DNA of 64,000 bases from Bacteroidales bacterium (GTDB taxonomy: Bacteria > Bacteroidota > Bacteroidia > Bacteroidales > UBA7960), in contig DATIKH010000026.1 in NCBI GenBank assembly GCA_035477775.1, positions 5,029-69,028 of the forward strand, given 5' to 3'. This document shows positions 1 to 64,000 of this stretch, piece by piece. The translations under genes and the position numbers were made by a program. How positions within the stretch are numbered: the first letter of the stretch is position 1; each line of letters begins with the position of its first letter. The notes beneath the pieces were generated by a model that saw nothing but the letters and a program-made list of their open reading frames with translations, did not search any database and was not told where the DNA came from.

Positions 1-2451
1 CTTACGAATGCAACAGTTGGTGCAACACCTGCTGTTGCACCTCTTCCAGACGGTTCGTTCTACTGGAATGCCAACGGGCAGCTCCTTAGCAAGCACAACG
101 CGGATGGGACAAGAATAGGAGTGGTACCAGGGGCAATTGTTGCCACGGGTTCAAACGCCATGAAGTTTCTGGGAACCAATGGTAACGACGAATACCTTGC
201 TGTTTATTCATTTGGAACCCACAACGAGACTATTCGTGTACTCAGAATACCAAACGGAGTTCCAGAAAATGCCCAAATTGTGTTCATTACCCCAACGTTA
301 AGAGGTGGAGGGGGGGCGAATGCTAATGGTGCTGGTGACGTTGGTTTCGTGCCCTATCCAGATGGAAATGTTGGTTTGTACATTTTGGCGACCAACAATG
401 GCATTGGGGGCTACAGATCCAATAACCTTAATATTACATTCCCTGTTTACACACGCAACACCCTCCTCGTTGCTCCGACTTCCCTCACCGACTTCAGCTA
501 TTTAGAAGGTAGTGGCCCGTCGGCGGCGCAGTCGTTTTCGGTTTCGGGCACAAACCTTGATGGCTCAAATGTAATAGTTACGGCTCCCGCAAACTACGAG
601 GTTTCTGTAACCGCGGACGGAACCTACGGGGCTTCCGTAACTTTAACTGCTTTTAATGGCACCGCAACACCAATTTGGGTAAGGCTTGCAGGAGGTTTAA
701 CTCCAGGTGCTTACTCCGGCGACGTGTCGGTTGCCGGCGGTGGGGCAACCGCAGTTAACGTGGCAGTGAGCGGGAACGTTGTGCCCCGACCGTCCCCAAT
801 CTTAATCGTTGCCCCGACTTCTCTAACGGGATTTACCTATGTCTTTGGCAGCGGCCCGTCGGCGGCGCAGTCGTTTTCGGTTTCGGGAACAGCCCTTGAT
901 GGCACAGATGTAATAGTTACGGCTCCCACAAACTACCTGGTTTCTGCAACCGAGGACGGAACCTACGGGGCTTCCGTAACTTTAACTGCTTTTAGCGGCA
1001 CCGCAACACCAATTTGGGTAAGGCTTGCAGGAGGTTTAGCTCTTGGCGATTACTCCGGCAACGTGTCGGTTGCCGGCGGTGGGGCAACCGCAGTTAATGT
1101 GGCGGTGAGCGGGAACGTTGTGTCCCGACCGCCCACTTTCGCCGTTACCCCATCTTCACTAACGGGATTTACCTACGTAGAGGGCAGCGGCCCGTCGGCG
1201 GCGCAGTCGTTTTCGGTCTCGGGAACAGACCTTGATGGCACAAATGTAATAGTTACGGCTCCCGCAAACTACCTGGTTTCTGCAACCGAGGACGGAACTT
1301 ACGATGCTTCCGTAACTTTAAGTGCTTTTAGCGGCACCGCAACACCAATTTGGGTAAGGCTTGCAGGAGGTTTAGCTCCTGGCGCCTACTCCGGCAACGT
1401 GTCGGTTGCCGGCGGTGGGGCAACCGCAGTTAATGTGGCGGTGAGCGGGAACGTAACAGCCCTCCCTCAAATTGGATGGGCCAACCTGCAATGGCCAGCT
1501 ACAGGAAGCATCACCCTTGGCCAGGAATTCAACGTTTTCGGCCAGGTATGGATCCCCGGAGTAACCGGAGGGGCAACACCTGCTGCCGGCTTGCAAGCGT
1601 GGGTTGGATACAGCACCCAAAACACCAACCCCGATACTTGGACCAACTGGATTGTCTCATCACACCAGGGTCCTGTTGGAAACAACGACGAGTTCGTTAC
1701 TAACCTAGGAGCGGCAATAACAACCCCTGGAACATACTTTTTCGCCACCCGTTACAAGTACCTCGACCAGGCGTATTTATATGGAGGCTTCAATGGTGGT
1801 TTCTGGAATGGAACCAGCAATGTTAGTGGCGTTTTGACCGTAACTGCCGTCCCCCCGCCCACTTTCGCCGTTACCTTCAACGTTAATATGTCGGCGGCAA
1901 CGGGATTCAATCCTGCTACCCACGTGGTTCACATTGCGGGTAACTTCCCTGCACCCAACTCTTGGAACGAGCCAGGCTCAAATGCTGACCTCAGGCTGAA
2001 CCGCGTAGGCGAAACGATGATATGGTCCATCACACTTAACCTGCCTGCAGGCAACGTTGCCTACAAATTCTTCTCCACTCACAGGGGAGCTGGCTGGGGT
2101 GGTGGCGAATGGGATGGTGACCCCAACCGCCAGATAACTGTAACTGGTCCTATGACAGTTAATGATTGGTTCGGATCGCTTAACGACCCCACCACGGTGC
2201 CTGTTATTACCGAGGCAACTGCAGTAATTAACTTGTTTCCAAATCCTGCCCGCACTGTACTTAACATTGCAGCCAACGAAATGATCAGAGAGGTTCGCAT
2301 AATCGACATGCTCGGTCAGGTAGTTTATTCCGCAACGGCCTCAGGGAATAGCCATTTAGTAAACGTAGGCGACCTGAGATACGGTATATATTTTGTACAG
2401 ATTAAAACCCAGACTGGTATTCAAACCAAACGTGTTCAGATTGTAAAATAG
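1..2451 (+). CDS. Secreted multidomain T9SS cargo protein, 5' end cut by the window edge
   Basis: Frame 1 is open from nt 1 through the ORF-track GTG at 121, so the gene continues upstream. It has three tandem ~112-aa repeats (APTSLTGFTY.EGSGPSAAQSFSVSGT.LDG..VIVTAP.NY.VS..DGTY.ASVTL.AF.GTATPIWVRLAGGL..G.YSG.VSVAGGGATAVNVAVSGNV). A CBM20-like stretch follows (FAVTFNVNMS..HIAGNFP..NSWNEPG..AYKFF). The C-terminal tail LFPNPARTVLNI..GIYFVQIKT..KRVQIVK is typical of Por_Secre_tail sorting domains. Confidence 0.8.
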   Translation, partial: LTNATVGATPAVAPLPDGSFYWNANGQLLSKHNADGTRIGVVPGAIVATGSNAMKFLGTNGNDEYLAVYSFGTHNETIRVLRIPNGVPENAQIVFITPTLRGGGGANANGAGDVGFVPYPDGNVGLYILATNNGIGGYRSNNLNITFPVYTRNTLLVAPTSLTDFSYLEGSGPSAAQSFSVSGTNLDGSNVIVTAPANYEVSVTADGTYGASVTLTAFNGTATPIWVRLAGGLTPGAYSGDVSVAGGGATAVNVAVSGNVVPRPSPILIVAPTSLTGFTYVFGSGPSAAQSFSVSGTALDGTDVIVTAPTNYLVSATEDGTYGASVTLTAFSGTATPIWVRLAGGLALGDYSGNVSVAGGGATAVNVAVSGNVVSRPPTFAVTPSSLTGFTYVEGSGPSAAQSFSVSGTDLDGTNVIVTAPANYLVSATEDGTYDASVTLSAFSGTATPIWVRLAGGLAPGAYSGNVSVAGGGATAVNVAVSGNVTALPQIGWANLQWPATGSITLGQEFNVFGQVWIPGVTGGATPAAGLQAWVGYSTQNTNPDTWTNWIVSSHQGPVGNNDEFVTNLGAAITTPGTYFFATRYKYLDQAYLYGGFNGGFWNGTSNVSGVLTVTAVPPPTFAVTFNVNMSAATGFNPATHVVHIAGNFPAPNSWNEPGSNADLRLNRVGETMIWSITLNLPAGNVAYKFFSTHRGAGWGGGEWDGDPNRQITVTGPMTVNDWFGSLNDPTTVPVITEATAVINLFPNPARTVLNIAANEMIREVRIIDMLGQVVYSATASGNSHLVNVGDLRYGIYFVQIKTQTGIQTKRVQIVK
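463..1460 (+). repeat. Three in-frame tandem DNA repeats (period 336-339 bp) inside the T9SS cargo gene
   Basis: The string ggcccgtcggcggcgcagtcgttttcgg recurs at 514, 853 and 1189, with long near-identical flanks. Confidence 0.9.
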
Positions 2452-2477
2452 TTTCAGGTTTTTTTTAGAAGGAGGAG

Positions 2478-2513
2478 ACCGTCTCAAAAGCAAATTGAGG
2501 CGGTTTTCTTTTT
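2478..2513 (+). terminator. Rho-independent terminator after the T9SS cargo gene
   Basis: Stem accgtctcaa / ttgaggcggt (one G-U pair) with a 7-nt loop, followed by tttctttttc. Confidence 0.6.
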
Positions 2514-2708
2514 CCTGTTTTACGCACCTTTTTTTGTTTATACGCAAACTCAAGAAACACTATCGAAGCGCATCACTGTATCTCATTTGCTGCATTCAGT
2601 ACCTGATTCCAAACAGACCAAATCAGGACTACTCAATATGGATGAAGAACAACCCGAACCAGACCAAATTATTTGTAAAAATTTCAAGGGTGTTGCAAGG
2701 CTGAAAAC

Positions 2709-2746
2709 AAAAAAAAGGCCCCGGAACCGGAGCCTCTTTTTGTTTT
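2709..2746. terminator. Possible bidirectional terminator downstream of ackA
   Basis: An A-run, then the imperfect GC-rich inverted repeat aggccccgg..ccggagcct, then ctttttgtttt. It sits 14 nt from the ackA stop. Confidence 0.4.
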
Positions 2747-2759
2747 ATTAGCTGCTTTA

Positions 2760-3986
2760 TCAGGAGTTGCCGTTCTTGCCTCCAAAAGCTACAATTTTTA
2801 CCGTATCGTTGGCAATTACAAGTTCCTCGTTGGTAGGAACCACCATGACCTTTACCTTGGAGTCGTGTTTTGAAATAAGTTCGAGTTTTCCACGAATGCC
2901 ATTGTTGCGGTCCACATCGAATGTAAGTCCCAGAAACTCAAAACCTTTACACACGGCTTCACGTGTTTCGGGGCCATTTTCGCCTACCCCGCCGGTAAAA
3001 ATAAGCAGGTCGAGGCCACCCATGGCGGCTGCATAGGCTCCAATGTATTTTTTAATCCGGTAAATATACATATCGAGAGCAAGCTGGGCCCGTTTGTTGC
3101 CTTCATTCCAGGCGGCGTTTTCAATATCGCGCATATCGTAGGAAACACCACTAATACCCAACACGCCACTTTTCTTATTGATCAGGTTGGTGGCATCTTC
3201 GGTATTCAGTCCCTTCTTCTTCATGATGTAAAGCAAAGCTCCCAGGTCAAGATCGCCTGCACGGGTACCCATCAGCAAACCTTCAACCGGCGTAAGTCCC
3301 ATCGAAGTGTCAACAGATTTTCCATTTTTAATGGCGGCAATGGAAGCCCCGTTGCCTAAATGGCATGTAATGGCTTTAACGTTGTCCTGCCTGAGAAACA
3401 AAGCATCGCATGCCCTGGTAAAAACATACTTATGGCTCGTTCCATGAAAGCCATAACGGCGGATCTTGTCATGTTCGTACATTTCGTAAGGCAGGCCATA
3501 CATATAAGCATGCTGGGGAATGGTTTGGTGGAATGCCGTATCGAACACAGCAACCATTGGTATATTCGGAAGCAATTTCTTCATCGACAGGATACCATTC
3601 AGGTTGGCAGGGTTATGCAGGGGAGCCAATTCTACTACCTCTTCTATATTCCGGATTACCTCTTCATTTATGAGTACGCTCTGGCTGAATTTTTCACCTC
3701 CATGGGCAACCCTGTGCCCAACGGCAAAAATTTCATCAATATTGCCCAAAACGCCATGCTGCGGGTCGAGCAAAATTTTAAGAATCAGATCGATACCTGT
3801 TTCATGGTTCTCCACATCCTGAATCAATGTGTATTTATCCTTGCCCTTGGGTTGGTGTTTAAGCACACTGTCTTTCAATCCAATACGGTCAAGTAGCCCG
3901 ATGGCCAGCAATTCCGAATTATTGGCCATGTTAATCAGTTGGTACTTCACCGATGAGCTTCCGCAGTTCAGCACTAAAATTTTCAT
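2760..3986 (-). CDS. ackA: Acetate kinase
   Basis: N-terminus MKILVLNCGSSSVKYQL, plus the motifs HRVAHGG, FDTAFHQT, YGFHGTSH and VPTNEE. Length is 408 aa. Confidence 0.95.
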   Translation of the reverse strand: MKILVLNCGSSSVKYQLINMANNSELLAIGLLDRIGLKDSVLKHQPKGKDKYTLIQDVENHETGIDLILKILLDPQHGVLGNIDEIFAVGHRVAHGGEKFSQSVLINEEVIRNIEEVVELAPLHNPANLNGILSMKKLLPNIPMVAVFDTAFHQTIPQHAYMYGLPYEMYEHDKIRRYGFHGTSHKYVFTRACDALFLRQDNVKAITCHLGNGASIAAIKNGKSVDTSMGLTPVEGLLMGTRAGDLDLGALLYIMKKKGLNTEDATNLINKKSGVLGISGVSYDMRDIENAAWNEGNKRAQLALDMYIYRIKKYIGAYAAAMGGLDLLIFTGGVGENGPETREAVCKGFEFLGLTFDVDRNNGIRGKLELISKHDSKVKVMVVPTNEELVIANDTVKIVAFGGKNGNS

Positions 3987-4045
3987 TCGAAAATAATTTT
4001 AAGATTAAGGTATAGAAGGGAGTTATGTTTACAAACAACAATGGG

Positions 4046-5047
4046 TTAATTTGAAGCTGCCTGGTTTACTGTAATGGCAACCAGGTTCACAATATCATCA
4101 ACCGAACAACCTCTCGACAGGTCGTTGATCGGAGCAGCCATTCCCTGAAGCACAGGACCTACGGCTTCGGCTCCGGCAAGGCGCTGTACAAGTTTATAAG
4201 CAATATTGCCGGTTTCGAGGGTCGGAAACACCAACACATTAGCCTTACCGGCTATCGGGCTATCGGGAGCTTTGCTTTTGCCAATGGCTTCAACTATGGC
4301 CGCATCGGCCTGCAGTTCGCCATCAATGAGCAGATTTGGATCCATCTCCCTGGCCAGGCGGGTGGCTTCGATTACTTTATCGCACATTGGATGACTGGCG
4401 CTGCCCTTTGTCGAAAAACTCAACATGGCTACCCGGGGCTCAAGGCCGGTAATGGCCCGGGTTGTTTTACCTGTGGTTACTGCAATTTCTGCAAGTTCGC
4501 GTGCCGTTGGATTGGGATGAACAGCACAATCGGCAAACACCATAAGTCCCTGGTCACCCCAATGTTTTTCTTTCATGATCATGATAAAGGCACCAGAAAC
4601 CACTCCAATACCCGGAAGCGTTTTGATGATTTGAAAAGCAGGGCGCAATACATTTCCGGTTGTGTTGGCTGCACCGGCAACCTCTCCATGGGCATCTCCA
4701 TTTTTTATCAGCAGTGTTGCCAGATAAAGGGGGTCGGCAGCGAGTTTATAACCTTCATCATACGTTAATCCTTTATTTTTTCTGATATCCACCAGCATTT
4801 CGGCAAAATACTTTCTGCGCTCCCAGGTTTCGGGGTCAATTACAGTTGCCTTGTTGATGTTTCTGAGGCCAAATCCGGCGGCAATTTGCCTAATCTTTTC
4901 AGGGTTGCCTAAAAGGATTAGTTGAGCCAACTCCTCTTCAAGGATGATATCTGCGGCTTTCAGTGTACGTTCTTCAAAACCTTCGGGAAGGACAATGGTT
5001 TTGTTTATTTTTTTTGCTTTGTTTTTAATCGAGTCCAGGAGTTGCAT
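4046..5047 (-). CDS. pta: Phosphate acetyltransferase
   Basis: MQLLDSIKNKAKKINKTIVLPEGFEERTLKAA and the C-terminal SRGCSVDDIVN pattern of short-form Pta. The ATG at 5047 is preferred over the ORF-track TTG at 5068. It lies directly upstream of ackA on the same strand. Confidence 0.9.
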   Translation of the reverse strand: MQLLDSIKNKAKKINKTIVLPEGFEERTLKAADIILEEELAQLILLGNPEKIRQIAAGFGLRNINKATVIDPETWERRKYFAEMLVDIRKNKGLTYDEGYKLAADPLYLATLLIKNGDAHGEVAGAANTTGNVLRPAFQIIKTLPGIGVVSGAFIMIMKEKHWGDQGLMVFADCAVHPNPTARELAEIAVTTGKTTRAITGLEPRVAMLSFSTKGSASHPMCDKVIEATRLAREMDPNLLIDGELQADAAIVEAIGKSKAPDSPIAGKANVLVFPTLETGNIAYKLVQRLAGAEAVGPVLQGMAAPINDLSRGCSVDDIVNLVAITVNQAASN

Positions 5048-5324
5048 TGGAGAAAGAAAAAATAGCAATACAGATATTATGGTGAATCAATTTGTACAAA
5101 TGAAAAATAAGAACAGTTGAAAACCTTTTAGGAATTCATCCGGCTTACAACTTTTCAAAAATTTCTTTGGGGAAGGTTTCTGTTTAAAGCTCCTTCAAAA
5201 AGTGCTGCAAATTTAGATTTTATAAATATCCCTGCAAAATAAAATCGACAACATTTTGCAAAACAGCTCATCTGGCAGATGTTTTTTCAATGGTAAACAT
5301 TACCATTATTAAACCCAAACAAAA

Positions 5325-5332
5325 TACCTTTG
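5325..5332 (+). promoter_or_regulatory. Bacteroidota-type -7 box (TAnnTTTG)
   Basis: TACCTTTG lies 13 nt upstream of the ATG at 5345. Confidence 0.35.
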
Positions 5333-5344
5333 CAAAAATTGCGG

Positions 5345-6271
5345 ATGAAGGCTGGTCAAATACTTTTGTACGGACTGATTTGTCTATTGTGGATTTTTGG
5401 AACAGCAGGTTGGCTTTCGGCCAATCCGGAAGTTCCACTGTATGGTTATTCTATGCCTTCCCAAACATTTTTAGTTGTTGACAGTTTTCCTGCTGCTTCA
5501 GATGGGATTTTTGCTACTGACACTGACGGCATGAGCTCCAGGTTGAAAAACTGGGCATCGTTTTACGGGGACGGTAATCTTCTGCATCCCGAAGAATTCA
5601 CCATCAGACCACTGGAACCCGCGAAAACAGCCACCTGGGTGTTTTGGCTGTTGATACTGAGCCTTGGGGGTTTGTCTTATGCCCGAATGTATTTTCCTTA
5701 CCGCTCGCGGCAATATTTCAGGGCACTTCTGGGGATAAGGAATTTTAACCAAATGGAGCGCGAAGGAGGTTATTTTGACGAACCTCCAGCTTGGGTTTTC
5801 TTTGTGAATTTCGCCCTGATTTTTTCCCTTCTGGTGGTGCAAACCATCAACCAAACGGATATAATTTCCGTTTTTGGAGACACCCCACAACATGTCCTTT
5901 TTGGAATTATTTCGCTGTTGGTGTTTTCATTCTTTCTGGTAAAATATCTGGCAACAGGTTTTATTGCCTGGGTATTTCAAACCCAGTCGGCAAATGCGAC
6001 CTACACCAGAAATTTTTACCTTTTCAACAACCTTGCAGGCGTATTGATTCTGCCGGTAGTAATTTTTAATGCTTTCAATCCAACACCCATCGCATTGTAC
6101 ATAGGCTGGCTGATAGTTCTGACGCTCAATGTTTTTAAGGTGTACAGGGGGATAGTACTTGGAATCAACCGGTCGGAGTTTTCTGCGTATTACTTATTTT
6201 TGTACTTTTGCACCATCGAATTGATTCCAATTCTTTTAATTGCAGAAATTGCAGGCCTTAACCTGCTTTAA
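5345..6271 (+). CDS. Multi-pass membrane protein, DUF4271-like
   Basis: Several hydrophobic segments. It sits immediately upstream of the hemD-like gene, which is the synteny I associate with DUF4271 in Bacteroidota. The ATG at 5345 is preferred to the TTG at 5330, which overlaps the -7 box. Confidence 0.55.
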   Translation: MKAGQILLYGLICLLWIFGTAGWLSANPEVPLYGYSMPSQTFLVVDSFPAASDGIFATDTDGMSSRLKNWASFYGDGNLLHPEEFTIRPLEPAKTATWVFWLLILSLGGLSYARMYFPYRSRQYFRALLGIRNFNQMEREGGYFDEPPAWVFFVNFALIFSLLVVQTINQTDIISVFGDTPQHVLFGIISLLVFSFFLVKYLATGFIAWVFQTQSANATYTRNFYLFNNLAGVLILPVVIFNAFNPTPIALYIGWLIVLTLNVFKVYRGIVLGINRSEFSAYYLFLYFCTIELIPILLIAEIAGLNLL

Positions 6272-6332
6272 GGCCAAACTGTAAGTACCCCCCGAAAGTA
6301 AAACCACAAACCACAAAGAAGGAGGAGGCGCA

Positions 6333-7076
6333 TTGAAAATAAAGAAGATTCTCATTTCACAACCACAGCCCGAAGGCGACAGATCGCCTTATGCAGACCT
6401 GGTTAAGCAGTTTAATCTTGATCTCACTTTTAAAAATCTCATAAAAATTGAAAGAATCAGCGCAAAGGAGTTTCGCCAGCAACGCATAAATATACCAGAC
6501 TACACTGCGCTGATATTTACCTCAAGGCACGCTGTAGATCACTTTTTTGCCCTGGCCGAAGACATGCGTCTTCAAGTTTCGGAACAAATGAAATATTTCT
6601 GCACTTCAGAAACTGTTGCCCTTTATCTGCAAAAATACGTCCACTACCGAAAGCGCAAGATCTTCTTTGCCAAAGCCCAAATCAACGAATTGATTGACCT
6701 GATTAAAAAGCACAGGGATGAAAAATACATTTTCATCTGCACTGAGAACTATCAAAACGACATTCCCTTGATGTTGAACAACAACAAGGTAACCTACGTT
6801 TGCGCCCCCATTTACCGTACGGTACCCGAAGATCTTACGGGTATAAACATCAACGACTATCAGATGGTGGTGTTTTTCAGTCCGTTTGGCGTAGAATCTA
6901 TCAAAAAGAATTTTCCTGATTTTAATCAGGGCGACCAAATTTTTGGTGCTTTTGGCGAAGGCACTGCGAAGGCAATAATCAACAATGGGTACAAACTTCA
7001 TGTGATGGCGCCCAATGAGAAATTCGCATCCATGGTACCGGCACTTCAGGATTTCCTTCTGAAAAACAAGAAATAA
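6333..7076 (+). CDS. hemD: Uroporphyrinogen-III synthase family protein
   Basis: N-terminus KILISQPQPEGDRSPYADL.., typical of the Bacteroidota HemD-like family. TTG start preceded by aaggaggagg. Confidence 0.7.
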   Translation: MKIKKILISQPQPEGDRSPYADLVKQFNLDLTFKNLIKIERISAKEFRQQRINIPDYTALIFTSRHAVDHFFALAEDMRLQVSEQMKYFCTSETVALYLQKYVHYRKRKIFFAKAQINELIDLIKKHRDEKYIFICTENYQNDIPLMLNNNKVTYVCAPIYRTVPEDLTGININDYQMVVFFSPFGVESIKKNFPDFNQGDQIFGAFGEGTAKAIINNGYKLHVMAPNEKFASMVPALQDFLLKNKK

Positions 7077-7134
7077 ACCCAGGGGGTGAACCGCCAGGAC
7101 TCCTGGTTCTGATGTGCAAATTCGTAGGGGCCCT

Positions 7135-7665
7135 ATGCAATCCTTTAAAAAAAGTGAACGGCTGTGCCTTACCCGGCTGAAGGAGTTGCTCTTTGATAAG
7201 GGCAAGGTGCTGTCAGTATATCCCTTTAGAGTTTTCTATATCTGCACTACTCGAGAAAGTCATCCCGGGCCTGGTAGTTTCAACTCAAAGAACAATCACT
7301 TGCTCCAAGTTCAAGAGAAGATACCTGACGGTTTTTTACCCGCTTTGTGGCAGGAAGTCCTGTCAGATGGTTTTGCATCAAATCCTTTTCCTGCTCAGAT
7401 GCTGGTTTCAGTTCCAAAAAAACGGTTTAAAAAAGCAATACAACGAAACCGACTGAAAAGACTTGTAAAAGAAGCTTACCGGAAAAACAAGGAGGGGTTT
7501 TATTCGTTACTTAATCAAAGGGGTCTTGTGTGCCTTGTTGCATTTGTTTATACGGGTTCCCAAATTTTGCCCTTTCATGAAGTAGAAAGCAAAATCGTAG
7601 TAATTTTACAAAAGCTTGGCCGGGTTGTATCTGGTACGGTTATTGCCGATGCTGAAACCAGGTAA
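7135..7665 (+). CDS. rnpA: Ribonuclease P protein component, unusually long
   Basis: FKKSERLCLTRLKELLF.. followed by VPKKRFKKAIQRNRLKRLVKEAYR (the RNR motif). It is directly upstream of yidD, the classic rnpA-yidD order. Confidence 0.8.
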   Translation: MQSFKKSERLCLTRLKELLFDKGKVLSVYPFRVFYICTTRESHPGPGSFNSKNNHLLQVQEKIPDGFLPALWQEVLSDGFASNPFPAQMLVSVPKKRFKKAIQRNRLKRLVKEAYRKNKEGFYSLLNQRGLVCLVAFVYTGSQILPFHEVESKIVVILQKLGRVVSGTVIADAETR

Positions 7666-7671
7666 TTCTAT

Positions 7672-7911
7672 ATGTTGTTGGTAAGTTGGATATCAAAGGC
7701 TGCAACCCTAGTTCTGGTAGGTTTAATACGTTTATACCAGGGTGCTGTTTCACCCTATCTGCGCAGCAGTTGTCGGTTTGTGCCTACCTGTTCGCACTAT
7801 GGTGTGGAAGCATTGAAAAAGCACGGGCCTTTAAAAGGTGGCTGGCTGACTTTAAAAAGGATTCTGTCGTGTCACCCCTGGGGAGGCAGTGGATATGATC
7901 CGGTTCCATAA
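7672..7911 (+). CDS. yidD: Membrane protein insertion efficiency factor YidD
   Basis: [53 protein letters not shown]. Confidence 0.9.
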
Positions 7912-8070
7912 TTTTTGCAAACATCAGCCATTCGACGCTATCAAGATTATAACACAAACTAAGGGAGGCTTGCTGGCAATTGCCACTCCTAACAACCAAA
8001 TAGGTTTTTTTACAAACATTTTTGAAATCTACTTTTTCGAGTTCCTGGAACTTCACCTGTAATTTAATTT

Positions 8071-9747
8071 ATGATGAAAACCTTTCTGAAAATAAAGGCC
8101 CGGATAAAGGTTATACTCGTGGCTTCGGTATTGCTTGTTTCTATTCTTTTTTTATCGGCTTTTGGCTCCCGCAATTTCGAAATCGTCAAGAATCTCGACA
8201 TTTTTGCCAGCCTGTTTCGCGAACTGGTAGTAAACTATGTTGAAGAGATAGACCCTTCTGAGTTGGTTCAAACTGCCATTGATGAAATGCTGCTTACCCT
8301 CGACCCATATACTACCTTCATACCCGAATCGCAGCTCGAAGAAATTCAGTTTATGACTACCGGAACCTACGGAGGTATTGGAGCACTTATTGCAACCCGC
8401 GGGCAGCACACCATCATAGCTGAAATTTACGAAGGTTTTCCTGCGCATGTTTCTGGTCTGAAGGCAGGCGACAGAATCCTGTCGATAAGCGACAAGGAGG
8501 TGTCGGGACTACCGTCGGATGAGGTAAGGGAGTTGCTTGTAGGCCCTCCCGGAACGACAATTAACATCCTGGTGTCCCGGCAGGGTATTACCGAGTCTTT
8601 CTCGGTTCCAGTAACACGACAATTGGTTACCATAAGAAACGTCACCTATGCCGGCATGCTGCAGGATGGGATCGGGTACATTCTGGTTTCCGGTTTTACT
8701 CAAAATGCGGGTCGTGAGGTAAGAGATGCCCTACACTCGCTGAAGCAGGACCAACAACTACGGGGTGTCATCATCGACCTTAGAGGAAACGGTGGTGGTT
8801 TGTTGAACGAAGCCGTGAATATTACCAACCTGTTCGTTGAAAGAGACCAGATTGTGGTGAACACCAAGGGCAGGATTCCAGATCGGAATTCCACCCACCG
8901 CACGCTCAACGAACCATTAGACACCCGAATTCCACTGGTAGTAATGGTTGACAGGGGCTCGGCCTCGGCCTCCGAAATCGTTGCAGGCGCTATTCAGGAT
9001 TTAGACCGCGGTGTAATCTTAGGGCAACGCACATTCGGTAAAGGGCTGGTTCAAAACGTGGTTCCCCTTAGCTTCAACAGCCAGTTAAAAGTTACCGTGG
9101 CCAAGTATTACACCCCGAGTGGCCGCAGCATTCAGGCGATAAATTATGCCCAACGCAACGAAGATGGCAGCGTGGCCATGATTCCCGATTCGCTCAAGCA
9201 AGCCTTTAAAACCCGAAATGGCCGGGTTGTTTATGACGGCGGTGGCATCCTGCCCGACGTTGTTACCCCTGCTCCACAGCTAAGCCGCGTCTCTCAATCA
9301 CTTTTAGGAAGGTTCTTGATTTTTGATTTTGCCAGCTCGTTTTATCGTGACAACCCCGGACTTCAGTCAATCGAAGATTTTACAATAACCCCTGAGCTAT
9401 ACAACGATTTCAGGGAATTTCTTTCTGGCAAGGATTACAGCTACCAAACCAATACCGAAACGCTTTTGGCCGAACTTAAAAGAGCAGCTCAGGCCGAAAG
9501 AAAGTTCAGCGCTGTTGAAGCCGAATTCAATGCCCTGAAAGAAAAAATCTATGACACCAAAGAAGTAGATATTATAACCTTCAAGCCTGAAATTTCGCAG
9601 TTGCTCAAAGAAGAGATTGCTTCGAGGTATTTTCTGCAGAAAGGTCGCGTAATAGCCTCTCTGCCTTACGATCCTGAAATAAAGGAGGCAATCGGAATAT
9701 TGCTCGACCAGGAAAGATACAGGTCACTGCTTTCCCGCAGGAGGTAA
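8071..9747 (+). CDS. S41 family C-terminal processing peptidase
   Basis: PDZ-like block (GLKAGDRILSISD), IIDLRGNGGG, and a GSASASEIVAGAIQD serine site with FGKGLVQ. Confidence 0.9.
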   Translation: MMKTFLKIKARIKVILVASVLLVSILFLSAFGSRNFEIVKNLDIFASLFRELVVNYVEEIDPSELVQTAIDEMLLTLDPYTTFIPESQLEEIQFMTTGTYGGIGALIATRGQHTIIAEIYEGFPAHVSGLKAGDRILSISDKEVSGLPSDEVRELLVGPPGTTINILVSRQGITESFSVPVTRQLVTIRNVTYAGMLQDGIGYILVSGFTQNAGREVRDALHSLKQDQQLRGVIIDLRGNGGGLLNEAVNITNLFVERDQIVVNTKGRIPDRNSTHRTLNEPLDTRIPLVVMVDRGSASASEIVAGAIQDLDRGVILGQRTFGKGLVQNVVPLSFNSQLKVTVAKYYTPSGRSIQAINYAQRNEDGSVAMIPDSLKQAFKTRNGRVVYDGGGILPDVVTPAPQLSRVSQSLLGRFLIFDFASSFYRDNPGLQSIEDFTITPELYNDFREFLSGKDYSYQTNTETLLAELKRAAQAERKFSAVEAEFNALKEKIYDTKEVDIITFKPEISQLLKEEIASRYFLQKGRVIASLPYDPEIKEAIGILLDQERYRSLLSRRR

Positions 9748-9941
9748 CACCAGGAGTTTATTAAGCCAGATGCCTTCGGAGTACGTTTTGGCTATTATTG
9801 AAACGCTGAAGCGATTCCGAACATACCATGCCGCTGACAGAAATTTGAAAATCAGCTTTTTTAACCGGTTTTTCATTTTTTCTTCATCTTTTATTACACA
9901 ATTTTGCATTACATTTGAACAAAGCCCATTCATTTTATAGG

Positions 9942-10289
9942 ATGAAGATTTTTTATGCAATATCGATTGTGTTGTTTGTAAGCATGGTATGGACGCCTGG
10001 CATGGCCAAGGCAACCCAGATCGAAACATTGCTCTTGCAAGAGCCAATCGCTCAAAATCCGGGCATAAGGCCAACCCATCATCAGGAACAACTTTTTGCT
10101 CAGGCAGCCACCGAACGTCCAAGGCGTGTTGCGCCTGCCCGCAGGGCCCGACCGGATTCCAATGAACGTATTCAACCCCGCCAGGGAGCCCGCCCCGAAG
10201 TGGTTCGGCCTGGGGGCCGACCTGCCGGAATCGGAAGACCACAGGGGGCAGCCCGGCCTCAGGGAGCAGTGAGACCCAGGAGAAGATAA
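9942..10289 (+). CDS. Small secreted Arg/Pro/Gly-rich low-complexity protein
   Basis: ATG at 9942 gives the signal peptide MKIFYAISIVLFVSMVWTPGMAKA. The tail is RPRRVAPARRARP..GARPEVVRPGGRPAGIGRPQGAARPQGAVRPRRR. Coding status is uncertain because a long antisense ORF also exists. Confidence 0.45.
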   Translation: MKIFYAISIVLFVSMVWTPGMAKATQIETLLLQEPIAQNPGIRPTHHQEQLFAQAATERPRRVAPARRARPDSNERIQPRQGARPEVVRPGGRPAGIGRPQGAARPQGAVRPRRR

Positions 10290-10397
10290 CTCTGCTGACT
10301 ACTCCCTCCTAAATTATATGGTTATTCAACATAGCGGCAAATAAAAATAAGATATGGCCGTTAAAATTTTATTCCTTAAAAAACCAATATAAGTTGC

Positions 10398-11279
10398 ATG
10401 AGCTATACCATACGTAACCTGGCTAATTTGAAAAGCCTATCTGCATTTCTGGTCATTATGCAGTTTTTACTTGCAAGCAACAAGAGCTTTTCTTTCGAAA
10501 GCAATTCCGACACAACATATAAAAGCCTGCCTGACATACATCGCTTTTATGTCGGCATTACATACTCCAATTATCCTTCCTTTGTTCAGCCGGCTACTTT
10601 CGATTACGGTACAGGCTTTGCGTCCCATTTTTTATACTCCATGGACTTCGGACTTTGGGCCGAAGCCAGGCTGTACCACAATCCAGGAATGAGTCCTTTT
10701 GTTTCGGTAATCGATTTTTCGGCAGGATACAACCACATCTTCAGCAATACCTTCGATGCAGGTGTTGCGGTGACGCGATTCCTGAACAACATGAATCCAC
10801 AGGATCCATACCTTACCAATGCCACCATGCTGAACTTCAATCTGGGAGTTGACTGGAAGATATTATACACCAACATCATACCCGGATGGATGTGGGATGA
10901 AGATCCCACATTTTTTATCGCAGTTCAGAACAGCCGTTTCATTAAGAGTGCCACCTTTGGAAAAAACAACAGCTATTTTACCGCCAATCCGGGTTTTTAT
11001 ATTCTGTGGGGGCACGAGGTATGGCAAAGGCAATTGTCGCCTCTTTTTCTTGAAGCCTTGAGGCGGCGACAATTAACCCATCTCATCCCGGACCTGTCGC
11101 GAATGGAGGAACCATTCGGACTTCAAAGCCTTTTCATCAGCCTTCCCATCACTTTAGAATCCAGGCCATGGAGCTTTGAATTGGAGCCCTCCCTGGTTGT
11201 TGGCTTGAACAAAGATGCAGTTTTGGGCCAGCCTGAAGGATTTTTTTTGAATCTGGGTGTCTTCTTAAAGATTTTTTAG
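10398..11279 (+). CDS. Hypothetical outer-membrane-type protein leading the two-component operon
   Basis: N-terminal hydrophobic segment, Tyr/Phe/Asn/Gly-rich alternating pattern, and a C-terminal ..LGVFLKIF (terminal Phe). Its stop is 2 nt before the response-regulator start. Confidence 0.45.
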   Translation: MSYTIRNLANLKSLSAFLVIMQFLLASNKSFSFESNSDTTYKSLPDIHRFYVGITYSNYPSFVQPATFDYGTGFASHFLYSMDFGLWAEARLYHNPGMSPFVSVIDFSAGYNHIFSNTFDAGVAVTRFLNNMNPQDPYLTNATMLNFNLGVDWKILYTNIIPGWMWDEDPTFFIAVQNSRFIKSATFGKNNSYFTANPGFYILWGHEVWQRQLSPLFLEALRRRQLTHLIPDLSRMEEPFGLQSLFISLPITLESRPWSFELEPSLVVGLNKDAVLGQPEGFFLNLGVFLKIF

Positions 11280-11281
11280 CC

Positions 11282-11965
11282 GTGAATGTATTGATTGTTG
11301 AGGACGAGGTAAATCTGGCTCATGAGATTGCCTCCTTTTTACGAAAGGAGCATTTCCTGGTAGAAATTGCCACTACGGGAACTGAAGCTTCGGAGAAAAT
11401 AGCAGTAAACCTCTACGACTTTGTTTTGCTCGACCTGGGACTACCCGACTACGAAGGACTCGACCTGCTGGGTGAAGCCAGAAAGTCGGGACATGAAGCT
11501 GCATTTATCATTATCACCGCCAGAGGTGAAGTGGAAGAAAAAATAAAAGGTTTAGACCTTGGCGCCGACGACTACATTGCAAAACCTTTTTCGCTCCACG
11601 AACTCAGCGCCCGCATGAATGCCATTGCCCGGCGAAAATTTGGTTTGAACTCAAGTAATGTCGCCCTGGGCGAGTTTACGTTAGACATTTCAGCACGCAA
11701 AGTGTGGCACAACAACCAGGCGGTTGACCTTACCAAAAAACAATTTGACCTGCTACATTATCTGTCCATCAATAAAAACAAGGCACTCAGCAGAATTCAA
11801 CTTTACGAACATATTTGGGGCAACCTGCTTGGCGACGAGTACGACAGCAATTTCATTGATGTACATATAAAAAACCTCCGGAAAAAACTTGCAGAACACG
11901 CACCGGTCGATTGGCTCGAAACAGTAAGGGGCATAGGATACAGGGTAATTATCGAACAATCATGA
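11282..11965 (+). CDS. OmpR-family response regulator
   Basis: Receiver domain (VLIVEDE..DFVLLDLGLPDYEGLDLL..ADDYIAKPF) plus a winged-helix C-terminus (TKKQFDLLHYL..VRGIGYRV). GTG start. Confidence 0.9.
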   Translation: MNVLIVEDEVNLAHEIASFLRKEHFLVEIATTGTEASEKIAVNLYDFVLLDLGLPDYEGLDLLGEARKSGHEAAFIIITARGEVEEKIKGLDLGADDYIAKPFSLHELSARMNAIARRKFGLNSSNVALGEFTLDISARKVWHNNQAVDLTKKQFDLLHYLSINKNKALSRIQLYEHIWGNLLGDEYDSNFIDVHIKNLRKKLAEHAPVDWLETVRGIGYRVIIEQS

Positions 11966-13284
11966 AGCTGCGCTACAAGCTGGCAGTTTATAATCTGTTC
12001 ACAAAAGGCGTTTTTGTGGCCATATTCCTGTTGTTAATTCCATGGCTGCTAGAGCGGTTAAATGTTTATCAAACCGACCTCGAGCTGATTGAACAGCGGG
12101 AAGAGATCATGGAAGCCATTTCGGTCTTTGGAGCAGAGGAGTTGCTTTATAGCATCCAACCGGAAAGCTCCCCAACTTTTAACTTCCTACAACAAGAATA
12201 TATAAGCCTTGTAAGGGCAGATTCGGATAGTCTGGTAAATTTTATTGAGATATCTCCCCAACTGGTCGATGGAGAAATTGTGGATTACCGGGTATTGGTT
12301 TACTCTTTCAGGGTAGATGGCATAACCTATCTGCTCGAAATTGGTAAAAGTCTCGAACGCATATACAGGACAGAGCAAAACATCCGCAACATCACCCTGG
12401 TTATGCTGGGCTTGTTTGTAGTTATTGCATTCCTTACCGACACTTCCATGACACGCCTGCTTACCCAGCCTCTGGCAGCAATAACTCAGAAACTCAAAAA
12501 CACCAAGAATCCGGGTCAGTACGACCACAATCCGGTAGCTACCACCACGTATGATTTTGTATATCTCGACCAAACCATCTCCGATCTGATGCATCAAATC
12601 GAGGATCTTTTTGCAAAAGAAAAGGAGATCACTTCAAATATTTCGCACGAATTACTCACACCGATTTCGGTTGTTCAGAGCCGGCTCGAAAACCTGATTG
12701 AAGAAGAAGGACTTTCCGACAGACACATTGAGAAAATTTCGGATTCGCTGCGCACTTTGCACAGGCTCAAGGGAATCATCAACTCACTCTTACTGATTGC
12801 AAGGGTGGAAAACAAACAGTTTCTGAAAACGGATGCATTCTGGATCAATGAATTAATAGAAGAACTTCTGGAAGAACTTAGCCCAATCGCCCAGGAAAAA
12901 GGCATTAACTTTGTTGCAAAAATTGAAACAGACCATTACTTAAATGCCGCTAACCGCTCCCTTATTTTCACATTGTTTTTCAATATTTTGAACAATGCCG
13001 TAAAATTTTCGGAGCCCGAAAAACAGGGAGCAGTGGAGGTAGAAAGCCAAAGAATCAACAATGAATTCATAATTAAGATCATTGACCACGGGCCAGGAAT
13101 GAGTGCAGAACAGGCCGGGGAGATTTTTCAAAGGTTCAGAAAACGTAAATCTTCCAACGGGCATGGCTTAGGGCTGGCCATAGCAAAAAGGATTGCCGAT
13201 TTTCACAACATTGATATTCACGTCGAAACCCAACAAGGCAAAGGATCAACCTTTTATCTAATTTTTAAAATTTTTGATGTATGA
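11962..13284 (+). CDS. Sensor histidine kinase
   Basis: ATG at 11962 overlaps the regulator stop (ATGA). Two TM segments, H-box ISHELLTPISVV, N-box NNAVKFS, and G-boxes DHGPGM and GLGLAIAKRIA. Confidence 0.9.
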   Translation: MKLRYKLAVYNLFTKGVFVAIFLLLIPWLLERLNVYQTDLELIEQREEIMEAISVFGAEELLYSIQPESSPTFNFLQQEYISLVRADSDSLVNFIEISPQLVDGEIVDYRVLVYSFRVDGITYLLEIGKSLERIYRTEQNIRNITLVMLGLFVVIAFLTDTSMTRLLTQPLAAITQKLKNTKNPGQYDHNPVATTTYDFVYLDQTISDLMHQIEDLFAKEKEITSNISHELLTPISVVQSRLENLIEEEGLSDRHIEKISDSLRTLHRLKGIINSLLLIARVENKQFLKTDAFWINELIEELLEELSPIAQEKGINFVAKIETDHYLNAANRSLIFTLFFNILNNAVKFSEPEKQGAVEVESQRINNEFIIKIIDHGPGMSAEQAGEIFQRFRKRKSSNGHGLGLAIAKRIADFHNIDIHVETQQGKGSTFYLIFKIFDV

Positions 13285-13601
13285 AAAAACAATTGGTATT
13301 TATGACGATGGCGTTGGCATTTAGCGGCATAGCAGTGGCGCAGATGCATGAATCTACAGTAGCAGCAATTTCGGGTCAGCTGGTAAGCACAACATCACTC
13401 GACACGCTTTCAGGCCCAGGCAGGGGCGAGGCGGCCAGAGAGGGTGCAAGGGAACGTCGTAATGACCGGCACCAGATAAGAGATAATCGCAGAGACACCC
13501 GGCAGGAAATCAGGGAAGACCGCAGAGACACCCGACAGGGCGGCAGGGAAAAACGCCGGGACACCCGTCAGGATAACCGAAATCAGCGAAGGCAAGATTA
13601 A
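13281..13601 (+). CDS. Small secreted Arg/Asp/Gln-rich repeat protein, translationally coupled to the kinase
   Basis: ATGA overlap with the kinase stop. Signal peptide MKKQLVFMTMALAFSGIAVAQ. The motif RRDTRQ occurs three times with an 11-aa period. Confidence 0.55.
   Translation: MKKQLVFMTMALAFSGIAVAQMHESTVAAISGQLVSTTSLDTLSGPGRGEAAREGARERRNDRHQIRDNRRDTRQEIREDRRDTRQGGREKRRDTRQDNRNQRRQD
13488..13586 (+). repeat. Three 33-bp tandem repeats encoding the RRDTRQ units
   Basis: cgcagagacacccggcagg at 13488, cgcagagacacccgacagg at 13521 and cgccgggacacccgtcagg at 13554. Confidence 0.8.
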
Positions 13602-13669
13602 CTAAAATGTTTGGGGTTACCCGGACTCAAAATACCTACCCATATCCGTGCCATTCGGTTAGGAATCAT

Positions 13670-13677
13670 TAATTTTG
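13670..13677 (+). promoter_or_regulatory. Bacteroidota-type -7 box (TAnnTTTG)
   Basis: TAATTTTG lies 30 nt upstream of the kbl ATG at 13707. Confidence 0.35.
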
Positions 13678-13706
13678 AGCCCTCAAACAAAACGTTAACC
13701 TTCGCT

Positions 13707-14903
13707 ATGTACGGCAAAATAAAAGAGCATCTTCAAAATCAGCTAAGTGAAATAAAACAGGCAGGCCTTTTCAAAACCGAACGCATCATTACCAGCCCGC
13801 AGGGTGTTGAAATAGTAGCCAACGACAAAAAGGTGCTGAATTTTTGTGCCAACAATTACCTTGGCCTTTCGTCAGATCCAAGGGTTATGGCGGCAGCAAA
13901 TTATACCTTCTTTAAATACGGGTATGGCATGTCGTCGGTAAGGTTTATCTGCGGCACGCAACAGGTACACAAGGATTTGGAAAAAAAACTGAGTGGGTTT
14001 CTCGGAACCGACGATACCATCCTTTTTTCTTCGGCCTTCGATGCCAATGGCGGGGTTTTCGAGCCTTTGCTTGGTGAACAGGATGCCATCATTTCAGACG
14101 AGCTCAACCATGCTTCCATTATCGACGGGATAAGGCTTTGTAAAGCCAAGCGGTTCCGGTACAAAAACAACGACATGGAAGACCTCGAAGAGGTTTTGCA
14201 GGACGCCAGCGAGGCCCGGTTTAAGCTGATTGTTACCGATGGTGTTTTTTCGATGGACGGGATCATTGCCGACCTGGATAAGATTTGCGATCTGGCCGAA
14301 AAATACGATGCCCTGGTGATGGTCGATGATTCGCATGCTACGGGCTTTGTGGGCAAAACCGGACGAGGAACCCATGAGTACCACAACGTGATTGACCGGG
14401 TGGATATCATTTGCACCACTTTTGGCAAAGCATTAGGGGGAGCATCGGGCGGTTGCATCTCGGGTCGCCGCGAGATTATCGAACTGCTCCGTCAGAGGGC
14501 AAGACCATATCTCTTCTCCAATTCGCTGGCTCCATCCATTGCCGGGGCAACCCTCGAAGTGGTCAATATGCTATCTGAAACCACCGCCCTGCGCGATAAA
14601 CTTTATGAGAACACCCAACTTTTCCGGAAGGGAATGACCGAAGCCGGTTTTAAAATTGTTCCCGGTGTTCATTCCATCGTACCGGTTCTTTTTGGCCACC
14701 TGCCCGACGATGCAAAACTGTCGCAGCAGTTTGCTGACGCCTTGCTCGATGAAGGCATTTATGTTATTGGGTTTTATTTTCCGGTAGTACCCAAAGGCAA
14801 ATCGCGCATTCGCGTGCAACTAAGCGCAGCCCACAGCAAGGAACAGGTAGAGTTTGCCATCGGCAAATTTGTTAAAGTAGGTAAACGATTAGGCACCATT
14901 TGA
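13707..14903 (+). CDS. kbl: Glycine C-acetyltransferase / 2-amino-3-ketobutyrate CoA ligase (alpha-oxoamine synthase)
   Basis: 398 aa from the ATG at 13707. It is close to E. coli Kbl in blocks I recall: [59 protein letters not shown] and [12 protein letters not shown] (PLP lysine). Confidence 0.9.
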
Positions 14904-15292
14904 TTTTCGGTTTAGGAACTGATATCATCGAGGTTGACCGCATCAGGAAGACCATGGAAGCCGACCCGGACTTCCGACATCAGATATTTTCACCTGCCGA
15001 AATCAGCTATTGTGAGTCAAAAGCGTATCCTTGCCGGCACTACGCTGCACGTTTCTGCGCAAAGGAAGCTTTTTTGAAGGCCTTAGGCACCGGATTCAAT
15101 GCAGGTATTAGCCTGACTGAAATTGAGGTTCTTCAGGAACCTTCCTGCAGGCCATTCATAAAACTTACAGGCTCAGCCAAAGATTTTTTCGAAAAATTTG
15201 GTTTTTCAAAAATACTTGTATCTTTATCGCACCTCAAAGACATTGCGGTTGCGGTCGTTATCATTGAAAAGGAGGAGTTGCGTATAGGTTAA
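14900..15292 (+). CDS. acpS: Holo-[acyl-carrier-protein] synthase
   Basis: [15 protein letters not shown].., [22 protein letters not shown] and VSLSH. TTG start overlapping the kbl stop by 4 nt. Confidence 0.9.
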
Positions 15293-15385
15293 ATAGCAGA
15301 TAAAGCATTACATAAGGCAAAATTTCTCAACGGCCATTCTTAATGAGAAAATTCAATAAGTATTAACATAAACTGACTGAGTATT

Positions 15386-17089
15386 ATGGGGCATATTGGG
15401 TCTTACGAAGAAAGAGTTAAGAATTTTAACTGGGAAATAGCTGAAAAAGAATTGGAATACCAGCCAGGAAATGTGATCAACATCGGCTGGTATTGTTCTG
15501 ACAGGATATGCCTTATGGGCAAGGCCGACAAGCCGGGGCTCATCTGGGAAGGTTTGGGCGGGAAAGAAAAAACCTTTACCTACAACGACATTCGGATTGC
15601 CAGCAACACCATCGGTCAGTTTTTGCGCAACCTGGGCATAAATCCCGAAGACCGTGTCTGCCTGTTCATGGACAAGGTACCCGAACTATACCTGGGATTT
15701 TTAGGAGTACTTAAAATTGGCGCCATTGCCCAACCGCTCTTTTCGGCTTTCGGCGACGAATCGCTTTTTGTTCGCCTCGAAAATGCTGAAACCCGGGCCA
15801 TCATCACCCAGAAAAAACACGCTCCTAAAGTTCGGAAGATCATTGACAAAATGCCCTTCCTGGAATATATCATCATTGTTGACCACGACCCTGCGAAGCC
15901 GCTGGGACCGCGCGAAGTGGCCTTCGACCTGGAAAAAACACCGCCTGTCGATCACTTCAAAATTCATCCCACCAAAGCCGAATCTCCTTCGGTGCTTCAC
16001 TATACCTCCGGCACCACAGGGCAGCCCAAGGGGGTAAAACATGTTCATTATTCACTTATTTCGCAATACCTTACCGCCAAATGGGTGCTCGACCTTCAGG
16101 AGGACGATATTTACTGGTGTACAGCCGATCCCGGCTGGGTAACGGGTACTTCCTACGGCATTATTGGCGGATTCAGCAACGGGGCAACCCTGTGTGTTCT
16201 CGATGCGGGTTTCTCGGCCGAGGCATGGTACCGGTTCATAGAAAAACACCGGGTAACCATGTGGTATTCGGCCCCAACGGCCATCCGCTCGCTGATGAAA
16301 GCCGGCGATGAGGTGGTGAAAAAGTTCGACCTGAGTTGCCTGCGCCATCTTGCCTCTGTTGGCGAGCCGCTTAACTCCGAAGCTGTGATCTGGTCGCAAA
16401 AAGTTTTCGGAAAGCCGTTTTACGACACTTACTGGCAAACCGAGACCGGTTCGATCATGATCTCAAACTACCCCGGCATGAAAGTAAAACCGGGATCCAT
16501 GGGCAAACCCTTTCCGGGCATCGAGGCCACCGTGGTACACCCCGAAACCTTCGACCCCTTTACAGAAACTGGCAAAGTGGGCATCATTGCAATAAAACCA
16601 GGCTGGCCGGCCATGATGCGCACCTACTGGCGCAACGAGGAGGCCTTTAATAAAAAATTCAGGAAGGGCTGGTATCTGCCAGGCGACCGTTCGAGTATCG
16701 ACGCCGAAGGGTATTTCTGGTTTGTAGGGCGCGACGACGATGTGATCAATACTGGCGGGCACCTGGTAAGCCCCTTCGAAGTGGAATCGGCCCTGCTCGA
16801 GCATCCGGCCGTAGCTGAGTCGGCAGTCGTGGCCAAACCCGACTTTGTAAACATGGAGGTGGTTAAAGCCTTCATAACCCTAAAACCTGGTTTTACTGCA
16901 AGCGCCGACCTCGACCTCGACATTATGAACTTCGTAAGGAAAAAACTATCGCCCCTGGCCATGCCACAGGAAATAGAGTTCGTCGAAACATTGCCTAAAA
17001 CCCGCAGCGGAAAGATCATGCGCCGAATCCTGAAAGCCAAGGAGTGGGGCGAAGAAATCGGCGACACTTCAACCCTTGAAGATGATTGA
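15386..17089 (+). CDS. Adenylate-forming ligase of the AcsA / acetyl-CoA synthetase type
   Basis: YTSGTTGQPKGV, YWQTETG, GDR..IDAEGYFWF.GR.DDVI and PKTRSGKIMRR. The N-terminal region resembles what I recall of Bacillus AcsA (~570 aa class). Confidence 0.85.
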   Translation: MGHIGSYEERVKNFNWEIAEKELEYQPGNVINIGWYCSDRICLMGKADKPGLIWEGLGGKEKTFTYNDIRIASNTIGQFLRNLGINPEDRVCLFMDKVPELYLGFLGVLKIGAIAQPLFSAFGDESLFVRLENAETRAIITQKKHAPKVRKIIDKMPFLEYIIIVDHDPAKPLGPREVAFDLEKTPPVDHFKIHPTKAESPSVLHYTSGTTGQPKGVKHVHYSLISQYLTAKWVLDLQEDDIYWCTADPGWVTGTSYGIIGGFSNGATLCVLDAGFSAEAWYRFIEKHRVTMWYSAPTAIRSLMKAGDEVVKKFDLSCLRHLASVGEPLNSEAVIWSQKVFGKPFYDTYWQTETGSIMISNYPGMKVKPGSMGKPFPGIEATVVHPETFDPFTETGKVGIIAIKPGWPAMMRTYWRNEEAFNKKFRKGWYLPGDRSSIDAEGYFWFVGRDDDVINTGGHLVSPFEVESALLEHPAVAESAVVAKPDFVNMEVVKAFITLKPGFTASADLDLDIMNFVRKKLSPLAMPQEIEFVETLPKTRSGKIMRRILKAKEWGEEIGDTSTLEDD

Positions 17090-17170
17090 TTTTAGGAGAG
17101 ATTTAAACCGGAAGTAAATACTAAGGCTTAACTTAAAAATAATCACCAACCACTAAAAGAGATACAGCTT

Positions 17171-17413
17171 ATGAACGAAATGAAAGACATTGTAAGGGAA
17201 TATGTAATCAACGAGTATGTTGAAGACGACACCGAGATCAACTACGACACTCCGCTGATTTCGGGTGGTATCGTTGACTCTTTCTCAATGGTTTCGCTCA
17301 AACGTTTCCTTGAGAACAAATACAAAATTTCTATTCCCGACGACAAGGCCACACCCGACGCTTTCGACAGTGTGAACAAAATCGTTGACCTGGTAAATGA
17401 ATTCTTAAAATAG
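17171..17413 (+). CDS. Stand-alone acyl carrier protein (phosphopantetheine-binding)
   Basis: 80 aa and acidic, with a GGIVDSFSMVSL serine attachment motif. It lies between the ligase and the second oxoamine synthase. Confidence 0.8.
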   Translation: MNEMKDIVREYVINEYVEDDTEINYDTPLISGGIVDSFSMVSLKRFLENKYKISIPDDKATPDAFDSVNKIVDLVNEFLK

Positions 17414-17421
17414 GAGGCGCT

Positions 17422-18669
17422 ATGGCATATCCGGAAAAAACAAGGGCAATGTATGCCGGGGTGATCGAAGGCATTAAAGAAGCTGGATTGTTCAAGCAGG
17501 AGCGCTTTATCCATTCTTCGCAGGCAGCCGATATCGAAGTGGAGTTTCCTGCGGGCGCTTCTCCTAAGAAGGCCATAAACATCTGCGCCAACAACTACCT
17601 GGGCATGTCGAGCCACCCCGAGGTGGTCAAGGCTGCCCACGAAGGTCTCGAATCGCATGGCTACGGAATGTCGTCGGTGAGGTTTATTTGCGGCACCCAG
17701 GATATCCACAAAAAGTTGGAAGAAATGGTTACAGAATTTCTGGGAACCGAGGACACCATCCTGTTTCCATCGTGCATGGATGCCAATGCCGGAGTATTCG
17801 AAGCCATCCTTACCAAGGACGACATCATCATTTCCGACCGGTTGGTGCATGCCTCGCTCATCGACGGCATTCGCCTCTGCAGCGCAATGCATGACACCTT
17901 CAAGCACTCCGACATGGAGCACCTCGAAAGCAAGCTGCAATTGCATAACGACCGCAGAATAAAAATGGTAGTAACCGACGGGGTTTTCTCCATGGATGGC
18001 GACACCGCCAAATTAGACGAAATGGTAGCTCTATGTGAAAAGTATGATGCCCTGCTGTTGGTTGACGATTCGCATGCAAGCGGTTTTATAGGCAAAACCG
18101 GACGCGGCACGCACGAGCAATATGGCGTGATGGGCAAGATTGATCTGATTACCACCACTTTTGGCAAGGGCCTAGGGGGTGCATCGGGCGGTTGCGTTTC
18201 GGGTCGCAGGGAACTGGTTGAGTTGTGCCGGCAGCGTGCCCGGCCGTACCTTTTCTCCAACACCATAGCGCCGCCCATCATAGCAGGCGTCATCAGGGTG
18301 CTTGAGATCCTTTCAGCCTCGACCGACCGCCGCGACAAGCTCGAAAAAAACACCGAATTCTGGCGCAACGGATTGATCAACGCCGGCTTTATCGTAAAAC
18401 CGGGCGACACTCCAATTGTACCTGTTATGCTTTTCAATGCCAAGCTGGCGCAGAATTTCTCGCGCGACCTGTTCGATGAAGGCATTTATGCCATCGGGTT
18501 CTTCTTCCCGGTAGTGCCCCAGAGCCATGCCAGGATCAGAACCCAGATATCGGCCGGACATGAGATGCATCATCTCGAAAAGGCCCTCGAAGCATTTATT
18601 AAAGTGGGCAAAAAGTACAAAATCCTCGGAAAGTCGAAACAAGAGATTATCGACATGTACGGCATTTAA
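17422..18669 (+). CDS. Diverged alpha-oxoamine synthase (Kbl/BioF/Spt superfamily paralog)
   Basis: AGGAGG lies 7 nt before the ATG. It retains [27 protein letters not shown] and TFGKGLGGASGG (PLP lysine). It differs from Kbl at LVHAS, PSCMDANAG and RLCSAMHDTFKHSDM, and has about a dozen extra C-terminal residues. Confidence 0.85.
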   Translation: MAYPEKTRAMYAGVIEGIKEAGLFKQERFIHSSQAADIEVEFPAGASPKKAINICANNYLGMSSHPEVVKAAHEGLESHGYGMSSVRFICGTQDIHKKLEEMVTEFLGTEDTILFPSCMDANAGVFEAILTKDDIIISDRLVHASLIDGIRLCSAMHDTFKHSDMEHLESKLQLHNDRRIKMVVTDGVFSMDGDTAKLDEMVALCEKYDALLLVDDSHASGFIGKTGRGTHEQYGVMGKIDLITTTFGKGLGGASGGCVSGRRELVELCRQRARPYLFSNTIAPPIIAGVIRVLEILSASTDRRDKLEKNTEFWRNGLINAGFIVKPGDTPIVPVMLFNAKLAQNFSRDLFDEGIYAIGFFFPVVPQSHARIRTQISAGHEMHHLEKALEAFIKVGKKYKILGKSKQEIIDMYGI

Positions 18670-18692
18670 AAACTGCCTTCGAAAACCAAAAG

Positions 18693-18719
18693 CCCCGCAA
18701 GAAATTGCGGGGTTTTTTA
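18693..18719 (+). terminator. Rho-independent terminator closing the kbl..AOS2 operon
   Basis: Stem ccccgcaa / ttgcgggg with loop gaaa, followed by tttttt. Confidence 0.85.
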
Positions 18720-18797
18720 TTGGCGCCGGGCAGCAACAATATGAGAACATGTTGATTTGTTGAAACTTTTTTGCTATTTTGCATGACGTTTTCAATT

Positions 18798-18827
18798 CAT
18801 AGCCCACGGTTTAAACCGTGGGCTATG
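18798..18827. repeat. Perfect 30-nt palindrome, copy 1
   Basis: catagcccacggtttaaaccgtgggctatg is its own reverse complement. Confidence 0.9.
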
Positions 18828-18870
18828 ATAGGAATGGATAAATCCGTGAATAAAAATTCGAATGCCATTA

Positions 18871-18898
18871 ATAGCCCAGGTTTAAACCGTGGGCTATG
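18871..18898. repeat. Same palindrome, copy 2, with a 1-nt deletion in the left arm
   Basis: atagcccaggtttaaaccgtgggctatg, about 73 nt downstream of copy 1. A partial acggtttaaa recurs near 18940. Confidence 0.85.
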
Positions 18899-18983
18899 AG
18901 GGTGAAACCAAAATTCCGAAACTGTTTTAACGGTTTAAAAAAAAGCTGGCAAACATCAACCAATAACCTTAAATTAAATTCCG

Positions 18984-20537
18984 ATGAAAAGAGTTTTAAT
19001 GCTGATCCTTACAATTATTTGGGTTACCCTGCAGGTAAACGCCAATCCTCCTGAACAACGGGAAGGTGTGCCTGCACATACGCTTCAGGCTCTCGATTCT
19101 CTTTTTCAACAAGTTCAAAAAGACTGGGAATTGCCTGGCATGGCCGTAGGCATTGTATATAACGGTCAGCTGATATTTAGCAAAGGTTATGGTGTAAAGG
19201 AAACTGGCAAGTCTGCAACTCCCGATGCCAACACCCTGTTTGCCATTGCCTCCAACACCAAGGCCTTTACCGCAGTGCTAATGGGCATGCTGGTTCAGGA
19301 CGGACTCCTTTCGTGGGACGATAAGGTAAAAGATCATTTGCCTTATTTCGAGATTTTCGACCCCTGGGTGAGCAGTCAGGTAACCTTGCGCGATTTGCTG
19401 AGTCATCGGGTCGGCCTGGGCACATTCAGCGGTGATCTGATCTGGTATAGAAGCACCAAATCCTCAAAAGAAATGATAAAGAGGATCAGACATCTTCCCC
19501 AGGTTTTTGATTTCAGGGCAGGATATGGTTATTCAAATCTGATGTTCATCGTAGCCGGAGAGGTGATCGAACAGGTTACAGGAAAATCATGGGAGGAAAA
19601 TGTGCGCAAGAGGATTCTGGAACCTTTGGGGATGAACCGCACGATAGTACAATTGAAAGATTTGCACGTCAAGGGAAATTTTGCCAGCCCGCATATGCGG
19701 ATCAACAACCAAAATGTGGTAATCGACTGGGTTGACTGGGAAGAAGTTGCAGCTACCGGAGGACTGATATCCAGCATAAACGACATGGCCAGGTGGATGC
19801 AGTTCAACATGAATATGGGCGTATGGAATGGCGACACCCTGCTGAAGCGCGACAACATGAATCTAATTTGGACGCCGCACAACAATTTTACGGTTGACCA
19901 TACTCTGACCAACGACTTCGACCGGCATTTCAGAGGTTACGGATTGGGCTGGGGCGTGGGCGATTATCACGGGCGGCTGGTGGTGGGGCATACAGGCGCC
20001 TACGACGGTATGTTTTCGGAAGTTCGCATGTTGCCAAAGGAAGGTATAGGAGTTATAGTACTAACCAACGGCGACATGAGCCCGATAGGTCCGATAACAA
20101 ACCACACCCTGGAGACTTTGTTGGGAAAAACACCCCGCGACTGGTCAGCTGAGGCTTTACCAAGGGCTCGTCGGCGGTTTCAGGAGGATGAGCGAATCAC
20201 AGCCATCAGAAATGCCAGAATCGATAATACCACACCTACCCTGCCTATGGAGCGCTATGCAGGGAAATATTACTCGGCTATTTACGGGAATATTTTCGTG
20301 AGATACGAAAACAATCAGCTTCGACTTACCTTTGAGCATTCTCCTGGACTTTCGGCAAGCCTTCGGCACTGGCATTACGATGTTTGGGAAATCCTGTGGG
20401 ACAAGCCACAGGCCTGGTTTGGGTTCGGAACGCTGCAATTTAACATGAACAATAAGCTGAATATTACCGGCCTCACTTTCGATGTGCCCAACCGCGATTT
20501 CTACTTCGAAGAGTTGAAGCCCATGAAGGTTAAATAG
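18984..20537 (+). CDS. Serine hydrolase, class C beta-lactamase / PBP-like family
   Basis: Signal peptide, SxxK motif (ASNTKAF), YSN motif (YGYSNLMF) and an HTG motif (VGHTGAYDG). Confidence 0.85.
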   Translation: MKRVLMLILTIIWVTLQVNANPPEQREGVPAHTLQALDSLFQQVQKDWELPGMAVGIVYNGQLIFSKGYGVKETGKSATPDANTLFAIASNTKAFTAVLMGMLVQDGLLSWDDKVKDHLPYFEIFDPWVSSQVTLRDLLSHRVGLGTFSGDLIWYRSTKSSKEMIKRIRHLPQVFDFRAGYGYSNLMFIVAGEVIEQVTGKSWEENVRKRILEPLGMNRTIVQLKDLHVKGNFASPHMRINNQNVVIDWVDWEEVAATGGLISSINDMARWMQFNMNMGVWNGDTLLKRDNMNLIWTPHNNFTVDHTLTNDFDRHFRGYGLGWGVGDYHGRLVVGHTGAYDGMFSEVRMLPKEGIGVIVLTNGDMSPIGPITNHTLETLLGKTPRDWSAEALPRARRRFQEDERITAIRNARIDNTTPTLPMERYAGKYYSAIYGNIFVRYENNQLRLTFEHSPGLSASLRHWHYDVWEILWDKPQAWFGFGTLQFNMNNKLNITGLTFDVPNRDFYFEELKPMKVK

Positions 20538-20581
20538 TCAGAAATACCGCTTTCCCTGATAGTCATAAGGGCTCAAAAGAT

Positions 20582-20589
20582 TAATTTTG
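20582..20589 (+). promoter_or_regulatory. Bacteroidota-type -7 box (TAnnTTTG)
   Basis: TAATTTTG lies 17 nt upstream of the pyk ATG. Confidence 0.4.
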
Positions 20590-20605
20590 CCGAAAATTCT
20601 AGAAT

Positions 20606-22027
20606 ATGGAAAAACTCACCAAAATTGTAGCCACGATTTCCGATCAACGTTGCGATCCTTCCTTCTTAGGCACTTTGCATGCGGCGGGCATGGATGTGGT
20701 AAGGATAAATACCGCACACCAAACCCCCGAACAAGCCATGAAGGTGGTTGAAAACGTACGCAAGGTATCCACCCGGATCGCCATCATGCTCGACACCAAA
20801 GGTCCGGAAATCCGCACCAATGCTTCTTCCTATGTGTTGAAAGTGGCTAAGGATCAGCTACTGGTAATTAAAGGCAGGAAGAATACGCCCTCCGACGAGC
20901 ATTGCCTCTATGTGGACTACGAAGGCATCGCCGATCTGCTGGAAGTTGGCAGACTTATTATGATAGATGATGGTGAAATTGAAATAGAAGTAGCAGAAAA
21001 ACATCCCGGATACCTGGTTGGCCGTGTGTGCAATGCAGGACAAATTAAAGGCCGCAAAAGCATAAACCTGCCAGGAATTGCCATCGGTCTCCCTTCGCTT
21101 ACCCAAAAAGACCGGGAATTTATTGAATTTGGCATTAGAAACAACATCGATTTCATAGCACATTCCTTTGTCAGAAACAAACAGGATGTTCTGGACATTC
21201 AGCAAATTCTTGACCGCCACAAAAGTCCCATAAAAATTATTGCCAAAATTGAAAACCAACAGGGTATTGACAATATCGACGATATACTTGGCCATGTTTA
21301 CGGGATCATGGTGGCCAGGGGCGATCTTGCCATTGAGGTGCCGGCCGAGCGCATTCCGGTAATTCAGGCTATGTTAATCCAAAAGGGCATTTCACAAAAG
21401 AAAGCTGTGATTGTAGCCACGCAGATGCTCCATTCGATGATAAGCAACCCCAGGCCTACCCGGGCCGAAATAAGCGATATTGCGACAGCGATCTTTTCGG
21501 GGGCCGATGCCATCATGCTGAGCGGCGAAACGGCTTTTGGCAATTATCCGGCAGAAGCTGTGAGTTTCATGACCCGAACCGCCAGAGAAACAGAACAAAG
21601 CAGACCTTTTCTTCCCGACATTCAGGTGATGCCTCACGATAACGAAATATCTGTTTACCTTTCCAAAACTGCCGTAAGTTCAACCGACCAGCTCAACGCA
21701 CGGGCAATCATCACCGACACCGATACGGGAAAAACGGCCCGCTACCTCTCTGCATTCAGGGGCAGAACCCCCATATATGCTCAATGTTACGACCAACGGG
21801 TTGTTCGCGAACTGGCGCTTAATTATGGCATTTACGCCGATTTTATGGATGTGAAAACCTCCAAAAAAGAGTTTACGATTGCCACCCTCACCCGGCTGAT
21901 AGAAAAAAAGGAAATAAAGCCGGAGGATCTGATAACGGTAATGGCCGGAAACTTTGGCAAGAAATCGGGTCCCAGCTACATCGAAATCAGCACAGTACAA
22001 AATATGCTTTCGAATATTAAAGTCTGA
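20606..22027 (+). CDS. pyk: Pyruvate kinase
   Basis: KIVATI...MDVVRINTAH, LDTKGPEIRT, IIAKIENQQG, MVARGDLAIEVP and IMLSGETA. Confidence 0.95.
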   Translation: MEKLTKIVATISDQRCDPSFLGTLHAAGMDVVRINTAHQTPEQAMKVVENVRKVSTRIAIMLDTKGPEIRTNASSYVLKVAKDQLLVIKGRKNTPSDEHCLYVDYEGIADLLEVGRLIMIDDGEIEIEVAEKHPGYLVGRVCNAGQIKGRKSINLPGIAIGLPSLTQKDREFIEFGIRNNIDFIAHSFVRNKQDVLDIQQILDRHKSPIKIIAKIENQQGIDNIDDILGHVYGIMVARGDLAIEVPAERIPVIQAMLIQKGISQKKAVIVATQMLHSMISNPRPTRAEISDIATAIFSGADAIMLSGETAFGNYPAEAVSFMTRTARETEQSRPFLPDIQVMPHDNEISVYLSKTAVSSTDQLNARAIITDTDTGKTARYLSAFRGRTPIYAQCYDQRVVRELALNYGIYADFMDVKTSKKEFTIATLTRLIEKKEIKPEDLITVMAGNFGKKSGPSYIEISTVQNMLSNIKV

Positions 22028-22078
22028 AAAAAAGTTGACCTTTCACGAACTCTAAACTGGCAAATAGACGCAAGTTTG

Positions 22079-22651
22079 CTAATTCCAGTTAAGGGTAGCT
22101 ATAAGGTGTCTGATGTCCGTTTCAAGAAATTGAATGACCGGTGCAAGGGAGTCGTTGTTGGGCGTTACATAAAAATACAGAGAGCCCCGAAGGAAATGGT
22201 TTACGCTGTCGGTGAGGAAAAACTGCAACGGCGAGGCCACATCCCTGCCCCTGATGTGGTACAACATGCCAAAGACCCGTCTTTGTTCATCCATAAACAA
22301 TTCTTCGTCTATAGCAGAAGCTTTAGGAATATGCCGGCTGGTGAATTCACGGCTATCTTCCAGAAATGCATTCAGGCTTTGCGGGCTGCGAACCGCCTTA
22401 TAGGTAAGGTGGATTCTTGCCCTAAATTCCGGAAAAACCACATCGGCCCAGTAGGGCATAGAATTAGGCCGCGTATTGGGCTCAAAGGTACCATACACAG
22501 GAATCTCGAAAGAGTATGGAAAGTCCTGATCAAAAGGTTTAAACTCCTTTTCCGGTAAGTCGATTCTGAAATAGGCCCTTGGTTTGGGGGCGTGTGGTTG
22601 CTGGCATGAAATCAGCGCCAACATAATAAACAACGAAAAAAGAATTTTCAT
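22079..22651 (-). CDS. gldD: Gliding motility lipoprotein GldD
   Basis: Lipoprotein signal (..LALISC), size of 190 aa, and position immediately downstream of the gldE-like gene as in Flavobacterium. The family call is from memory of the GldD pattern (PKP.AY.RI..P...Y). Confidence 0.65.
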   Translation of the reverse strand: MKILFSLFIMLALISCQQPHAPKPRAYFRIDLPEKEFKPFDQDFPYSFEIPVYGTFEPNTRPNSMPYWADVVFPEFRARIHLTYKAVRSPQSLNAFLEDSREFTSRHIPKASAIDEELFMDEQRRVFGMLYHIRGRDVASPLQFFLTDSVNHFLRGSLYFYVTPNNDSLAPVIQFLETDIRHLIATLNWN

Positions 22652-22756
22652 CCGGAAGTCAAATTAAGTTGCAGGTTTTCACCACAAAGGAGCGAAAAAA
22701 TAATTGTATAAAATGGTTTTGTTTAATTCATCTGCGAATGAACAGCCGCTGAAATT

Positions 22757-24091
22757 TTAATTCATTGGCAGAATGGTAACCTTAACGCGTTTGATCCGGC
22801 GGGCATCAACCCCCTCCACCTGAAACTCGAAATTGCGAAAATGCAATTTCTCTCCCTTTCGGGGGAGTTCCTGCTTCATTTCAAGTATAAGCCCTGCCAG
22901 GGTATCGGCTTCGCCTTTTATTTCTTCGAATAACTCATAATCGGTACCAGTTATTTTACAAAAGTCCTTGAGCAACGTTTTTCCTTCGAAATCGAAAGTG
23001 TTTGGGTCGAGTTTCGAGTAAATATTCTCGTCGGTATCGAACTCATCATTTATTTCGCCTACGATTTCTTCAAGGATGTCCTCCAGGGTAACAATACCTG
23101 CGGTACCACCATATTCGTCAACCACAATGGCCAGGTGAATCTTCTTTTCCTTGAACTCCTTAAGCAAATCACTAATTCTCTTGCTTTCCGGAACAAAATA
23201 GCATGGGCGCAGCAATTTCTGCCAGGCAAAACTGTCATCTTGCTCACGGTGCGACAATAAGTCTTTTATATAAAGGATTCCTTCAACATTGTCGAAACTT
23301 TCGCGAAACACGGGAACCCGGCTATACCCTGCCTCAACTATTACCGGCAACAATTTGGAGAAAGGGGTAGAAACCTCTACTGCCGTAACATCTACCCTCG
23401 GGCGCATGATCTCGCGGGCGCTTAGGTTTCCAAACCTGACTATTCCGCGCAGAATGCTCCTGTCCTCTTCGGTGGCAACCCTTTGAACCTGCTGGTCAAA
23501 AACCTCTGTCAAATCGTTGATGCGATGGTTGGAATCGTTCGTCCATGACTGGTCATTGCTTTTAGCCGAAGTATTATCAAGGATTCGGCTGAATGGCCAA
23601 AACAGTTTGCGAAGCAACCAAACAGGTATTGCCATTAACCTAACAAACAAAACAGGCCTTTTCAAGGCCAACCCTTTAGGCAGGATTTCACCAAAAACCA
23701 GTATAACTATACCAATAAATAAAACCAAAAGAACAAAACCGGCGAGGGGATGCAGGTTTTGGTAAATAAGATTTGCAAAAACCAGGGTGACACTAATTGC
23801 CAACACAATATTGACAAGTATATTGGCAAGTATCAAAGTGGATTTTAAACTTCGCGGACTTTCCAACAGGCGTAATGCAAAACGACTATTGGGGCTGCTG
23901 CTTTTCATCAACAGATCGATCTGTACTCCCGAAAGGGAAAAAAAGGCAGTACCCGCTCCTGACAAAAGCCCGGAGATGAGTAAAAGAATTATAAACAGGG
24001 TAATTACAGGTAAAATGTGGAGTGCCTCCGAACCGGTGAGAAAACTATTAATAAGAGGCAAAACAGAATAAGGCTCAGGTGTGTCTTCCAA
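22757..24091 (-). CDS. gldE: GldE / CNNM-type protein (DUF21 + CBS pair + CorC_HlyC)
   Basis: N-terminal TM domain, CBS-pair region (REIMRPRVDV..VPVF..) and a C-terminal transporter-associated domain (F.V..VD.RRI..V.V). Confidence 0.75.
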   Translation of the reverse strand: MEDTPEPYSVLPLINSFLTGSEALHILPVITLFIILLLISGLLSGAGTAFFSLSGVQIDLLMKSSSPNSRFALRLLESPRSLKSTLILANILVNIVLAISVTLVFANLIYQNLHPLAGFVLLVLFIGIVILVFGEILPKGLALKRPVLFVRLMAIPVWLLRKLFWPFSRILDNTSAKSNDQSWTNDSNHRINDLTEVFDQQVQRVATEEDRSILRGIVRFGNLSAREIMRPRVDVTAVEVSTPFSKLLPVIVEAGYSRVPVFRESFDNVEGILYIKDLLSHREQDDSFAWQKLLRPCYFVPESKRISDLLKEFKEKKIHLAIVVDEYGGTAGIVTLEDILEEIVGEINDEFDTDENIYSKLDPNTFDFEGKTLLKDFCKITGTDYELFEEIKGEADTLAGLILEMKQELPRKGEKLHFRNFEFQVEGVDARRIKRVKVTILPMN

Positions 24092-24247
24092 GGTTGTTGA
24101 TTAATACTTTGTTAGCTGCAAAATTAATACATTTTTACGGTTGTGCTGAATTTAAATTTTTGTTAAAATCCAACCGATTTGTGTTGGGCTGGGTTTCAGC
24201 AATCCGGATTTTTGTATTTTTAATTTGGTAAACTAAATGACGACCAA

Positions 24248-26707
24248 ATGATTTCACCTAATTTTTTATGGAGGGTTCTGTTTCTTTTAGTTTTCGCGCC
24301 CCTGATTCTGGGTGGAACTCCCAGTCCTGCCCGGGCTGGGGACATGCCAATCCGGGGCAGGGTGATTGATCAGGAAACGCGCGCATCCTTAGCCTTTGTA
24401 AATATTCTGGTAGAAAACACCCAAACCGGCACCGTAAGCGACTTAGACGGAAATTTTTCGATAACCCTTCCGGAGCCCACCGCCAGATTGGTGTTATCGT
24501 ATGTAGGGTACTATAATGCTGTGTTCGAAATCGACCCGCATCAGAATGTACAAACCATAATGATGCAACCGAGGGCTATTGAACTGGCCGGAGTTGAAGT
24601 TTTTCCAGGGATAAACCCGGCCCACAGGATAATTGAAAATGCCATTGCCGCCAGGCGCCTGAACGACCCCAAAAGATCCGGTTCATTTAGTTATGACTCC
24701 TACAACCGCTACCTTTTTACAGTAAGGCATGAACAGTTGAAAGACATCCAAAGGCCACCCGAAGACACCCTGCCAGGAGCCCATTCCCACCTCGACTGGA
24801 TGAAACAACATCATTTCATGATTATGGAAACGGTTACCCACAGGAAGTTCCGATATCCATCGCTCGACACTGAAACGGTTCTGGCTTCACGCACATCGGG
24901 TTTTCGCGACCAGGCACTTGTATTTGCAACATCACTGATAAAATCTTTTTCCTTTTACGGCGACCATATCAGCATTCTCGGCCAGGAATACGTAGGTCCA
25001 CTGAGTCAGGGAAGCACTTCCCGGTACTTCTTTCTTCTGGAGGACACCACCTTTACACAAACTGCCGACTCGGTGTTTGTAATATCGTTCAGGCCCGGTT
25101 TAGGCAGGAATTTTACAGGGTTGAAAGGAGTATTGTATATCAACAGCAACGGATGGGCACTGCAAAATGTGATTGCAGAGCCTGCAACTACATCAGAAAC
25201 GATGCGAATTCGAATTCAACAAGAATATGAACTCATAGAGGGTCGAAGATGGTTTCCAACCGAAGTAAACACCGTCATCGAATTTCTTGAAATGGAGTAC
25301 GCCCCGGGAATTCCAATGATACTAACAGGCCGGACCCATCTTAGAAACATCCAGGTTGACCCGCTCCTCCGAAGGCGCGATTTCTCGCCATATTCTATTG
25401 TTTTAGCTCCCGACACCATCCCCGACATAAACGCCTTCCTGGCCAGGCACCGGCCCGATACTCTGGGGATAAGAGAGCTCAATACTTTCTCGTATATCGA
25501 TAGTTTGTGGCAGGTTTATAATTTCGACCGTCTGGCAACCCAGGGAGCATCTTTACTCAGAGGCTATTTTAGACTTGGCATATTGAATGTTGAAATTGGT
25601 CAGTTGCTTCGCTTCAACGATTACCAAGGCTTCCGGCCCGGCCTGGGATTGAGAACCAACCACCGCTTCTCTCACATTTTCGGAATAAATGGCCGAATTG
25701 GTTACGGATTCAAAAACAGGAGCCTTACCTACCGACTGGGCGCCCATATATTATTCGACAGAAATTCAGCATTCACAGTCGGCTACGACTATCAAAAGGA
25801 CTACAATGAGCCGGGGACTATAGATTTTCTAGAACGCCCTACCCTTTTTAACCCTGCCATCATCCGATCATTCTTTTATCAAAATCTTGATTTAGCCAAG
25901 AGCCATACTGCATGGCTTTCTTTCCAGGCTTTCAGAAACAACCTTACCATCAGGGGGTATGCGGCTCACGAGGACCACTACCAGCGAACGCCTTATGTTT
26001 TTGCGCCGGTTATACCCAACCCCGTGACCGAAGCGGGAAGGTTCCGGTTCTTTGAAACAGGCATCAACCTGCGTTTTGCCATTGGAGAAAGGTATATTCA
26101 AACCCCAACCAGAACCTTTGCCAGGAGCACCGAATTGCCTGTGGTGTCATTGAACCTGGCAAGAGGTTGGAGCGGGGTATTAGAAGGCCAACATGATTAC
26201 TGGAGGACCTCCCTGAAGGTCGAACAACGTTTCCGAATAAAAATGGCAGGTGTCCAACACTGGGTGTTGCACGCAGGTTATGTTCACGGGCAGCCTCCCT
26301 GGCCAAAACTTTTTACGGCACAGGCATCTTATCGGCCTTTTTCTATTGCAGTTCCCCAGAGTTTCTCAACCATGCGCATGGGCGAGTTCATCTCCGACCA
26401 ATACCTGAAATTGTTCTTTTCACATAATTTCGAAAACCTCCTTTTCCGCAGACGGGGATTTTCACCGGGACTGGTAATACAAACCAACATTGGCTTCGGC
26501 TCGCTGAATAATTCTGAAGCTCATCAGGGCATGAATTTCAATTCGATGAACAGGGGCTTTTTTGAATCGGGTATAGCAATTACTAACCTTTTGGGCCAGG
26601 GGCTTACACGCATGGGGCTTAAATTCATGTACCGCTATGGCTCTTATGCTTTGCCCCGTTTTCAGGACAATATAAGCGTAAGACTGCGTTATGAAATCAT
26701 GTTCTGA
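24248..26707 (+). CDS. CarboxypepD_reg-domain outer-membrane protein (DUF5686-like)
   Basis: Signal peptide, RGRVIDQETRASLAFVNILVENTQTGTVSDLDGNFSI, 819 aa, and a C-terminal ..LRYEIMF with terminal Phe. Confidence 0.55.
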   Translation: MISPNFLWRVLFLLVFAPLILGGTPSPARAGDMPIRGRVIDQETRASLAFVNILVENTQTGTVSDLDGNFSITLPEPTARLVLSYVGYYNAVFEIDPHQNVQTIMMQPRAIELAGVEVFPGINPAHRIIENAIAARRLNDPKRSGSFSYDSYNRYLFTVRHEQLKDIQRPPEDTLPGAHSHLDWMKQHHFMIMETVTHRKFRYPSLDTETVLASRTSGFRDQALVFATSLIKSFSFYGDHISILGQEYVGPLSQGSTSRYFFLLEDTTFTQTADSVFVISFRPGLGRNFTGLKGVLYINSNGWALQNVIAEPATTSETMRIRIQQEYELIEGRRWFPTEVNTVIEFLEMEYAPGIPMILTGRTHLRNIQVDPLLRRRDFSPYSIVLAPDTIPDINAFLARHRPDTLGIRELNTFSYIDSLWQVYNFDRLATQGASLLRGYFRLGILNVEIGQLLRFNDYQGFRPGLGLRTNHRFSHIFGINGRIGYGFKNRSLTYRLGAHILFDRNSAFTVGYDYQKDYNEPGTIDFLERPTLFNPAIIRSFFYQNLDLAKSHTAWLSFQAFRNNLTIRGYAAHEDHYQRTPYVFAPVIPNPVTEAGRFRFFETGINLRFAIGERYIQTPTRTFARSTELPVVSLNLARGWSGVLEGQHDYWRTSLKVEQRFRIKMAGVQHWVLHAGYVHGQPPWPKLFTAQASYRPFSIAVPQSFSTMRMGEFISDQYLKLFFSHNFENLLFRRRGFSPGLVIQTNIGFGSLNNSEAHQGMNFNSMNRGFFESGIAITNLLGQGLTRMGLKFMYRYGSYALPRFQDNISVRLRYEIMF

Positions 26708-26767
26708 CAGGAAAAAGTGTCAGGATCGCCTACGATTCAAGATCAGCATGCTTCGTAAAATGGGCCT

Positions 26768-27226
26768 TTAAAGGTTATCCTCTGCCATCCATTCGGCAAA
26801 CGAATTGGTGGTTTCGTACAACCTCAGGGAATACAAACTGATATTATCGGGCAGAAGAGCCTTTATACGTGCAGCAAAATCCACAATCATATTTTCGCAT
26901 GTAGGCTGATATGGAAGCGGCATGATGCGGCCAAACATCTGACTTGTTTCAGCGAGTTCCCTGGCAGGAACGGCATCATTTACCATCAGGGCATGATCGA
27001 AAGGTTCGACGATGGCTTCCTTGACAATCTTTTTCAAAACAGAAAAATCAGCCACCATGCCATCTTTGGGGCTTGTAGGGTCATTAAGCGGGATTCCCTT
27101 AACGGTAACCCTGAGTTTGTAGCTGTGTCCGTGAATGTTTCTGCACAGTCCGTCGTAATTCCAGAGGGCATGGGCAGCCTCGAACCTGAATTCCTTTGAA
27201 AGACGTATTATTGGGAGATTTGACAT
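26768..27226 (-). CDS. queD: 6-carboxy-5,6,7,8-tetrahydropterin synthase
   Basis: FRFEAAHAL..C.NIHGHSY.L.V.V.G and ..YET. The ATG at 27226 is preferred to the upstream start at 27259. Confidence 0.85.
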   Translation of the reverse strand: MSNLPIIRLSKEFRFEAAHALWNYDGLCRNIHGHSYKLRVTVKGIPLNDPTSPKDGMVADFSVLKKIVKEAIVEPFDHALMVNDAVPARELAETSQMFGRIMPLPYQPTCENMIVDFAARIKALLPDNISLYSLRLYETTNSFAEWMAEDNL

Positions 27227-27300
27227 ACCTATGTGTTTGTTTTTATTTTTTTTGATCAAGTTTAAGTCCGGTCAATGAAGAATTCAACATAACAGCTATT

Positions 27301-27412
27301 TGGGCTGAAGCACATATATTCAGAACTGTCAATTGCCCCGACCTTAAGGTCGGGGTACCTGAAAACCAAATCACTTACGGGCTTTAGCCCGAAATTGTAG
27401 ATTTTTATAGAC
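27301..27412. repeat. Structured MITE-like intergenic repeat, copy A
   Basis: Aligns over about 112 nt with 51700..51811. Inner hairpin ccccgacc-ttaa-ggtcgggg (27336..27355). The outer arms gggctgaagcac and gggctttagccc can pair. Confidence 0.7.
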
Positions 27413-27656
27413 TGGGCGAATGTCTGCATTGCGGAGCATTTTTCAATACAGTGCCAGGCAAATTTTTCACTCCATAAAATTAGGCATATTTTCGGCAAGC
27501 CGCCGGCACATGTTCTACCTCCTTTAACACAAAATGATGCAGAGAGTTCATAACCTTACAACCCACAGCAATGTTTCAAAATCTGTTTGTTGCAGTGAAA
27601 CAATGTGAATCTTTGCAATACCATATCCCAACCATGCCTGAGCATATAAAATCTGT

Positions 27657-27664
27657 TATTTTTG
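27657..27664 (+). promoter_or_regulatory. Bacteroidota-type -7 box (TAnnTTTG)
   Basis: TATTTTTG lies 31 nt upstream of the C69 dipeptidase ATG. Confidence 0.35.
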
Positions 27665-27694
27665 TGCTCATAAAAAATCTAACCATCCATCATT

Positions 27695-29344
27695 ATGACA
27701 AAAACACGGTTTTTTTCACTTTTGGCAGGTGTTGTCCTTCTAACAGGGTATGTTATACCGGCCAATTCATGCACCAGCGTGCTGGTCTCCAGAGGAGCAA
27801 GCGCCGACGGAAGCGTTATGATAAGTTACCTGGCCGATGCCGGAGGCTTCATGGATCCACTTAATTTTTATCCGGGTGGTATCCACCAACCCGGCGATTC
27901 GGTGGATATTATCTGCTGGCACTACGGACACTTGCTGGGTCGCATACCCCAGGTGCCTCGAACCTACCGCGTTATCGGAAACATGAACGAGCATCAGGTT
28001 GCTATTGGCGAAACCACCTTTACCGGCCGGACAGAATTGCACGACCCCAACGGGTTTATCGATTATGGCGCCATGATGTACATAACGCTTCAACGCGCAC
28101 GCACAGCACGTGAAGCAATCAAAATAATGACAGGTCTTGTGGAAGAATTTGGTTATGCCAGCACAGGTGAGTCTTTTTCGATTGCCGACAAAAACGAAGC
28201 CTGGGTTATGGAATTTATTGGGAAGGGGAAACATGGCAAAGGTGCCGTGTGGGTAGCCGCAAGAGTTCCCGAAGGTTATATGGCTGCACATGCCAACCAG
28301 GCCCGTATCCGCAAAGTAAACTGGAACGACACCGAAAACTGGATGTGGGCAGAAGATGTAGTTGATTTTGCGAGAAAAATGGGATGGTTCGACGGCCCTA
28401 AGGAGGAGTTCAGTTTTGTTGATGCCTACGCTCCGGTAACCCCACGTTCGCTCATGATATGCGAAGGACGCGTATGGAGCATTTTTAACCGTGCCGCCCC
28501 TTCACAAAATTTTTCGCCGGAATACTGGCGCGGGGTGATTGGCGCCGAGCCTTATCCGTTGTTCATAAAACCTGACAAACCCATTACCGTTCAGGATATG
28601 AAGGCCTTGGTTCGCGACCATTTTAACAACACACCTTTCTACACAGCAACCGGTTTCTCGGCAGGCCCGTTCAACAACCCTTACCGTTGGCGCCCCCTGG
28701 GATTCACCGTGGAAGGTAGCGACAAGACGTACTCCTGGCCAAGACCAATTTCGCAACCACAGACCGGTTTCTCCTTCATTTCGCAGTCGCGCAATTGGAT
28801 GCCCGACCCTGTGGGAGGAATTTTCTGGTATGGCCTCGACGATACCTATTCGAATGCCTATATGCCCCTGTATGTGGGTATGCTTCGGCCTCCCATATCG
28901 CTTAGAACCGGCAACATAGTAGAGTTTGACCTGAACTCTGCCTTCTGGGTGTTCAATCTGGTTGCCAACTATGCCTATGGCCTGTATAGCTTTATGATCC
29001 AGGATATTCAAAAGGTGCAGCGGGAGGTGGAAAGTCGTGCTCAGGCTTTGACAAAAGCTGTTGATGTGGCTGCGCAAGCTCTGTATCAGACCGATAAGGC
29101 ATTGATGCATGAATACCTTACCGAATTTAGTGTTTCCAATGCCGAAAGCACCGTCGAGCGCTGGCGACAACTGGCCTTTTACCTTATTTCGAAATACAAC
29201 GACCGCTATATCCGTACCGGCACCAGTCTAAGGCCATGGCCCGAAGGGGTTGGCTATCCGGCCGATTTCCGTAGAAGGGCAGTGGAGGACCGCCCACACA
29301 TGTACGAGGTGCGCTGGCGAAATCCAGGCGAGCCCCTGTATTAA
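27695..29344 (+). CDS. C69 family dipeptidase
   Basis: Signal peptide followed by NSCTSVLVSRGASADGSVM (nucleophile Cys directly after the signal). Length ~550 aa. Confidence 0.8.
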   Translation: MTKTRFFSLLAGVVLLTGYVIPANSCTSVLVSRGASADGSVMISYLADAGGFMDPLNFYPGGIHQPGDSVDIICWHYGHLLGRIPQVPRTYRVIGNMNEHQVAIGETTFTGRTELHDPNGFIDYGAMMYITLQRARTAREAIKIMTGLVEEFGYASTGESFSIADKNEAWVMEFIGKGKHGKGAVWVAARVPEGYMAAHANQARIRKVNWNDTENWMWAEDVVDFARKMGWFDGPKEEFSFVDAYAPVTPRSLMICEGRVWSIFNRAAPSQNFSPEYWRGVIGAEPYPLFIKPDKPITVQDMKALVRDHFNNTPFYTATGFSAGPFNNPYRWRPLGFTVEGSDKTYSWPRPISQPQTGFSFISQSRNWMPDPVGGIFWYGLDDTYSNAYMPLYVGMLRPPISLRTGNIVEFDLNSAFWVFNLVANYAYGLYSFMIQDIQKVQREVESRAQALTKAVDVAAQALYQTDKALMHEYLTEFSVSNAESTVERWRQLAFYLISKYNDRYIRTGTSLRPWPEGVGYPADFRRRAVEDRPHMYEVRWRNPGEPLY

Positions 29345-29351
29345 AGTTTGT

Positions 29352-29389
29352 CATCAGGGCGCAAGTTACTTTGCGCCCTGATGTTTTTT
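29352..29389 (+). terminator. Rho-independent terminator after the C69 dipeptidase gene
   Basis: Perfect 13-bp stem catcagggcgcaa / ttgcgccctgatg with loop gttact, followed by tttttt. Confidence 0.9.
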
Positions 29390-29409
29390 AAACATTTCCT
29401 GTACCTGAA

Positions 29410-31116
29410 ATGAACCAGAATCCGCTTCTCTCAGTTGAAAACCTCTCGGTGGAGTTTTTGTCCGACACAGGCTTGGTTAGGGCTGTGCAAAATGTCAGCT
29501 TCGACCTGCATGCCGGACAAACGCTTGGCCTGGTTGGGGAGTCGGGCTCAGGCAAATCGGTAACTGCCCTTTCGATAATGGGGCTTTTGAGCAAAACAAA
29601 TGCCCGTATCACCTCAGGCAAAATTTTGTTTCAGCACCCGCGATGGGGCCGCACCGACCTGCTCACGCTAGGCGAAGATCAAATGGGCAAGGTAAGGGGG
29701 TTATTTATCAGTATGATTTTTCAGGAACCCATGACCTCGCTGAATCCTGTAAAAAGATGCGGATTGCAGGTAGAGGAAGTGCTGCTCTGGCACGACGTTG
29801 CGAAACCAAAAGAAGCTCGAAAAAGGGTGCTGGATTTGTTCGAAGAGGTTAAACTTCCCAATCCGGAGAGGGTCTTCCGGGCATGGCCCCACGAGTTGTC
29901 GGGTGGACAGCAGCAACGTGTCATGATAGCCATGGCCATGGCCTGTAATCCTGCACTGCTCATTGCCGACGAGCCAACAACGGCTCTCGACGCCAAAGTG
30001 CAGAACAGCATTTTGGATCTTATGGCACAACTACAGCAAAAGCATTCCATGTCGATGATCTTTATCACCCACGATCTGGGAGTGGTTTCGCGCGTAGCAA
30101 GCCAGGCGGCAGTTATGCTCAACGGCAGCATCGTGGAAGCCCGACCTGTAGGTGATTTGCTTAGCAACCCGGTACATCCATATACTAAAGCCCTGATAGC
30201 TTGCAGGCCCAAGCCGGGGTTAAGGCCTTTAAGACTTGCCATCGTTTCGGATTTTGAAAACGACGATAAAAAATCTACGCTCCCCCTTTCAGAACATTCT
30301 GCCGAAAGGGCTAAAAGACATCTGTCGATTTATTCCCAAGAACCAGTGCTGCAGGTTCAGGGGCTGAAAACACACTATGTTACGAAACGCAACCTTTTCG
30401 GCAAAGCCCTGAAGCATTACGATGCCGTTGACAACCTGAGCTTTGATATGTACAGGGGCGAAACCCTTGGCTTGGTGGGTGAGTCGGGAAGCGGAAAAAC
30501 ATCCCTTGGGCGCACCCTGATGCGACTGATCGACCCTGCTGCAGGTCAGATAGTATATCAGGGAGATGACCTTACCAATATTTCGGGAAGAGCCCTCAAG
30601 AACTTTCGCCGTAAAATCCAGATCATCTTTCAGGATCCTTATTCTTCGCTCACACCGGGAGTTCAGATCGGGAAGGCCCTGATAGAACCCATGCGGGTGC
30701 ATAACATCCTGAAATCCGAGAAGGAAAGAAAAATGAAAGTTTTCGGATTACTGGAGCGGGTTGGTCTGGAAGAGCGGCATTTTTACAGGTATCCGCACGA
30801 GTTCTCAGGGGGGCAGCGGCAGCGGATTGCCATTGCCAGAGCACTGGTGTTGAATCCCGAATTCATTATTTGCGACGAACCCGTTTCGGCCTTGGATGTT
30901 TCGGTACAAGCCCAGGTCCTTAATCTGCTCAATGACCTCAAAAGAGATTTTGGCCTCACTTATTTGTTCATATCGCACGACTTGTCGATAGTCAGATATA
31001 TGTCGGACCGTATCATGGTAATGCATAATGGTAAGATGTTGGAATTGCAGGAAGCTGACCAACTCTTCGTTAATCCGGCCAATGAATATACCCGCGAATT
31101 GATAAGCTACCACTGA
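29410..31116 (+). CDS. Dual-domain ABC ATPase of the Dpp/Opp (YejF/GsiA-like) type
   Basis: Two Walker A motifs (GESGSGKS twice), two signatures (LSGGQQQR and FSGGQRQR) and two Walker B motifs (LLIADEPT and FIICDEPV). No permease or binding protein is adjacent. Confidence 0.9.
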   Translation: MNQNPLLSVENLSVEFLSDTGLVRAVQNVSFDLHAGQTLGLVGESGSGKSVTALSIMGLLSKTNARITSGKILFQHPRWGRTDLLTLGEDQMGKVRGLFISMIFQEPMTSLNPVKRCGLQVEEVLLWHDVAKPKEARKRVLDLFEEVKLPNPERVFRAWPHELSGGQQQRVMIAMAMACNPALLIADEPTTALDAKVQNSILDLMAQLQQKHSMSMIFITHDLGVVSRVASQAAVMLNGSIVEARPVGDLLSNPVHPYTKALIACRPKPGLRPLRLAIVSDFENDDKKSTLPLSEHSAERAKRHLSIYSQEPVLQVQGLKTHYVTKRNLFGKALKHYDAVDNLSFDMYRGETLGLVGESGSGKTSLGRTLMRLIDPAAGQIVYQGDDLTNISGRALKNFRRKIQIIFQDPYSSLTPGVQIGKALIEPMRVHNILKSEKERKMKVFGLLERVGLEERHFYRYPHEFSGGQRQRIAIARALVLNPEFIICDEPVSALDVSVQAQVLNLLNDLKRDFGLTYLFISHDLSIVRYMSDRIMVMHNGKMLELQEADQLFVNPANEYTRELISYH

Positions 31117-31403
31117 TATCCCAACGGCTTTTCCTGTCCAATTTTCCTGTCCTTTTAAAGGTTTTACTTATATTCAGGTTATTTACACGGGTAAAACAAC
31201 AAGTGTTTTACCCTGTATTTGTAGTACTTGCCCTGACAAAAAGGGTAATCTGTGAGACTAAATTTGAATATAACAAGGTGAAGCAACTTTTTTAACAACC
31301 ACTTATACCGAACATAAGAATTTGTTTGAATTCAGCAGCAGAGACCAACCGAACCACATTTATACACCATATAAAACCTGAAAGGTTTCTAAATCTTTAA
31401 ATC

Positions 31404-31574
31404 ATGTTGTCCGGCAAGAGTTTAAAAAAACTTGAAGAATTGGAGAAGAACAAAGAAGTAATCAATGTTCTGACATCGCGTGAGAATGATCTACTAAACC
31501 GCCTTATTAAAAGTTATAAGGAGGTAATGCTACAGGTTCCAACCAGGCAGATAAGTCAAGCACAGCAATTTTAA
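31404..31574 (+). CDS. Orphan small ORF (56 aa) in the AT-rich islet
   Basis: ATG..TAA ORF below the track cutoff: MLSGKSLKKLEELEKNKEVINVLTSRENDLLNRLIKSYKEVMLQVPTRQISQAQQF. It looks coiled-coil-like. I recognise no homolog. Confidence 0.25.
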   Translation: MLSGKSLKKLEELEKNKEVINVLTSRENDLLNRLIKSYKEVMLQVPTRQISQAQQF

Positions 31575-31593
31575 TCAAATCATTTACAAAAAG

Positions 31594-31809
31594 ATGACCT
31601 ACAGAGAATTAATTCTTAAGTTGCTTCAGAACAGGGAGGAGATTGTCTGCCTTGAGGATCACATAATGGATGATTTTAACGAAAAAAAGGCACCAAAGGA
31701 TAGCTTTTCGAATTGGTGCAACTCGAACAAGATTGTTTATAACAAGATTCAAGAGTCAGGGCCTGCAAAAATCCGGCTAAAAAAAGCAGAAGTTGCACTA
31801 AAATCCTGA
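31594..31809 (+). CDS. Orphan small ORF (71 aa) in the AT-rich islet
   Basis: ORF-track entry starting 19 nt after the previous small ORF. I recognise no family. Confidence 0.3.
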   Translation: MTYRELILKLLQNREEIVCLEDHIMDDFNEKKAPKDSFSNWCNSNKIVYNKIQESGPAKIRLKKAEVALKS

Positions 31810-31869
31810 CAAAGTAGAACAAAAAGCAACCCATGGCCAAAAGTGGCCAAACCCTCCCCTTTCCTTAAC

Positions 31870-31904
31870 TAAAAACGGCCACCCGCAACGAGTGGCCGTT
31901 TTTA
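31870..31904. terminator. Bidirectional terminator between the small ORFs and the convergent aminopeptidase gene
   Basis: aaaaa-acggccac-ccgcaacga-gtggccgt-ttttt: an A-run and a T-run flank an 8-bp GC-rich stem. Confidence 0.8.
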
Positions 31905-31923
31905 GTTTAATGACATCCAAGGA

Positions 31924-33312
31924 TTACTTTCCCATAAAATCTTCAATTTCGGCAACCGTTTTGGGGATGGGCTTACCGAGTACCCTGTAACCCGTTTCGG
32001 TAACAAGCACAACATCCTCGATGCGTATTCCCCCAAATCCTATGTATTCTCTTACTTTTTGATAATTGATGTATTCAGCAAACTTGCCTTCTTTCTCCCA
32101 TTTTTCGATAAGTGCAGGTATAAAATATATTCCGGGTTCCACGGTAACCACAAATCCGGGTCGAAGTCTTTTACCCAGACGGAGGTATGCTGTTCCAAAT
32201 AATTCCGAACGCTTTACCTCTTCGTCGTATCCCACAAAATTTTCCCCCAGGTCTTCCATGTCGTGCACATCAAGACCAATCATATGGCCAATTCCATGGG
32301 GCATAAAAAGGGCTGTTGCGGCTTGTTCGGCTGCCGATGTAATATTGCCCTTCATTAATCCCAGTTTTTTCAGGCCTTCGCCAATCTCCTGAATGGCAAG
32401 CATGTGTATTTCCTTGTACAAAATGCCTGGCCTAATGGCTTCGATTGCTTTTTGGTTTGCCCGAAGCGCTATCTCATAGACTTCCTTCTGCTTTTGACTG
32501 AATTTGCCTCCAACAGGAATGGTCCGGGTATGGTCGCTGCAATATCGCATAGGTGTTTCGGCTCCGCCATCCACAAGCAGCATGTCGCCTGATTTCAACT
32601 GATTGCTGTGGTCGTGGTTGTGAAGGATTTCGCCATGCTTGCTCAAAATTAGCGGAAAGGACAAAGTGCCTCCGCCCGACAAGGCAATACCTTCGACAGT
32701 ACCTGCGATTTCGCGCTCCAGTGCACCGTTAAGGGCCATTTTCATAGCCGTGGTATGCATCAGGTACCCGGTTTCAATGGCGCGCTCCATTTCCGCAATT
32801 TCCTGAGGTTCTTTAATTTCCCTTAGCGCTACCACTGCTTTGATCAACTCTGCGGAGGCCTGGGCTTTCTGCTGGTCCACAGGTATGCCGAGAAGTTTTT
32901 CGAGCATTAGTTTATTTTCGGCCCGGTAGGGTGGCAAATAATGCACCTTACGCCCTGATTCGAGCGCTTTCTTCACAACCTGAGCCAGGTCATTGAAGGG
33001 GAAGCTTTTCTCAATGCCTACCCGCATGGCCTTTTCGCTCACCAGAGGCTGCGGACCCATCCAGATAAGGCTGTCAAGCGAAATGTCGTTGCCAAACAGG
33101 CAATCGCATCCCTGGTCAATGTCCAATACACCAGCCATCCCCTGATAATTGAGGCCAAAGAAGTATAAATAATTACTATCCTGCCTGAAATGATACGTAT
33201 TTGCCTGGTAATTCATCGGAACATCCACGTTGCCCAAAATCAAAACGATTCCATCTTTAAGGCTTTTTCTCAGTTTTAGGCGGCGATTGATGTAGGTTTT
33301 AGCGTCAAACAT
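31924..33312 (-). CDS. M24B aminopeptidase P family protein
   Basis: AMP_N-like N-terminus (YHFRQDSNYLYF). Metal-ligand blocks DGG, HGIGHMIGLDVHD, TVEPGIY and GGIRIED. Confidence 0.85.
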   Translation of the reverse strand: MFDAKTYINRRLKLRKSLKDGIVLILGNVDVPMNYQANTYHFRQDSNYLYFFGLNYQGMAGVLDIDQGCDCLFGNDISLDSLIWMGPQPLVSEKAMRVGIEKSFPFNDLAQVVKKALESGRKVHYLPPYRAENKLMLEKLLGIPVDQQKAQASAELIKAVVALREIKEPQEIAEMERAIETGYLMHTTAMKMALNGALEREIAGTVEGIALSGGGTLSFPLILSKHGEILHNHDHSNQLKSGDMLLVDGGAETPMRYCSDHTRTIPVGGKFSQKQKEVYEIALRANQKAIEAIRPGILYKEIHMLAIQEIGEGLKKLGLMKGNITSAAEQAATALFMPHGIGHMIGLDVHDMEDLGENFVGYDEEVKRSELFGTAYLRLGKRLRPGFVVTVEPGIYFIPALIEKWEKEGKFAEYINYQKVREYIGFGGIRIEDVVLVTETGYRVLGKPIPKTVAEIEDFMGK

Positions 33313-33504
33313 GATGTTTAAATTTAAATAATTAATTTGTTGATACTTTATAATTTTTCCAGGTTCTCGAGCTGTTTTCGAAAAGTTGTCCCCGTTGTCT
33401 TGGTTATCTGGTTAGGGCTTCCTATTCCTTTGCCTTAGATGAATGAAAATCACGCCAACCATTTTAACCTGGCAACAATTACATCCCTGATAACCCGAAC
33501 CCTC

Positions 33505-34800
33505 TTACGAATTCATAATGTCCTCAATTTCCTCTACTTCAACAGGGACTTTTTCGGTAAGGTCTTTGGGGCCGTGTTCGGTAATCAGGATGTTGTTTTC
33601 GATCCGTATGCCGATACCTTCCTGCCTGATGTAAATACCCGGCTCGCACGATAGCACCATTCCCGGCCTGAAGGTCTCGAACCGGTGACCTTGATCGTGT
33701 ACATCGAGTCCCATGAAGTGGGATGTGCCGTGTGGGAAGAATTTTTTTACCACAGAATTGGCTGGGTCCTGGTTGTCGATGTCGTGTCTTGTTAGAAGCC
33801 CAAGGGCCAGCAGTTCCTGTTCCATAATTTTTAATACCTCTTTATGGAATGCGTCGATACAGGTTCCCGGAACCATCATCTCACGGGCTTTTTTCATTAC
33901 TCCAAGGCATGCATTATAAACCTGTTTCTGACGGGCCGAAAACCGCCCATTTACAGGGAAAGTCCGCGAAAGGTCGCCTGCATAATTGGCATATTCGGCA
34001 CCCGTATCGAGCAGGAGCAAATCTCCATCGCGGCACACCTGGTTGTTCATTACATAATGCAATACGCAAGCATTGGCGCCCGAAGCCACAATCGGATAGA
34101 AAGAATGGCCGGTAGCACGGTTTTTCAAATATTCGTGAAGTATCTCAGCCTCAACCTCATATTCAGCTACCCCGGGCTTTACAAAACGCAACACCCTGGT
34201 AAAGGCTTTACCTGTTATTTCAATGGCTTTTTGAATAATCTCCAACTCGGCCTGCGATTTCACCAACCGTAGCGAAGAAATTATCGGGGTAGCCCGTTGA
34301 TATTGGTGCAGCGGATATTTTCTTTTTAGCTCATGAGCGAAACGTAGATTGCGGCAGTCGGCTTCTCCTGCATAACGTGGATTTTCATTCGTGCCCAAAT
34401 AAACATGCTCGGCATACGACATGGCCTCACGAAGTATCGATTCAAACATGGAAAGCCACTCTACCCTGCTTATACCTGAAGTTAAGAAGGCCTCTTCCTT
34501 GGTATATTTATGGCCTTCCCAAATGGCAATATGCTCGTTGGTTTCGAGCAGAAAAAGCACCTCGCGCAAGGCTGGATTGGGGCTGTCGGGAAACAACATT
34601 AATATGCTTTTTTCCTGGTCGATGCCTGTCAGATAAAAAAAATCCGGATTTTGCCTGAACGGGAAGAACTGGTCGCCACTTCTTGGTTGCTCGTCGTTCG
34701 AATGAAAAACTGCCACCGAGCCTGGGAGCATCCGTCCCATAAAATTCCGACGGTTTTCTGCAAAAAGTGAGTTCGGAAGAGGTAAATATTTCATAAACAA
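33505..34800 (-). CDS. Xaa-Pro aminopeptidase (M24B), second paralog
   Basis: FPFRQNPDFFYLTG, DTGAEYANYAGD, HGTSHFMGLDVHD, SCEPGIY and IGIRIEN. Confidence 0.85.
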   Translation of the reverse strand: MFMKYLPLPNSLFAENRRNFMGRMLPGSVAVFHSNDEQPRSGDQFFPFRQNPDFFYLTGIDQEKSILMLFPDSPNPALREVLFLLETNEHIAIWEGHKYTKEEAFLTSGISRVEWLSMFESILREAMSYAEHVYLGTNENPRYAGEADCRNLRFAHELKRKYPLHQYQRATPIISSLRLVKSQAELEIIQKAIEITGKAFTRVLRFVKPGVAEYEVEAEILHEYLKNRATGHSFYPIVASGANACVLHYVMNNQVCRDGDLLLLDTGAEYANYAGDLSRTFPVNGRFSARQKQVYNACLGVMKKAREMMVPGTCIDAFHKEVLKIMEQELLALGLLTRHDIDNQDPANSVVKKFFPHGTSHFMGLDVHDQGHRFETFRPGMVLSCEPGIYIRQEGIGIRIENNILITEHGPKDLTEKVPVEVEEIEDIMNS

Positions 34801-34972
34801 TCATTTTTAAAGCAAAGTAACTTTTGAAATCTACAGCAGTATTTCTTTTTTTCGGCCTGTTATGATATCCGTCTGCAAATGTCAACCCGGATACGATATT
34901 ACAGGCAACCTTAAAGAATGTTCACGAGCTAAAATTAGCAGTAATTTATGGAGTTTTCAAATAACCAAAACC

Positions 34973-35004
34973 TTTGCAAAAAAGAAACCATTACCCTACA
35001 TTTG
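34973..35004 (+). promoter_or_regulatory. Candidate -33 TTTG / -7 TAnnTTTG promoter for sdhCAB
   Basis: TTTG at 34973..34976 and TACATTTG at 34997..35004, with a 20-nt spacer. It is about 160 nt upstream of the sdhC start, so it would give a long leader. Confidence 0.3.
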
Positions 35005-35165
35005 CCTTTCAAGGTTGCTGAAATTCGCCACGCAGGCAAAACTGTTAAAAAAAAACCACCGGTTCTGAAAAACTCAGGAATACAACCACTGCGCCAAAAA
35101 CCAGAACATTTGACTGATAAAGTAGCAGGATGGCTTTAGGTCTTTAACTTCTTAACTTGATCCGA

Positions 35166-35834
35166 ATGAAAACTCCCATTTTTAAATTGTCATCGCTCAG
35201 CCACAAATATATCGTAGCGCTGGCAGGAGCATTTCTGATGACGTTTTTGGTGGTACACCTAACCATTAATCTTTTGATGCTCACGGGCGACCGGCAGGCT
35301 TTCGACCAGGCTGTAAATTTCCTCAGCGCAAATCCTTTCATAAATATTATGGAGTATGTATTGTTTGCTGGTTTTCTGATTCATATTTTGCTCGGAGTGG
35401 TGGTTTGGTTAAAAAGCAGGTGGGCCCGTCCGGTAAAATATTATGTTGCCCAAACTTCCGGCACTTCTCCGTTTTCGAAATTCATGATCCACAGTGGATT
35501 CATTATACTGATATTTTTATTGCTCCATTTTTACCATTTCTTTTTTATAAACATTGGTTTGGTAGCCATTCCACCCCACGCCCTCGACCAATACGATTTT
35601 TATTCTATGGCTGTGTACCTTTTCAGACAACCCCTGCCATCATTGAGTTATCTGGTATCGTTTGTGTTTTTGGGGTTTCACCTGTATCACGGTTTTCAGT
35701 CAGCCTTTCAGACCTTCGGTTTGAATCACCCCAAATACGTTAACATAATCAGGTTGGCAGGAGCCGCTTATGCGTTGGCTGTAAGTATTGGCTTCAGTGT
35801 TATACCTGTTTATTTCATGTTTTTTTACGATTGA
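35166..35834 (+). CDS. sdhC: Succinate dehydrogenase / fumarate reductase cytochrome b subunit (Bacteroidota type)
   Basis: Five predicted TM helices with conserved His residues. It is directly upstream of the flavoprotein and Fe-S subunits. ATG at 35166. Confidence 0.8.
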
Positions 35835-35859
35835 ATTGCCTCCGAAATTATACGCAGTC

Positions 35860-37779
35860 ATGATACACCTTGATCCAAAAATCCCTGAAGGCCCCCTGGC
35901 CTCAAAATGGAGTCGGCATAAAGATGGGCTAAGGCTCGTAAATCCGGCAAACAAAAAGAAGTTGGAAGTCATTGTAGTTGGGACCGGACTGGCCGGTGCC
36001 TCAGCTGCATCGGCCCTGGGCGAACAGGGTTATAAAGTGAAAGTGTTCTGCTTTCAGGACTCTCCCCGAAGGGCGCATTCAGTAGCAGCCCAGGGGGGAA
36101 TCAATGCCGCAAAAAACTATAAAAACGACGGAGACTCAGTTTACAGGCTTTTTCTTGATATGATCAAGGGGGGCGATTACCGTTCGCGCGAGGCAAATGT
36201 GTACCGGTCGGCTGAGGTAAGCAATCTGGTGATCGACCATTTTTCGGCCCTGGGGGTGCCCTTTGCCCGTGATTATGGCGGGACTTTAGACAATCGTTCC
36301 TTTGGGGGAGTTCAGGTATCGCGGACATTCTATGCCAAAGGTCAAACCGGCCAGCAATGCCTGCTTGGAGCATACTCCTCCCTCAACAGGCAAATTGCCA
36401 AAGGCACCGTTACCATGTTTCCCCGAAGGGATATGCTCGAACTGGTTTTGGTGGATGGAAAGGCCAGGGGAATAATTACCCGCAACCTGGTTTCGGGTGA
36501 GTTGGAGCGGCATGGCGCCCATGCCGTAGTGCTTGCTACCGGCGGATACGGCACGGTGTTTTACCTTTCAACCCTTGCTCTTGGCAGCAATGCATCGGCC
36601 GCCTGGGCCTCGTATAAAAAAGGCGCCCTGTTTGCCAACCCAAGTTTCATACAGATACATCCCACAAGCATTCCTGTACTCAATGATTACCAGAGCAAAC
36701 TCACCCTGATGTCGGAATCGTTGCGCAACGATGGACGGGTTTGGGTGCCAAAGCAAAAGGGTGATACTCGTCATCCAAATGCCATTCCTGAAGAGGAGCG
36801 CGATTATTATCTGGAGCGTCGCTACCCGGCCTTCGGCAACCTGGTGCCGCGCGACGTGGCTTCCAGGGCAGCCAAAGAACGTTGCGATGCCGGTTTCGGT
36901 GTTGGCGAAACCGGATTGTCGGTTTATCTCGACTTTAAAGATGCCATTTCCAAACAGGGAAGAAAGGCCATAGAGGAAAAGTATGGCAACCTTTTCGAAA
37001 TGTATCAGAAATTAACCGGCGACAATCCATACAACCAACCCATGCGCATTTACCCTGCCGGGCATTATACCATGGGGGGGCTTTGGGTGGATTACAACCT
37101 GATGACCACCATTCATGGGCTGTTTGCCATTGGAGAGAGCAACTTCTCCGATCATGGAGCCAACCGCCTTGGTGCCAGTTCGCTGATGCAATGTGCCGCC
37201 GACGGATATTTTATCCTGCCATATACCATAGCAGATTATCTCGCCGGCGAAATACGCACACCCATTACAAACACCTCAGGTTCAGAATTCGTAAATGCCG
37301 AAAACGCAGCCAGCGAACGCGTAAAACGTCTTTTGGCCATCAACGGGAACCAAACTGTATCATCATTTCACAAACGCCTGGGCAAAATCCTGTGGGACTA
37401 CTGTGGCATGGTGCGCAATGCCGAAGGTCTGAAAAAAGGGCTTGAAATGATGGCACAACTGCAGGAGGAATTTTGGAGGGATGTGAAGGTTCCAGGCAGC
37501 AATCCTGAAATAAACCCGGAACTTGAAAAAGCCCTAAGAGTTGCCGACTTCTTTGAAGTGGGAAAACTGATGATGTTGGACGCCCTGGAGCGGAACGAAT
37601 CATGCGGTGCACATTTTCGGGAAGAGCACCAAACTCCTTCAGGTGAAGCAAAAAGAAACGACAGCCAGTATGCTTATGTGGCTGCATGGCAATACCAGGG
37701 AGAAGAGAAAAATCCCGGCCTCCACAAAGAACCTCTGACCTTCGAGGCCGTTGAACTCAAAGAAAGGAATTACGCTTAA
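35860..37779 (+). CDS. sdhA: Succinate dehydrogenase / fumarate reductase flavoprotein subunit
   Basis: [25 protein letters not shown] (FAD His region), HPT and GGLWVD. The ATG at 35860 is preferred over the overlapping upstream start. Confidence 0.93.
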
Positions 37780-37798
37780 TGCTTAAAAAATAGAAACC

Positions 37799-38566
37799 AT
37801 GGATATTAAGCTGAAAATTTGGAGGCAGAAAAATGCTGCTTCAAAAGGCAAATTCGAAAACTATGAGTTAAAGGATGTTTCGCCCGAAATGTCGTTTCTG
37901 GAGATGCTCGATTACCTGAACCAAACCCTGATACAAAAAGGCCTCGACCCGGTAACCTTCGAACACGATTGCCGCGAAGGCATTTGCGGAGCCTGCGGAC
38001 TGTACATCAACGGGCGACCACACGGGCCACTCACACATACCACCACCTGCGAGTTGCACCTGCGCGAATTTAAGCACGGCGATACCATAGTGGTAGAACC
38101 CTGGCGCTCGAAAGCCTTCCCGGTGCTGAAAGACCTTTCGGTTGACCGCAGCGCATTCGACAAAATCATGCTGGCAGGAGGTTTTGTTAATGTCGATACA
38201 GGAGGGGCACCGGAGGCCAACAGCATTCTCATAAACAAAACCATATCCGACCAGGCATTCGATGCGGCTGTATGTATTGGTTGCGGCGCCTGCGTAGCTG
38301 CCTGTAAAAATTCATCGGCCATGCTGTTTGTGGCTGCTAAAATTTCGCAGTTTGGCCTGATGCCACAGGGCAAAGTAGAGGCTTCTGAACGGGTTCTACG
38401 TATGGTCGAAAAAATGGACGAACTGGGATTTGGCTACTGTTCCAACACCTATGCGTGCGAATTTGATTGCCCCAAAGGAATACCTGTTGAATTTATTGCC
38501 CGCATGAACCGCGAATTCCTTTTTTCCAAATTGTGCTCCCATGGTTCAAGGCAGGTAAATTGTTAA
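37799..38566 (+). CDS. sdhB: Succinate dehydrogenase / fumarate reductase iron-sulfur subunit
   Basis: 2Fe-2S motif [10 protein letters not shown], and cluster motifs [11 protein letters not shown] and C..C..C.. in the C-terminal half. Confidence 0.92.
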
Positions 38567-38579
38567 AAATAATTAAAAA

Positions 38580-38610
38580 AGCATTAAACGACTGTTTAGT
38601 GCTTTTTTTG
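38580..38610 (+). terminator. Rho-independent terminator after sdhB
   Basis: Stem agcattaaac / gtttagtgct (one G-U pair) with loop gact, followed by ttttttt. Confidence 0.75.
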
Positions 38611-38692
38611 TATTTTATTACATTCTGTAACAATTCTAGGGGTGTTTGTCGATGTTTTTAAATTGACTTTTTTGAATTTTTTACCCTAAACC

Positions 38693-38723
38693 TGAAAATA
38701 TATTCATATATTTACTACATTTG
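38693..38723 (+). promoter_or_regulatory. Candidate ArsR-type operator abutting a -7 box
   Basis: The AT-rich dyad tgaaaatatattcatatattt (TGAA..TTCA core; aaatata / tatattt arms) is immediately followed by TACATTTG (38716..38723), 36 nt before the ArsR-family ATG. Confidence 0.3.
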
Positions 38724-38758
38724 TAATAAATCTGCATTAACTTAAAAATTTTTGAATT

Positions 38759-39052
38759 ATGGCTACCCAGAAACTTGATCCCAAAAAATTGGAAGAAGCT
38801 GCCAGCAAGCTAAGAGCTATTGCGCATCCTATGCGAATTGCAATTATCGGCATGTTGGAAAAAAAGGACCAAATGAACGTTACTGAGATATACAGTAGTT
38901 TAAAAATTGAACAAGCCTCGGCTTCTCATCACCTAAACATTCTGAAAACTAAAGGCGTACTGGACTCCAGGCGCAGCGGCAAAAACACATTTTATTACTT
39001 GAAACATGACGCTTTAAGCACGATTATCGATTGCATCAATCGCTGCCATTAG
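38759..39052 (+). CDS. ArsR/SmtB-family transcriptional regulator
   Basis: 97 aa. LRAIAHPMRIAIIGML and MNVTEIYSSLKIEQASASHHLNILKTKGVL (wHTH). Confidence 0.85.
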   Translation: MATQKLDPKKLEEAASKLRAIAHPMRIAIIGMLEKKDQMNVTEIYSSLKIEQASASHHLNILKTKGVLDSRRSGKNTFYYLKHDALSTIIDCINRCH

Positions 39053-39077
39053 TATGGGTCTAAGCCAAAATGAATTC

Positions 39078-39103
39078 AAAGCTGCCTCAGGGCAGCTTTT
39101 TTT
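39078..39103 (+). terminator. Rho-independent terminator after the ArsR-family gene
   Basis: Stem aaagctgcc / ggcagcttt with loop tcag, followed by a T-run. Confidence 0.75.
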
Positions 39104-39121
39104 ATGCAATAATTTTGCATA
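39103..39121. promoter_or_regulatory. 19-nt palindrome overlapping a TAnnTTTG box
   Basis: tatgcaa-taatt-ttgcata. The embedded TAATTTTG is at 39110..39117. It lies between the ArsR-family gene and the DUF1573 gene. Confidence 0.25.
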
Positions 39122-39379
39122 AAGAGCAGTTTAAAGGAGGGTTTGAGGTTTAAATTTTCATTGTTTTTTTGATAAATTTGCTCAACATATCCGTGGCATG
39201 AAAATTGAACTAAAAGGCCAGTTAAAGGGGCAGGCATTTTTGAATATAAATGTCACTTTTTAGGGGTTTAATATTATCTGGCTAAACCACCAATAAAAAC
39301 ACCTCATACAGAAGGTTTTTCAAATTATAAAAGCGTGCATTCGAATTTCATCAAAATAAAACCCTTTAAATTTTTAGAA

Positions 39380-39793
39380 ATGAAAAGTTCATTTGTAGCA
39401 ATCAGTTTATTGGTCGTAGGGATGTTGTGGTCAGTAAGTGTACGGGCAAATGGTCCTGCGCTGAATTTTACCCAGGACAGAATCGACTTTGGCACAGTGT
39501 ACACCGACAAGATGCCCGAATTCAAGTACAGCATCGAGTTTACAAATGCTGGCAATGCGCCCCTGATCCTGAATGCTGTTAGGGCTTGTTGCGGAACCCG
39601 CGTAGTTAGCTGGCCACAGGAGCCTGTTTTGCCAGGCCAGAAAGGGATTATTGAAATTGAGTTCCGGCTGGCACCGCGTGCTCAACGTGTTAGTCGCACA
39701 GTAACGGTTACTTCGAACGACACAGCAAATCCAACCGCCATTCTCCGGATCATGGGCCAGGTGGCAGATCGCGCACCCGAACCCCCTAGATAG
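39380..39793 (+). CDS. DUF1573 domain-containing secreted protein
   Basis: Signal peptide MKSSFVAISLLVVGMLWSVSVRA. IDFGTV..G.APLILNAVRACCGT pattern of DUF1573. Confidence 0.7.
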   Translation: MKSSFVAISLLVVGMLWSVSVRANGPALNFTQDRIDFGTVYTDKMPEFKYSIEFTNAGNAPLILNAVRACCGTRVVSWPQEPVLPGQKGIIEIEFRLAPRAQRVSRTVTVTSNDTANPTAILRIMGQVADRAPEPPR

Positions 39794-39933
39794 GCTTACA
39801 GTCTTTGTAATTTAGCCGGCTTTAGGAGGCTGACAATCTGGCCATGCTTGTTAAAAACCATAGTTTTTGTATGGGATGGGTTTGTTTTCTATCGGTTAAA
39901 AAAGTATTTCCCGATTTCTTCGATCACTAAGCC

Positions 39934-41058
39934 ATGAAACCACTTATCTGGGCTGCACGGATTGTTTTAGGCCTTGTTTTCCTTTTATCAGGCTTTTTTA
40001 AGGCTATAGACCCTTTAGGATCAACCTATAAAATTCAGGATTACCTCCTGGCTATGGGTCTTGAATGGTTGCATGGTCTGGCTCTTCCTGTTGCAATCCT
40101 TATCAGCACCCTGGAGATTGTTATTGCGCTAAGTATTCTTACAGGATTCAAATTGCGCTTAAGTGCCTGGGGTGCCCTTTTTTTCATGGTTTTTTTTACA
40201 CCTTTTACGCTCTATCTGGCCATCTTCGAACCTGTACCCCATTGCGGATGCTTTGGCGATGCCATTATACTGCCCAAATGGGCTACGTTCTATAAAAACA
40301 TCGTACTGCTTGCTGCAGCTATCCTGGTCTTTGTAAAACGAAAGGGATTCAAGCCTTTGATCTCGAAACGAACAGATTGGTATCTGGCAGGTGCGACCAC
40401 TCTTGCAACATTGTTACTGTCGGGTTACTGTTTGCGTAACCTCCCTGTGATCGACTTTTTACCATGGAAAGTTGGAAACCATATTCCAGGCCTGATGGTG
40501 TCGCAACCAGAAGTAGCAAATGTTTATCTGATTTTTGAGGACTCGCAAACCGGCGAAAAGGCCGAATTTCCTGCAACGGACTACCCTTGGGACGATCCGG
40601 AATGGGCAGCCAGGTGGAAGTACATTGACCAGCGCAAGGAGATTGTCAGCCCCTATGTGCCGGCGCCTATAACGGATTTTGCGATTCGTGATGCGGATAA
40701 TAACGACCTAACCGAAAAATACATTAACAATCCCGGACTTCAGTTTTTAGCAGTGGCTTATGATTTGTTCAATACAAATACAAGAGCTTTTGTTGAAAGG
40801 TTAACTCCCCTGGCACACCAGGCCGAAGAAAACGGACATTCGCTGGTGGTTCTCACGGGCTCTTCGTTCGAGGCCATTGAAGCCTTCAGGCACCAGCACC
40901 AAACGCCCTACCCTTTTTATCAGGTTGATGCCGTACCTTTAAAAACCATGATACGTTCAAACCCGGGTCTATTGCTCTTGAAAGATGGCGTGGTTGTTGG
41001 AAAGTGGGCACACCGCAACATTCCAGACTATGAGGCCTTAATTGCGAAGTATTTTTGA
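39934..41058 (+). CDS. MauE/DoxX-family membrane protein with a C-terminal thioredoxin-fold-like domain lacking CxxC
   Basis: N-terminal 4-5 TM helices (LSGFFKAIDPLGSTYKIQDY..CGCFGD). The C-terminal soluble region resembles TlpA-like folds, but I see no CxxC there. Confidence 0.6.
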   Translation: MKPLIWAARIVLGLVFLLSGFFKAIDPLGSTYKIQDYLLAMGLEWLHGLALPVAILISTLEIVIALSILTGFKLRLSAWGALFFMVFFTPFTLYLAIFEPVPHCGCFGDAIILPKWATFYKNIVLLAAAILVFVKRKGFKPLISKRTDWYLAGATTLATLLLSGYCLRNLPVIDFLPWKVGNHIPGLMVSQPEVANVYLIFEDSQTGEKAEFPATDYPWDDPEWAARWKYIDQRKEIVSPYVPAPITDFAIRDADNNDLTEKYINNPGLQFLAVAYDLFNTNTRAFVERLTPLAHQAEENGHSLVVLTGSSFEAIEAFRHQHQTPYPFYQVDAVPLKTMIRSNPGLLLLKDGVVVGKWAHRNIPDYEALIAKYF

Positions 41059-41083
41059 AACCCTACAATGAGCCTGGGTAATT

Positions 41084-41524
41084 TCAGTACCTTTTTCCCT
41101 TAAAAAAATCTGTCATTAAAGCCGCCGATTCAGCGGCTTTAATGTTTTTGACACATTGGGTCTTCGGATGAAAAGGATTGAGGCCAAAAGTTGAAAATCC
41201 CCTTTTGGGATCATCGGCACCCCAAACAACTCTGGATATTTGCGCCCAGCTGAGCGCCCCGGCGCACATGAGGCAAGGCTCAACTGTGACGTAGATGGTA
41301 CAACCGGTAAGATATTTCCCGCCAAGGTGATTTGCTGCAGCAGTAATGGCCTGCATTTCTGCATGTGCAGTTACGTCGTTAAGACGCTCTGTAAGATTAT
41401 GTGCCCTGGCTATAATCAAATCATTGGCCACCACAACGGCCCCAACAGGAACTTCATCGGCCTCATAAGCTTTTCTGGCTTCTTTGAGGGCTTCGCCCAT
41501 GAAAAAATCGTCGGAATAAATCAC
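41084..41524 (-). CDS. tadA: tRNA adenosine(34) deaminase
   Basis: VPVGAVVV, HAEMQAI and TVEPCLMCAGAL. 146 aa. Confidence 0.9.
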   Translation of the reverse strand: MIYSDDFFMGEALKEARKAYEADEVPVGAVVVANDLIIARAHNLTERLNDVTAHAEMQAITAAANHLGGKYLTGCTIYVTVEPCLMCAGALSWAQISRVVWGADDPKRGFSTFGLNPFHPKTQCVKNIKAAESAALMTDFFKGKRY

Positions 41525-41560
41525 CTGGCCTCTTTTTATGACAAAGGTATGCGAATGATT

Positions 41561-42421
41561 TTAAATCGTGCCTGTAATGTGCCGGAGCCAGCATTTGATC
41601 AAGAGCCAGGACTTCTGATATGAGCTAACGCGAAGGCGTTCCGAAGTCAATTCCTGAGGGTTGGCCGATGCAATTCTTTTGAGCAATTCCAGATAGTAAC
41701 GATAAGCTAAATATACTCCAAGCCTAAACTCACCGGAAAGCGACCTGATTCCAGGCAATGAGGCCTCAAAATCTCTGATGATCTCTTGTTCAATGGCTGT
41801 TTTTTCGATCGAGGAGAATGTGTCGAATGAAACGCCAGGAAAGTAAATCCTGCCACGCTCAACCCAATCGGCTTTCAAGTCGCGCAAAAAATTCACCTTC
41901 TGAAACGCTTCGCCAAGTTTTCTGGCCGGTTGCAAAAGGTTGCGGTATCCTGTGTCATCACCGGAATAAAAAACCCTCATACACATTAATCCAACAACCT
42001 CGGCCGAACCGTAGATGTATTCCTGATATTCATTTCGGGTGTAGCTTTTTTTGGAAATATCCATTTGCATACTTACAAAAAAGGCTTCGATCAGTTCCTC
42101 ATCAATATGAAATTTGTTAACAACCCACTGGAAGCTGTGAAGGATTGGGTTGGTACTTATGCCTTGTTTAATAGCCTCAAAGGTCATTTCACGAAATTCG
42201 GCCAGCAGTTTCTCTTTGTCGTGCCCATGAAATGAGTCAACAATTTCGTCGGCAAACCTTACAAATCCATAAACAGCATAAATTCCAGCCCGATGTCTTT
42301 TATTAAACAACCGAATACCCAGCGAAAAGGAAGTGCTGTATTTTTTGGTTGTTATTTCGCTGCAAAGAAGTGCGTTTTTAGTGTACAGATCCATAGGCTT
42401 TTTCAATTCTTTCAACAACAA
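41561..42421 (-). CDS. crtB: Phytoene synthase
   Basis: YSTSFSLGIRLF, YAVYGFVRFADEIVD, YIYGSAEVVG and NFLRDLKAD..RGRIYFP. The start is TTG at 42421 or ATG at 42394. Either way it overlaps the crtI 3' end. Confidence 0.88.
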   Translation of the reverse strand: MLLKELKKPMDLYTKNALLCSEITTKKYSTSFSLGIRLFNKRHRAGIYAVYGFVRFADEIVDSFHGHDKEKLLAEFREMTFEAIKQGISTNPILHSFQWVVNKFHIDEELIEAFFVSMQMDISKKSYTRNEYQEYIYGSAEVVGLMCMRVFYSGDDTGYRNLLQPARKLGEAFQKVNFLRDLKADWVERGRIYFPGVSFDTFSSIEKTAIEQEIIRDFEASLPGIRSLSGEFRLGVYLAYRYYLELLKRIASANPQELTSERLRVSSYQKSWLLIKCWLRHITGTI

Positions 42422-43865
42422 GCCGCGAACTGATAACTACCATTGGCAATCCGGTTCCCGGCACAGTTGAAGCACCAACATAAAATACATTTTTAAATTT
42501 TTCGTCGAAATTCTTAGGTCTGAAACCTCCGATCTGGCCAAGGCCGTGTCCCAAGCCGAGTCCGCTCCCTTTATACAGATCAAAACTCTGTTCCCAGTCA
42601 ACCGGTGTTAGTACAGTTTGCGAAACGATGTGCTTCTTTAGATCAAACCCCAACCTTACACCCAGGTCGGTCAGTATGTTATCAGCTACCTGGGGACTGT
42701 CGCTCCAGTCGGGCTTATAGCGCCTGTCGGGAACAGGGCACAAAACAAACAATGCCTCGCATCCATCAGGAGCAGCAGTAGGATCTGCTTTAGAAACAAT
42801 ATTCAGATAATAGTATGGTTGATCAAGTTTTATTGCGTTGTTGAAGATTTTGCCTGAATATTCCCTGAAATTGTTTCCCAGAAAGTAGTTGTGCAGCGGC
42901 AGGTCATCCAACTTTCGGTCCAGGCCAAGGTACATGGAAAAAGGTGCAAATGTCCATGCCATCTTATCCAGTTTTGACTCACTAAATGCCGGCCTTTTGA
43001 AAACTTTGCCCCTAAACAAGGCTGCATCGGCATTGACCACAAACAGATCGGCATCCCATAGTCCTCCATGCTGGTCAACCAGGGCAGAAATTTCACCTTT
43101 CAGATTTTGTCGGTAGTCAACAATTTCGGTATTGAAATGAATGGGAATTCCAGCTTTATCGAGTTCCCTTTTGAGGCCTTCTACGATTTTATACATTCCC
43201 CCTTGCACATTGTGATACCCGTCGTGAACAAGCTCCGTGTAGGAAAGTATTGTGAAAATGGATGGGGTATTGAATGGTGTAGCCCCCAAAAAGAAGGCTA
43301 CAAGAGAAAAGATTTCTTTTGCTTCGCGCGACTCGAAGTATCTGCCGGCTTCGTCCCACATGGATCTCAGCAAACGGGGCGAATATTTGGGTGGCACCTT
43401 GGTGAGGGTAAGCAAATATTGCCAAACTGAATTGTAATTCCTTTTAATGATGAGATTCTCGGTATCGTGAAAAAAACCTGCGGCAGAATCAAGGAACCGA
43501 TGCATCTTTTGCTTGAAATCCGGCTCAATCCCTTCAAATTCAGCCGCAAGGTCGTCGAGGTTCTTGTGGATGTGAAACCGCCTGTCTGATCCGCGAAAAT
43601 GAACTACATACAAGGTGTCAAGCTCCCTGAAGGTGAAAGGCAATTCGCTTAGCCCTGCATCGGCCATGAACTCATCAAACTCGTATGTCATGCTGAAGAA
43701 AGTCGGCCCTAAATCCCAGGTAAAACCATCCTTTTTCAGTTGGTTAAGCCTTCCTCCAGGTTGATGATATTTCTCGACCAATTCGACCTTAAAGTTCCTT
43801 CGGTGAAGCCTCAGGGCAGTAGTCAAAGCACCAAGTCCGGAACCAACAATCAACACTTTTTTCAT
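42378..43865 (-). CDS. crtI: Phytoene desaturase
   Basis: KKVLIVGSGLGALTTALRL..VEKYHQPGGR and a C-terminal GASTVPGTGLPMV. ATG at 43865. Confidence 0.88.
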   Translation of the reverse strand: MKKVLIVGSGLGALTTALRLHRRNFKVELVEKYHQPGGRLNQLKKDGFTWDLGPTFFSMTYEFDEFMADAGLSELPFTFRELDTLYVVHFRGSDRRFHIHKNLDDLAAEFEGIEPDFKQKMHRFLDSAAGFFHDTENLIIKRNYNSVWQYLLTLTKVPPKYSPRLLRSMWDEAGRYFESREAKEIFSLVAFFLGATPFNTPSIFTILSYTELVHDGYHNVQGGMYKIVEGLKRELDKAGIPIHFNTEIVDYRQNLKGEISALVDQHGGLWDADLFVVNADAALFRGKVFKRPAFSESKLDKMAWTFAPFSMYLGLDRKLDDLPLHNYFLGNNFREYSGKIFNNAIKLDQPYYYLNIVSKADPTAAPDGCEALFVLCPVPDRRYKPDWSDSPQVADNILTDLGVRLGFDLKKHIVSQTVLTPVDWEQSFDLYKGSGLGLGHGLGQIGGFRPKNFDEKFKNVFYVGASTVPGTGLPMVVISSRLVVERIEKAYGSVH

Positions 43866-44066
43866 ACAATTCTGAAATTCTTTTAAACCCAATTTGCAAC
43901 ATGATTATACAAAACAACCTGCAGTGTGATTAAATTCGCTTTGTATTTTTTCTACTTTAAGCAGGAAAGCTTCCCTGTTCATTGTTTAATGTTTTGAATA
44001 AACTTATAAACAATCGCGGGCTTGAATTGTTCAAATCATTGCAACTAAGCCTTATCGTGTGATAAA

Positions 44067-45539
44067 ATGGGTAAAACGGCAGCTATAATCGGTGCAGGAA
44101 TTGGAGGGCTGGCGGCAGCATTGAGGCTAAGAACCAAAGGGTATCAGGTGGAGGTGTACGAGCAGGCTGCAGGCCCCGGTGGCAAAATAAAAGAAATCCG
44201 AATGAATGGATTTAGGTTCGATACCGGGCCATCCCTCTTTACATTTCCTGCTTTGGTTGATGAGTTGTTCAGTCTGTTTGGTGAAAATCCGGGTCGTTTT
44301 TTTAGGCACCAACAATTAGACAGCTCCTGTAAATATTTTTGGGACGACGGCACCACGATTAATGCCTGGCAAAATCCTACCCTTTTTTCTCAGGAGATTG
44401 AACAGGCAACAGGAGCCAAAGGCGACTGCGTATTGACTTATCTGCGGGAAAGCAAAGAACTTTATGACATTGCCGGCGACACCTTTATTTTTCACTCACT
44501 TCATAACCCGTCAAACTATTTTACTCCTTCGTTTCTGAAGACTTTGCTCAATATCTGGAAACTTGACCCCTTACGCACACTACACGACCGCAACAGGGCT
44601 TGTTTAAAAAACCCGAAGCTGGTTCAGATATTTGATCGCTACGCCACATATAATGGCTCGAGCCCCTACAAAACACCTTCGACATTGCGCATGATTGCTC
44701 ACCTGGAGCATAATACAGGAGCTCACTTCCCAAGAAAGGGAATGTTCGACATTGTTGCTTCGCTGGAGCGTTTAGCAGTTGCCAAAGGTGTCAAATTTCA
44801 TTACAATGCCAGGGTGGAAACCATCCTTACCAAAAACTCCCAAGTGCAAGGTGTAAGGGTCAACGGTCTGGATTATCCATTTAATTTGGTTTTAAGCGAC
44901 GTGGATGTGGTTAACCTGTACAACAACCTCCTGAGCGGTGTTCCGCTACCTGAAAATCAAACCAAACAGCAGCGTTCGAGTTCGGCAGTGATATTTTATT
45001 GGGGCATAAACAAAGCTTTTCCCAACATGCAGTTGCACAACATCCTTTTTTCAAACAATTACCGCGCTGAGTTCGACCACCTGTTCGAAACCCGTACTAT
45101 GAGTTCCGACCCGACGGTGTATGTTTTTATCAGTTCCAAAATTATTCCTGAGGATGCGCCCGAAGGTATGGAAAACTGGTATGTTATGGTCAATGCGCCT
45201 GAAGATACCGGCCTGAACCGAAAAATACTAATTAACGAAACGCGCAGCAAGATATTAGAAAAAATACGGCACACATTGAGGATAGACCTTACCGACCATA
45301 TCGTAGCGGAGGCAGTGGCCGATCCGCAGAGCATCGAATCCGAAACGGGATCATACAAAGGTTCGCTATACGGGCTAAGCTCTAACAATATTTGGGCAGC
45401 TTTCAACAGGCACCCAAATTTCTCCAGCAAAATAAAAGGCCTTTACTTTGTCGGGGGAAGCGTACATCCGGGCGGGGGCATTCCACTGTGCATGGCATCT
45501 GCCAAAATTATTGATAAAGAAATTCCATCAGTCAAATGA
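44067..45539 (+). CDS. crtD: CrtI-family desaturase, probably 1-hydroxycarotenoid 3,4-desaturase
   Basis: AAIIGAGIGGLAAALRL..YEQAAGPGGK and a C-terminal GGSVHPGGGIPL. It is divergent from crtI and followed by the cruF-like gene. Confidence 0.7.
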   Translation: MGKTAAIIGAGIGGLAAALRLRTKGYQVEVYEQAAGPGGKIKEIRMNGFRFDTGPSLFTFPALVDELFSLFGENPGRFFRHQQLDSSCKYFWDDGTTINAWQNPTLFSQEIEQATGAKGDCVLTYLRESKELYDIAGDTFIFHSLHNPSNYFTPSFLKTLLNIWKLDPLRTLHDRNRACLKNPKLVQIFDRYATYNGSSPYKTPSTLRMIAHLEHNTGAHFPRKGMFDIVASLERLAVAKGVKFHYNARVETILTKNSQVQGVRVNGLDYPFNLVLSDVDVVNLYNNLLSGVPLPENQTKQQRSSSAVIFYWGINKAFPNMQLHNILFSNNYRAEFDHLFETRTMSSDPTVYVFISSKIIPEDAPEGMENWYVMVNAPEDTGLNRKILINETRSKILEKIRHTLRIDLTDHIVAEAVADPQSIESETGSYKGSLYGLSSNNIWAAFNRHPNFSSKIKGLYFVGGSVHPGGGIPLCMASAKIIDKEIPSVK

Positions 45540-46201
45540 AAAACACCTTGAATACCTTCTTTAGTAACAAGGCGAACATAGTAAAAGTGCTCTTGGCTTT
45601 TTACTATTTGGTTGGCTTCTTAGGTCTTACCCACCCATTGACCGCTGAATTGTTCAAAAGCCTGATTCCTTTTACCATCCTGGCAAGCACTTTTATTTTG
45701 CTGCTGTATCACCCTGCCTGGCATAAATGGCACATTGCAGCTTTCGCAGTCATTGCACTTTTGGGCTATTGGATCGAAGTGGCAGGAGTGGCTACAGGAA
45801 TCATATTTGGCGATTATGAATACCTGTATGCCCTCGGGTTCGAAATTTTAAAAACTCCTCCGATAATTGGTCTGAATTGGCTCATGCTCATCTATGCGGT
45901 TTTTTCACTTCTGGAACCTCTTAAATGGCCGGCTTTAGCAAAAATTTTTGCTGGTTCATTACTCATGGTGGGCTACGACATTATTTTGGAGCCCGTTGCA
46001 ATGGCTCTAAACATGTGGACATGGGAAGGCGAAATAGTTCCAATACAAAACTATATGGCCTGGTTTTTTATCTCGTTCCTGTTCCTTTTCATCATGCACC
46101 GATCAAAAGTAGTTGCAAAGAATCCCATCGGAGGATACTTGTTTGTTTTACAATTTGCATTTTTCTTAGCCCTGAACATTTTTTTCAGCTTCCATGGTTA
46201 A
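45536..46201 (+). CDS. cruF: Carotenoid biosynthesis membrane protein (DUF422 / CruF-like hydratase)
   Basis: Polytopic 221-aa protein, 4-nt overlap with crtD, and placement inside the carotenoid cluster. Confidence 0.6.
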   Translation: MKNTLNTFFSNKANIVKVLLAFYYLVGFLGLTHPLTAELFKSLIPFTILASTFILLLYHPAWHKWHIAAFAVIALLGYWIEVAGVATGIIFGDYEYLYALGFEILKTPPIIGLNWLMLIYAVFSLLEPLKWPALAKIFAGSLLMVGYDIILEPVAMALNMWTWEGEIVPIQNYMAWFFISFLFLFIMHRSKVVAKNPIGGYLFVLQFAFFLALNIFFSFHG

Positions 46202-46814
46202 AGCACGCCACAATGCACTGGTCATAAAGCTCGTTGGAGCATTCCTTTTTGCTTTGATGAAAGTGGTATTTCGAAAAATTACCATCAAAGGTGATTTTGA
46301 AGATAGAAAACAGGCATTGCTGTTAATTGGAAATCATTTTAGCTGGTGGGACGGTTTTATTGGCCTTTACCTCAGCAAAAAGGTTTTAAAAAGGAAACTT
46401 TACGTAATGATGCTCGAGGAGCAATTGCAAAACCGAAAAGTGCTTAATCTTATGGGTGCCTTTTCGATTAAAAAAAACTCAAGATCGGCAATTGTTTCTT
46501 TGGATTATGCTTCGGAACTGCTTTGTGGAAAAGAAAACGCCTTGTTGTTGTTTCCGCAAGGTAAATTTCAGCCCATGAGCCAGTACCCTCTTACATTCGA
46601 AAATGGCTGGACGAGAATAATTTCAAAGGCGCAATGTGGGTTTCAGATAATTTTTATGGTTTGCCTTGCTGATTTTTTTTCGCACCCCAGGCCTGAGTTA
46701 ACCATTTTCTTTAAAGAATTTACTCTGGCCAACCCCAGGGATTTGACGATTTTTGAGAAAGCATACAACGAGTTTCTTCATGAGTGCATTCAACAACAAA
46801 AAGAAATAGCATGA
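46194..46814 (+). CDS. PlsC-family acyltransferase (CruD-like by context)
   Basis: HX4D motif NHFSWWDG. It overlaps both neighbours and sits inside the carotenoid cluster. Confidence 0.65.
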   Translation: MVKARHNALVIKLVGAFLFALMKVVFRKITIKGDFEDRKQALLLIGNHFSWWDGFIGLYLSKKVLKRKLYVMMLEEQLQNRKVLNLMGAFSIKKNSRSAIVSLDYASELLCGKENALLLFPQGKFQPMSQYPLTFENGWTRIISKAQCGFQIIFMVCLADFFSHPRPELTIFFKEFTLANPRDLTIFEKAYNEFLHECIQQQKEIA

Positions 46815-47902
46815 TTTGGCTCGCAATGGTGATTTTTGCGTTTTTAATAATTCGACTGCTGGTTGTAATTACAAACCTGATCACCCGCCCATGGCTCAGA
46901 TCCGGGAAATCCGCTGACCAACCATTGGTTTCGGTTTTGGTTCCTGCACGCAACGAAGAGAAAAACCTTCCTTTGCTGCTGAAAAGCCTCTCTGGCCAGA
47001 ATTACAATAACATAGAAGTAATAGTTTATAACGATCTTTCGGAAGACAGAACCGACCAAATCGTTTCGGAGTTTTCGACGCACGACGGCAGGGTACGGCT
47101 AATCAATGGTGTTGATTTGCCAGAGGGATGGCTCGGCAAACCACATGCCTGTCATAGGTTATCGGAACATGCCCGGGGCGAATACCTGATGTTTATTGAT
47201 GCTGACGTTGTTATTGGGCCTGAGCTTATCAACCAAAGTCTTTCTCATACCCGGAAGCTACGGTTAGACTTGCTGTCGATTTTTCCGGTTCAGATTATGG
47301 ATAGTTTTGGAGAGCGCATATCCGTGCCACTTATGAAGTGGATACTACTAAGTCTTTTGCCGCTCATTCTCACACGGGTTTCGGGCTGGAAAGCCTTTTC
47401 GGCTGCCAACGGTCAGTTTATGCTATTTAAAACCGAAGCCTATCGAAAATTCAGTTTTCACAAGTTGGCCAAAAATGAGATTGTGGAAGACATTAAGATT
47501 TTTAAACTTGCAAAAAAAATGGGATTGAGTTGCCAAACACTCATTGGCACCCATCAGATCAAATGCAGGATGTATGGAAGTTTCTCACAGGCTATTACAG
47601 GATTTTCGAAGAATGTTTTTGAATTTTTCGGAGGCAGTATTTTGCTGACTGCAGTAATGGTATTGTTAACTACCTTAGGTTTTTTACCGGTGTATCTTGC
47701 GCTTGGCTTTTTTTATGTAATGGTGTGGCTGACAGGAGAAATGCTGGTTAGGGCTTTGGTGGCTGTTGCTGCGCGGCAAAATGTTGGCCTGACGATTTTA
47801 TTATGGCCTGCTCAACAAATAGCTTTCGTGGTGGTTTTCCTAAATGCCATCAAAGCCAAAACGAGGGGTTATTGGGAATGGAAAGGCCGAAGGGTCAATT
47901 AA
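46811..47902 (+). CDS. Family 2 glycosyltransferase (CruC-like by context)
   Basis: VSVLVPARNEE, YNDLSED and FIDADV (DxD). C-terminal TM helices. ATGA overlap with the acyltransferase stop. Confidence 0.75.
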   Translation: MIWLAMVIFAFLIIRLLVVITNLITRPWLRSGKSADQPLVSVLVPARNEEKNLPLLLKSLSGQNYNNIEVIVYNDLSEDRTDQIVSEFSTHDGRVRLINGVDLPEGWLGKPHACHRLSEHARGEYLMFIDADVVIGPELINQSLSHTRKLRLDLLSIFPVQIMDSFGERISVPLMKWILLSLLPLILTRVSGWKAFSAANGQFMLFKTEAYRKFSFHKLAKNEIVEDIKIFKLAKKMGLSCQTLIGTHQIKCRMYGSFSQAITGFSKNVFEFFGGSILLTAVMVLLTTLGFLPVYLALGFFYVMVWLTGEMLVRALVAVAARQNVGLTILLWPAQQIAFVVVFLNAIKAKTRGYWEWKGRRVN

Positions 47903-47981
47903 ATGTAAACTTTCGGGTATTAAAAAAAGTTCAAAAAAGCATCATTTCAACCTTATCAATGTTTAAGCTGTTTCAACCAAC

Positions 47982-48737
47982 ATGAAAATTATAATCATAC
48001 TTCTTATAACATCTTTGTTTGCCATCCAACAAATTCATGGGCAGACTTCGTCGCAGTTGCAGAATTTTCGCAACCAGATTTACGAAGCATACGTGTTAAA
48101 CAATATGCCCCGGTGGGCTCAAACAGTTTCGGCCATGGAGGCAGCTTACCGTTCCAATCCACACGAAGAGCTTTTGTATGACCTGCTTCTGGCTCAGTAT
48201 GGCTTAATTGGCTACTATCTTGGCAATAACAGAGAAAGAGAAGGGGAAGCCCTTTTGGACAATGCTCAAACCCTGCTGAGACGGCTTGAAACCTTACCGG
48301 CTTTTCAGGCCCAGGCCCACGCATTCGATGCAGCGTTTCTGGCATTTCGCATTTCTTTGCAACCATTGAGGGCGATGGTATTAGGCCCCCGGTCATCGCA
48401 GGCTGCCTCCAGATCGACCGAGGCCAACAGCCGATATGCACGCGCCTGGGTTGAGAGAGGCAACATTATGTTTTTCGCACCTTCACCTTTTGGCTCAAAA
48501 GAAAGGGCTATCAACTATTATCAAAGGGCAGTGAGAACGATGGAGGAAAACATGCACCCTTCGCACCGATGGCTATACCTGAGCACTCTGGTTTCGCTGG
48601 CTAATTCTTTCGAAAAAACCGGAGACATACAAATGGCGCTCCAAACCGTTGAAAAAGCCCTGCGGTTCGAACCCCGCTTCAAATGGGCTAAGGAAGAACT
48701 ATTGCCAAAGTTGCAGGCAATCCAAAGCAGCAACTAA
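47982..48737 (+). CDS. Hypothetical secreted helical-repeat (TPR-like) protein
   Basis: Signal peptide MKIIIILLITSLFAIQQIHG and a helical repeat-like composition. I recognise no family. Confidence 0.5.
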   Translation: MKIIIILLITSLFAIQQIHGQTSSQLQNFRNQIYEAYVLNNMPRWAQTVSAMEAAYRSNPHEELLYDLLLAQYGLIGYYLGNNREREGEALLDNAQTLLRRLETLPAFQAQAHAFDAAFLAFRISLQPLRAMVLGPRSSQAASRSTEANSRYARAWVERGNIMFFAPSPFGSKERAINYYQRAVRTMEENMHPSHRWLYLSTLVSLANSFEKTGDIQMALQTVEKALRFEPRFKWAKEELLPKLQAIQSSN

Positions 48738-48833
48738 AACCCTTTCATATTCGGGGATTTTTTTGTAACTTTCAATCCCGAAAGATGATTTTCGTCGGCT
48801 TGATTAAAACTAAAGACATAGCCTCTCCTATGG

Positions 48834-49784
48834 TTGAAGGTTCATGTCGGTGTTCTTACCGGGAATAACCATTTAAATCATCCGCCAGTGAAAAAAGCCA
48901 TTTTAGCTATTGACCTTTCCCGGGCAACAGATCTGCTCGTAGATTGCGCCCCTCAATTTGGGGCAATGGGCATTGAGCATATTACCCTGTTTCACAGCCC
49001 GGTGGTGAGTTTCAACTACATGGAATACAGCGGCTACTCCATGATGGTGCATATTGAGGCCCGCATGATCAACCTGAGAAACAAGTTCATTGAAATGGGT
49101 TTCGGGTCAGATTTTGCGATAAAGGAGGGTCTTCCCTCGCAGGAGATCGTTGATTACGCTTCACGGTACCCCAAGGCGCTCCTGATACTTGGAAGTAAAG
49201 GGTTCGGGTTTGCCCGCCGAAACCTGATTGGAAGCACCACGCTTCGCGTTATTCAGCAAACCAAGAATCCGGTACTGATGATCCGGATAAAGAATGCTGG
49301 CAAGAATGCAGCAGGCGAAGACGAATGTGCACTCGAAAACAAAAACCTGGTGAATCAGGCACTGTTTGTTACAGATTTCTCTCCAAACTCGGAATGGGCC
49401 TTAAAGGTAATCCTCGAAAACATTGCCGGGAAATTTCATCACCTTGGAGTAATGCATGTTCAGGATGTTGTCTCCCTAAGGCACCACCAGCAGGAAACAA
49501 TGGAGCGGTTCAATCACATAGACTCCGAACGGCTTGACCAGATTGCAGCATCCCTTGAAAAAACCTCAAAACTGCCTGTGAATAAAGTGCTGACAACGGG
49601 TATGGTGGTGCCGGAAATCCTGCGCGAGGCCAAAATCAACCAGGTTTCCATGCTTATCTTGGGAACTCATGGACGCGGTTTTTTCTCAAGTATGGTACTC
49701 GGCAGTACCACCTCTCAGCTCATCCAACTCGTAGAATCGAACTGCCTTCTGGTACCTATGCCCGACGATGTAAAAAAGGAGTAA
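48834..49784 (+). CDS. Tandem-domain universal stress protein
   Basis: Two Usp domains, each ending in G..G..(9)..GS[T]T (LGSKGFGFARRNLIGSTT and LGTHGRGFFSSMVLGSTT). The start is uncertain. GTG at 48888 (VKKAILAIDLS) gives the canonical N-terminus. Confidence 0.8.
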   Translation: MKVHVGVLTGNNHLNHPPVKKAILAIDLSRATDLLVDCAPQFGAMGIEHITLFHSPVVSFNYMEYSGYSMMVHIEARMINLRNKFIEMGFGSDFAIKEGLPSQEIVDYASRYPKALLILGSKGFGFARRNLIGSTTLRVIQQTKNPVLMIRIKNAGKNAAGEDECALENKNLVNQALFVTDFSPNSEWALKVILENIAGKFHHLGVMHVQDVVSLRHHQQETMERFNHIDSERLDQIAASLEKTSKLPVNKVLTTGMVVPEILREAKINQVSMLILGTHGRGFFSSMVLGSTTSQLIQLVESNCLLVPMPDDVKKE

Positions 49785-50063
49785 GCCCGAATTGAAAGGT
49801 AAAAATCTCGGGATTCACATGACCATAACTTTTAATAGGTGAAAATTTTCAACAGGTGATGCTTTGTTCTTAAAAACACTACTCACCGATTTTGCTTTCT
49901 GAGCGGCAATACAAGGTTATGTTGATATTCTCTGCAAGTAAGTGGCTGCCTTGCACCGCTGCAGCAAGCCTTTTAAGTTGCGGGCAGAGAAAGAAAGGTT
50001 TTGAAACATTTATTATCAAAACATTACCACCTGTTTTGTAAATTTGTAAAAAGCAGTCAAGCC

Positions 50064-50266
50064 ATGGAAAATACCACTATTTTTCAAAGATTCGCTTTTA
50101 ACCTCCTGAATTAAAGGAAGAGGTATATGATTTTATTGACTTTTTGCTTGCCCGACGCAAAAAGGGGGAAAAGAAAAAACAACGAAAGTTTGGAGCTGCT
50201 GAAGGCAAAATTCAAACTTCGCCGGATTTTGACGCTCCTTTTGATGATTTAAAAAAATATATGTAA
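50064..50266 (+). pseudogene. Frameshifted DUF2281-like antitoxin remnant
   Basis: The ATG frame stops at 50112..50114 after 16 codons. The rest of the protein (PPELKEEVYDFIDFLLARRKKGEKKKQRKFGAAEGKIQTSPDFDAPFDDLKKYM) continues in another frame, which is closed by TAA at 50099..50101 and has no start of its own. Confidence 0.6.
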
Positions 50267-50375
50267 TGGACTTGCTCTTTGACACCCGTGCGCTGATTTG
50301 GTTCATAACGACAACCTAACCATAGAAACAGCCGACGAAAACATAAAAAAGTATAAAATTAAAACCCTTTGGTGA
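50266..50375 (+). pseudogene. PIN-domain (VapC-like) toxin remnant with an internal deletion
   Basis: TAATG overlap with the antitoxin stop. An N-terminal 17 codons (MDLLFDTRALIWFITTT) then a stop, followed in a different frame by a C-terminal-like piece LTIETADENIKKYKIKTLW. Confidence 0.55.
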
Positions 50376-50516
50376 TAAGGGCCTTCGCAACCACCCCCTC
50401 AAACCCACCCAAAACAGCATGATTTTAGAGGTAAAAAATGTTAGGTATTGCATTTGTCGTTTTTTTTTTTTCTTTGAGGGTTAAAATGAATGTTTAACCT
50501 TAAAAAAAGAAATGAC

Positions 50517-50759
50517 ATGAAAATGAAAGTTTTGAGTTTTGCACTTGCGTTGGCAATGACAACACTAAGTTTAAATCTGGGGGCAGGAAGCCGTCAGTGG
50601 TCTATTTGCACACAGGAAACTATAAACTGCTTCAATGAAAACTTAGAGCCAGTAGGAGGCGCTATGGTTATGGCATGTGGTGATACCTGGCAGGAATGGC
50701 GAGCAATGATGAATGACTATGCTGAAATATTTTGTGGACATAGTGCTTGGGGTTTTTAA
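50517..50759 (+). CDS. Small secreted 4-Cys peptide, paralog 1
   Basis: MKMKVLSFALALAMTTLSLNLGAG signal. The mature part is SRQWSICTQETINCFNENLEPVGGAMVMACGDTWQEWRAMMNDYAEIFCGHSAWGF. It shares its Cys framework with 51823..52029. Confidence 0.6.
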   Translation: MKMKVLSFALALAMTTLSLNLGAGSRQWSICTQETINCFNENLEPVGGAMVMACGDTWQEWRAMMNDYAEIFCGHSAWGF

Positions 50760-50772
50760 TTAAATAGCCAAC

Positions 50773-50843
50773 AAAGAGGCAGGTGGATAAAAACAGAAAC
50801 TCATATACGGTTTACAAGCTTACCCGTCTGCCTCTGTTTTTTT
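50773..50843 (+). terminator. Long-loop hairpin plus T-tract between peptide 1 and GLPGLI 1
   Basis: agaggcag (50775..50782) pairs with ctgcctct (50828..50835). The loop is about 45 nt and is followed by ttttttt. Confidence 0.45.
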
Positions 50844-50861
50844 ACCAATAAAACACCAATT

Positions 50862-51680
50862 ATGAAATACAATTTTTTCTGGCTTTTCATTTTCTTGCCT
50901 TCTTTCGTTTTCTCACAGGGATTTTTTGATCCCATTCCGGCCAAAACCCTCGACACGGTAAAATTAACTGTAACATATTCATTCCTTTTTACCCCGGATT
51001 CTCTTAACCCTGAATACAAAAATGAAGTTGATGTTGTGTTATTCATCGGCTCAAGTATTTCCCTTTACCAGTGTTTAAATTCATTTATCGGGACAAAATT
51101 GTTGGCCGGGAGCAGGAATATGGATGAGTTGAGACAAAGGGCCAGGAAGGCTCCAACTTCAACGTTTTCAACTAAGATATTTAAAAACTACCCTCCGGGC
51201 ATGATTACAACAACCGACAGAATAATGCCGGATAATTTCATTTTCCGGGAAGATTTAAACCAATTTAAGTGGAAAATTTCAAGCCAAACAACCAAAATTG
51301 CAAACTACACCGCTCAAAAAGCCACTGTTGAATTCGGTGGAAGGTCATGGGTTGCGTGGTTTACCACTGAAATACCAATAAGCGATGGGCCACATAAATT
51401 CAACGGACTACCCGGATTAATACTGAGGTTGTATGACACCCGGAACCATTTTGTTTTTGATATTGTTTCCATTAAAGAGCCTGAAGAGCCCCAACTCATA
51501 GAGTTGCAAAATTTAAGGTATATCGAAACCACAAAGGCTAACTTCCGAAGGGCAAGGGAGGCTTTTCGCCAAAGCGTTATTAGCGAAACTTTCGAACTCA
51601 TTACTGATCCTGATGCCCGCAGGCTGGCTGCTCAAAACATGAGCCGCAGAAATAACCCTATGGAGCTGAGACTTGATTAA
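50862..51680 (+). CDS. GLPGLI family protein, paralog 1
   Basis: Signal peptide, KATVEFGGRSWVAWFT.EIPISDGPHKFNGLPGLILRLYD, and C-terminal RRNNPMELRLD. Confidence 0.85.
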   Translation: MKYNFFWLFIFLPSFVFSQGFFDPIPAKTLDTVKLTVTYSFLFTPDSLNPEYKNEVDVVLFIGSSISLYQCLNSFIGTKLLAGSRNMDELRQRARKAPTSTFSTKIFKNYPPGMITTTDRIMPDNFIFREDLNQFKWKISSQTTKIANYTAQKATVEFGGRSWVAWFTTEIPISDGPHKFNGLPGLILRLYDTRNHFVFDIVSIKEPEEPQLIELQNLRYIETTKANFRRAREAFRQSVISETFELITDPDARRLAAQNMSRRNNPMELRLD

Positions 51681-51699
51681 TTAAATAATAAATTGCTAC

Positions 51700-51811
51700 T
51701 GGGCTAAAGCCCTTGTATTCAGGGCTATCCATTACCCCCGACCTTAAGGTCGGGGTAACTGAAAACCAAAGAGTTAACGGGCTTTAGCTCTGAAATTGTT
51801 AGTTCTTAGAC
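51700..51811. repeat. Structured MITE-like intergenic repeat, copy B
   Basis: Aligns with 27301..27412. Inner hairpin (c)ccccgacc-ttaa-ggtcgggg (51736..51755). Outer arms gggctaaagccc and gggctttagctc pair with one G-U. Confidence 0.7.
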
Positions 51812-51822
51812 CGAATTTACGG

Positions 51823-52029
51823 ATGAAAAAGAAGATTCTTAGTTTAGCGTTTGCAGCGCTTTTGACAATTGGGCTGGCTACCACCACTGCTAATGCAGAA
51901 GTGCATTGTTTTAGTTTTCTGATTGTATGTGGTGATAAGTCCATGCTTGGCGGTTATATATGTGGACATTTTCAAACTGCCCAGGAAATGGTTGATTTAG
52001 TGTGGGGAATGGGAGAATTATTCTGCTAG
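51823..52029 (+). CDS. Small secreted 4-Cys peptide, paralog 2
   Basis: MKKKILSLAFAALLTIGLATTTANA signal. The mature part is EVHCFSFLIVCGDKSMLGGYICGHFQTAQEMVDLVWGMGELFC. Confidence 0.6.
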   Translation: MKKKILSLAFAALLTIGLATTTANAEVHCFSFLIVCGDKSMLGGYICGHFQTAQEMVDLVWGMGELFC

Positions 52030-52051
52030 AATTATAGATCAAATTGCAACT

Positions 52052-52138
52052 ATAAACGGCTGTTCCGAACTCATTTATTTCGAATGAACCAAATGCTACT
52101 GGTAATAATTAGGTTAAAAGAACAGCCGTTTATTTTTT
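52052..52138 (+). terminator. Long-loop hairpin plus T-tract between peptide 2 and GLPGLI 2
   Basis: Perfect 13-14-bp stem ataaacggctgtt(c) / (g)aacagccgtttat around a ~54-nt loop, followed by tttttt. Confidence 0.5.
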
Positions 52139-52188
52139 AAGCAATTAAATTGTTTTAATGTTTTCAAAAAACAAAAATTAAAACCAGA

Positions 52189-53070
52189 ATGAGCTCAATT
52201 TCGATAGTTAATCCACTCAAAATTAAATTAGCGTGCCTCTCTAAAGCCAAATTCATTCTTTTTGGATTATTGGTACTGGCAGTAAACCCAATAAATGCTC
52301 AGGCATTATTAGAAGTCGAAAATATAGACCAGGCACGAATTGTTGTTGCCTACAACCTGAATTTTAGCGAGGACACAAATGACTTAGACCGTGTAAGACA
52401 CGAAAGAATGATGCTTTTAATTGGCGATGAAATAAGCATGTTTGCGAGCTATAACAAGCTGCACAACGATAATCTGCTAAAGGGGCTTGATGAAAGGGCC
52501 GGAGTCGCTCATGTGTTAGGTGCTGCCACAACGGGAAGAGCGCCTACTCGTTTCGGCGGATTGCACATTCTAAAAAACTTCAGGAATAACCGACTCATAT
52601 ATAACAACAATATGTTCAATGATTGGTATATCTATGAAGAACCACTTAACCAAATAAATTGGGAGCTTACCGATCAAAAAAGTGAGCATTTGGGCAATAC
52701 CGTTCAAAAAGCAACGGCTCGTTTCGGGGGCCGCCTTTGGGAAGCCTGGTTTACATCTGATATTCCGTTTTCTGATGGACCGTATAAATTCAATGGCCTG
52801 CCGGGTCTAATCTTAAAAATTCAGGATTCCGAAAAACATTATGTTTTTTCAGCGGAATCAATATCTGTGCCTGAGAAAGAAAGGGCCATTTATAGAAAGA
52901 AGCGCCAAAACTACCATGTAAGCCGAAGGCAATATTTAGATATAAGGCAAAATAAGGCGAATGTATGGACTCAACGACTTACTGAATGGGGAAATTCTCC
53001 CGAAATGGTCAAACAGCTAGAGCAAAGAATGAAAAGCCGAAACAATCCCATTCAGTTGCGGGCGGAGTAA
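52189..53070 (+). CDS. GLPGLI family protein, paralog 2
   Basis: KATARFGGRLWEAWFTSDIPFSDGPYKFNGLPGLILKIQD, and C-terminal SRNNPIQLRAE. Confidence 0.85.
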   Translation: MSSISIVNPLKIKLACLSKAKFILFGLLVLAVNPINAQALLEVENIDQARIVVAYNLNFSEDTNDLDRVRHERMMLLIGDEISMFASYNKLHNDNLLKGLDERAGVAHVLGAATTGRAPTRFGGLHILKNFRNNRLIYNNNMFNDWYIYEEPLNQINWELTDQKSEHLGNTVQKATARFGGRLWEAWFTSDIPFSDGPYKFNGLPGLILKIQDSEKHYVFSAESISVPEKERAIYRKKRQNYHVSRRQYLDIRQNKANVWTQRLTEWGNSPEMVKQLEQRMKSRNNPIQLRAE

Positions 53071-53083
53071 ACCCAAGGATTTT

Positions 53084-53218
53084 TTGAGTTTAGCGTTTTC
53101 GATTGCAATGTTCTTTAGTCTTGCAAAGTCTTTTGCCGACTGCCCAGAGTTTACAATGATTTGCGCCGCAGGAAGTGGCGCCATAAGTAAAGACCTTCGT
53201 GCAGGACTGATCTCTTAA
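53084..53218 (+). pseudogene. Truncated third paralog of the small Cys peptide (44 codons, TTG start, below ORF-track cutoff)
   Basis: Hand translation gives (L/M)SLAFSIAMFFSLAKSFADCPEFTMICAAGSGAISKDLRAGLIS. It keeps the signal-like segment and the first C-x6-C pair but lacks Cys3 and Cys4. It occupies the same position (just upstream of a GLPGLI gene) as the two intact copies. Confidence 0.4.
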
Positions 53219-53241
53219 AAGCACACAAAAAAAGTATAAAC

Positions 53242-54060
53242 ATGACACATTTCATTTTTTGGCTTGCCTGCCTGCTGAGTTTGCCCGCTTTTTCGCAATT
53301 GTTTCGCGTACCTCCTGAAAAGGAAATTGAACCGGTAGAGTTAGCTGTAACCTACAGGAAGGTTATGCAGATGGATTCGCTCGATCCGCAAGATTTGAGG
53401 AATGAAAAAATGATGCTTTGGATAGGAAGAAATACCAGTGTGTTTTTCAGCTACTACCGTCATATTGCGGAAGTGAAAAATAAACAACTGTCAAAAGCAG
53501 AAATTATCGCCTGGATGAACTCACATCCAAAACCACAAATAGGTCTTACTTACAGGATCCATAAAAACTACCCTGAAGGAAAAATCACCAAAATTGACGC
53601 TGTTTTAACCGATTTATTCCTTTATCACGAAAATATGCCTTTGTTCACCTGGGAAATTCAGGCCGACACCGGCACCATTTTGGGCTATCCGGTGCAAAAG
53701 GCTACAACCAGATTCAGAGGCAGAAGCTGGGTTGCATGGTTTGCACCCGGTATGCCGATCAGCGACGGGCCGTATAAATTCCACGGCCTGCCGGGACTGA
53801 TCCTGAAAATGTATGACACCAGAAACCATTTTTTGTTCGAGGCCTTGTCCATTGAAAGGCCCTCCGAGCTACAAATGATTGTTTTTATTATGCGGGACTA
53901 TTTCAGAACCACCGTAGAAAACTTTTTTCGCACCAGAAATGCAAGTAAGAGCGATGCCTCTGCAAGAATCAGTCACCTGTTACCCAACGGCCAGGCCCGG
54001 AATATAATGGCAGAAAACATCCGCCGCCGTTTCAACCCAATTGAACTGAGACTTGAGTAA
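53242..54060 (+). CDS. GLPGLI family protein, paralog 3
   Basis: KATTRFRGRSWVAWFAPGMPISDGPYKFHGLPGLILKMYDTRNHF, and C-terminal RRFNPIELRLE. It is closest to paralog 1. Confidence 0.85.
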   Translation: MTHFIFWLACLLSLPAFSQLFRVPPEKEIEPVELAVTYRKVMQMDSLDPQDLRNEKMMLWIGRNTSVFFSYYRHIAEVKNKQLSKAEIIAWMNSHPKPQIGLTYRIHKNYPEGKITKIDAVLTDLFLYHENMPLFTWEIQADTGTILGYPVQKATTRFRGRSWVAWFAPGMPISDGPYKFHGLPGLILKMYDTRNHFLFEALSIERPSELQMIVFIMRDYFRTTVENFFRTRNASKSDASARISHLLPNGQARNIMAENIRRRFNPIELRLE

Positions 54061-54114
54061 TTGAAAAACCCGGCAGAGTAGCACGATTTTTGGTAGAAAA
54101 TTAAAAAAACCTAC

Positions 54115-56748
54115 ATGAAGTTTGCAGGCTTTTTGTTGTTTTTCTTTCTGCCTTTTCAGGCGCTGCTGGGGCAGGTATCGCTCGAGGGAAGGGTTGTAAG
54201 CGAGCAGGGCGAGGCGCTGCACAACATCAATATTCTTATTTACCCAAAGGGCAGCGTGGCAATTGTGGCATTTGCCGTGAGCGACCCCCAGGGCCGCTGG
54301 CGCACTGTGGTAAACAGCGCTGCCGACAGCCTCGACATAGAAGCCAGCAGCATACACTACCGCAACGAGCGCCGCCGCATTGCCAATCGCTCGCAAACAG
54401 TGCCGTTCGAACTGACGAAAGAGGTGAAGCAACTCGATGTGTTTACCGTCCGTGCCCGGGAAATTGAACAACGGGGCGATACCATCAGTTTTTTGGTAAG
54501 CGCTTTTGCGCAGGAGCAACATCGCTCCATTGCCGATGTGCTTCGCACCATGCCGGGACTGGAGGTGGAGCCTTCGGGCCGCATCCTCTACCAGGGTGCG
54601 CCTATCAATCGCTTTTATGTAGAAGGACTCGACCTGATGGGCGGCCGTTATACCATGATCAGCAACAATATGCCCCACCGCGCGGTATCAACCGTTGAGA
54701 TTTTAGAAAACCACCAGCCCATACGCATACTCGAAGAGCGGGTGCCTTCGTACCAAGCCGCCCTGAACCTGAGGCTCAAGCGCGAAATCACCACCACCGG
54801 TACCGCTAAGCTGGGCGCCGGACACGGTCCCGTGCTATGGGATGCCAATATTACGCCCATGACCTTTACCGACCGGTTTCAGGTGGTAAACTCATACCAG
54901 GCCAACAATGCAGGTCAGGATGCGGCCAAACAGCTCCGGGCTTTCACCTTCGAGGGTTTTCGCCGCCGTGTGGAACGCCCCGGGGAGAACCCCGAAATGT
55001 TAGGCATACAGTCCCTTGCCCCGCCCGACTTCAACGAGAACCGCTTTCTTGACAACAACATACACCTGCTCAACAGCAATGCCCTGATGCGCCTCAACAA
55101 CGACTTCCAGCTACGAGCCAATATCCATTTCATTACCGATAACCAGCGCCAGCAAGGCTTTACCAACCGCACCCTCTATTCGCCAGCCGACACTCTTTTC
55201 TTTGCCGAATCGCTCGAAAACCGCCTGAACGACAGCTACCTGCAGGGCGAAATCACCCTGAAGCGAAATGTTCCGGAAAATTTCCTAAACAACATACTGC
55301 GGTTCAACCGGAGGTGGGACAGCAGCCGGGGCGCGCTCAACATCAATCACCTCGGCCTGAGCCAATCGGTGAACAATCCCTTTCGCAACATTTCGAACGA
55401 ACTGAGGTCGGTCAACCCGGTGGGCAAGCATCTGGTAGAGTTTAATTCGTTTGTTTCGTTTGATCACAGTCCACAGCAACTGCTGGTAAGTCCGGGGCGC
55501 TTTGAGTTTGCGCTTGCCGGAGGCGAGAGGGTTGAAAAACTGCGTCAGGAACTTGATCTGAAGCGATTTTTTGCCGACCACTCAGCCGGCTTTACATTTA
55601 GCTGGCAGGGAATGACCATTGGCCCGCGCCTCGGCTTCTCGTACCGCCGCCAAAACCTTGCTACCGATTTGTTTTTGCAGCAGGGCGAGAGTTGGCTCGA
55701 AGCTCCGCCTGCCTTTTGCAACCAACTTGAAGGGAGCCATACCCGCGCCTATTTGGATACCGATGTGAGTTACCGTTTAAACGACCTGACGATGTCGGCC
55801 AACCTGCCGCTAAGCTGGCAGCACCTGAACCTCGACGACCATGCCCTTCAACAGGGACAACGACTCAGCCGCCTGTTGTTCGACCCCAGGCTCTCGGCCG
55901 ATTATCACATCAGCGGTTTCTGGCGCGTAAGAGGCTCGTGGAGTTACTCAACCGACCTTGGCGATATTGACGGGGTGCATTACGGCTACATTTTGAAAAA
56001 TCACCGCAACCTGCAGCAAAGCGCAACGCCACTTTCAGAAACCAGCCGCCACAACCTGTCTGCATTTGTCAGCTACCGCAACCCCATCACCTCATTCTTT
56101 AACTCGCTCAACTACTTTTTTTCAATCAGCAACCACAGCCTGATGCACAGCAACCAGGTGCAGCCAGACGGCACTACCATTCTCGAAGCCATTGAGATGC
56201 CAAACAGGGGCTTTAGCCACAACCTGAGCGGGCAAACCAGCAAATTCTTCAGCCCTACCCGAAGCACACTGTCGCTGCGCTTAAGCTATAGTTACCTCCG
56301 CCGGCAGGCGCTTCTCAACCGGCAATTGTTCGAAACATCGAACCAGTTCATAATCCTCGCCCCACAGATCAATACCCGCTTCGCCGAATGGCTTAGGGGA
56401 GAGTACAGGGCCAACCTGAACTTTATACAGACCCAAATCGGGTCGGAGAATACAAGCAATATCAGCATGCTTAGGCATTACCTCGATTTTCATGTGTTTC
56501 CGCGAAGTGGCCATTACCTTGGACTTACCACCGAATTCTACCGTCACCGGGGAAATGAAAACTTTTTCGTTGACCTGTTGTACCGCTTTACCCTCGAAAG
56601 ACGCCGCCTCGACATTGAAGCCCGCTGGCTCAACATTTTCAATACCCAAACATATACTACCTTCCATGCAAGCGCCTTTTCGGTAATCGAAACCACCTAT
56701 ATGCTCCGCCCCTCGCAGGTGCAACTTTCAGTGCGCTTCAGTTTTTAA
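54115..56748 (+). CDS. CarboxypepD_reg + plug-like + beta-barrel outer-membrane protein (TonB-dependent-receptor-like)
   Basis: Signal peptide, LEGRVVSEQGEALHNINILI, a plug-like region (IADVLRTMPGLEVEPSGRILYQGAPINRFYVEGLDL), 877 aa, and a C-terminal ..LSVRFSF with terminal Phe. Confidence 0.65.
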   Translation: MKFAGFLLFFFLPFQALLGQVSLEGRVVSEQGEALHNINILIYPKGSVAIVAFAVSDPQGRWRTVVNSAADSLDIEASSIHYRNERRRIANRSQTVPFELTKEVKQLDVFTVRAREIEQRGDTISFLVSAFAQEQHRSIADVLRTMPGLEVEPSGRILYQGAPINRFYVEGLDLMGGRYTMISNNMPHRAVSTVEILENHQPIRILEERVPSYQAALNLRLKREITTTGTAKLGAGHGPVLWDANITPMTFTDRFQVVNSYQANNAGQDAAKQLRAFTFEGFRRRVERPGENPEMLGIQSLAPPDFNENRFLDNNIHLLNSNALMRLNNDFQLRANIHFITDNQRQQGFTNRTLYSPADTLFFAESLENRLNDSYLQGEITLKRNVPENFLNNILRFNRRWDSSRGALNINHLGLSQSVNNPFRNISNELRSVNPVGKHLVEFNSFVSFDHSPQQLLVSPGRFEFALAGGERVEKLRQELDLKRFFADHSAGFTFSWQGMTIGPRLGFSYRRQNLATDLFLQQGESWLEAPPAFCNQLEGSHTRAYLDTDVSYRLNDLTMSANLPLSWQHLNLDDHALQQGQRLSRLLFDPRLSADYHISGFWRVRGSWSYSTDLGDIDGVHYGYILKNHRNLQQSATPLSETSRHNLSAFVSYRNPITSFFNSLNYFFSISNHSLMHSNQVQPDGTTILEAIEMPNRGFSHNLSGQTSKFFSPTRSTLSLRLSYSYLRRQALLNRQLFETSNQFIILAPQINTRFAEWLRGEYRANLNFIQTQIGSENTSNISMLRHYLDFHVFPRSGHYLGLTTEFYRHRGNENFFVDLLYRFTLERRRLDIEARWLNIFNTQTYTTFHASAFSVIETTYMLRPSQVQLSVRFSF

Positions 56749-56780
56749 CACCGATACAGCATCTTTTCCGGTAAAAAACG

Positions 56781-56811
56781 CCGAAACCCACTCTTCAAGA
56801 GCGGGTTTCGG
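56781..56811. terminator. Terminator hairpin between convergent OMP genes
   Basis: ccgaaacccactc / gagcgggtttcgg with one mismatch. The A-run upstream reads as a U-tract for the minus-strand gene. The T-tract on the plus side is weak. Confidence 0.6.
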
Positions 56812-56858
56812 TTGTGCTAAGTTTCAAAACAAAGCTTGTAAAAGGCTTACAACTTCTT

Positions 56859-57950
56859 TTACCTGAAGCTGATACCTACGCCTGCAGTAGCCACGGGATA
56901 GCGGGCCAGGGTATAGGAAGCATGAAAATGCAGCACGGCAAGTTTAAAACCGGCTCCTACTGTAAACTGAAACTCCCCTGAGTTCCTATACTCAAGCGTC
57001 ATGGGATTGCTTAGATCCACGATGTTGGCCGTACGCAGTACCGGGTCTACATTCAACACCGGATAGTCGCCCACCAGACCAAAGGTCGTATTTGAAGAAG
57101 CATAGCCGAGTGAGGTAAAAGCCGTGAAAAAAGGAATGTCAATCGAGGCGATCAGGTTTATGGTATATCCGCTGGAGTTCATCTCAAACTCCTGGTTGTC
57201 GTAGCTAGGCCTTCCGCCCGTAACAGGAATCCCGCTTACGGTCGTAGGGTATATATTCCTCTGTAAATCAAGATCCATTGAGGCATTAAGGTCTGAATAA
57301 GCGCCAAGCAACGACAGATTCCAGAATGGCACCCGGCGGGCAACGGGTATCAGGCTTTTTAAATCGTATTTGACACCTACCCCCCAAAGGGAACCTTGAC
57401 GGCCCCGGTAGTTAAGCTGAGGAACAAAGCGCCCAAACAATTCAAAACCTCCTGGTAATCCAATACCTGCCCTGACCATGGGTATAGGCACAGCAGGCAC
57501 ACGGAACCCGTCGGGTGAAGCAAACTCAAGAATGGTAACAGGAGTAGGTACAGGAGGGAAGCTCTCCGAATAGTGAAGCACAGGCCTGGCAGATTCGCGG
57601 CCGGCAATGGTTGGCGCCATAAAGACACTCGGATCGCGAAGCTGAAGATTGTCAAACGCTATTTGCCTGAGATCAAACATCCTGTCTTCACTTGGAATCA
57701 AGGCAGTGTTGAAGGTAAACGTAACATTGAAGCCCAGGGTATTGTGAACCCGTGCCGTATTGAACCAACCTGCGTTCAATGTCGCACCAAGTCCGTAGCC
57801 GAGTGGCTTCATATAGGCGTGGGCAAGTTTCTCTGCATCGCTGATTCCTCCCCGCATAAAATCGACAACTGCTTGCTGGGAATGAGCTCTCAAAGAGATC
57901 AAAGAAAATACCGCTAAAAACAACCAACTGATGGTTCTGGTTTTTTTCAT
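56859..57950 (-). CDS. Hypothetical outer-membrane beta-barrel-like protein
   Basis: Signal peptide MKKTRTISWLFLAVFSLISLRAHS and a Gly/aromatic alternating pattern. I do not securely recognise the family. Confidence 0.45.
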   Translation of the reverse strand: MKKTRTISWLFLAVFSLISLRAHSQQAVVDFMRGGISDAEKLAHAYMKPLGYGLGATLNAGWFNTARVHNTLGFNVTFTFNTALIPSEDRMFDLRQIAFDNLQLRDPSVFMAPTIAGRESARPVLHYSESFPPVPTPVTILEFASPDGFRVPAVPIPMVRAGIGLPGGFELFGRFVPQLNYRGRQGSLWGVGVKYDLKSLIPVARRVPFWNLSLLGAYSDLNASMDLDLQRNIYPTTVSGIPVTGGRPSYDNQEFEMNSSGYTINLIASIDIPFFTAFTSLGYASSNTTFGLVGDYPVLNVDPVLRTANIVDLSNPMTLEYRNSGEFQFTVGAGFKLAVLHFHASYTLARYPVATAGVGISFR

Positions 57951-58423
57951 AAGTAATGGTTTTAATGGTTAAAATGCTCGTCTGTGGCGATTGAACTTGT
58001 GTGTGTCAATTATCAAATGTGTAAAAAAACCTCCTTTTAAAACAATTCTCCCAATTTGAAAAAGAAGACTTCTGAACCAGCAGAGCCTTCGGTCACCAAA
58101 CTGCTTTTTTTCCAACAAAATCAATCGTAAAGGATTACACCCTCTGAAGTTTTGGTTAAAAACTGAAGAACTCTATATTTCAACGCAGGATTAATCAAAT
58201 TAGTTTGTTAGGTATAAAAATTCACAGGAAATTATCCTCCAAATAATTAAATGGAAATGGGTATTCGAAAACAATCAATGGCATTGTGCTTCCTTTTTTT
58301 CAAAAACGATATGACCAAGACTACCTAAATACCCGGCTTAAAAAAAACCGGAAAAACGGGTTGGTAAAACAACCTATGTTGAACTTCTTACTCCTTTCCA
58401 TCAGTCCATCGGCAATCTATGTT

Positions 58424-58431
58424 TAACTTTG
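58424..58431 (+). promoter_or_regulatory. Bacteroidota-type -7 box (TAnnTTTG)
   Basis: TAACTTTG lies 25 nt upstream of the aspS ATG. Confidence 0.4.
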
Positions 58432-58455
58432 CCGCTTAATCAATACCCTTAAACA

Positions 58456-60198
58456 ATGCTTAGAACCCATACATGCGGCGAATTGCGGATTGCTGATGCA
58501 GGAAAAGAAGTAACACTTGCAGGCTGGTTGCAGCGTTCGCGCGATTTAGGAGGGATGACATTTATTGATTTACGCGACCGTTACGGCCTCACGCAACTGG
58601 CCTTCAATATGGAAGAGGATGCGGATTTGTGCAAAAAAGCACGGGCTATGGGTAGGGAATATGTGCTACAGGCAAAAGGTCGTGTGGTGGAACGAAGCAA
58701 TAAAAACCCCAATCTGCCAACTGGCGATATCGAAATTTTAGTTTCTGAAATCACCGTATTGAACCCGGCAGCCACGCCGCCATTTACCATCGAGGAGAAC
58801 ACCGACGGAGGCGATGAACTCCGGATGAAATTTCGCTATCTCGATATTCGGCGCAACCTGGTTCGCCGAAACCTGGAACTGCGGCACCAGATGGCCTTTG
58901 AAACCCGCCGGTTTCTGAGCGAAAACCACTTTCTGGAAATCGAAACTCCGGTTCTGATCAAGTCAACACCCGAAGGTGCCCGCGATTTTCTGGTTCCTTC
59001 GCGCGTGCACGCCGGGCAGTTTTATGCGCTGCCACAATCGCCGCAAACCTTCAAGCAACTGCTCATGGTGGGCGGAATCGACAGGTATTTTCAAATAGTA
59101 AAATGCTTTCGCGACGAAGACCTGAGAGCCGACCGCCAGCCGGAGTTCACGCAGATCGACTGTGAAATGTCGTTTGTAACACGCAACGACGTGCTGGAAA
59201 CCTTCGAAGGCTTGGCAAAGCACCTTTTTAAGTCCGTAAAAGGTATAAACAATTTGGATTTTGAGCGTATCAGCTATCATGACGCCATAAAGTATTATGG
59301 CAGCGACAAACCCGACACCAGGTTCGGAATGCGCTTTGTAGATATCACCGGTCTGGTAAAAGGAAGCGGATTTCAGGTTTTCGACGAGGCAGAGCTGGTG
59401 GTGGGGATAAAAGCCGAGGGTTGTGCAGATTACACCCGCAAGCAAATCGATGAACTTACCGAGTGGGTCCGGCGGCCTCAGATTGGCGCCAAAGGCCTGG
59501 TATATGTAAAACACAACACAGATGGGACATTCAAGACATCGGTCGAAAAGTTTTTTCAGGAAGGCCAAATTCAAAAATGGATAGAAGCCTTTGAATCCAA
59601 GCCCGGCGATTTGTTGCTGATACTTGCAGGCGAAGCCCTTCCAACCCGAAAAGCCTTAGGGGAACTGCGTCTCGAAATGGGCAGGCGCCTCGGTTTGCGA
59701 AACCCCGATACATTTGCCTGCCTGTGGGTAGTTGATTTTCCACTGCTCGAATGGAATCCGGAAGCCCGGCGGTACTTTGCCATGCACCATCCCTTTACCG
59801 CACCCCTTCCCGACGACACACACCTGCTGGACTCCGATCCGGGCAAGGCCCGTGCCAATGCATACGATATGGTAATAAACGGTGTTGAAGTTGGTGGAGG
59901 CTCCATCAGGATCTTTGACCGGCCGCTCCAGGAAAAAATGTTTGAGGTACTTGGGTTTACACCCGAAGAGGCCCGAAACCAGTTTGGATTCCTGCTGGAA
60001 GCCTTCCGTTATGGCGCCCCTCCGCACGGTGGTATTGCTTTCGGATTCGACAGACTGTGTGCACTTTTTGGAGGCTCCGATTCGATCCGCGATTTCATTG
60101 CCTTTCCGAAAAACAACGCAGCCCGCGACGTCATGATCGACAGCCCATCACCTGTTGACCTTGCACAGCTCAAGGAACTTCATCTCAAACTGGAGTAA
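58456..60198 (+). CDS. aspS: Aspartate--tRNA ligase
   Basis: [20 protein letters not shown], class II motifs ([18 protein letters not shown] and GGGSIRI) and a C-terminal FGFDRL. Confidence 0.95.
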
Positions 60199-60219
60199 TC
60201 AAGGCAATGTAGAAAATTT

Positions 60220-60321
60220 TTTATCCTTTATCCCTGACTGTCCTCCCGAGGCGGATAAACCCTGCCTGACCGGCAGGCGGGCGTCAGGCAGACTTTATCC
60301 TTTATCCTTTATCCTTTATCC
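60220..60321. repeat. TTTATCC heptamer microsatellite (2 + 4 copies) flanking a GC-rich hairpin
   Basis: Copies at 60220..60233 (two) and 60294..60321 (four). The hairpin is ggataaa-cc-ctgcctgac..gtcaggcag-ac-tttatcc (60253..60300). Confidence 0.85.
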
Positions 60322-60332
60322 TTCCTTCCCCC

Positions 60333-62285
60333 TTGATCTCCCTAAACAACATATCGGTTCAATTCGGCGGGAGCCTGCTTTTCGATGAGGTTTCATTCAT
60401 TATTAACAGGCGCGATCGTATCGGGCTTACCGGCAGGAACGGAGCAGGGAAAACCACCCTGATGCGTATCATCAAAGGAATCATGACCCCTTCGACCGGA
60501 CAGGTTGCGATTCCTGCTGCAAGCAGTATTGGTTTTTTACCACAGGAACTGACATTAACAAGCCGGCAGAAAGTCATTGACGAAACTGTAACCGCATTTA
60601 CCGAGTTAAAGGAACTTGAAAAGAGAATCTCTCATTTGAACAACGCCCTTGAACAGGCAAACGAGGGCCATGTGGAGAAAAAATCAGGGCTGTTTGAAAA
60701 ACTGGTGGAGGCCAACGAAAGGTACTCCATGCTTGGAGGTGCCACCCAGCACGCGAGGGCTGAAAAAATGCTGCTCGGACTTGGTTTTGGAAGGCATGAC
60801 CTTGCCAGACCAATGTCAGAATTTAGCGGTGGCTGGCAAATGAGGGTAGAGCTGGCCAAAATCCTGCTTCAAAGCCCCGACCTGCTCATGCTCGATGAGC
60901 CCACCAACCACCTGGACATAGAATCCATCCAGTGGCTTGAAAGCTTTTTGGCCGACTACCCGGGAGCGGTAATGATGGTTTCGCACGACAGGGCCTTTCT
61001 CGATAATGTTACCACCCGGACTATAGAGCTGAGCATGGGCAAGGCTTATGATTACAAAGCGTGCTATTCGGATTACGTCATGTTGCGCGAGGAGCGGCTC
61101 GACCAGGAAATGGCAGCCTTCAGCAACCAGCAGAGGCAGATTGCACAGATTGAGCGATTCATAACGAGGTTTCGCGCCAAAAACACCAAGGCCAAGCAGG
61201 TGCAAAGCAAGATTAAACTGCTCAATAAGATGGAGAAAGTTGAAGTGGATGAGCTCGACAAAAGCAGCATCCATTTTCGATTTCCGGAAGCGCCTCCCAG
61301 CGGCAAGGTGGTTGTAGAAGCTATTGGCGTTTCCAAGAATTATGGGAACAGGGTGGTTTTAAGCGACCTCAGCTTTAGTGTGGCCAAAGGCGAGCGGATT
61401 GCATTCGTTGGCCGCAACGGCGAGGGTAAAACCACCCTGGTGCGGATTTTACTTGGGGAGCTGGAACATCAAGGTATCATAAAGCTTGGTCATAATGTAA
61501 AGTTGGGATACTATGCCCAAAATCAGGCCGAATACCTTGACCCTGACAAAACTGTATTCCAGACCATCGACGATGTGGCAGCCGGAGAGGTTCGCAAACG
61601 AATCCGGAGCATCCTTGGTGGGTTTCTATTCAGCGGCGAGGATATCGACAAGAAGGTTAAGGTGCTCTCAGGCGGTGAGAAATCGAGGCTGGCCATCGCC
61701 AGTTTGCTGCTTGAACCGGTCAACCTGCTTATTCTTGACGAGCCCACCAACCACCTCGATATGAGGTCAAAGGACATCCTGAAGAGCGCCCTGCTGCAGT
61801 TTGCCGGAACGGTTATCGTGGTTTCGCACGACCGCGACTTTTTGCAGGGACTTACCACAAAGGTTTTTGAGTTTCGCAATCACAAAATAAAAGAGTTCAT
61901 TGGCGATGTATATGACTTTATTGCACATCGAAACCTGGTTTCTTTAAACGCGTTGCAAGGTGGCATGAAAACGAGTACATCCTCCAACAAACAAGATTCT
62001 CCGGAAGCCAAAGCCACATGGGAGCGCAAGAAGCAATGGGAGCGCGAACGCAAGAAACTTCAAAACGCTCTTGAGAAAACTGAGAGAGAAATTGCTTCGT
62101 TCGAAAAAGAATTGACAAGTTTGGAAGAAATCATTGCCACTCCGCAACTTGAACCCAACCTGATACAATCGGGCGAAATATTTACCAGATACGAGTCTGC
62201 AAAAACACAAGCCGCCAAGGCGGAAGCCGAATGGGTAAACCTGATGGGAAAACTGGAAGCCCTTGAAGAAGATTTTCCGGGCTGA
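60333..62285 (+). CDS. ABC-F family ATPase with a C-terminal coiled coil
   Basis: Two ABC domains (GRNGAGKTT and GRNGEGKTT; LSGGWQMR and LSGGEKSR), no TM domain, and a Lys/Glu-rich C-terminal helix. TTG start. Confidence 0.9.
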   Translation: MISLNNISVQFGGSLLFDEVSFIINRRDRIGLTGRNGAGKTTLMRIIKGIMTPSTGQVAIPAASSIGFLPQELTLTSRQKVIDETVTAFTELKELEKRISHLNNALEQANEGHVEKKSGLFEKLVEANERYSMLGGATQHARAEKMLLGLGFGRHDLARPMSEFSGGWQMRVELAKILLQSPDLLMLDEPTNHLDIESIQWLESFLADYPGAVMMVSHDRAFLDNVTTRTIELSMGKAYDYKACYSDYVMLREERLDQEMAAFSNQQRQIAQIERFITRFRAKNTKAKQVQSKIKLLNKMEKVEVDELDKSSIHFRFPEAPPSGKVVVEAIGVSKNYGNRVVLSDLSFSVAKGERIAFVGRNGEGKTTLVRILLGELEHQGIIKLGHNVKLGYYAQNQAEYLDPDKTVFQTIDDVAAGEVRKRIRSILGGFLFSGEDIDKKVKVLSGGEKSRLAIASLLLEPVNLLILDEPTNHLDMRSKDILKSALLQFAGTVIVVSHDRDFLQGLTTKVFEFRNHKIKEFIGDVYDFIAHRNLVSLNALQGGMKTSTSSNKQDSPEAKATWERKKQWERERKKLQNALEKTEREIASFEKELTSLEEIIATPQLEPNLIQSGEIFTRYESAKTQAAKAEAEWVNLMGKLEALEEDFPG

Positions 62286-62320
62286 CCAGGCAGGCAGGGC
62301 ATTTTACCGGAAGCCCAATC

Positions 62321-63571
62321 CTATTCGTATCGAAGCGACTCGATGGGATCTAAAGCGGCAGCCCTTGCTGCGGGATAATATCCGGCCAACAGGCCAACCC
62401 CGGCACATAAAAGAACCCCTCCCAGAACCCACAACCAGGGAACCACGAACACATTGCCAATCAAAACCGATATAAGATTGCCAATCAAAACCCCAAGCAC
62501 AATACCTAAAGCGCCTCCGATCTGACAGATAATTATTGCTTCAGAAAGAAATTGCTGTTTGATAACCTTTCGGGTAGCACCTAAGGCTTTTCGGATACCT
62601 ATTTCCTGAGTTCTTTCTGTTACCGAAACAAGCATAATGTTCATAAGACCAATTGCAGCCCCCAAAAGGGTGATCAATCCAATGAGCGTGGCAGCAACAG
62701 TAACATATCTGAGATTTTCTATTAAGGCCTGGGCAATATTATCGCTGCGGGCCACATCGAAATTGTTGTCTTCGCCCGAGGGAACCCTTCTGATTACTCT
62801 GAAAAATCCGGTTGCTTCGCCAATAGCAGCTTCCATGTCTTTTACATTGTTGGAGCTGACCGAAACCGTAAAATTCATTTGAGGCCTTGAAAAGTTATTG
62901 CGGGCAGCCAGCAAGGGTATAACACAGCGGAGGTCTTCAGAAAAACCCATACCCGTGCCCTTTTCCACCAAAACGCCTATCACCTGGTAACGTGTATTGC
63001 CAATGGTTACAGATGCGCCTAATGGGTCTTCGTTGTTCGGGAAAAGGGTTTGGGCTACATTGGAGCCCAGAATTATTACGTTTTCTCCAAATTCGATTTC
63101 ATGTGGCGAAAAATTGCGTCCTTTGGCTAATTCATTGCCCGAAGCAACAAGGTAGTTTTCGTCACTCCCCAGCACCGAAATGTTGGGATTGGTTTCCCTG
63201 GACCCATAACGCACAACTACGGCTGAGGTTCCTGAAACTGAAACCGAAACCCGGGCGGGAAAATTAAACCCCTCCTTGAACGATGCGGCCTCATCGTAGG
63301 TTATATGCCTGAAAACCCGTGGCTCATTACCCCGATCTCCGGTCTGAATAATCATTTCACGGTTTCTAATGGTAAAACTGTTGGCTCCGAGGCGCGCAAA
63401 GTTGTCGGTTATCGACGATCGAATGGAATCAATAGCAGTTAAAATCCCCACCAGAGCCATGATGCCAAAGGCTATAATCAGCACGGTCAGCGAGGTCCGT
63501 AGCAGGTGGCTTCGGATAGAGGTTATTGAAATTCGAATATTTTCTTTAAAAACTGACCCAAAGTTTACCAT
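62321..63571 (-). CDS. MacB-like ABC transporter permease (MacB_PCD + FtsX)
   Basis: N-terminal TM helix, a periplasmic domain, and a C-terminal FtsX region (RTQEIGIRKALGA). No cognate ATPase is adjacent. Confidence 0.85.
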   Translation of the reverse strand: MVNFGSVFKENIRISITSIRSHLLRTSLTVLIIAFGIMALVGILTAIDSIRSSITDNFARLGANSFTIRNREMIIQTGDRGNEPRVFRHITYDEAASFKEGFNFPARVSVSVSGTSAVVVRYGSRETNPNISVLGSDENYLVASGNELAKGRNFSPHEIEFGENVIILGSNVAQTLFPNNEDPLGASVTIGNTRYQVIGVLVEKGTGMGFSEDLRCVIPLLAARNNFSRPQMNFTVSVSSNNVKDMEAAIGEATGFFRVIRRVPSGEDNNFDVARSDNIAQALIENLRYVTVAATLIGLITLLGAAIGLMNIMLVSVTERTQEIGIRKALGATRKVIKQQFLSEAIIICQIGGALGIVLGVLIGNLISVLIGNVFVVPWLWVLGGVLLCAGVGLLAGYYPAARAAALDPIESLRYE

Positions 63572-63580
63572 GGTGGCCTG

Positions 63581-64000
63581 TTAAAGCTTGTTTCCGAATG
63601 CCAGGTCGCCAGCATCTCCGAGTCCTGGTACAATGTATGCCTTTGCTGTGAGTTCGTCATCTACTTCGCCCAACCAAAGCGAGTAACTATCGGATGGCAG
63701 GTTTTTTTTCATGTATTCTATACCCTGAACGCTGGCAAGCACTGAAACAAAATGTGTATGCGTGGGTTTTCCGCGCTGGAGTAATTCTTTGTAAGCCAGC
63801 ACCATGGATGCACCCGTTGCCAGCATGGGGTCGCTGATTATGAGGAACTTACCATCAAGGCTTGGGCAGGAAGTATATTCTATCTGGATAAAAAAACGAC
63901 CGTTTTTGTGATGTTTGCGGTAAGCTGAAACAAACGCATTTTCGGCCTGATCGAAAAAATTCAGGATGCCCTGGTGCATGGGTAAGCCAGCCCTGAGAAT
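63581..64000 (-). CDS. upp: Uracil phosphoribosyltransferase, 5' end beyond the window
   Basis: ILRAGLPM.. is open to nt 64000. PRPP motif LIISDPMLATGAS and C-terminal YIVPGLGDAGDLAFGNK. Confidence 0.9.
   Translation of the reverse strand: MLRAGLPMHQGILNFFDQAENAFVSAYRKHHKNGRFFIQIEYTSCPSLDGKFLIISDPMLATGASMVLAYKELLQRGKPTHTHFVSVLASVQGIEYMKKNLPSDSYSLWLGEVDDELTAKAYIVPGLGDAGDLAFGNKL

Follow-up and report, generated by a model that had tools for sequence, protein, structure and literature searches.

What is a second alpha-oxoamine synthase (AOS2) doing beside an orthodox glycine C-acetyltransferase (Kbl1), in one gene set with an adenylating ligase and a stand-alone carrier protein? The set lies in a 64-kb stretch of Bacteroidales DNA (hereafter the window; Table 1), and public annotation renders the ligase, carrier, and AOS2 genes as "acetate--CoA ligase / ACP / glycine C-acetyltransferase." We estimate a probability of about 0.6 that these three genes (the module) encode Kbl chemistry carried out on a private carrier protein in place of coenzyme A (CoA). 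The role of the module is best read as one in primary acetate, glycine, and threonine metabolism, not in the synthesis of lipid or pyrazine natural products. Literature searches found neither a published description of the module nor a characterized pathway with such a layout, in agreement with the first-pass annotation of the window, which knew of none.

Direct reading of the open reading frames (ORFs) confirmed the five plus-strand genes and their limits as first annotated. The kbl stop and AcpS start share 4 nt (TTGA), and the carrier stop codon (TAG, 17411-17413) is separated by 8 nt from AOS2, with AGGAGG in front of the latter, both as had been reported. For Kbl1 a longer ORF exists from a TTG at 13611, and homologues begin at the ATG at 13707; the TTG start of AcpS retains a conserved 10-residue terminus. 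The single terminator thought to close the set was likewise found, as the hairpin CCCCGCAA-GAAA-TTGCGGGG (18693-18712) followed by TTTTTT (18713-18718). RNA-derived contigs of a relative, which may contain DNA, stop near it, at 18680-18698, and a metatranscriptome contig of 1941 nt from a relative approximately 93-95% identical, which may also contain DNA, joins the 3' end of the ligase gene to the carrier and AOS2 genes. The Bacteroidota -7 promoter consensus is TAnnTTTG, and TAATTTTG is a candidate promoter box of this kind for kbl.

Table 1. Features of the gene set, in window coordinates
Feature	Position	Strand	Start	Length	Description
Candidate Bacteroidota -7 promoter box TAATTTTG	13670-13677	+			30 nt 5' of kbl ATG; read from sequence
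Kbl1	13707-14903	+	ATG	398 aa	Orthodox glycine C-acetyltransferase (2-amino-3-ketobutyrate CoA ligase)
AcpS	14900-15292	+	TTG	130 aa	AcpS-type holo-carrier-protein synthase
Ligase	15386-17089	+		567 aa	Acs-type adenylating ligase, carrier-linked clade; proposed acetate:carrier-protein ligase
Carrier	17171-17413	+		80 aa	Stand-alone carrier protein; predicted phosphopantetheine site Ser37 in GGIVDSFSMV
Shine-Dalgarno AGGAGG	17412-17417	+			4 nt 5' of AOS2 ATG; overlaps carrier stop codon
AOS2	17422-18669	+		415 aa	Kbl-derived PLP oxoamine synthase, carrier-linked clade
Intrinsic terminator closing the set	18693-18719	+			8-bp GC-rich stem, GAAA loop, T6

Linkage was counted in 82 related loci, the denominators being the loci with room for testing the adjacency concerned. 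The ligase gene adjoins the carrier gene in 70 of 73 testable loci and AOS2 adjoins it in 77 of 78, the carrier-AOS2 spacing being 8-18 nt in most loci; two loci (L051 and L061) keep carrier and AOS2 but have no ligase next to them. AcpS lies directly 5' of the ligase in 56 of the 64 loci with room. Ligase, carrier, and AOS2 are a strict triplet and the core of the locus, encoded together and co-conserved as in modules of the AasR-AcpR-SPT type, their linkage being almost without exception in counts that span seven phylum labels, and the logic of ligase, dedicated carrier, and oxoamine synthase by which the gene set was first interpreted holds. Sequence identity of the triplet between phyla (Bacteroidota, Zixibacteria, Delongbacteria, Ignavibacteriota, Acidobacteriota/Aminicenantes, and Cloacimonadota) lies at 75-87%, whereas the figures are 29-60% for AcpS and 62-85% for Kbl1. 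At least 454 tblastn-confirmed stretches carry the module in a collection of one genome per species, and the hosts of the related loci are fermentative anaerobes of sediment and groundwater. The module is widely conserved, and undescribed, in uncultured anaerobes.

The ligase carries the motifs YTSGTTGQPKGV and YWQTETG. It passes the AcsA model PRK04319 only marginally (743.2 bits; cut-off 729), as against 840.8 bits for the orthodox relative P0122. By sequence it forms a separate branch off the short Bacillus-type AcsA, with which it shares 48% identity (B. subtilis AcsA, PDB 9g79), length class, the ANL core motifs, the catalytic lysine (K543), the acetylation motif PKTRSGKIMRR, and the acetate pocket. 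The ANL core motifs and the catalytic lysine are invariant in 68/68 clade ligases, and so is this pocket, V252/T253/V325/W350 (V310/T311/V386/W414 in S. enterica), which bears out the earlier view of the ligase as short-chain and AcsA-like. It differs from AcsA in standing at the edge of the family cut-off, in occurring only beside a carrier, and in three residues fixed throughout the clade, L460, N489, and M490 (R526L, K555N, and G556M in S. enterica numbering); position 526 is Leu in 68/68 clade ligases and Arg in 34/59 outsiders, and K555N and G556M are found only in the clade. Clade support is 100, with tree paths that do not exceed 0.43 inside the clade and measure 1.45 or more to every other Acs. 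The nearest sequences outside are at most 49% identical, no full-length relative at 50-75% identity was found among 1.8 billion representatives, and neither a carrier nor an AOS neighbor was found for the closest relatives outside the clade. Since the ligase passes the AcsA cut-off and clade members retain R584, it could make acetyl-CoA as well.

Kbl1 scores 631.6 bits on NF005394 (cut-off 460) and 621.4 bits on TIGR01822 (cut-off 493), and falls in the Bacteroidales Kbl clade. AOS2, 57% identical to Kbl1, passes the same models (558.5 and 567.1 bits, respectively) and has the fold-type I PLP motifs of Kbl (EC 2.3.1.29); Lys249, His143, Asp215/His218, Ser190, Arg373, and the 11-residue glycine-site loop are invariant in 75/75 sequences and identical to Kbl. 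In the tree AOS2 is monophyletic (support 100) on a stem of 0.5, nested inside Kbl, and the proteobacterial Kbls with solved structures fall outside the group containing AOS2 and Bacteroidales Kbl1. The first-pass annotation had called AOS2 a second, diverged oxoamine synthase. A long-stemmed, conserved clade tied to a carrier is indeed what we find, but it branches within Kbl, and "diverged" applies only in a relative sense because AOS2 passes both Kbl models. By the annotation's own account its proposal would fail if AOS2 both branched within orthodox Kbl and used acetyl-CoA plus glycine; AOS2, being nested in Kbl and above its cut-offs, has turned out as the first half supposes.

One close comparison is threonine degradation by Tdh and Kbl (E. 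coli kbl-tdh, PDB 1FC4; Cupriavidus Kbl, PDB 7BXP), which resembles the module in the catalytic and glycine-site motifs and family models of AOS2, in the SDR-type Tdh linked to related loci, and in the ordinary Kbl adjacent in the window. Unlike the enzymes of that pathway, AOS2 is always beside a carrier and an Acs-type ligase, and it carries the clade-fixed residues R140, V142, P116, and M119 (A133R, N135V, S109P, and F112M in E. coli numbering), all of them next to motifs that bind PLP. Changes beside the PLP-stacking His turn LNHAS into LVHAS and SSxFDAN into PSCMDAN, and AOS2 has a four-residue insert, FPxG (42-45), and a tail of about 13 residues (403-414). With the Kbl cut-offs passed, AOS2 could use acetyl-CoA; the context argues for the carrier as its thioester partner, where Kbl uses CoA.

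The carrier belongs to a family with approximately 7,600 relatives in the database. Its residues 27-71 are nearly invariant over six phyla, and D36-S37 are invariant. The Pfam PP-binding model gave no match to it at E <= 0.001, and NCBIfam carrier models match it below their cut-offs. An AF2 model (pLDDT 84.5) has the helical bundle of a carrier (helices 3-16, 40-51, and 68-79), with the Ser of the DS motif, Ser37, preceding helix II (40-51). The model resembles the stand-alone carriers PigG, PltL, and DltC, its best structural matches in Foldseek (TM 0.76-0.79), which include DltC complexed with AcpS. AcpS-type transferases can serve DltC-type carriers (PDB 7R49), and the AcpS of the window matches PF01648 and scores 93 bits on TIGR00516 (cut-off 59.8). 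DltA-DltC, PltF-PltL, and PigI-PigG likewise pair a small type II carrier with one dedicated ANL enzyme, but they load D-Ala or L-Pro for cell-wall or pyrrole pathways, whereas the module would load acetate for a PLP-dependent Claisen enzyme.

These features have to be weighed against a simpler explanation, namely that the locus encodes a plain acetyl-CoA synthetase and a second plain Kbl, with a carrier that serves something else or nothing. Both enzymes pass NCBIfam equivalog cut-offs, their catalytic residues are all orthodox, and public sources name them accordingly. Such an arrangement sits badly with the near-obligate adjacency of the genes, with a carrier more conserved than almost everything else in the loci, and with two enzymes that form long-stemmed clades known only beside a carrier when the nearest AcsA relatives have none. 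The carrier and AOS2 genes are moreover tightly spaced, each with a conserved Shine-Dalgarno site: among Bacteroidota loci, 74% have 5 nt or more matching the core in front of AOS2 and 82% have such a match in front of the carrier gene, as against 5% for other ORFs. An ordinary Kbl or a Kbl-type paralogue is usually present in the same locus, which would leave AOS2 redundant. We regard this explanation as improbable.

Synthesis of a lipid long-chain base (sphingolipid, sulfonolipid, or capnine) from a fatty acyl-carrier deserves even less credence. The three-gene logic is that of the AasR-AcpR-SPT module of Rhodobacteria (Caulobacter crescentus CC_1165/CC_1163/CC_1162), in which AcpR is the sole carrier acylated by AasR and acyl-AcpR is the substrate that SPT prefers (PMC9386255), and lipid synthesis in Bacteroidota offers a further oxoamine synthase, SulA of Alistipes (PMC9304779). 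The Rhodobacteria system and the module each have a clustered dedicated ligase, carrier, and fold-type I PLP alpha-oxoamine synthase; AasR-AcpR-SPT condenses long-chain fatty acids with L-serine, with decarboxylation, to form a lipid base, whereas the module has a ligase with an acetate-sized pocket closed by the invariant W414, a Kbl-derived synthase with a glycine site, and a DltC/PltL-like carrier. AOS2 reaches 231-311 bits on three SPT models (cut-offs 500-670), and no ceramide synthase, reductase, or lipid gene was found near the module, where acetate and threonine genes stand instead. As far as can be judged from sequence, a role in making lipid long-chain bases is ruled out, and this explanation is close to refuted; the first-pass annotation, too, had thought that the product could be other than a lipid.

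The genes that do recur near the module point to primary acetate, glycine, and threonine metabolism. An AceTr acetate transporter (275 bits; cut-off 50) lies directly 3' of AOS2 in 27 related loci, and a Pat-like ACS/GNAT protein occurs in 15; Bacillus-type AcsA is itself regulated by lysine acetylation (AcuA/Pat). An SDR-type L-threonine dehydrogenase (364 bits to PDB 2YY7) is found in 14 loci, on the same strand and directly 5' of the module in Zixibacteria and Ignavibacteriota. In the window itself no tdh turned up, in line with the earlier reading: tblastn with SDR-type Tdh gave no match in its 64 kb, and no Zn-type Tdh was found among the ten mid-sized ORFs (286-431 aa) scanned. It does encode pta and ackA, and an organism already equipped with pta-ackA and an ordinary Kbl has less apparent need of a second, carrier-based route.

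The small aminoketone proposed at first, as a pyrazine or aminoalcohol precursor, is chemically possible. A short acyl-carrier and an amino acid would yield it by the same chemistry that we propose for the condensing direction, with an aminoketone such as aminoacetone as end product or signal precursor; 2-amino-3-ketobutyrate decarboxylates spontaneously to aminoacetone, a precursor of dimethylpyrazine (PMC9814548). A specialized metabolite of this kind is very unlikely, given that the neighborhoods of related loci show no recurring genes for tailoring, export, or regulation, that the neighbors are acetate, threonine, and glycine genes, and that the cross-phylum identity of the triplet and its frequency resemble those of core metabolism.

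We infer the following steps for Kbl chemistry on a private carrier. AcpS would place phosphopantetheine on Ser37, and the ligase would adenylate acetate and acetylate the carrier thiol (acetate + ATP + HS-carrier -> acetyl-S-carrier + AMP + PPi). AOS2 would then interconvert acetyl-S-carrier and glycine with 2-amino-3-ketobutyrate and HS-carrier, the reaction that Kbl1 next door would perform with CoA, and the product could be linked to L-threonine by threonine dehydrogenase or decay to aminoacetone. A private pool could hold a thioester/thiol ratio beyond the reach of the shared CoA pool, and so drive an otherwise one-sided step. Sets of acs, acetate transporter, and Pat elsewhere serve acetate uptake. 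The acetate-consuming, condensing direction is modestly favored, because all carrier-linked oxoamine synthases known to us condense and because the acetate-transporter and Pat-like neighbors resemble such acetate-scavenging loci.

The same enzymes might instead run backward to conserve energy from threonine. Tdh would produce 2-amino-3-ketobutyrate, AOS2 would cleave it to glycine and acetyl-S-carrier, the reversed ligase would form acetate and ATP from acetyl-S-carrier, AMP, and PPi, and AceTr would export the acetate. The linkage of Tdh, AceTr, and module fits this scheme, as do the fermentative hosts, and exergonic thiolysis could charge an insulated carrier pool. Syntrophus aciditrophicus has an AMP-forming Acs that yields ATP from acetyl-CoA (PMC4992975), and the CoA-binding loop that sets the catalytic bias of that enzyme (PMC13404658), R191-R194, is absent from 68/68 clade ligases, but it is also missing from ordinary short AcsA (48/59 outgroup sequences, including B. 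subtilis AcsA). The pta and ackA genes of the window already offer ATP from acetyl-CoA, and the condensing habit of other carrier-linked synthases and the uptake role of acs-transporter-Pat sets also count against reversal, which we hold to be unlikely, though more probable than the other alternatives. A broader proposition falls a little short of even odds: that, in many phyla, an Acs-type acetate:carrier ligase and an acetyl-carrier pool thermodynamically insulated from CoA support CoA-independent Kbl chemistry in either direction, which could be ATP-driven conversion of glycine and acetate to 2-amino-3-ketobutyrate and threonine, or ATP formation from threonine by the reversed ligase.

If Kbl chemistry on a private carrier is correct, the misreading of three proteins extends to hundreds of uncultured bacterial species from sediment, groundwater, and digesters, and a carrier-insulated acetyl pool joins anaerobic acetate, glycine, and threonine metabolism, which matters for how these lineages are modeled metabolically. 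Carrier proteins would gain a new kind of role, in central instead of secondary or lipid metabolism. To our knowledge, no other enzyme of the Acs type is known to acetylate a carrier protein, and no other Kbl to work on one. The module is a compact, well-conserved set of ligase, carrier, and C-C-bond enzyme for biocatalysis, small enough to be reconstituted from synthetic genes, which makes the question directly testable. The net reaction proposed for the ligase has a counterpart in CitC (acetate:SH-citrate lyase ligase, EC 6.2.1.22), which converts acetate, ATP, and HS-carrier to acetyl-S-carrier, AMP, and PPi; its fold and pathway are unrelated, as is its carrier, the gamma subunit of citrate lyase, which bears another prosthetic group.

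The five plus-strand genes described in the first-pass annotation, encoding Kbl1 (an orthodox Kbl), AcpS (a holo-carrier-protein synthase), an Acs-type ligase, a carrier, and AOS2 (a second, Kbl-derived PLP oxoamine synthase), were all recovered as ORFs exactly where it had placed them, and the clean terminator that it reported was found as a hairpin followed by T6. The flanking genes, which encode an S41 peptidase, an OmpR/histidine kinase pair, a beta-lactamase-like protein, pyruvate kinase, and GldD (which marks the organism as a member of the Bacteroidota), look from their sequences to be unrelated in function to the ligase-carrier-AOS2 module. Genes for acetate kinase and phosphotransacetylase lie about 9 kb upstream of the set, so that a CoA route between acetate and acetyl-CoA is already available to the organism. 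No tdh gene was found in the 64-kb window. A 106-aa ORF at 13281-13601, after the histidine kinase gene, has a signal-peptide-like start, a tail rich in Arg and Asp in which R-(R/N)-D-x-R-(Q/H) units (e.g., NDRHQ, RRDTRQ, DNRNQ) recur, and no Pfam match.

Features of the gene set and the upstream acetate genes, with protein identities to the window among related loci
Feature	Coordinates	Strand	Remarks	Identity to window
Acetate kinase	2760-3986	-	TIGR00016, 523 bits	
Phosphotransacetylase	4046-5068	-	376-418 bits	
Kbl1	13707-14903	+	ORF	62-85%
AcpS	14900-15292	+	ORF; TTG start; 4-nt TTGA overlap with kbl stop	29-60%
Ligase, 567 aa	15386-17089	+	ORF	75-86%
Carrier, 80 aa	17171-17413	+	ORF	74-87%
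AOS2	17422-18669	+	ORF	76-87%
AGGAGG	17412-17417	+	Overlaps carrier stop; 4 nt 5' of AOS2 ATG	
Terminator (hairpin + T6)	18693-18718	+	Closes gene set; read from sequence	

About 7,600 database sequences are related to the carrier, and the best 120 of them are all at least 83% identical to it. When one genome per species was scanned, at least 600 stretches matched and at least 454 were confirmed by tblastn; the best 80 of these, together with two further loci, form the set analyzed here. Among loci whose contig leaves room, the gene immediately upstream of the carrier encodes the ligase in 70 of 73 and the gene immediately downstream encodes AOS2 in 77 of 78, and AcpS is found 5' of the ligase in 56 of 64. 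Absence of such co-conservation had been named in advance as the main ground for abandoning the proposal, and the adjacency counts remove that ground decisively. The hosts belong to the Bacteroidota (57 loci), Zixibacteria, Delongbacteria, Ignavibacteriota, Acidobacteriota (counted from a contig titled Acidobacteria, two titled Aminicenantes bearing no phylum label there), and Cloacimonadota, with a few contigs labeled Pseudomonadota. Within the carrier, residues 27-71 (D36-S37 among them) hardly vary over six phyla. Among the best 120 relatives of AOS2, which were searched for a cultured host, every named one is a MAG.

Several loci depart from the common layout. In L051 and L061 the carrier and AOS2 lack an adjacent ligase, the ligase and carrier of L078 are about 6 kb apart, and in L079 an additional carrier gene (65% identical) precedes the ligase. 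The ligase is broken into several frames in L075 and L077, as is AOS2 in L077; since both come from long-read-style MAGs, these are probably assembly frameshifts, not pseudogenes. Three contigs (L035, L046, L049) are labeled Alphaproteobacteria, Hyphomicrobiales, or Proteobacteria; L035, which is almost the same as L039, and L046 fall within Bacteroidales clades in the trees and are thus probably mis-binned, and L049 fell outside the tree sample.

The ligase scores barely above the cut-off of the short AcsA model PRK04319 (743 versus 729) and is 48% identical to Bacillus subtilis AcsA (PDB 9g79). The residues of the acetate pocket (V310, T311, V386, and W414 in the numbering of Salmonella enterica Acs) are invariant in all 68 clade ligases, which points to acetate, or propionate at most, as the substrate, speaks against fatty acids, and upholds the earlier suggestion of a short-chain enzyme. 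The P-loop, D500, R515, the catalytic K609, and the PKTRSGKIMRR acetylation motif are likewise invariant (68/68). The clade is monophyletic with support of 100; path lengths within it do not exceed 0.43, whereas those to other Acs enzymes are all 1.45 or more. When 1.8 billion representatives were searched exhaustively, no full-length relative outside the clade had more than 49% identity. Fixed differences of the clade are R526L, K555N, and G556M, neither of the last two occurring in any of 59 outgroup sequences. Clade ligases also lack the CoA 3'-phosphate loop (R191/R194), a feature that is not diagnostic because B. subtilis AcsA lacks it too. A wider family of Acs enzymes with carriers was considered and rejected: the closest ligases outside the clade (P0121, P0122, and P0124; 47%-49% identical) have no carrier or AOS neighbor and are orthodox AcsA enzymes, and the 78-aa ORF 3' of P0122 bears no relation to the carrier.

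No Pfam match was obtained for the carrier, and its matches to carrier models and to DltC, PltL, and PigG sequences are weak. In its AlphaFold model (pLDDT 84.5), Ser37 stands immediately N-terminal to helix II, and the best superpositions are on PigG, PltL, and DltC (TM 0.76-0.79), carriers that have adenylating enzymes dedicated to them.

Kbl1 scores as an orthodox Kbl (631 bits against a cut-off of 460). AOS2, 57% identical to it, had been read as a second, diverged oxoamine synthase, but it does not form a separate kind: it scores above the cut-offs of both Kbl equivalog models (567 and 558 bits), has Kbls (7BXP, 1FC4) as its best solved relatives, and forms a single clade (support 100, stem 0.5) nested in the Kbl radiation, in a grouping that excludes the proteobacterial Kbls with solved structures. 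Its PLP, catalytic, and glycine-site motifs are all invariant and the same as those of Kbl. AOS2 differs from Kbl by 25 strict substitutions plus clade-specific insert and tail positions, namely an FPxG insert at 42-45 and a conserved 13-residue C-terminal tail. Some substitutions lie beside the PLP-binding motifs (LNHAS to LVHAS, A/E to R two residues earlier, and SSxFDAN to PSCMDAN). The duplication that gave rise to kbl1 and AOS2 is old, as the two genes share 65% nucleotide identity and no conversion tracts; recent gene conversion was rejected on these grounds (longest shared word 18 nt, third-position identity 28%-62%). Delongbacteria-type loci (L029, L036, L043, L045, L048, L078) carry a third oxoamine synthase directly 3' of AOS2, a sister clade that shares its insert and tail, retains the Kbl-type LNHAS and SSAFDAN, and passes Kbl cut-offs (584 bits). 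With this paralog counted, nearly every locus contains an LVHAS enzyme together with an LNHAS enzyme, as would be expected if the two had different thiol partners.

All ORFs of the loci were clustered and the recurrent families named. These encode an AceTr/SatP acetate transporter directly 3' of AOS2 (27 loci; 275 bits, cut-off 50), a secreted thioredoxin-like protein (22), a Pat-like (protein acetyltransferase type) ADP-forming-ACS/GNAT protein (15), an SDR-type L-threonine 3-dehydrogenase (Tdh; 14 loci, 364 bits to 2YY7), and an iron alcohol dehydrogenase (13); none of the five occurs in the window. In the Zixibacteria and Ignavibacteriota the Tdh gene immediately precedes acpS-ligase and shares its orientation. 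The clustered ORFs include no recurrent lipid, tailoring, or export genes, and the flanks in other phyla (urea transporter, Ser/Thr kinase, Hsp20, transposase) offer no functional clues.

We propose that AcpS would convert the carrier to its holo form, that the ligase would form acetyl-AMP and then acetylate the carrier, and that AOS2 would interconvert acetyl-S-carrier plus glycine with 2-amino-3-ketobutyrate plus holo-carrier, with Tdh connecting the keto acid to threonine. A private carrier could provide thermodynamic insulation, in that a small dedicated pool might be held almost fully acetylated or free with the CoA pool undisturbed. The closest precedent is AasR-AcpR-SPT, in which acylation by the ligase is confined to its own carrier and the serine palmitoyltransferase (SPT) prefers the acyl-carrier (PMC9386255). 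We favor the acetate-consuming, condensing direction at about 60:40. To our knowledge all carrier-linked oxoamine synthases condense, the acetate transporter and Pat-like neighbors recall acetate-scavenging acs loci, and ordinary Kbl already covers cleavage. The module might instead run in reverse and yield ATP, somewhat the less probable course, as is on record for the Acs of Syntrophus (PMC4992975, PMC13404658), although the pta-ackA pair in the window makes such a role less necessary.

Full-text literature searches found no published description of this combination, in keeping with the first-pass remark that no characterized Bacteroidota pathway with this five-gene layout was known, and public sources name the ligase, carrier, and AOS2 as ordinary enzymes. 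We class the module with the ligase/carrier/oxoamine-synthase triads, whose gene logic it shares; it stands out by an unexpected substrate class and a place in central metabolism. A paper on the DPO autoinducer (PMC12930378), considered as a link between adenylating enzymes and aminoacetone, proved not relevant.

Bacteroidota loci are poor in Shine-Dalgarno (SD) sequences. Among those of the set (within L004-L083), an SD core match of at least 5 nt precedes 82% of carrier genes and 74% of AOS2 genes, versus 5% of 328 other ORFs, 4% of ligases, and 3% of Kbl1 genes; in the window AOS2 alone has one. These sites may reflect special translational control, for example by ribosomes without bS21, or enforced stoichiometry. 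Rfam searches found no relevant riboswitch or leader in ten loci at the gathering threshold or in window positions 9000-23000 at E <= 1.

Subsurface metatranscriptomes contain contigs from a relative about 93%-95% identical. One of 1941 nt spans the ligase 3' end, carrier, and AOS2, and another runs from the carrier through AOS2 up to the terminator; coverage of kbl and acpS is thinner. Contig depth reflects expression poorly, however, and some DNA may have been carried over. In three runs, contigs stop at 15246, 15253, and 15254, within the acpS 3' end and about 20 nt downstream of a TATCTTTA box (15220-15227), which suggests that ligase-carrier-AOS2 may have a separate, internal transcription start. 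Between the terminator and the next gene lies a perfect 28-nt palindrome, ATAGCCCACGGTTTAAACCGTGGGCTAT (18799-18826), with a degenerate second copy at about 18872-18900; it bears a weak, sub-threshold likeness to Acido-Lenti-1 RNA (26 bits; cut-off 37), and its first copy is covered by a 34-nt metatranscriptome contig at a depth of 40.

Follow-up and report, generated by a model that had tools for sequence, protein, structure and literature searches.

What a small secreted cysteine-containing peptide does beside a GLPGLI protein and an outer-membrane barrel is the question raised by a locus in a Bacteroidales bacterium. The locus lies in a 64,000-nucleotide stretch of DNA (GCA_035477775.1 DATIKH010000026.1:5029-69028), here called the window. 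A preliminary description had reported a unit of two genes, one for a 4-Cys peptide and one for a GLPGLI-family protein, repeated three times ahead of a plug-and-barrel protein, and had likened the arrangement to bacteriocin/immunity or ligand/receptor loci. It had also considered the GLPGLI family to lack an assigned function, in agreement with the open-access literature searched, which gave no functional description of GLPGLI; nor did the sources searched give a function for the peptide or barrel families. The window contains, in several cassettes, an apparently undescribed envelope module of three parts (miniprotein, GLPGLI protein, and SusC-like barrel) that is found across Bacteroidota.

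Organization of the locus

The two-gene units and the gene for the 877-aa protein are all present as described, on the + strand. The first peptide gene, pep1 (50517..50759), encodes an 80-aa 4-Cys miniprotein of "type A" from the MKMKV start at 50517 that public gene calls and homologues use; a longer ORF begins at 50490. It is followed by GLPGLI-1 (50862..51680; 272 aa; TIGR01200 E 8e-50). The second unit consists of pep2 (51823..52029, or from 51796 in a longer ORF), a "type B-like" 4-Cys miniprotein of 68 aa counted from MKKKIL, and GLPGLI-2 (52189..53070; 293 aa; TIGR01200 E 9e-51). Abutting the GLPGLI-2 stop codon is a third small ORF (53084..53218; TTG start, 44 aa), which precedes GLPGLI-3 (53242..54060; 272 aa; TIGR01200 E 4.5e-51). 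The ORF of the outer-membrane protein (54115..56748; 877 aa, C-terminal ...VRFSF) begins after a spacing of 54 nt.

As read from the sequence, the third small ORF has only Cys1 and Cys2, lacks an ATG and an n-region, and gave no match in a search with the peptide family profile. This is the remnant of a decayed gene, and the reported triplication thus holds for the GLPGLI genes but not for intact peptides, which are duplicated only. Each of the two intact peptide genes and the decayed copy lies 5' of a GLPGLI gene. In a related locus (L012), the orthologue of GLPGLI-3 (86% identical) likewise has no peptide upstream.

A long hairpin with a U-run lies on the + strand right after pep1 (50775..50843; MFE -20.9 kcal/mol; z -3.3) and another right after pep2 (52052..52138; MFE -25.6 kcal/mol; z -3.6), and in both cases 0/200 shuffles fold as well. 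There is no hairpin 3' of the decayed gene. In other loci, 39 of 64 peptide genes are followed by a comparable hairpin (-8 kcal/mol or better) next to a T-run, a raw uncontrolled count. The element after pep1 is a possible attenuator or 3'-stabiliser.

Distribution and divergence of the module

The preliminary proposal that Cys-framework secreted peptides are conserved GLPGLI partners beside an outer-membrane barrel is strongly supported phylum-wide. Among 80 Bacteroidota genome loci surveyed, a barrel homologue directly follows 60/75 GLPGLI arrays (80%), and a peptide of the family starts 34 of the 56 complete operons, leaving about 39% without a detectable peptide gene. Operons contain 1-7 GLPGLI copies, and additional copies without a peptide are common. 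Small ORFs are strictly placed: 38/82 GLPGLI arrays in other genomes have, directly upstream, an ORF that combines a signal peptide and the 4-Cys framework, as against 0/203 control genes taken from the surveyed loci (Fisher p = 1e-24), and when both strands of 787 kb were searched with the peptide profile, all 58 matches fell on the GLPGLI strand and 55 ended <450 nt 5' of a GLPGLI gene. The flanks share no further conserved gene family, making the module self-contained. Two Chryseobacterium loci (L095, L099) have peptide and GLPGLI genes without an adjacent barrel, and GLPGLI-barrel pairs without a peptide also occur; since either partner can be absent while GLPGLI is kept, GLPGLI appears to be the hub.

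The peptide family is defined by a Sec-type signal and four Cys in the framework C-x6-C-x10-C-x18-C, all four invariant in 41 aligned sequences, and the Cys of pep2 align with those of the family. Profile searches recover pep1 (E 9e-13) and pep2 (E 1.2e-9), and a search of 1.8 billion proteins yielded 52 cluster representatives, including one false positive. The exact pep1 protein is called on 8 public contigs, and its orthologues (49-63% identity) occupy the equivalent position 5' of orthologous GLPGLI genes; pep2 is identical to the family member P0004 and present on 9 contigs. No Pfam or NCBIfam family matches the peptides, and public records read "hypothetical". Single-copy lineages (Chryseobacterium, Tenacibaculum, Hymenobacter, Roseivirgaceae) keep the peptide across orders, and at moderate divergence dN/dS is 0.10-0.28, which denotes purifying selection. 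The shortness of the small ORFs, their absence from curated databases, and the clear degeneracy of the third window copy might suggest frames in GLPGLI leaders that arose by chance or lack a function, but invariant Cys, constrained dN/dS, a confident AF2 fold, the clean controls, the uniform strand, and the 52 cluster representatives practically refute this reading.

In the window's lineage, the peptide-GLPGLI unit duplicated and diversified, leaving two cassettes intact and one peptide gene decayed. Paralogues share almost their entire signal peptide (21/22 aa, 63/66 nt), while their mature parts are 25-40% identical. Close relatives differ in the content and order of their cassettes, and peptide genes decay beside intact GLPGLI genes, both in the window (pep3) and in L012, which has a truncated pep2. 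In pairs of near-identical strains, nonsynonymous changes number 15 in the peptide gene and 4 in its GLPGLI neighbour, and synonymous changes 1 and 6, respectively (p = 0.005). Clear GLPGLI orthologues (at least 60% identity) also have each other's best-matching peptides as neighbours (Mantel p = 0.001). The best homologues of GLPGLI-1 elsewhere are GLPGLIs that follow type-A peptides, and by this sequence comparison GLPGLI-1 is assigned as the probable cognate of pep1. GLPGLI-2 has an 87% identical orthologue in L012 and is ~50% identical to GLPGLIs that follow type-B peptides in three further loci (L001, L014, L023).

Predicted structures of the three products

The product of the first gene is a Sec-exported, very acidic miniprotein of ~40-55 residues, predicted to form a β-hairpin and an α-helix. 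In pep1, a Sec-type signal precedes a mature part of ~55 aa with the framework C31-x6-C38-x15-C54-x18-C73; in pep2 the framework is C-x6-C-x10-C-x20-C, and the spacing previously given for the two peptides is exact. The AF2 model of pep1 has pLDDT >90 over residues 30-73 and places the hairpin at 30-39/45-55 and the helix at 58-73, a fold presumably locked by two disulfides. Net charge averages -5.7 across family peptides. The peptides have no lipobox, so a lipoprotein cargo is not evident. Invariant Cys, model confidence, dN/dS, and net charge together support a real, folded, secreted product.

The second genes are GLPGLI genes, as claimed: an HMM search gave 170-174 bits against TIGR01200 (cut-off 50) for all three proteins and put them above the PF09697 threshold. 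The conserved C-terminal NNP motif also holds, NNP-x-E-L being fully or almost fully conserved across 67 aligned sequences, in which many further polar residues and the GLPGLI loop are also invariant. The confident AF2 model of GLPGLI-1 (pLDDT 90) suggests a periplasmic LolA/RseB-like open half-barrel whose C-terminal tail is both flexible and invariant; the tail combines low model confidence with near-invariant sequence, which suits docking to a conserved partner. In Foldseek searches, the best structural match is the N-terminal domain of PNGase F-II (PDB 4R4X/4R4Z; E 1.6e-8, TM 0.51, ~216 columns), followed by RseB, VioE, and LolA/LolB. That domain (PF22252), fused to a glycanase and without an established role, is also the sole weak sequence match to the stand-alone GLPGLI family besides the family itself, below the Pfam threshold. 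Like LolA/LolB and RseB, GLPGLI is modelled as an unclosed β-barrel with helices (E 1e-4 to 1e-2), and would be soluble in the periplasm, probably to sense a ligand, or shuttle one, between periplasm and outer membrane. Unlike them, it has extra C-terminal helices and the conserved tail, lacks sequence-level homology to them (TM-scores are low, 0.3-0.35), and its gene lies beside those of a small Cys peptide and a large barrel instead of LolCDE or RseA. GLPGLI proteins are expressed, as vesicle preparations of Tannerella forsythia contain them, one being predicted to be periplasmic (PMC10682907).

The 877-aa protein has a signal, a SusC-type N-terminal (carboxypeptidase-regulatory-like) domain, the TonB-box-like motif LDVFTVRA, a plug-like segment, and a C-terminal β-signal with a final Phe. 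Its match to PF13620 is weak, but homologues pass the Pfam cut-off. The barrel family profile matches the SusC homologue 8aa4 (E 5e-8), aligning "LkevtvkA" to LDEVVVVG, which we take to be the SusC TonB box. The BtuB plug motif matches the family profile at E 0.75, below threshold, weak Plug matches occur in 2/6 homologues, and no Pfam or NCBIfam barrel model matches the remaining ~750 residues. The label "plug-and-barrel" is therefore borne out for the SusC-type N-terminal domain and TonB-box-like motif, whereas the plug is matched only below threshold and neither plug nor barrel by a model above it. These features support a dedicated outer-membrane protein, probably organized like a SusC-type transporter (N-terminal domain, TonB-box-like and plug-like motifs, large C-terminal region, terminal Phe) but partnered by GLPGLI and a miniprotein instead of a SusD-like lipoprotein.

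Possible roles of the module

In the best reading, which we hold at somewhat below an even chance, the peptide would be cargo or ligand, GLPGLI its periplasmic carrier, and the barrel a TonB-driven gate. The miniprotein would be mobile and is probably made in excess, because its gene is first in the operon and often followed by a hairpin and U-run. GLPGLI would bind it in the periplasm and act as the hub of the system: its body would determine which peptide is bound, and the shared tail would dock onto the common barrel, through which, energised by TonB, the miniprotein would cross the outer membrane. The preferred direction is that of ligand and receptor (a reading already raised in the preliminary description, and viable): the peptide would exit its producer, then re-enter it or enter neighbours through the barrel, and be captured by GLPGLI in the periplasm, in a role akin to that of a proteinaceous "-phore" or kin signal. 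Hemophores such as HasA-HasR are larger and have their own secretion system and a defined ligand. As in HasA-HasR, a self-encoded secreted (and putatively binding) protein adjoins an outer-membrane receptor, with receptor-only loci in non-producers; unlike it, the module has no exporter and an obligatory periplasmic LolA-like protein. Import has a precedent in BfUbb, a small secreted Bacteroides ubiquitin homologue that reaches the periplasm through the TonB-dependent SusCD transporter ButCD, whose sequence variation sets specificity (PMC11467351). BfUbb differs in its ubiquitin fold, its lack of a LolA-like partner, and its demonstrated toxicity, whereas the module is known from genes and models. 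The BfUbb gene is not known to share an operon with its importer.

The cargo-carrier-gate model does not explain how the Sec-exported periplasmic peptide first exits the cell, and the flanks contain no conserved inner-membrane transporter, sensor, or regulator, which is awkward for import of a nutrient or signal. An export-only pathway, in which GLPGLI would chaperone the folded miniprotein and pass it to the barrel for release to the surface or medium, needs no separate exit route and no inner-membrane step other than Sec, and so fits the missing inner-membrane or cytoplasmic partner. In Myxococcus, the TonB-dependent-type protein Oar releases PopC, to which such a pathway may be likened. A first-placed peptide gene followed by a hairpin and U-run is seen with many secreted structural products, and an acidic, disulfide-rich miniprotein would suit extracellular stability; but barrels that carry both a TonB box and a plug are known almost always as importers, export being exceptional, and peptide-free operons and extra GLPGLIs would be machines without cargo unless it is encoded elsewhere. 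Export alone seems unlikely. Peptide-free operons and GLPGLIs also mean that the GLPGLI-barrel core, the best conserved link, may act on something else. It might move a hydrophobic small molecule or lipid between outer membrane and periplasm in a LolA-like cavity, with the miniprotein an optional adaptor, lid, or regulator. LolA/RseB/ependymin/VioE-fold proteins typically bind hydrophobic ligands, the invariant loop and polar residues suggest a conserved ligand site (the latter would suit a small molecule or catalysis better than binding of a variable peptide), and GLPGLI is not complementary in charge to the acidic peptides. We consider this, too, improbable: it leaves unexplained the joint duplication and diversification of the cassettes and the first-placed peptide gene with its attenuator-like hairpin, and no conserved inner-membrane acceptor of a lipid or ligand is nearby.

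Less probable still is the bacteriocin-like role suggested by the preliminary description, for which no specific support emerged. The miniprotein would be antagonistic, each GLPGLI would neutralise its cognate, the barrel would export the toxin, and peptide-free GLPGLIs would be orphan immunity genes. Iterated cassettes with conserved signals and very divergent mature parts, the nonsynonymous excess between strains, variable cassette content and order, and peptide decay beside intact GLPGLI resemble orphan immunity arrays, and bacteroidetocins and class II bacteriocins are likewise small Cys-containing ribosomal peptides of Bacteroidota in iterable multi-gene loci. Such bacteriocins are cationic or amphipathic when mature and rely on double-glycine leaders and C39 ABC exporters, whereas the miniproteins have Sec signals, are strongly anionic, and lack a dedicated ABC exporter. 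Purifying selection and conservation across orders in single-copy lineages also argue against antagonism, as does the high conservation of GLPGLI with its invariant tail, which is unlike typical immunity proteins. It is not obvious why an immunity protein would require a tight phylum-wide linkage to a barrel, the strongest in the module and kept where the peptide gene is missing. PADLOC gave no matches, and just four GLPGLI relatives were found in 2.9 million viral contigs.

With the peptide as probable cargo or ligand, GLPGLI as carrier, and the barrel as gate still the preferred reading, the three-gene module offers a testable function for the so far uncharacterised GLPGLI family.

Organization of the operon in the window

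The operon comprises, on the forward strand, three genes of the GLPGLI family, two intact genes for small four-cysteine peptides, and a gene for a large putative outer-membrane barrel protein. The first peptide gene (pep1, 50517..50759) encodes 80 aa from MKMKV within a longer ORF that begins at 50490, and is followed by GLPGLI-1 (50862..51680), the second peptide gene (pep2, 51823..52029, 68 aa), GLPGLI-2 (52189..53070), a third small ORF of 44 aa with a TTG start (pep3, 53084..53218), and GLPGLI-3 (53242..54060). The barrel ORF (54115..56748, 877 aa, terminal residue Phe) begins 54 nt past GLPGLI-3. At least eight public sequencing runs yielded independent assemblies of this DNA, with identical gene calls.

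Both intact peptides have a K-rich n-region, a hydrophobic core, and the framework C-x6-C-x10/15-C-x18/20-C. Of these features, the third ORF, which starts 13 nt past the GLPGLI-2 stop, retains only the hydrophobic core and Cys1-x6-Cys2. Because its ATG and n-region are gone, it has no match to the peptide-family profile, and frameshift rescue is ruled out by stops throughout the other frames, pep3 is a decayed peptide copy. The cassette that the preliminary description called triplicated is thus threefold in its GLPGLI genes and has two intact four-cysteine peptides, the third being decayed.

Folding detects a long hairpin with a U-run after pep1 and another after pep2 (z -3.3 and -3.6); at other loci, a hairpin of -8 kcal/mol or lower abuts a T-run after 39 of 64 peptide genes (a raw, uncontrolled count). 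A scan for consensus promoters and terminators returned no more sites than shuffled sequence and missed the long post-peptide hairpins that folding detected. Rfam searches for riboswitches or leader RNAs around the operon gave nothing below E 0.1. The ~730 nt upstream of pep1 (49785-50516) contain no long ORF, no Rfam match, and a long T-run at ~50458-50472; public annotations place a 41-aa ORF at the position of window 50127-50252.

Downstream, a strong terminator with a 14-bp stem (56781-56811) separates the barrel gene from a convergent DUF6588 gene (56859-57950, reverse strand; E 2e-82). The latter is a neighbor kept only in the window's closest relatives and lies outside the module. Upstream, at ~41561-47902, is a carotenoid-type set (phytoene synthase-like, two amino-oxidase/desaturase-like, Caroten_synth, acyltransferase, and GT2), then a TPR protein and a tandem-Usp protein; a Usp gene is also found upstream of the arrays in three other Bacteroidota loci (L012, L023, and L036). 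The Bacteroidota origin of the window is supported by a 776-aa protein (121-2451, forward strand) whose C-terminus is a type IX secretion sorting domain (Por_Secre_tail).

The peptide family and the conserved gene triad

The small ORFs are genes belonging to one family. With pep1 as the sole query, a word-indexed search returned a single relative; combining the window peptides with their first relatives in a profile raised the yield to nine. When 1.84 billion cluster representatives were searched exhaustively with HMMER, 52 passed E <= 1e-3, of which one, a eukaryote-like tandem repeat, is clearly a false positive. The remaining members (46 inspected) are 51-96 aa long and carry a signal peptide by heuristic calls, their N-termini being of Sec type (K-rich n-region, hydrophobic core, and small residues before the predicted cleavage site). 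Members that remain clearly alignable across distant lineages come from Chryseobacterium (GCVDVTLSCGVTGVACGETVGDIIDVVLAADDAYCGN), Tenacibaculum (GCFGFTLSCGVSGTACGSDTSALIDMILAVDDLIC), Hymenobacter (NCVDVTLSCGLHGQECGETTSEIITKVIAAEEAYCGD), and Bacteroidales MAGs (PCHTGVLTCPDGSTHIVVYCDAQDWWTWSQIYCG). The four cysteines are invariant in the 41-sequence alignment (A6); their register was taken from larger alignments (A4 and A6) rather than from a MAFFT alignment of four peptides (A2). Among orthologous peptide pairs at moderate divergence, dN/dS is 0.10-0.28.

Across 94 non-redundant mature peptides, loops of 6, 10, and 18 residues are most frequent, the mean net charge is -5.7 (99% are negative), and K+R make up 2.8% of residues. 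A Bacteroidota O-glycosylation sequon was rejected as a family feature, as only 9 of the 94 have one. The AlphaFold2 model of the pep1 product, built on the 41-sequence alignment, has pLDDT >90 over residues 30-73 and consists of a β-hairpin (30-39 and 45-55) followed by a helix (58-73); a structure search of the PDB gave it no significant neighbor (best E 1.3). Pfam and NCBIfam, searched with the window peptides, ten diverse relatives, and all 41 alignment members, gave sub-threshold matches only, mostly over the signal-peptide region. Public records name members "hypothetical protein", except for two truncated cluster members labeled IclR regulator. Fold prediction and the heuristic signal calls thus show what is, as predicted, a new family of folded, secreted, acidic four-cysteine miniproteins. 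A longer member (L021, 8655-8960; 101 aa) has a proline-rich spacer between signal and cysteine domain and seven cysteines in total; variants with 5-7 cysteines also occur in L035, L037, L069, and L094, so that the framework tolerates added cysteines.

On contigs with close relatives of the window peptides, a small gene is always followed by GLPGLI, iterated two to four times. A wider survey used a GLPGLI alignment as sole bait on one-genome-per-species Bacteroidota assemblies and covered 80 loci from Bacteroidales, Lentimicrobiaceae, Flavobacteriales, Cytophagales, and Sphingobacteriia. A barrel homologue comes directly after 60 of the 75 GLPGLI arrays whose downstream sequence extends 1.5 kb or more (80%), and a family peptide is present in 34 of 56 complete operons (61%), prevalences that apply to relatives of the window GLPGLI genes and not to the whole family, since the survey took the 80 top-scoring loci out of more than 597 stretches that encode GLPGLI. 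The full-length barrel homologues match at phmmer E 1e-125 or better. A mature-peptide profile run against both strands of 787 kb gave 58 hits, all 58 on the GLPGLI strand and 55 ending <450 nt upstream of a GLPGLI start. Under a stricter regular-expression definition, 38 of 82 arrays have a peptide ORF, and none of the 203 control genes drawn from those loci does (p = 1e-24). The idea in the preliminary description depended on small cysteine ORFs being conserved next to GLPGLI genes in related genomes and being under purifying selection; these counts and the invariant cysteines bear out the first point, and the dN/dS values the second.

The outcome is a conserved gene triad. Conserved flanking genes were sought (regulator, inner-membrane transporter, or exporter), and none is common to more than 5 of the ~80 loci; with no other family conserved on either flank, the module is self-contained: a peptide, one to seven GLPGLI genes, and a barrel. 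GLPGLI is its hub, for it pairs with the peptide in the absence of an adjacent barrel (L095 and L099) and with the barrel where there is no peptide gene. Two Bacteroidales genomes have a small helix-turn-helix-like gene immediately before the peptide gene (L034, 4494-4745; L039, 5316-5672), a possible local regulator that is not conserved across loci.

Most lineages have one peptide per operon and one to three GLPGLI genes. The peptide-GLPGLI unit is iterated in the window's clade, as in L023 (Bacteroidales UBA4814; seven GLPGLI genes and six peptides), L036, L014, and L009. Within arrays, paralogous signal peptides are identical at up to 21 of 22 aa and 63 of 66 nt, and mature parts are 25-40% identical. 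Where GLPGLI orthologues of different genomes share at least 60% identity, the peptide beside the orthologue is likewise the top match among peptides, and a Mantel test within the window's clade indicates co-inheritance of the two (p = 0.001). Between two near-identical strain pairs, the peptide shows 1 synonymous and 15 nonsynonymous changes vs 6 and 4 in the adjacent GLPGLI gene (Fisher p = 0.005), a short-timescale nonsynonymous excess that consists of small counts (16 peptide substitutions).

Cassette order and content vary even among close relatives. In the syntenic locus of a related species (L012), the GLPGLI-2 and GLPGLI-3 orthologues are 86-87% identical to those of the window, and the order over 5172-11043 is GLPGLI-3 orthologue, truncated pep2, an extra GLPGLI gene, a duplicate of the barrel 5' end (7295-7453, 52 aa), GLPGLI-2 orthologue, and barrel. 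The pep1/GLPGLI-1 cassette is absent there, and the truncated pep2 has lost Cys3 and Cys4. An interspersed palindrome of ~100 bp that resembles a REP or MITE element (core CCCCGACCTTAAGGTCGGGG; fold energy -43 kcal/mol, z -4.6) is repeated at window 51696-51795 and 27296-27395 and at L012 4946-5045 and 6004-6100. One copy lies between GLPGLI-1 and pep2; since the two in L012 lie at other array junctions, the element may be a marker or a mediator of cassette rearrangement.

The GLPGLI and barrel proteins

The three window proteins score 169.8, 172.8, and 173.8 bits against TIGR01200 (cut-off 50) and 38.6-54 bits against PF09697 (Porph_ging; cut-off 25), above both curated cut-offs, so that their assignment to the family in the preliminary description was correct. 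The name-giving motif reads NGLPGLIL, NGLPGLIL, and HGLPGLIL, and G182-I187 is invariant across 67 sequences, which also carry many invariant polar residues. The GLPGLI-1 protein has a signal of the SPase-I type, without a lipobox, and a near-invariant Gln at the predicted cleavage site, which fits the Bacteroidota 'Q-rule'.

The AlphaFold2 model of GLPGLI-1 (pLDDT 90, pTM 0.85) has as its top Foldseek match the N-terminal domain of PNGase F-II (E 1.6e-8, TM 0.51), followed by P. gingivalis LolA3, RseB, VioE, ependymin-related proteins, and LolA/LolB; for RseB, VioE, the ependymin-related proteins, and LolA/LolB, the Foldseek probability is 0.98-1.00 and the TM score only 0.3-0.35. From these matches, GLPGLI is modeled as a LolA-like open half-barrel with added helices, a resemblance at the level of the fold only. 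The open antiparallel β half-barrel with helices is shared with the LolA/LolB/RseB group by structure only, and the PNGase F-II N-domain is likewise a fold-level relative. The LolA, LolB, and RseB models of Pfam and NCBIfam do not match the window GLPGLI proteins, and a PDB sequence search returned only PNGF-II (E 0.018).

The last ten residues of GLPGLI are modeled with low confidence and include N264, N265, P266, E268, and L269, all invariant or nearly so; we infer that this tail serves as a short motif by which GLPGLI docks onto a conserved partner. Position along the array has a weak signature, the best cross-genome hits sharing last-before-barrel status in 35 of 54 cases vs ~52% by chance. 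The proteins are approximately neutral, and charge complementarity to the peptides is absent (Spearman rho 0.04). Several paralogues per genome occur in pathogens (e.g., Porphyromonas gingivalis, Tannerella, and Riemerella), with nine in Porphyromonas. Only 4 GLPGLI relatives were found in 2.9 million viral contigs, and a phage association was rejected. Where open-access papers mention GLPGLI, they do so solely in tables of expression or proteome data or under an annotation category, in keeping with the earlier remark that the family has no assigned function; none mentions PF09697, TIGR01200, or Porph_ging, and on the PNGase F-II N-domain the literature offered nothing of use.

The 877-aa protein has almost no curated annotation in Pfam or NCBIfam. 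A profile of 42 members of its family matches the SusC homologue 8aa4 (E 5e-8) over the N-terminal carboxypeptidase-regulatory-like domain, and also 9hfj, an N-terminal domain on its own (E 8e-4); the cut-offs of PF13715/PF13620 are passed by homologues and missed by the window protein itself (18.8 vs 32.3 bits). In the alignment with 8aa4, 'LkevtvkA' of the profile (LDVFTVRA in the window) falls opposite LDEVVVVG, which we take to be the SusC TonB box, a motif resemblance only. The Plug domain PF07715 is sub-threshold (E 0.12-0.14) in two of six homologues and has no hit in the window protein even at E 10, and the similarity of the segment DVLKxMPGIEV to the BtuB plug motif is weak (E 0.75). 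TonB_dep_Rec-type barrel models match neither the window protein nor its homologues, and the C-terminus (...SVRFSF) is β-signal-like. Profile comparison therefore shows a SusC-like N-terminus on a putative barrel protein: the SusC-type domain of the "plug-and-barrel" first described stands, its plug matches stay below threshold, and its barrel is matched by no model. The window also encodes an 819-aa protein of another uncharacterized Bacteroidota outer-membrane family (24248-26707, forward strand; CarbopepD_reg_2 domain, then DUF5686); a relationship to the barrel was rejected beyond the N-terminal domain, the sole region that aligns.

Proposed mechanism and significance

Literature and membership comparisons found no described system composed of peptide, GLPGLI, and barrel, so that the module is rated as a new kind, whose mechanism may prove a variant of TonB-dependent transport. 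The barrel family shares the N-terminal carboxypeptidase-regulatory-like extension of the SusC type; unlike SusCD pairs, the operon lacks a SusD-like lipoprotein, the barrel gene being followed in the window by the convergent DUF6588 gene and, across the 80 loci, by no conserved family. A Sec-signal RiPP metallophore (bufferin/HvfA) was rejected, the only match being NF050188 at 17.7 bits (cut-off 95), largely over the signal region, and the operon contains no modifying enzyme of the MNIO (DUF692) type. A chaperone-usher pathway was rejected as well: GLPGLI is LolA-like rather than Ig-like, and no usher model hits the barrel.

Given the hub position of GLPGLI, we tentatively prefer, in general form, a model of cargo, carrier, and gate. 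The miniprotein would be a mobile ligand, GLPGLI would bind it in the periplasm and use its conserved tail to dock on the barrel, which would serve as a TonB-energized gate. Uptake or re-uptake would be the preferred direction, since TonB-box barrels, to our knowledge, import with few exceptions, which makes a pathway dedicated to export alone unlikely; cargo import does leave the exit route of the peptide unexplained. Receptor-only operons and orphan GLPGLI copies also fit uptake, in the form of eavesdropping or piracy. A precedent is BfUbb, a small secreted Bacteroides protein imported by a TonB-dependent SusCD transporter (PMC11467351).

Other observations weigh against the cargo-carrier-gate model: in ~39% of complete operons no peptide gene was detected, GLPGLI and peptide are not complementary in charge, GLPGLI has many invariant polar residues, and no inner-membrane partner is conserved nearby. 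The system might instead transport a hydrophobic small molecule, with the peptide as an accessory, which we consider improbable. The likeness to bacteriocin loci drawn in the preliminary description is not specifically supported: class II bacteriocins and bacteroidetocins have a double-glycine leader, a C39-peptidase ABC exporter, and a cationic or amphipathic mature peptide, whereas the peptides here are Sec-type and acidic, and an ABC exporter is neither present in the operon nor conserved in the flanks of the 80 loci. PADLOC defense-system models gave nothing meaningful, and a toxin-immunity system is very unlikely. Returning to the cargo-carrier-gate model, a more specific version, which we regard as rather doubtful, is that the module belongs to an unrecognized Bacteroidota outer-membrane trafficking system for ribosomal disulfide miniproteins, in which a LolA-like GLPGLI carrier and a dedicated TonB-dependent barrel would move a secreted acidic four-cysteine peptide, and cassette duplication and diversification would create strain-private channels. 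Such channels, if real, could carry kin signals, privatized '-phores', or antagonistic peptides with cognate binders, and the trafficking reading would supply the first function for the GLPGLI family and for a family of large unannotated barrels.

GLPGLI (TIGR01200/PF09697) is a large Bacteroidota-specific family without known function, now placed in a testable system: a conserved operon with a SusC-like barrel, mostly with miniproteins, that offers a candidate ligand, carrier, and gate. The peptides represent a new compact ββα scaffold, probably disulfide-stabilized, with hypervariable surfaces. For annotation, the lesson is that genes of ~200 nt, unnamed or "hypothetical", can explain adjoining "hypothetical" families. 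If the model is true, small folded proteins would have a new route across the Bacteroidota outer membrane, and cassette diversification would point to recognition or competition at the level of strains in communities of the gut, mouth, rumen, sea, and soil.
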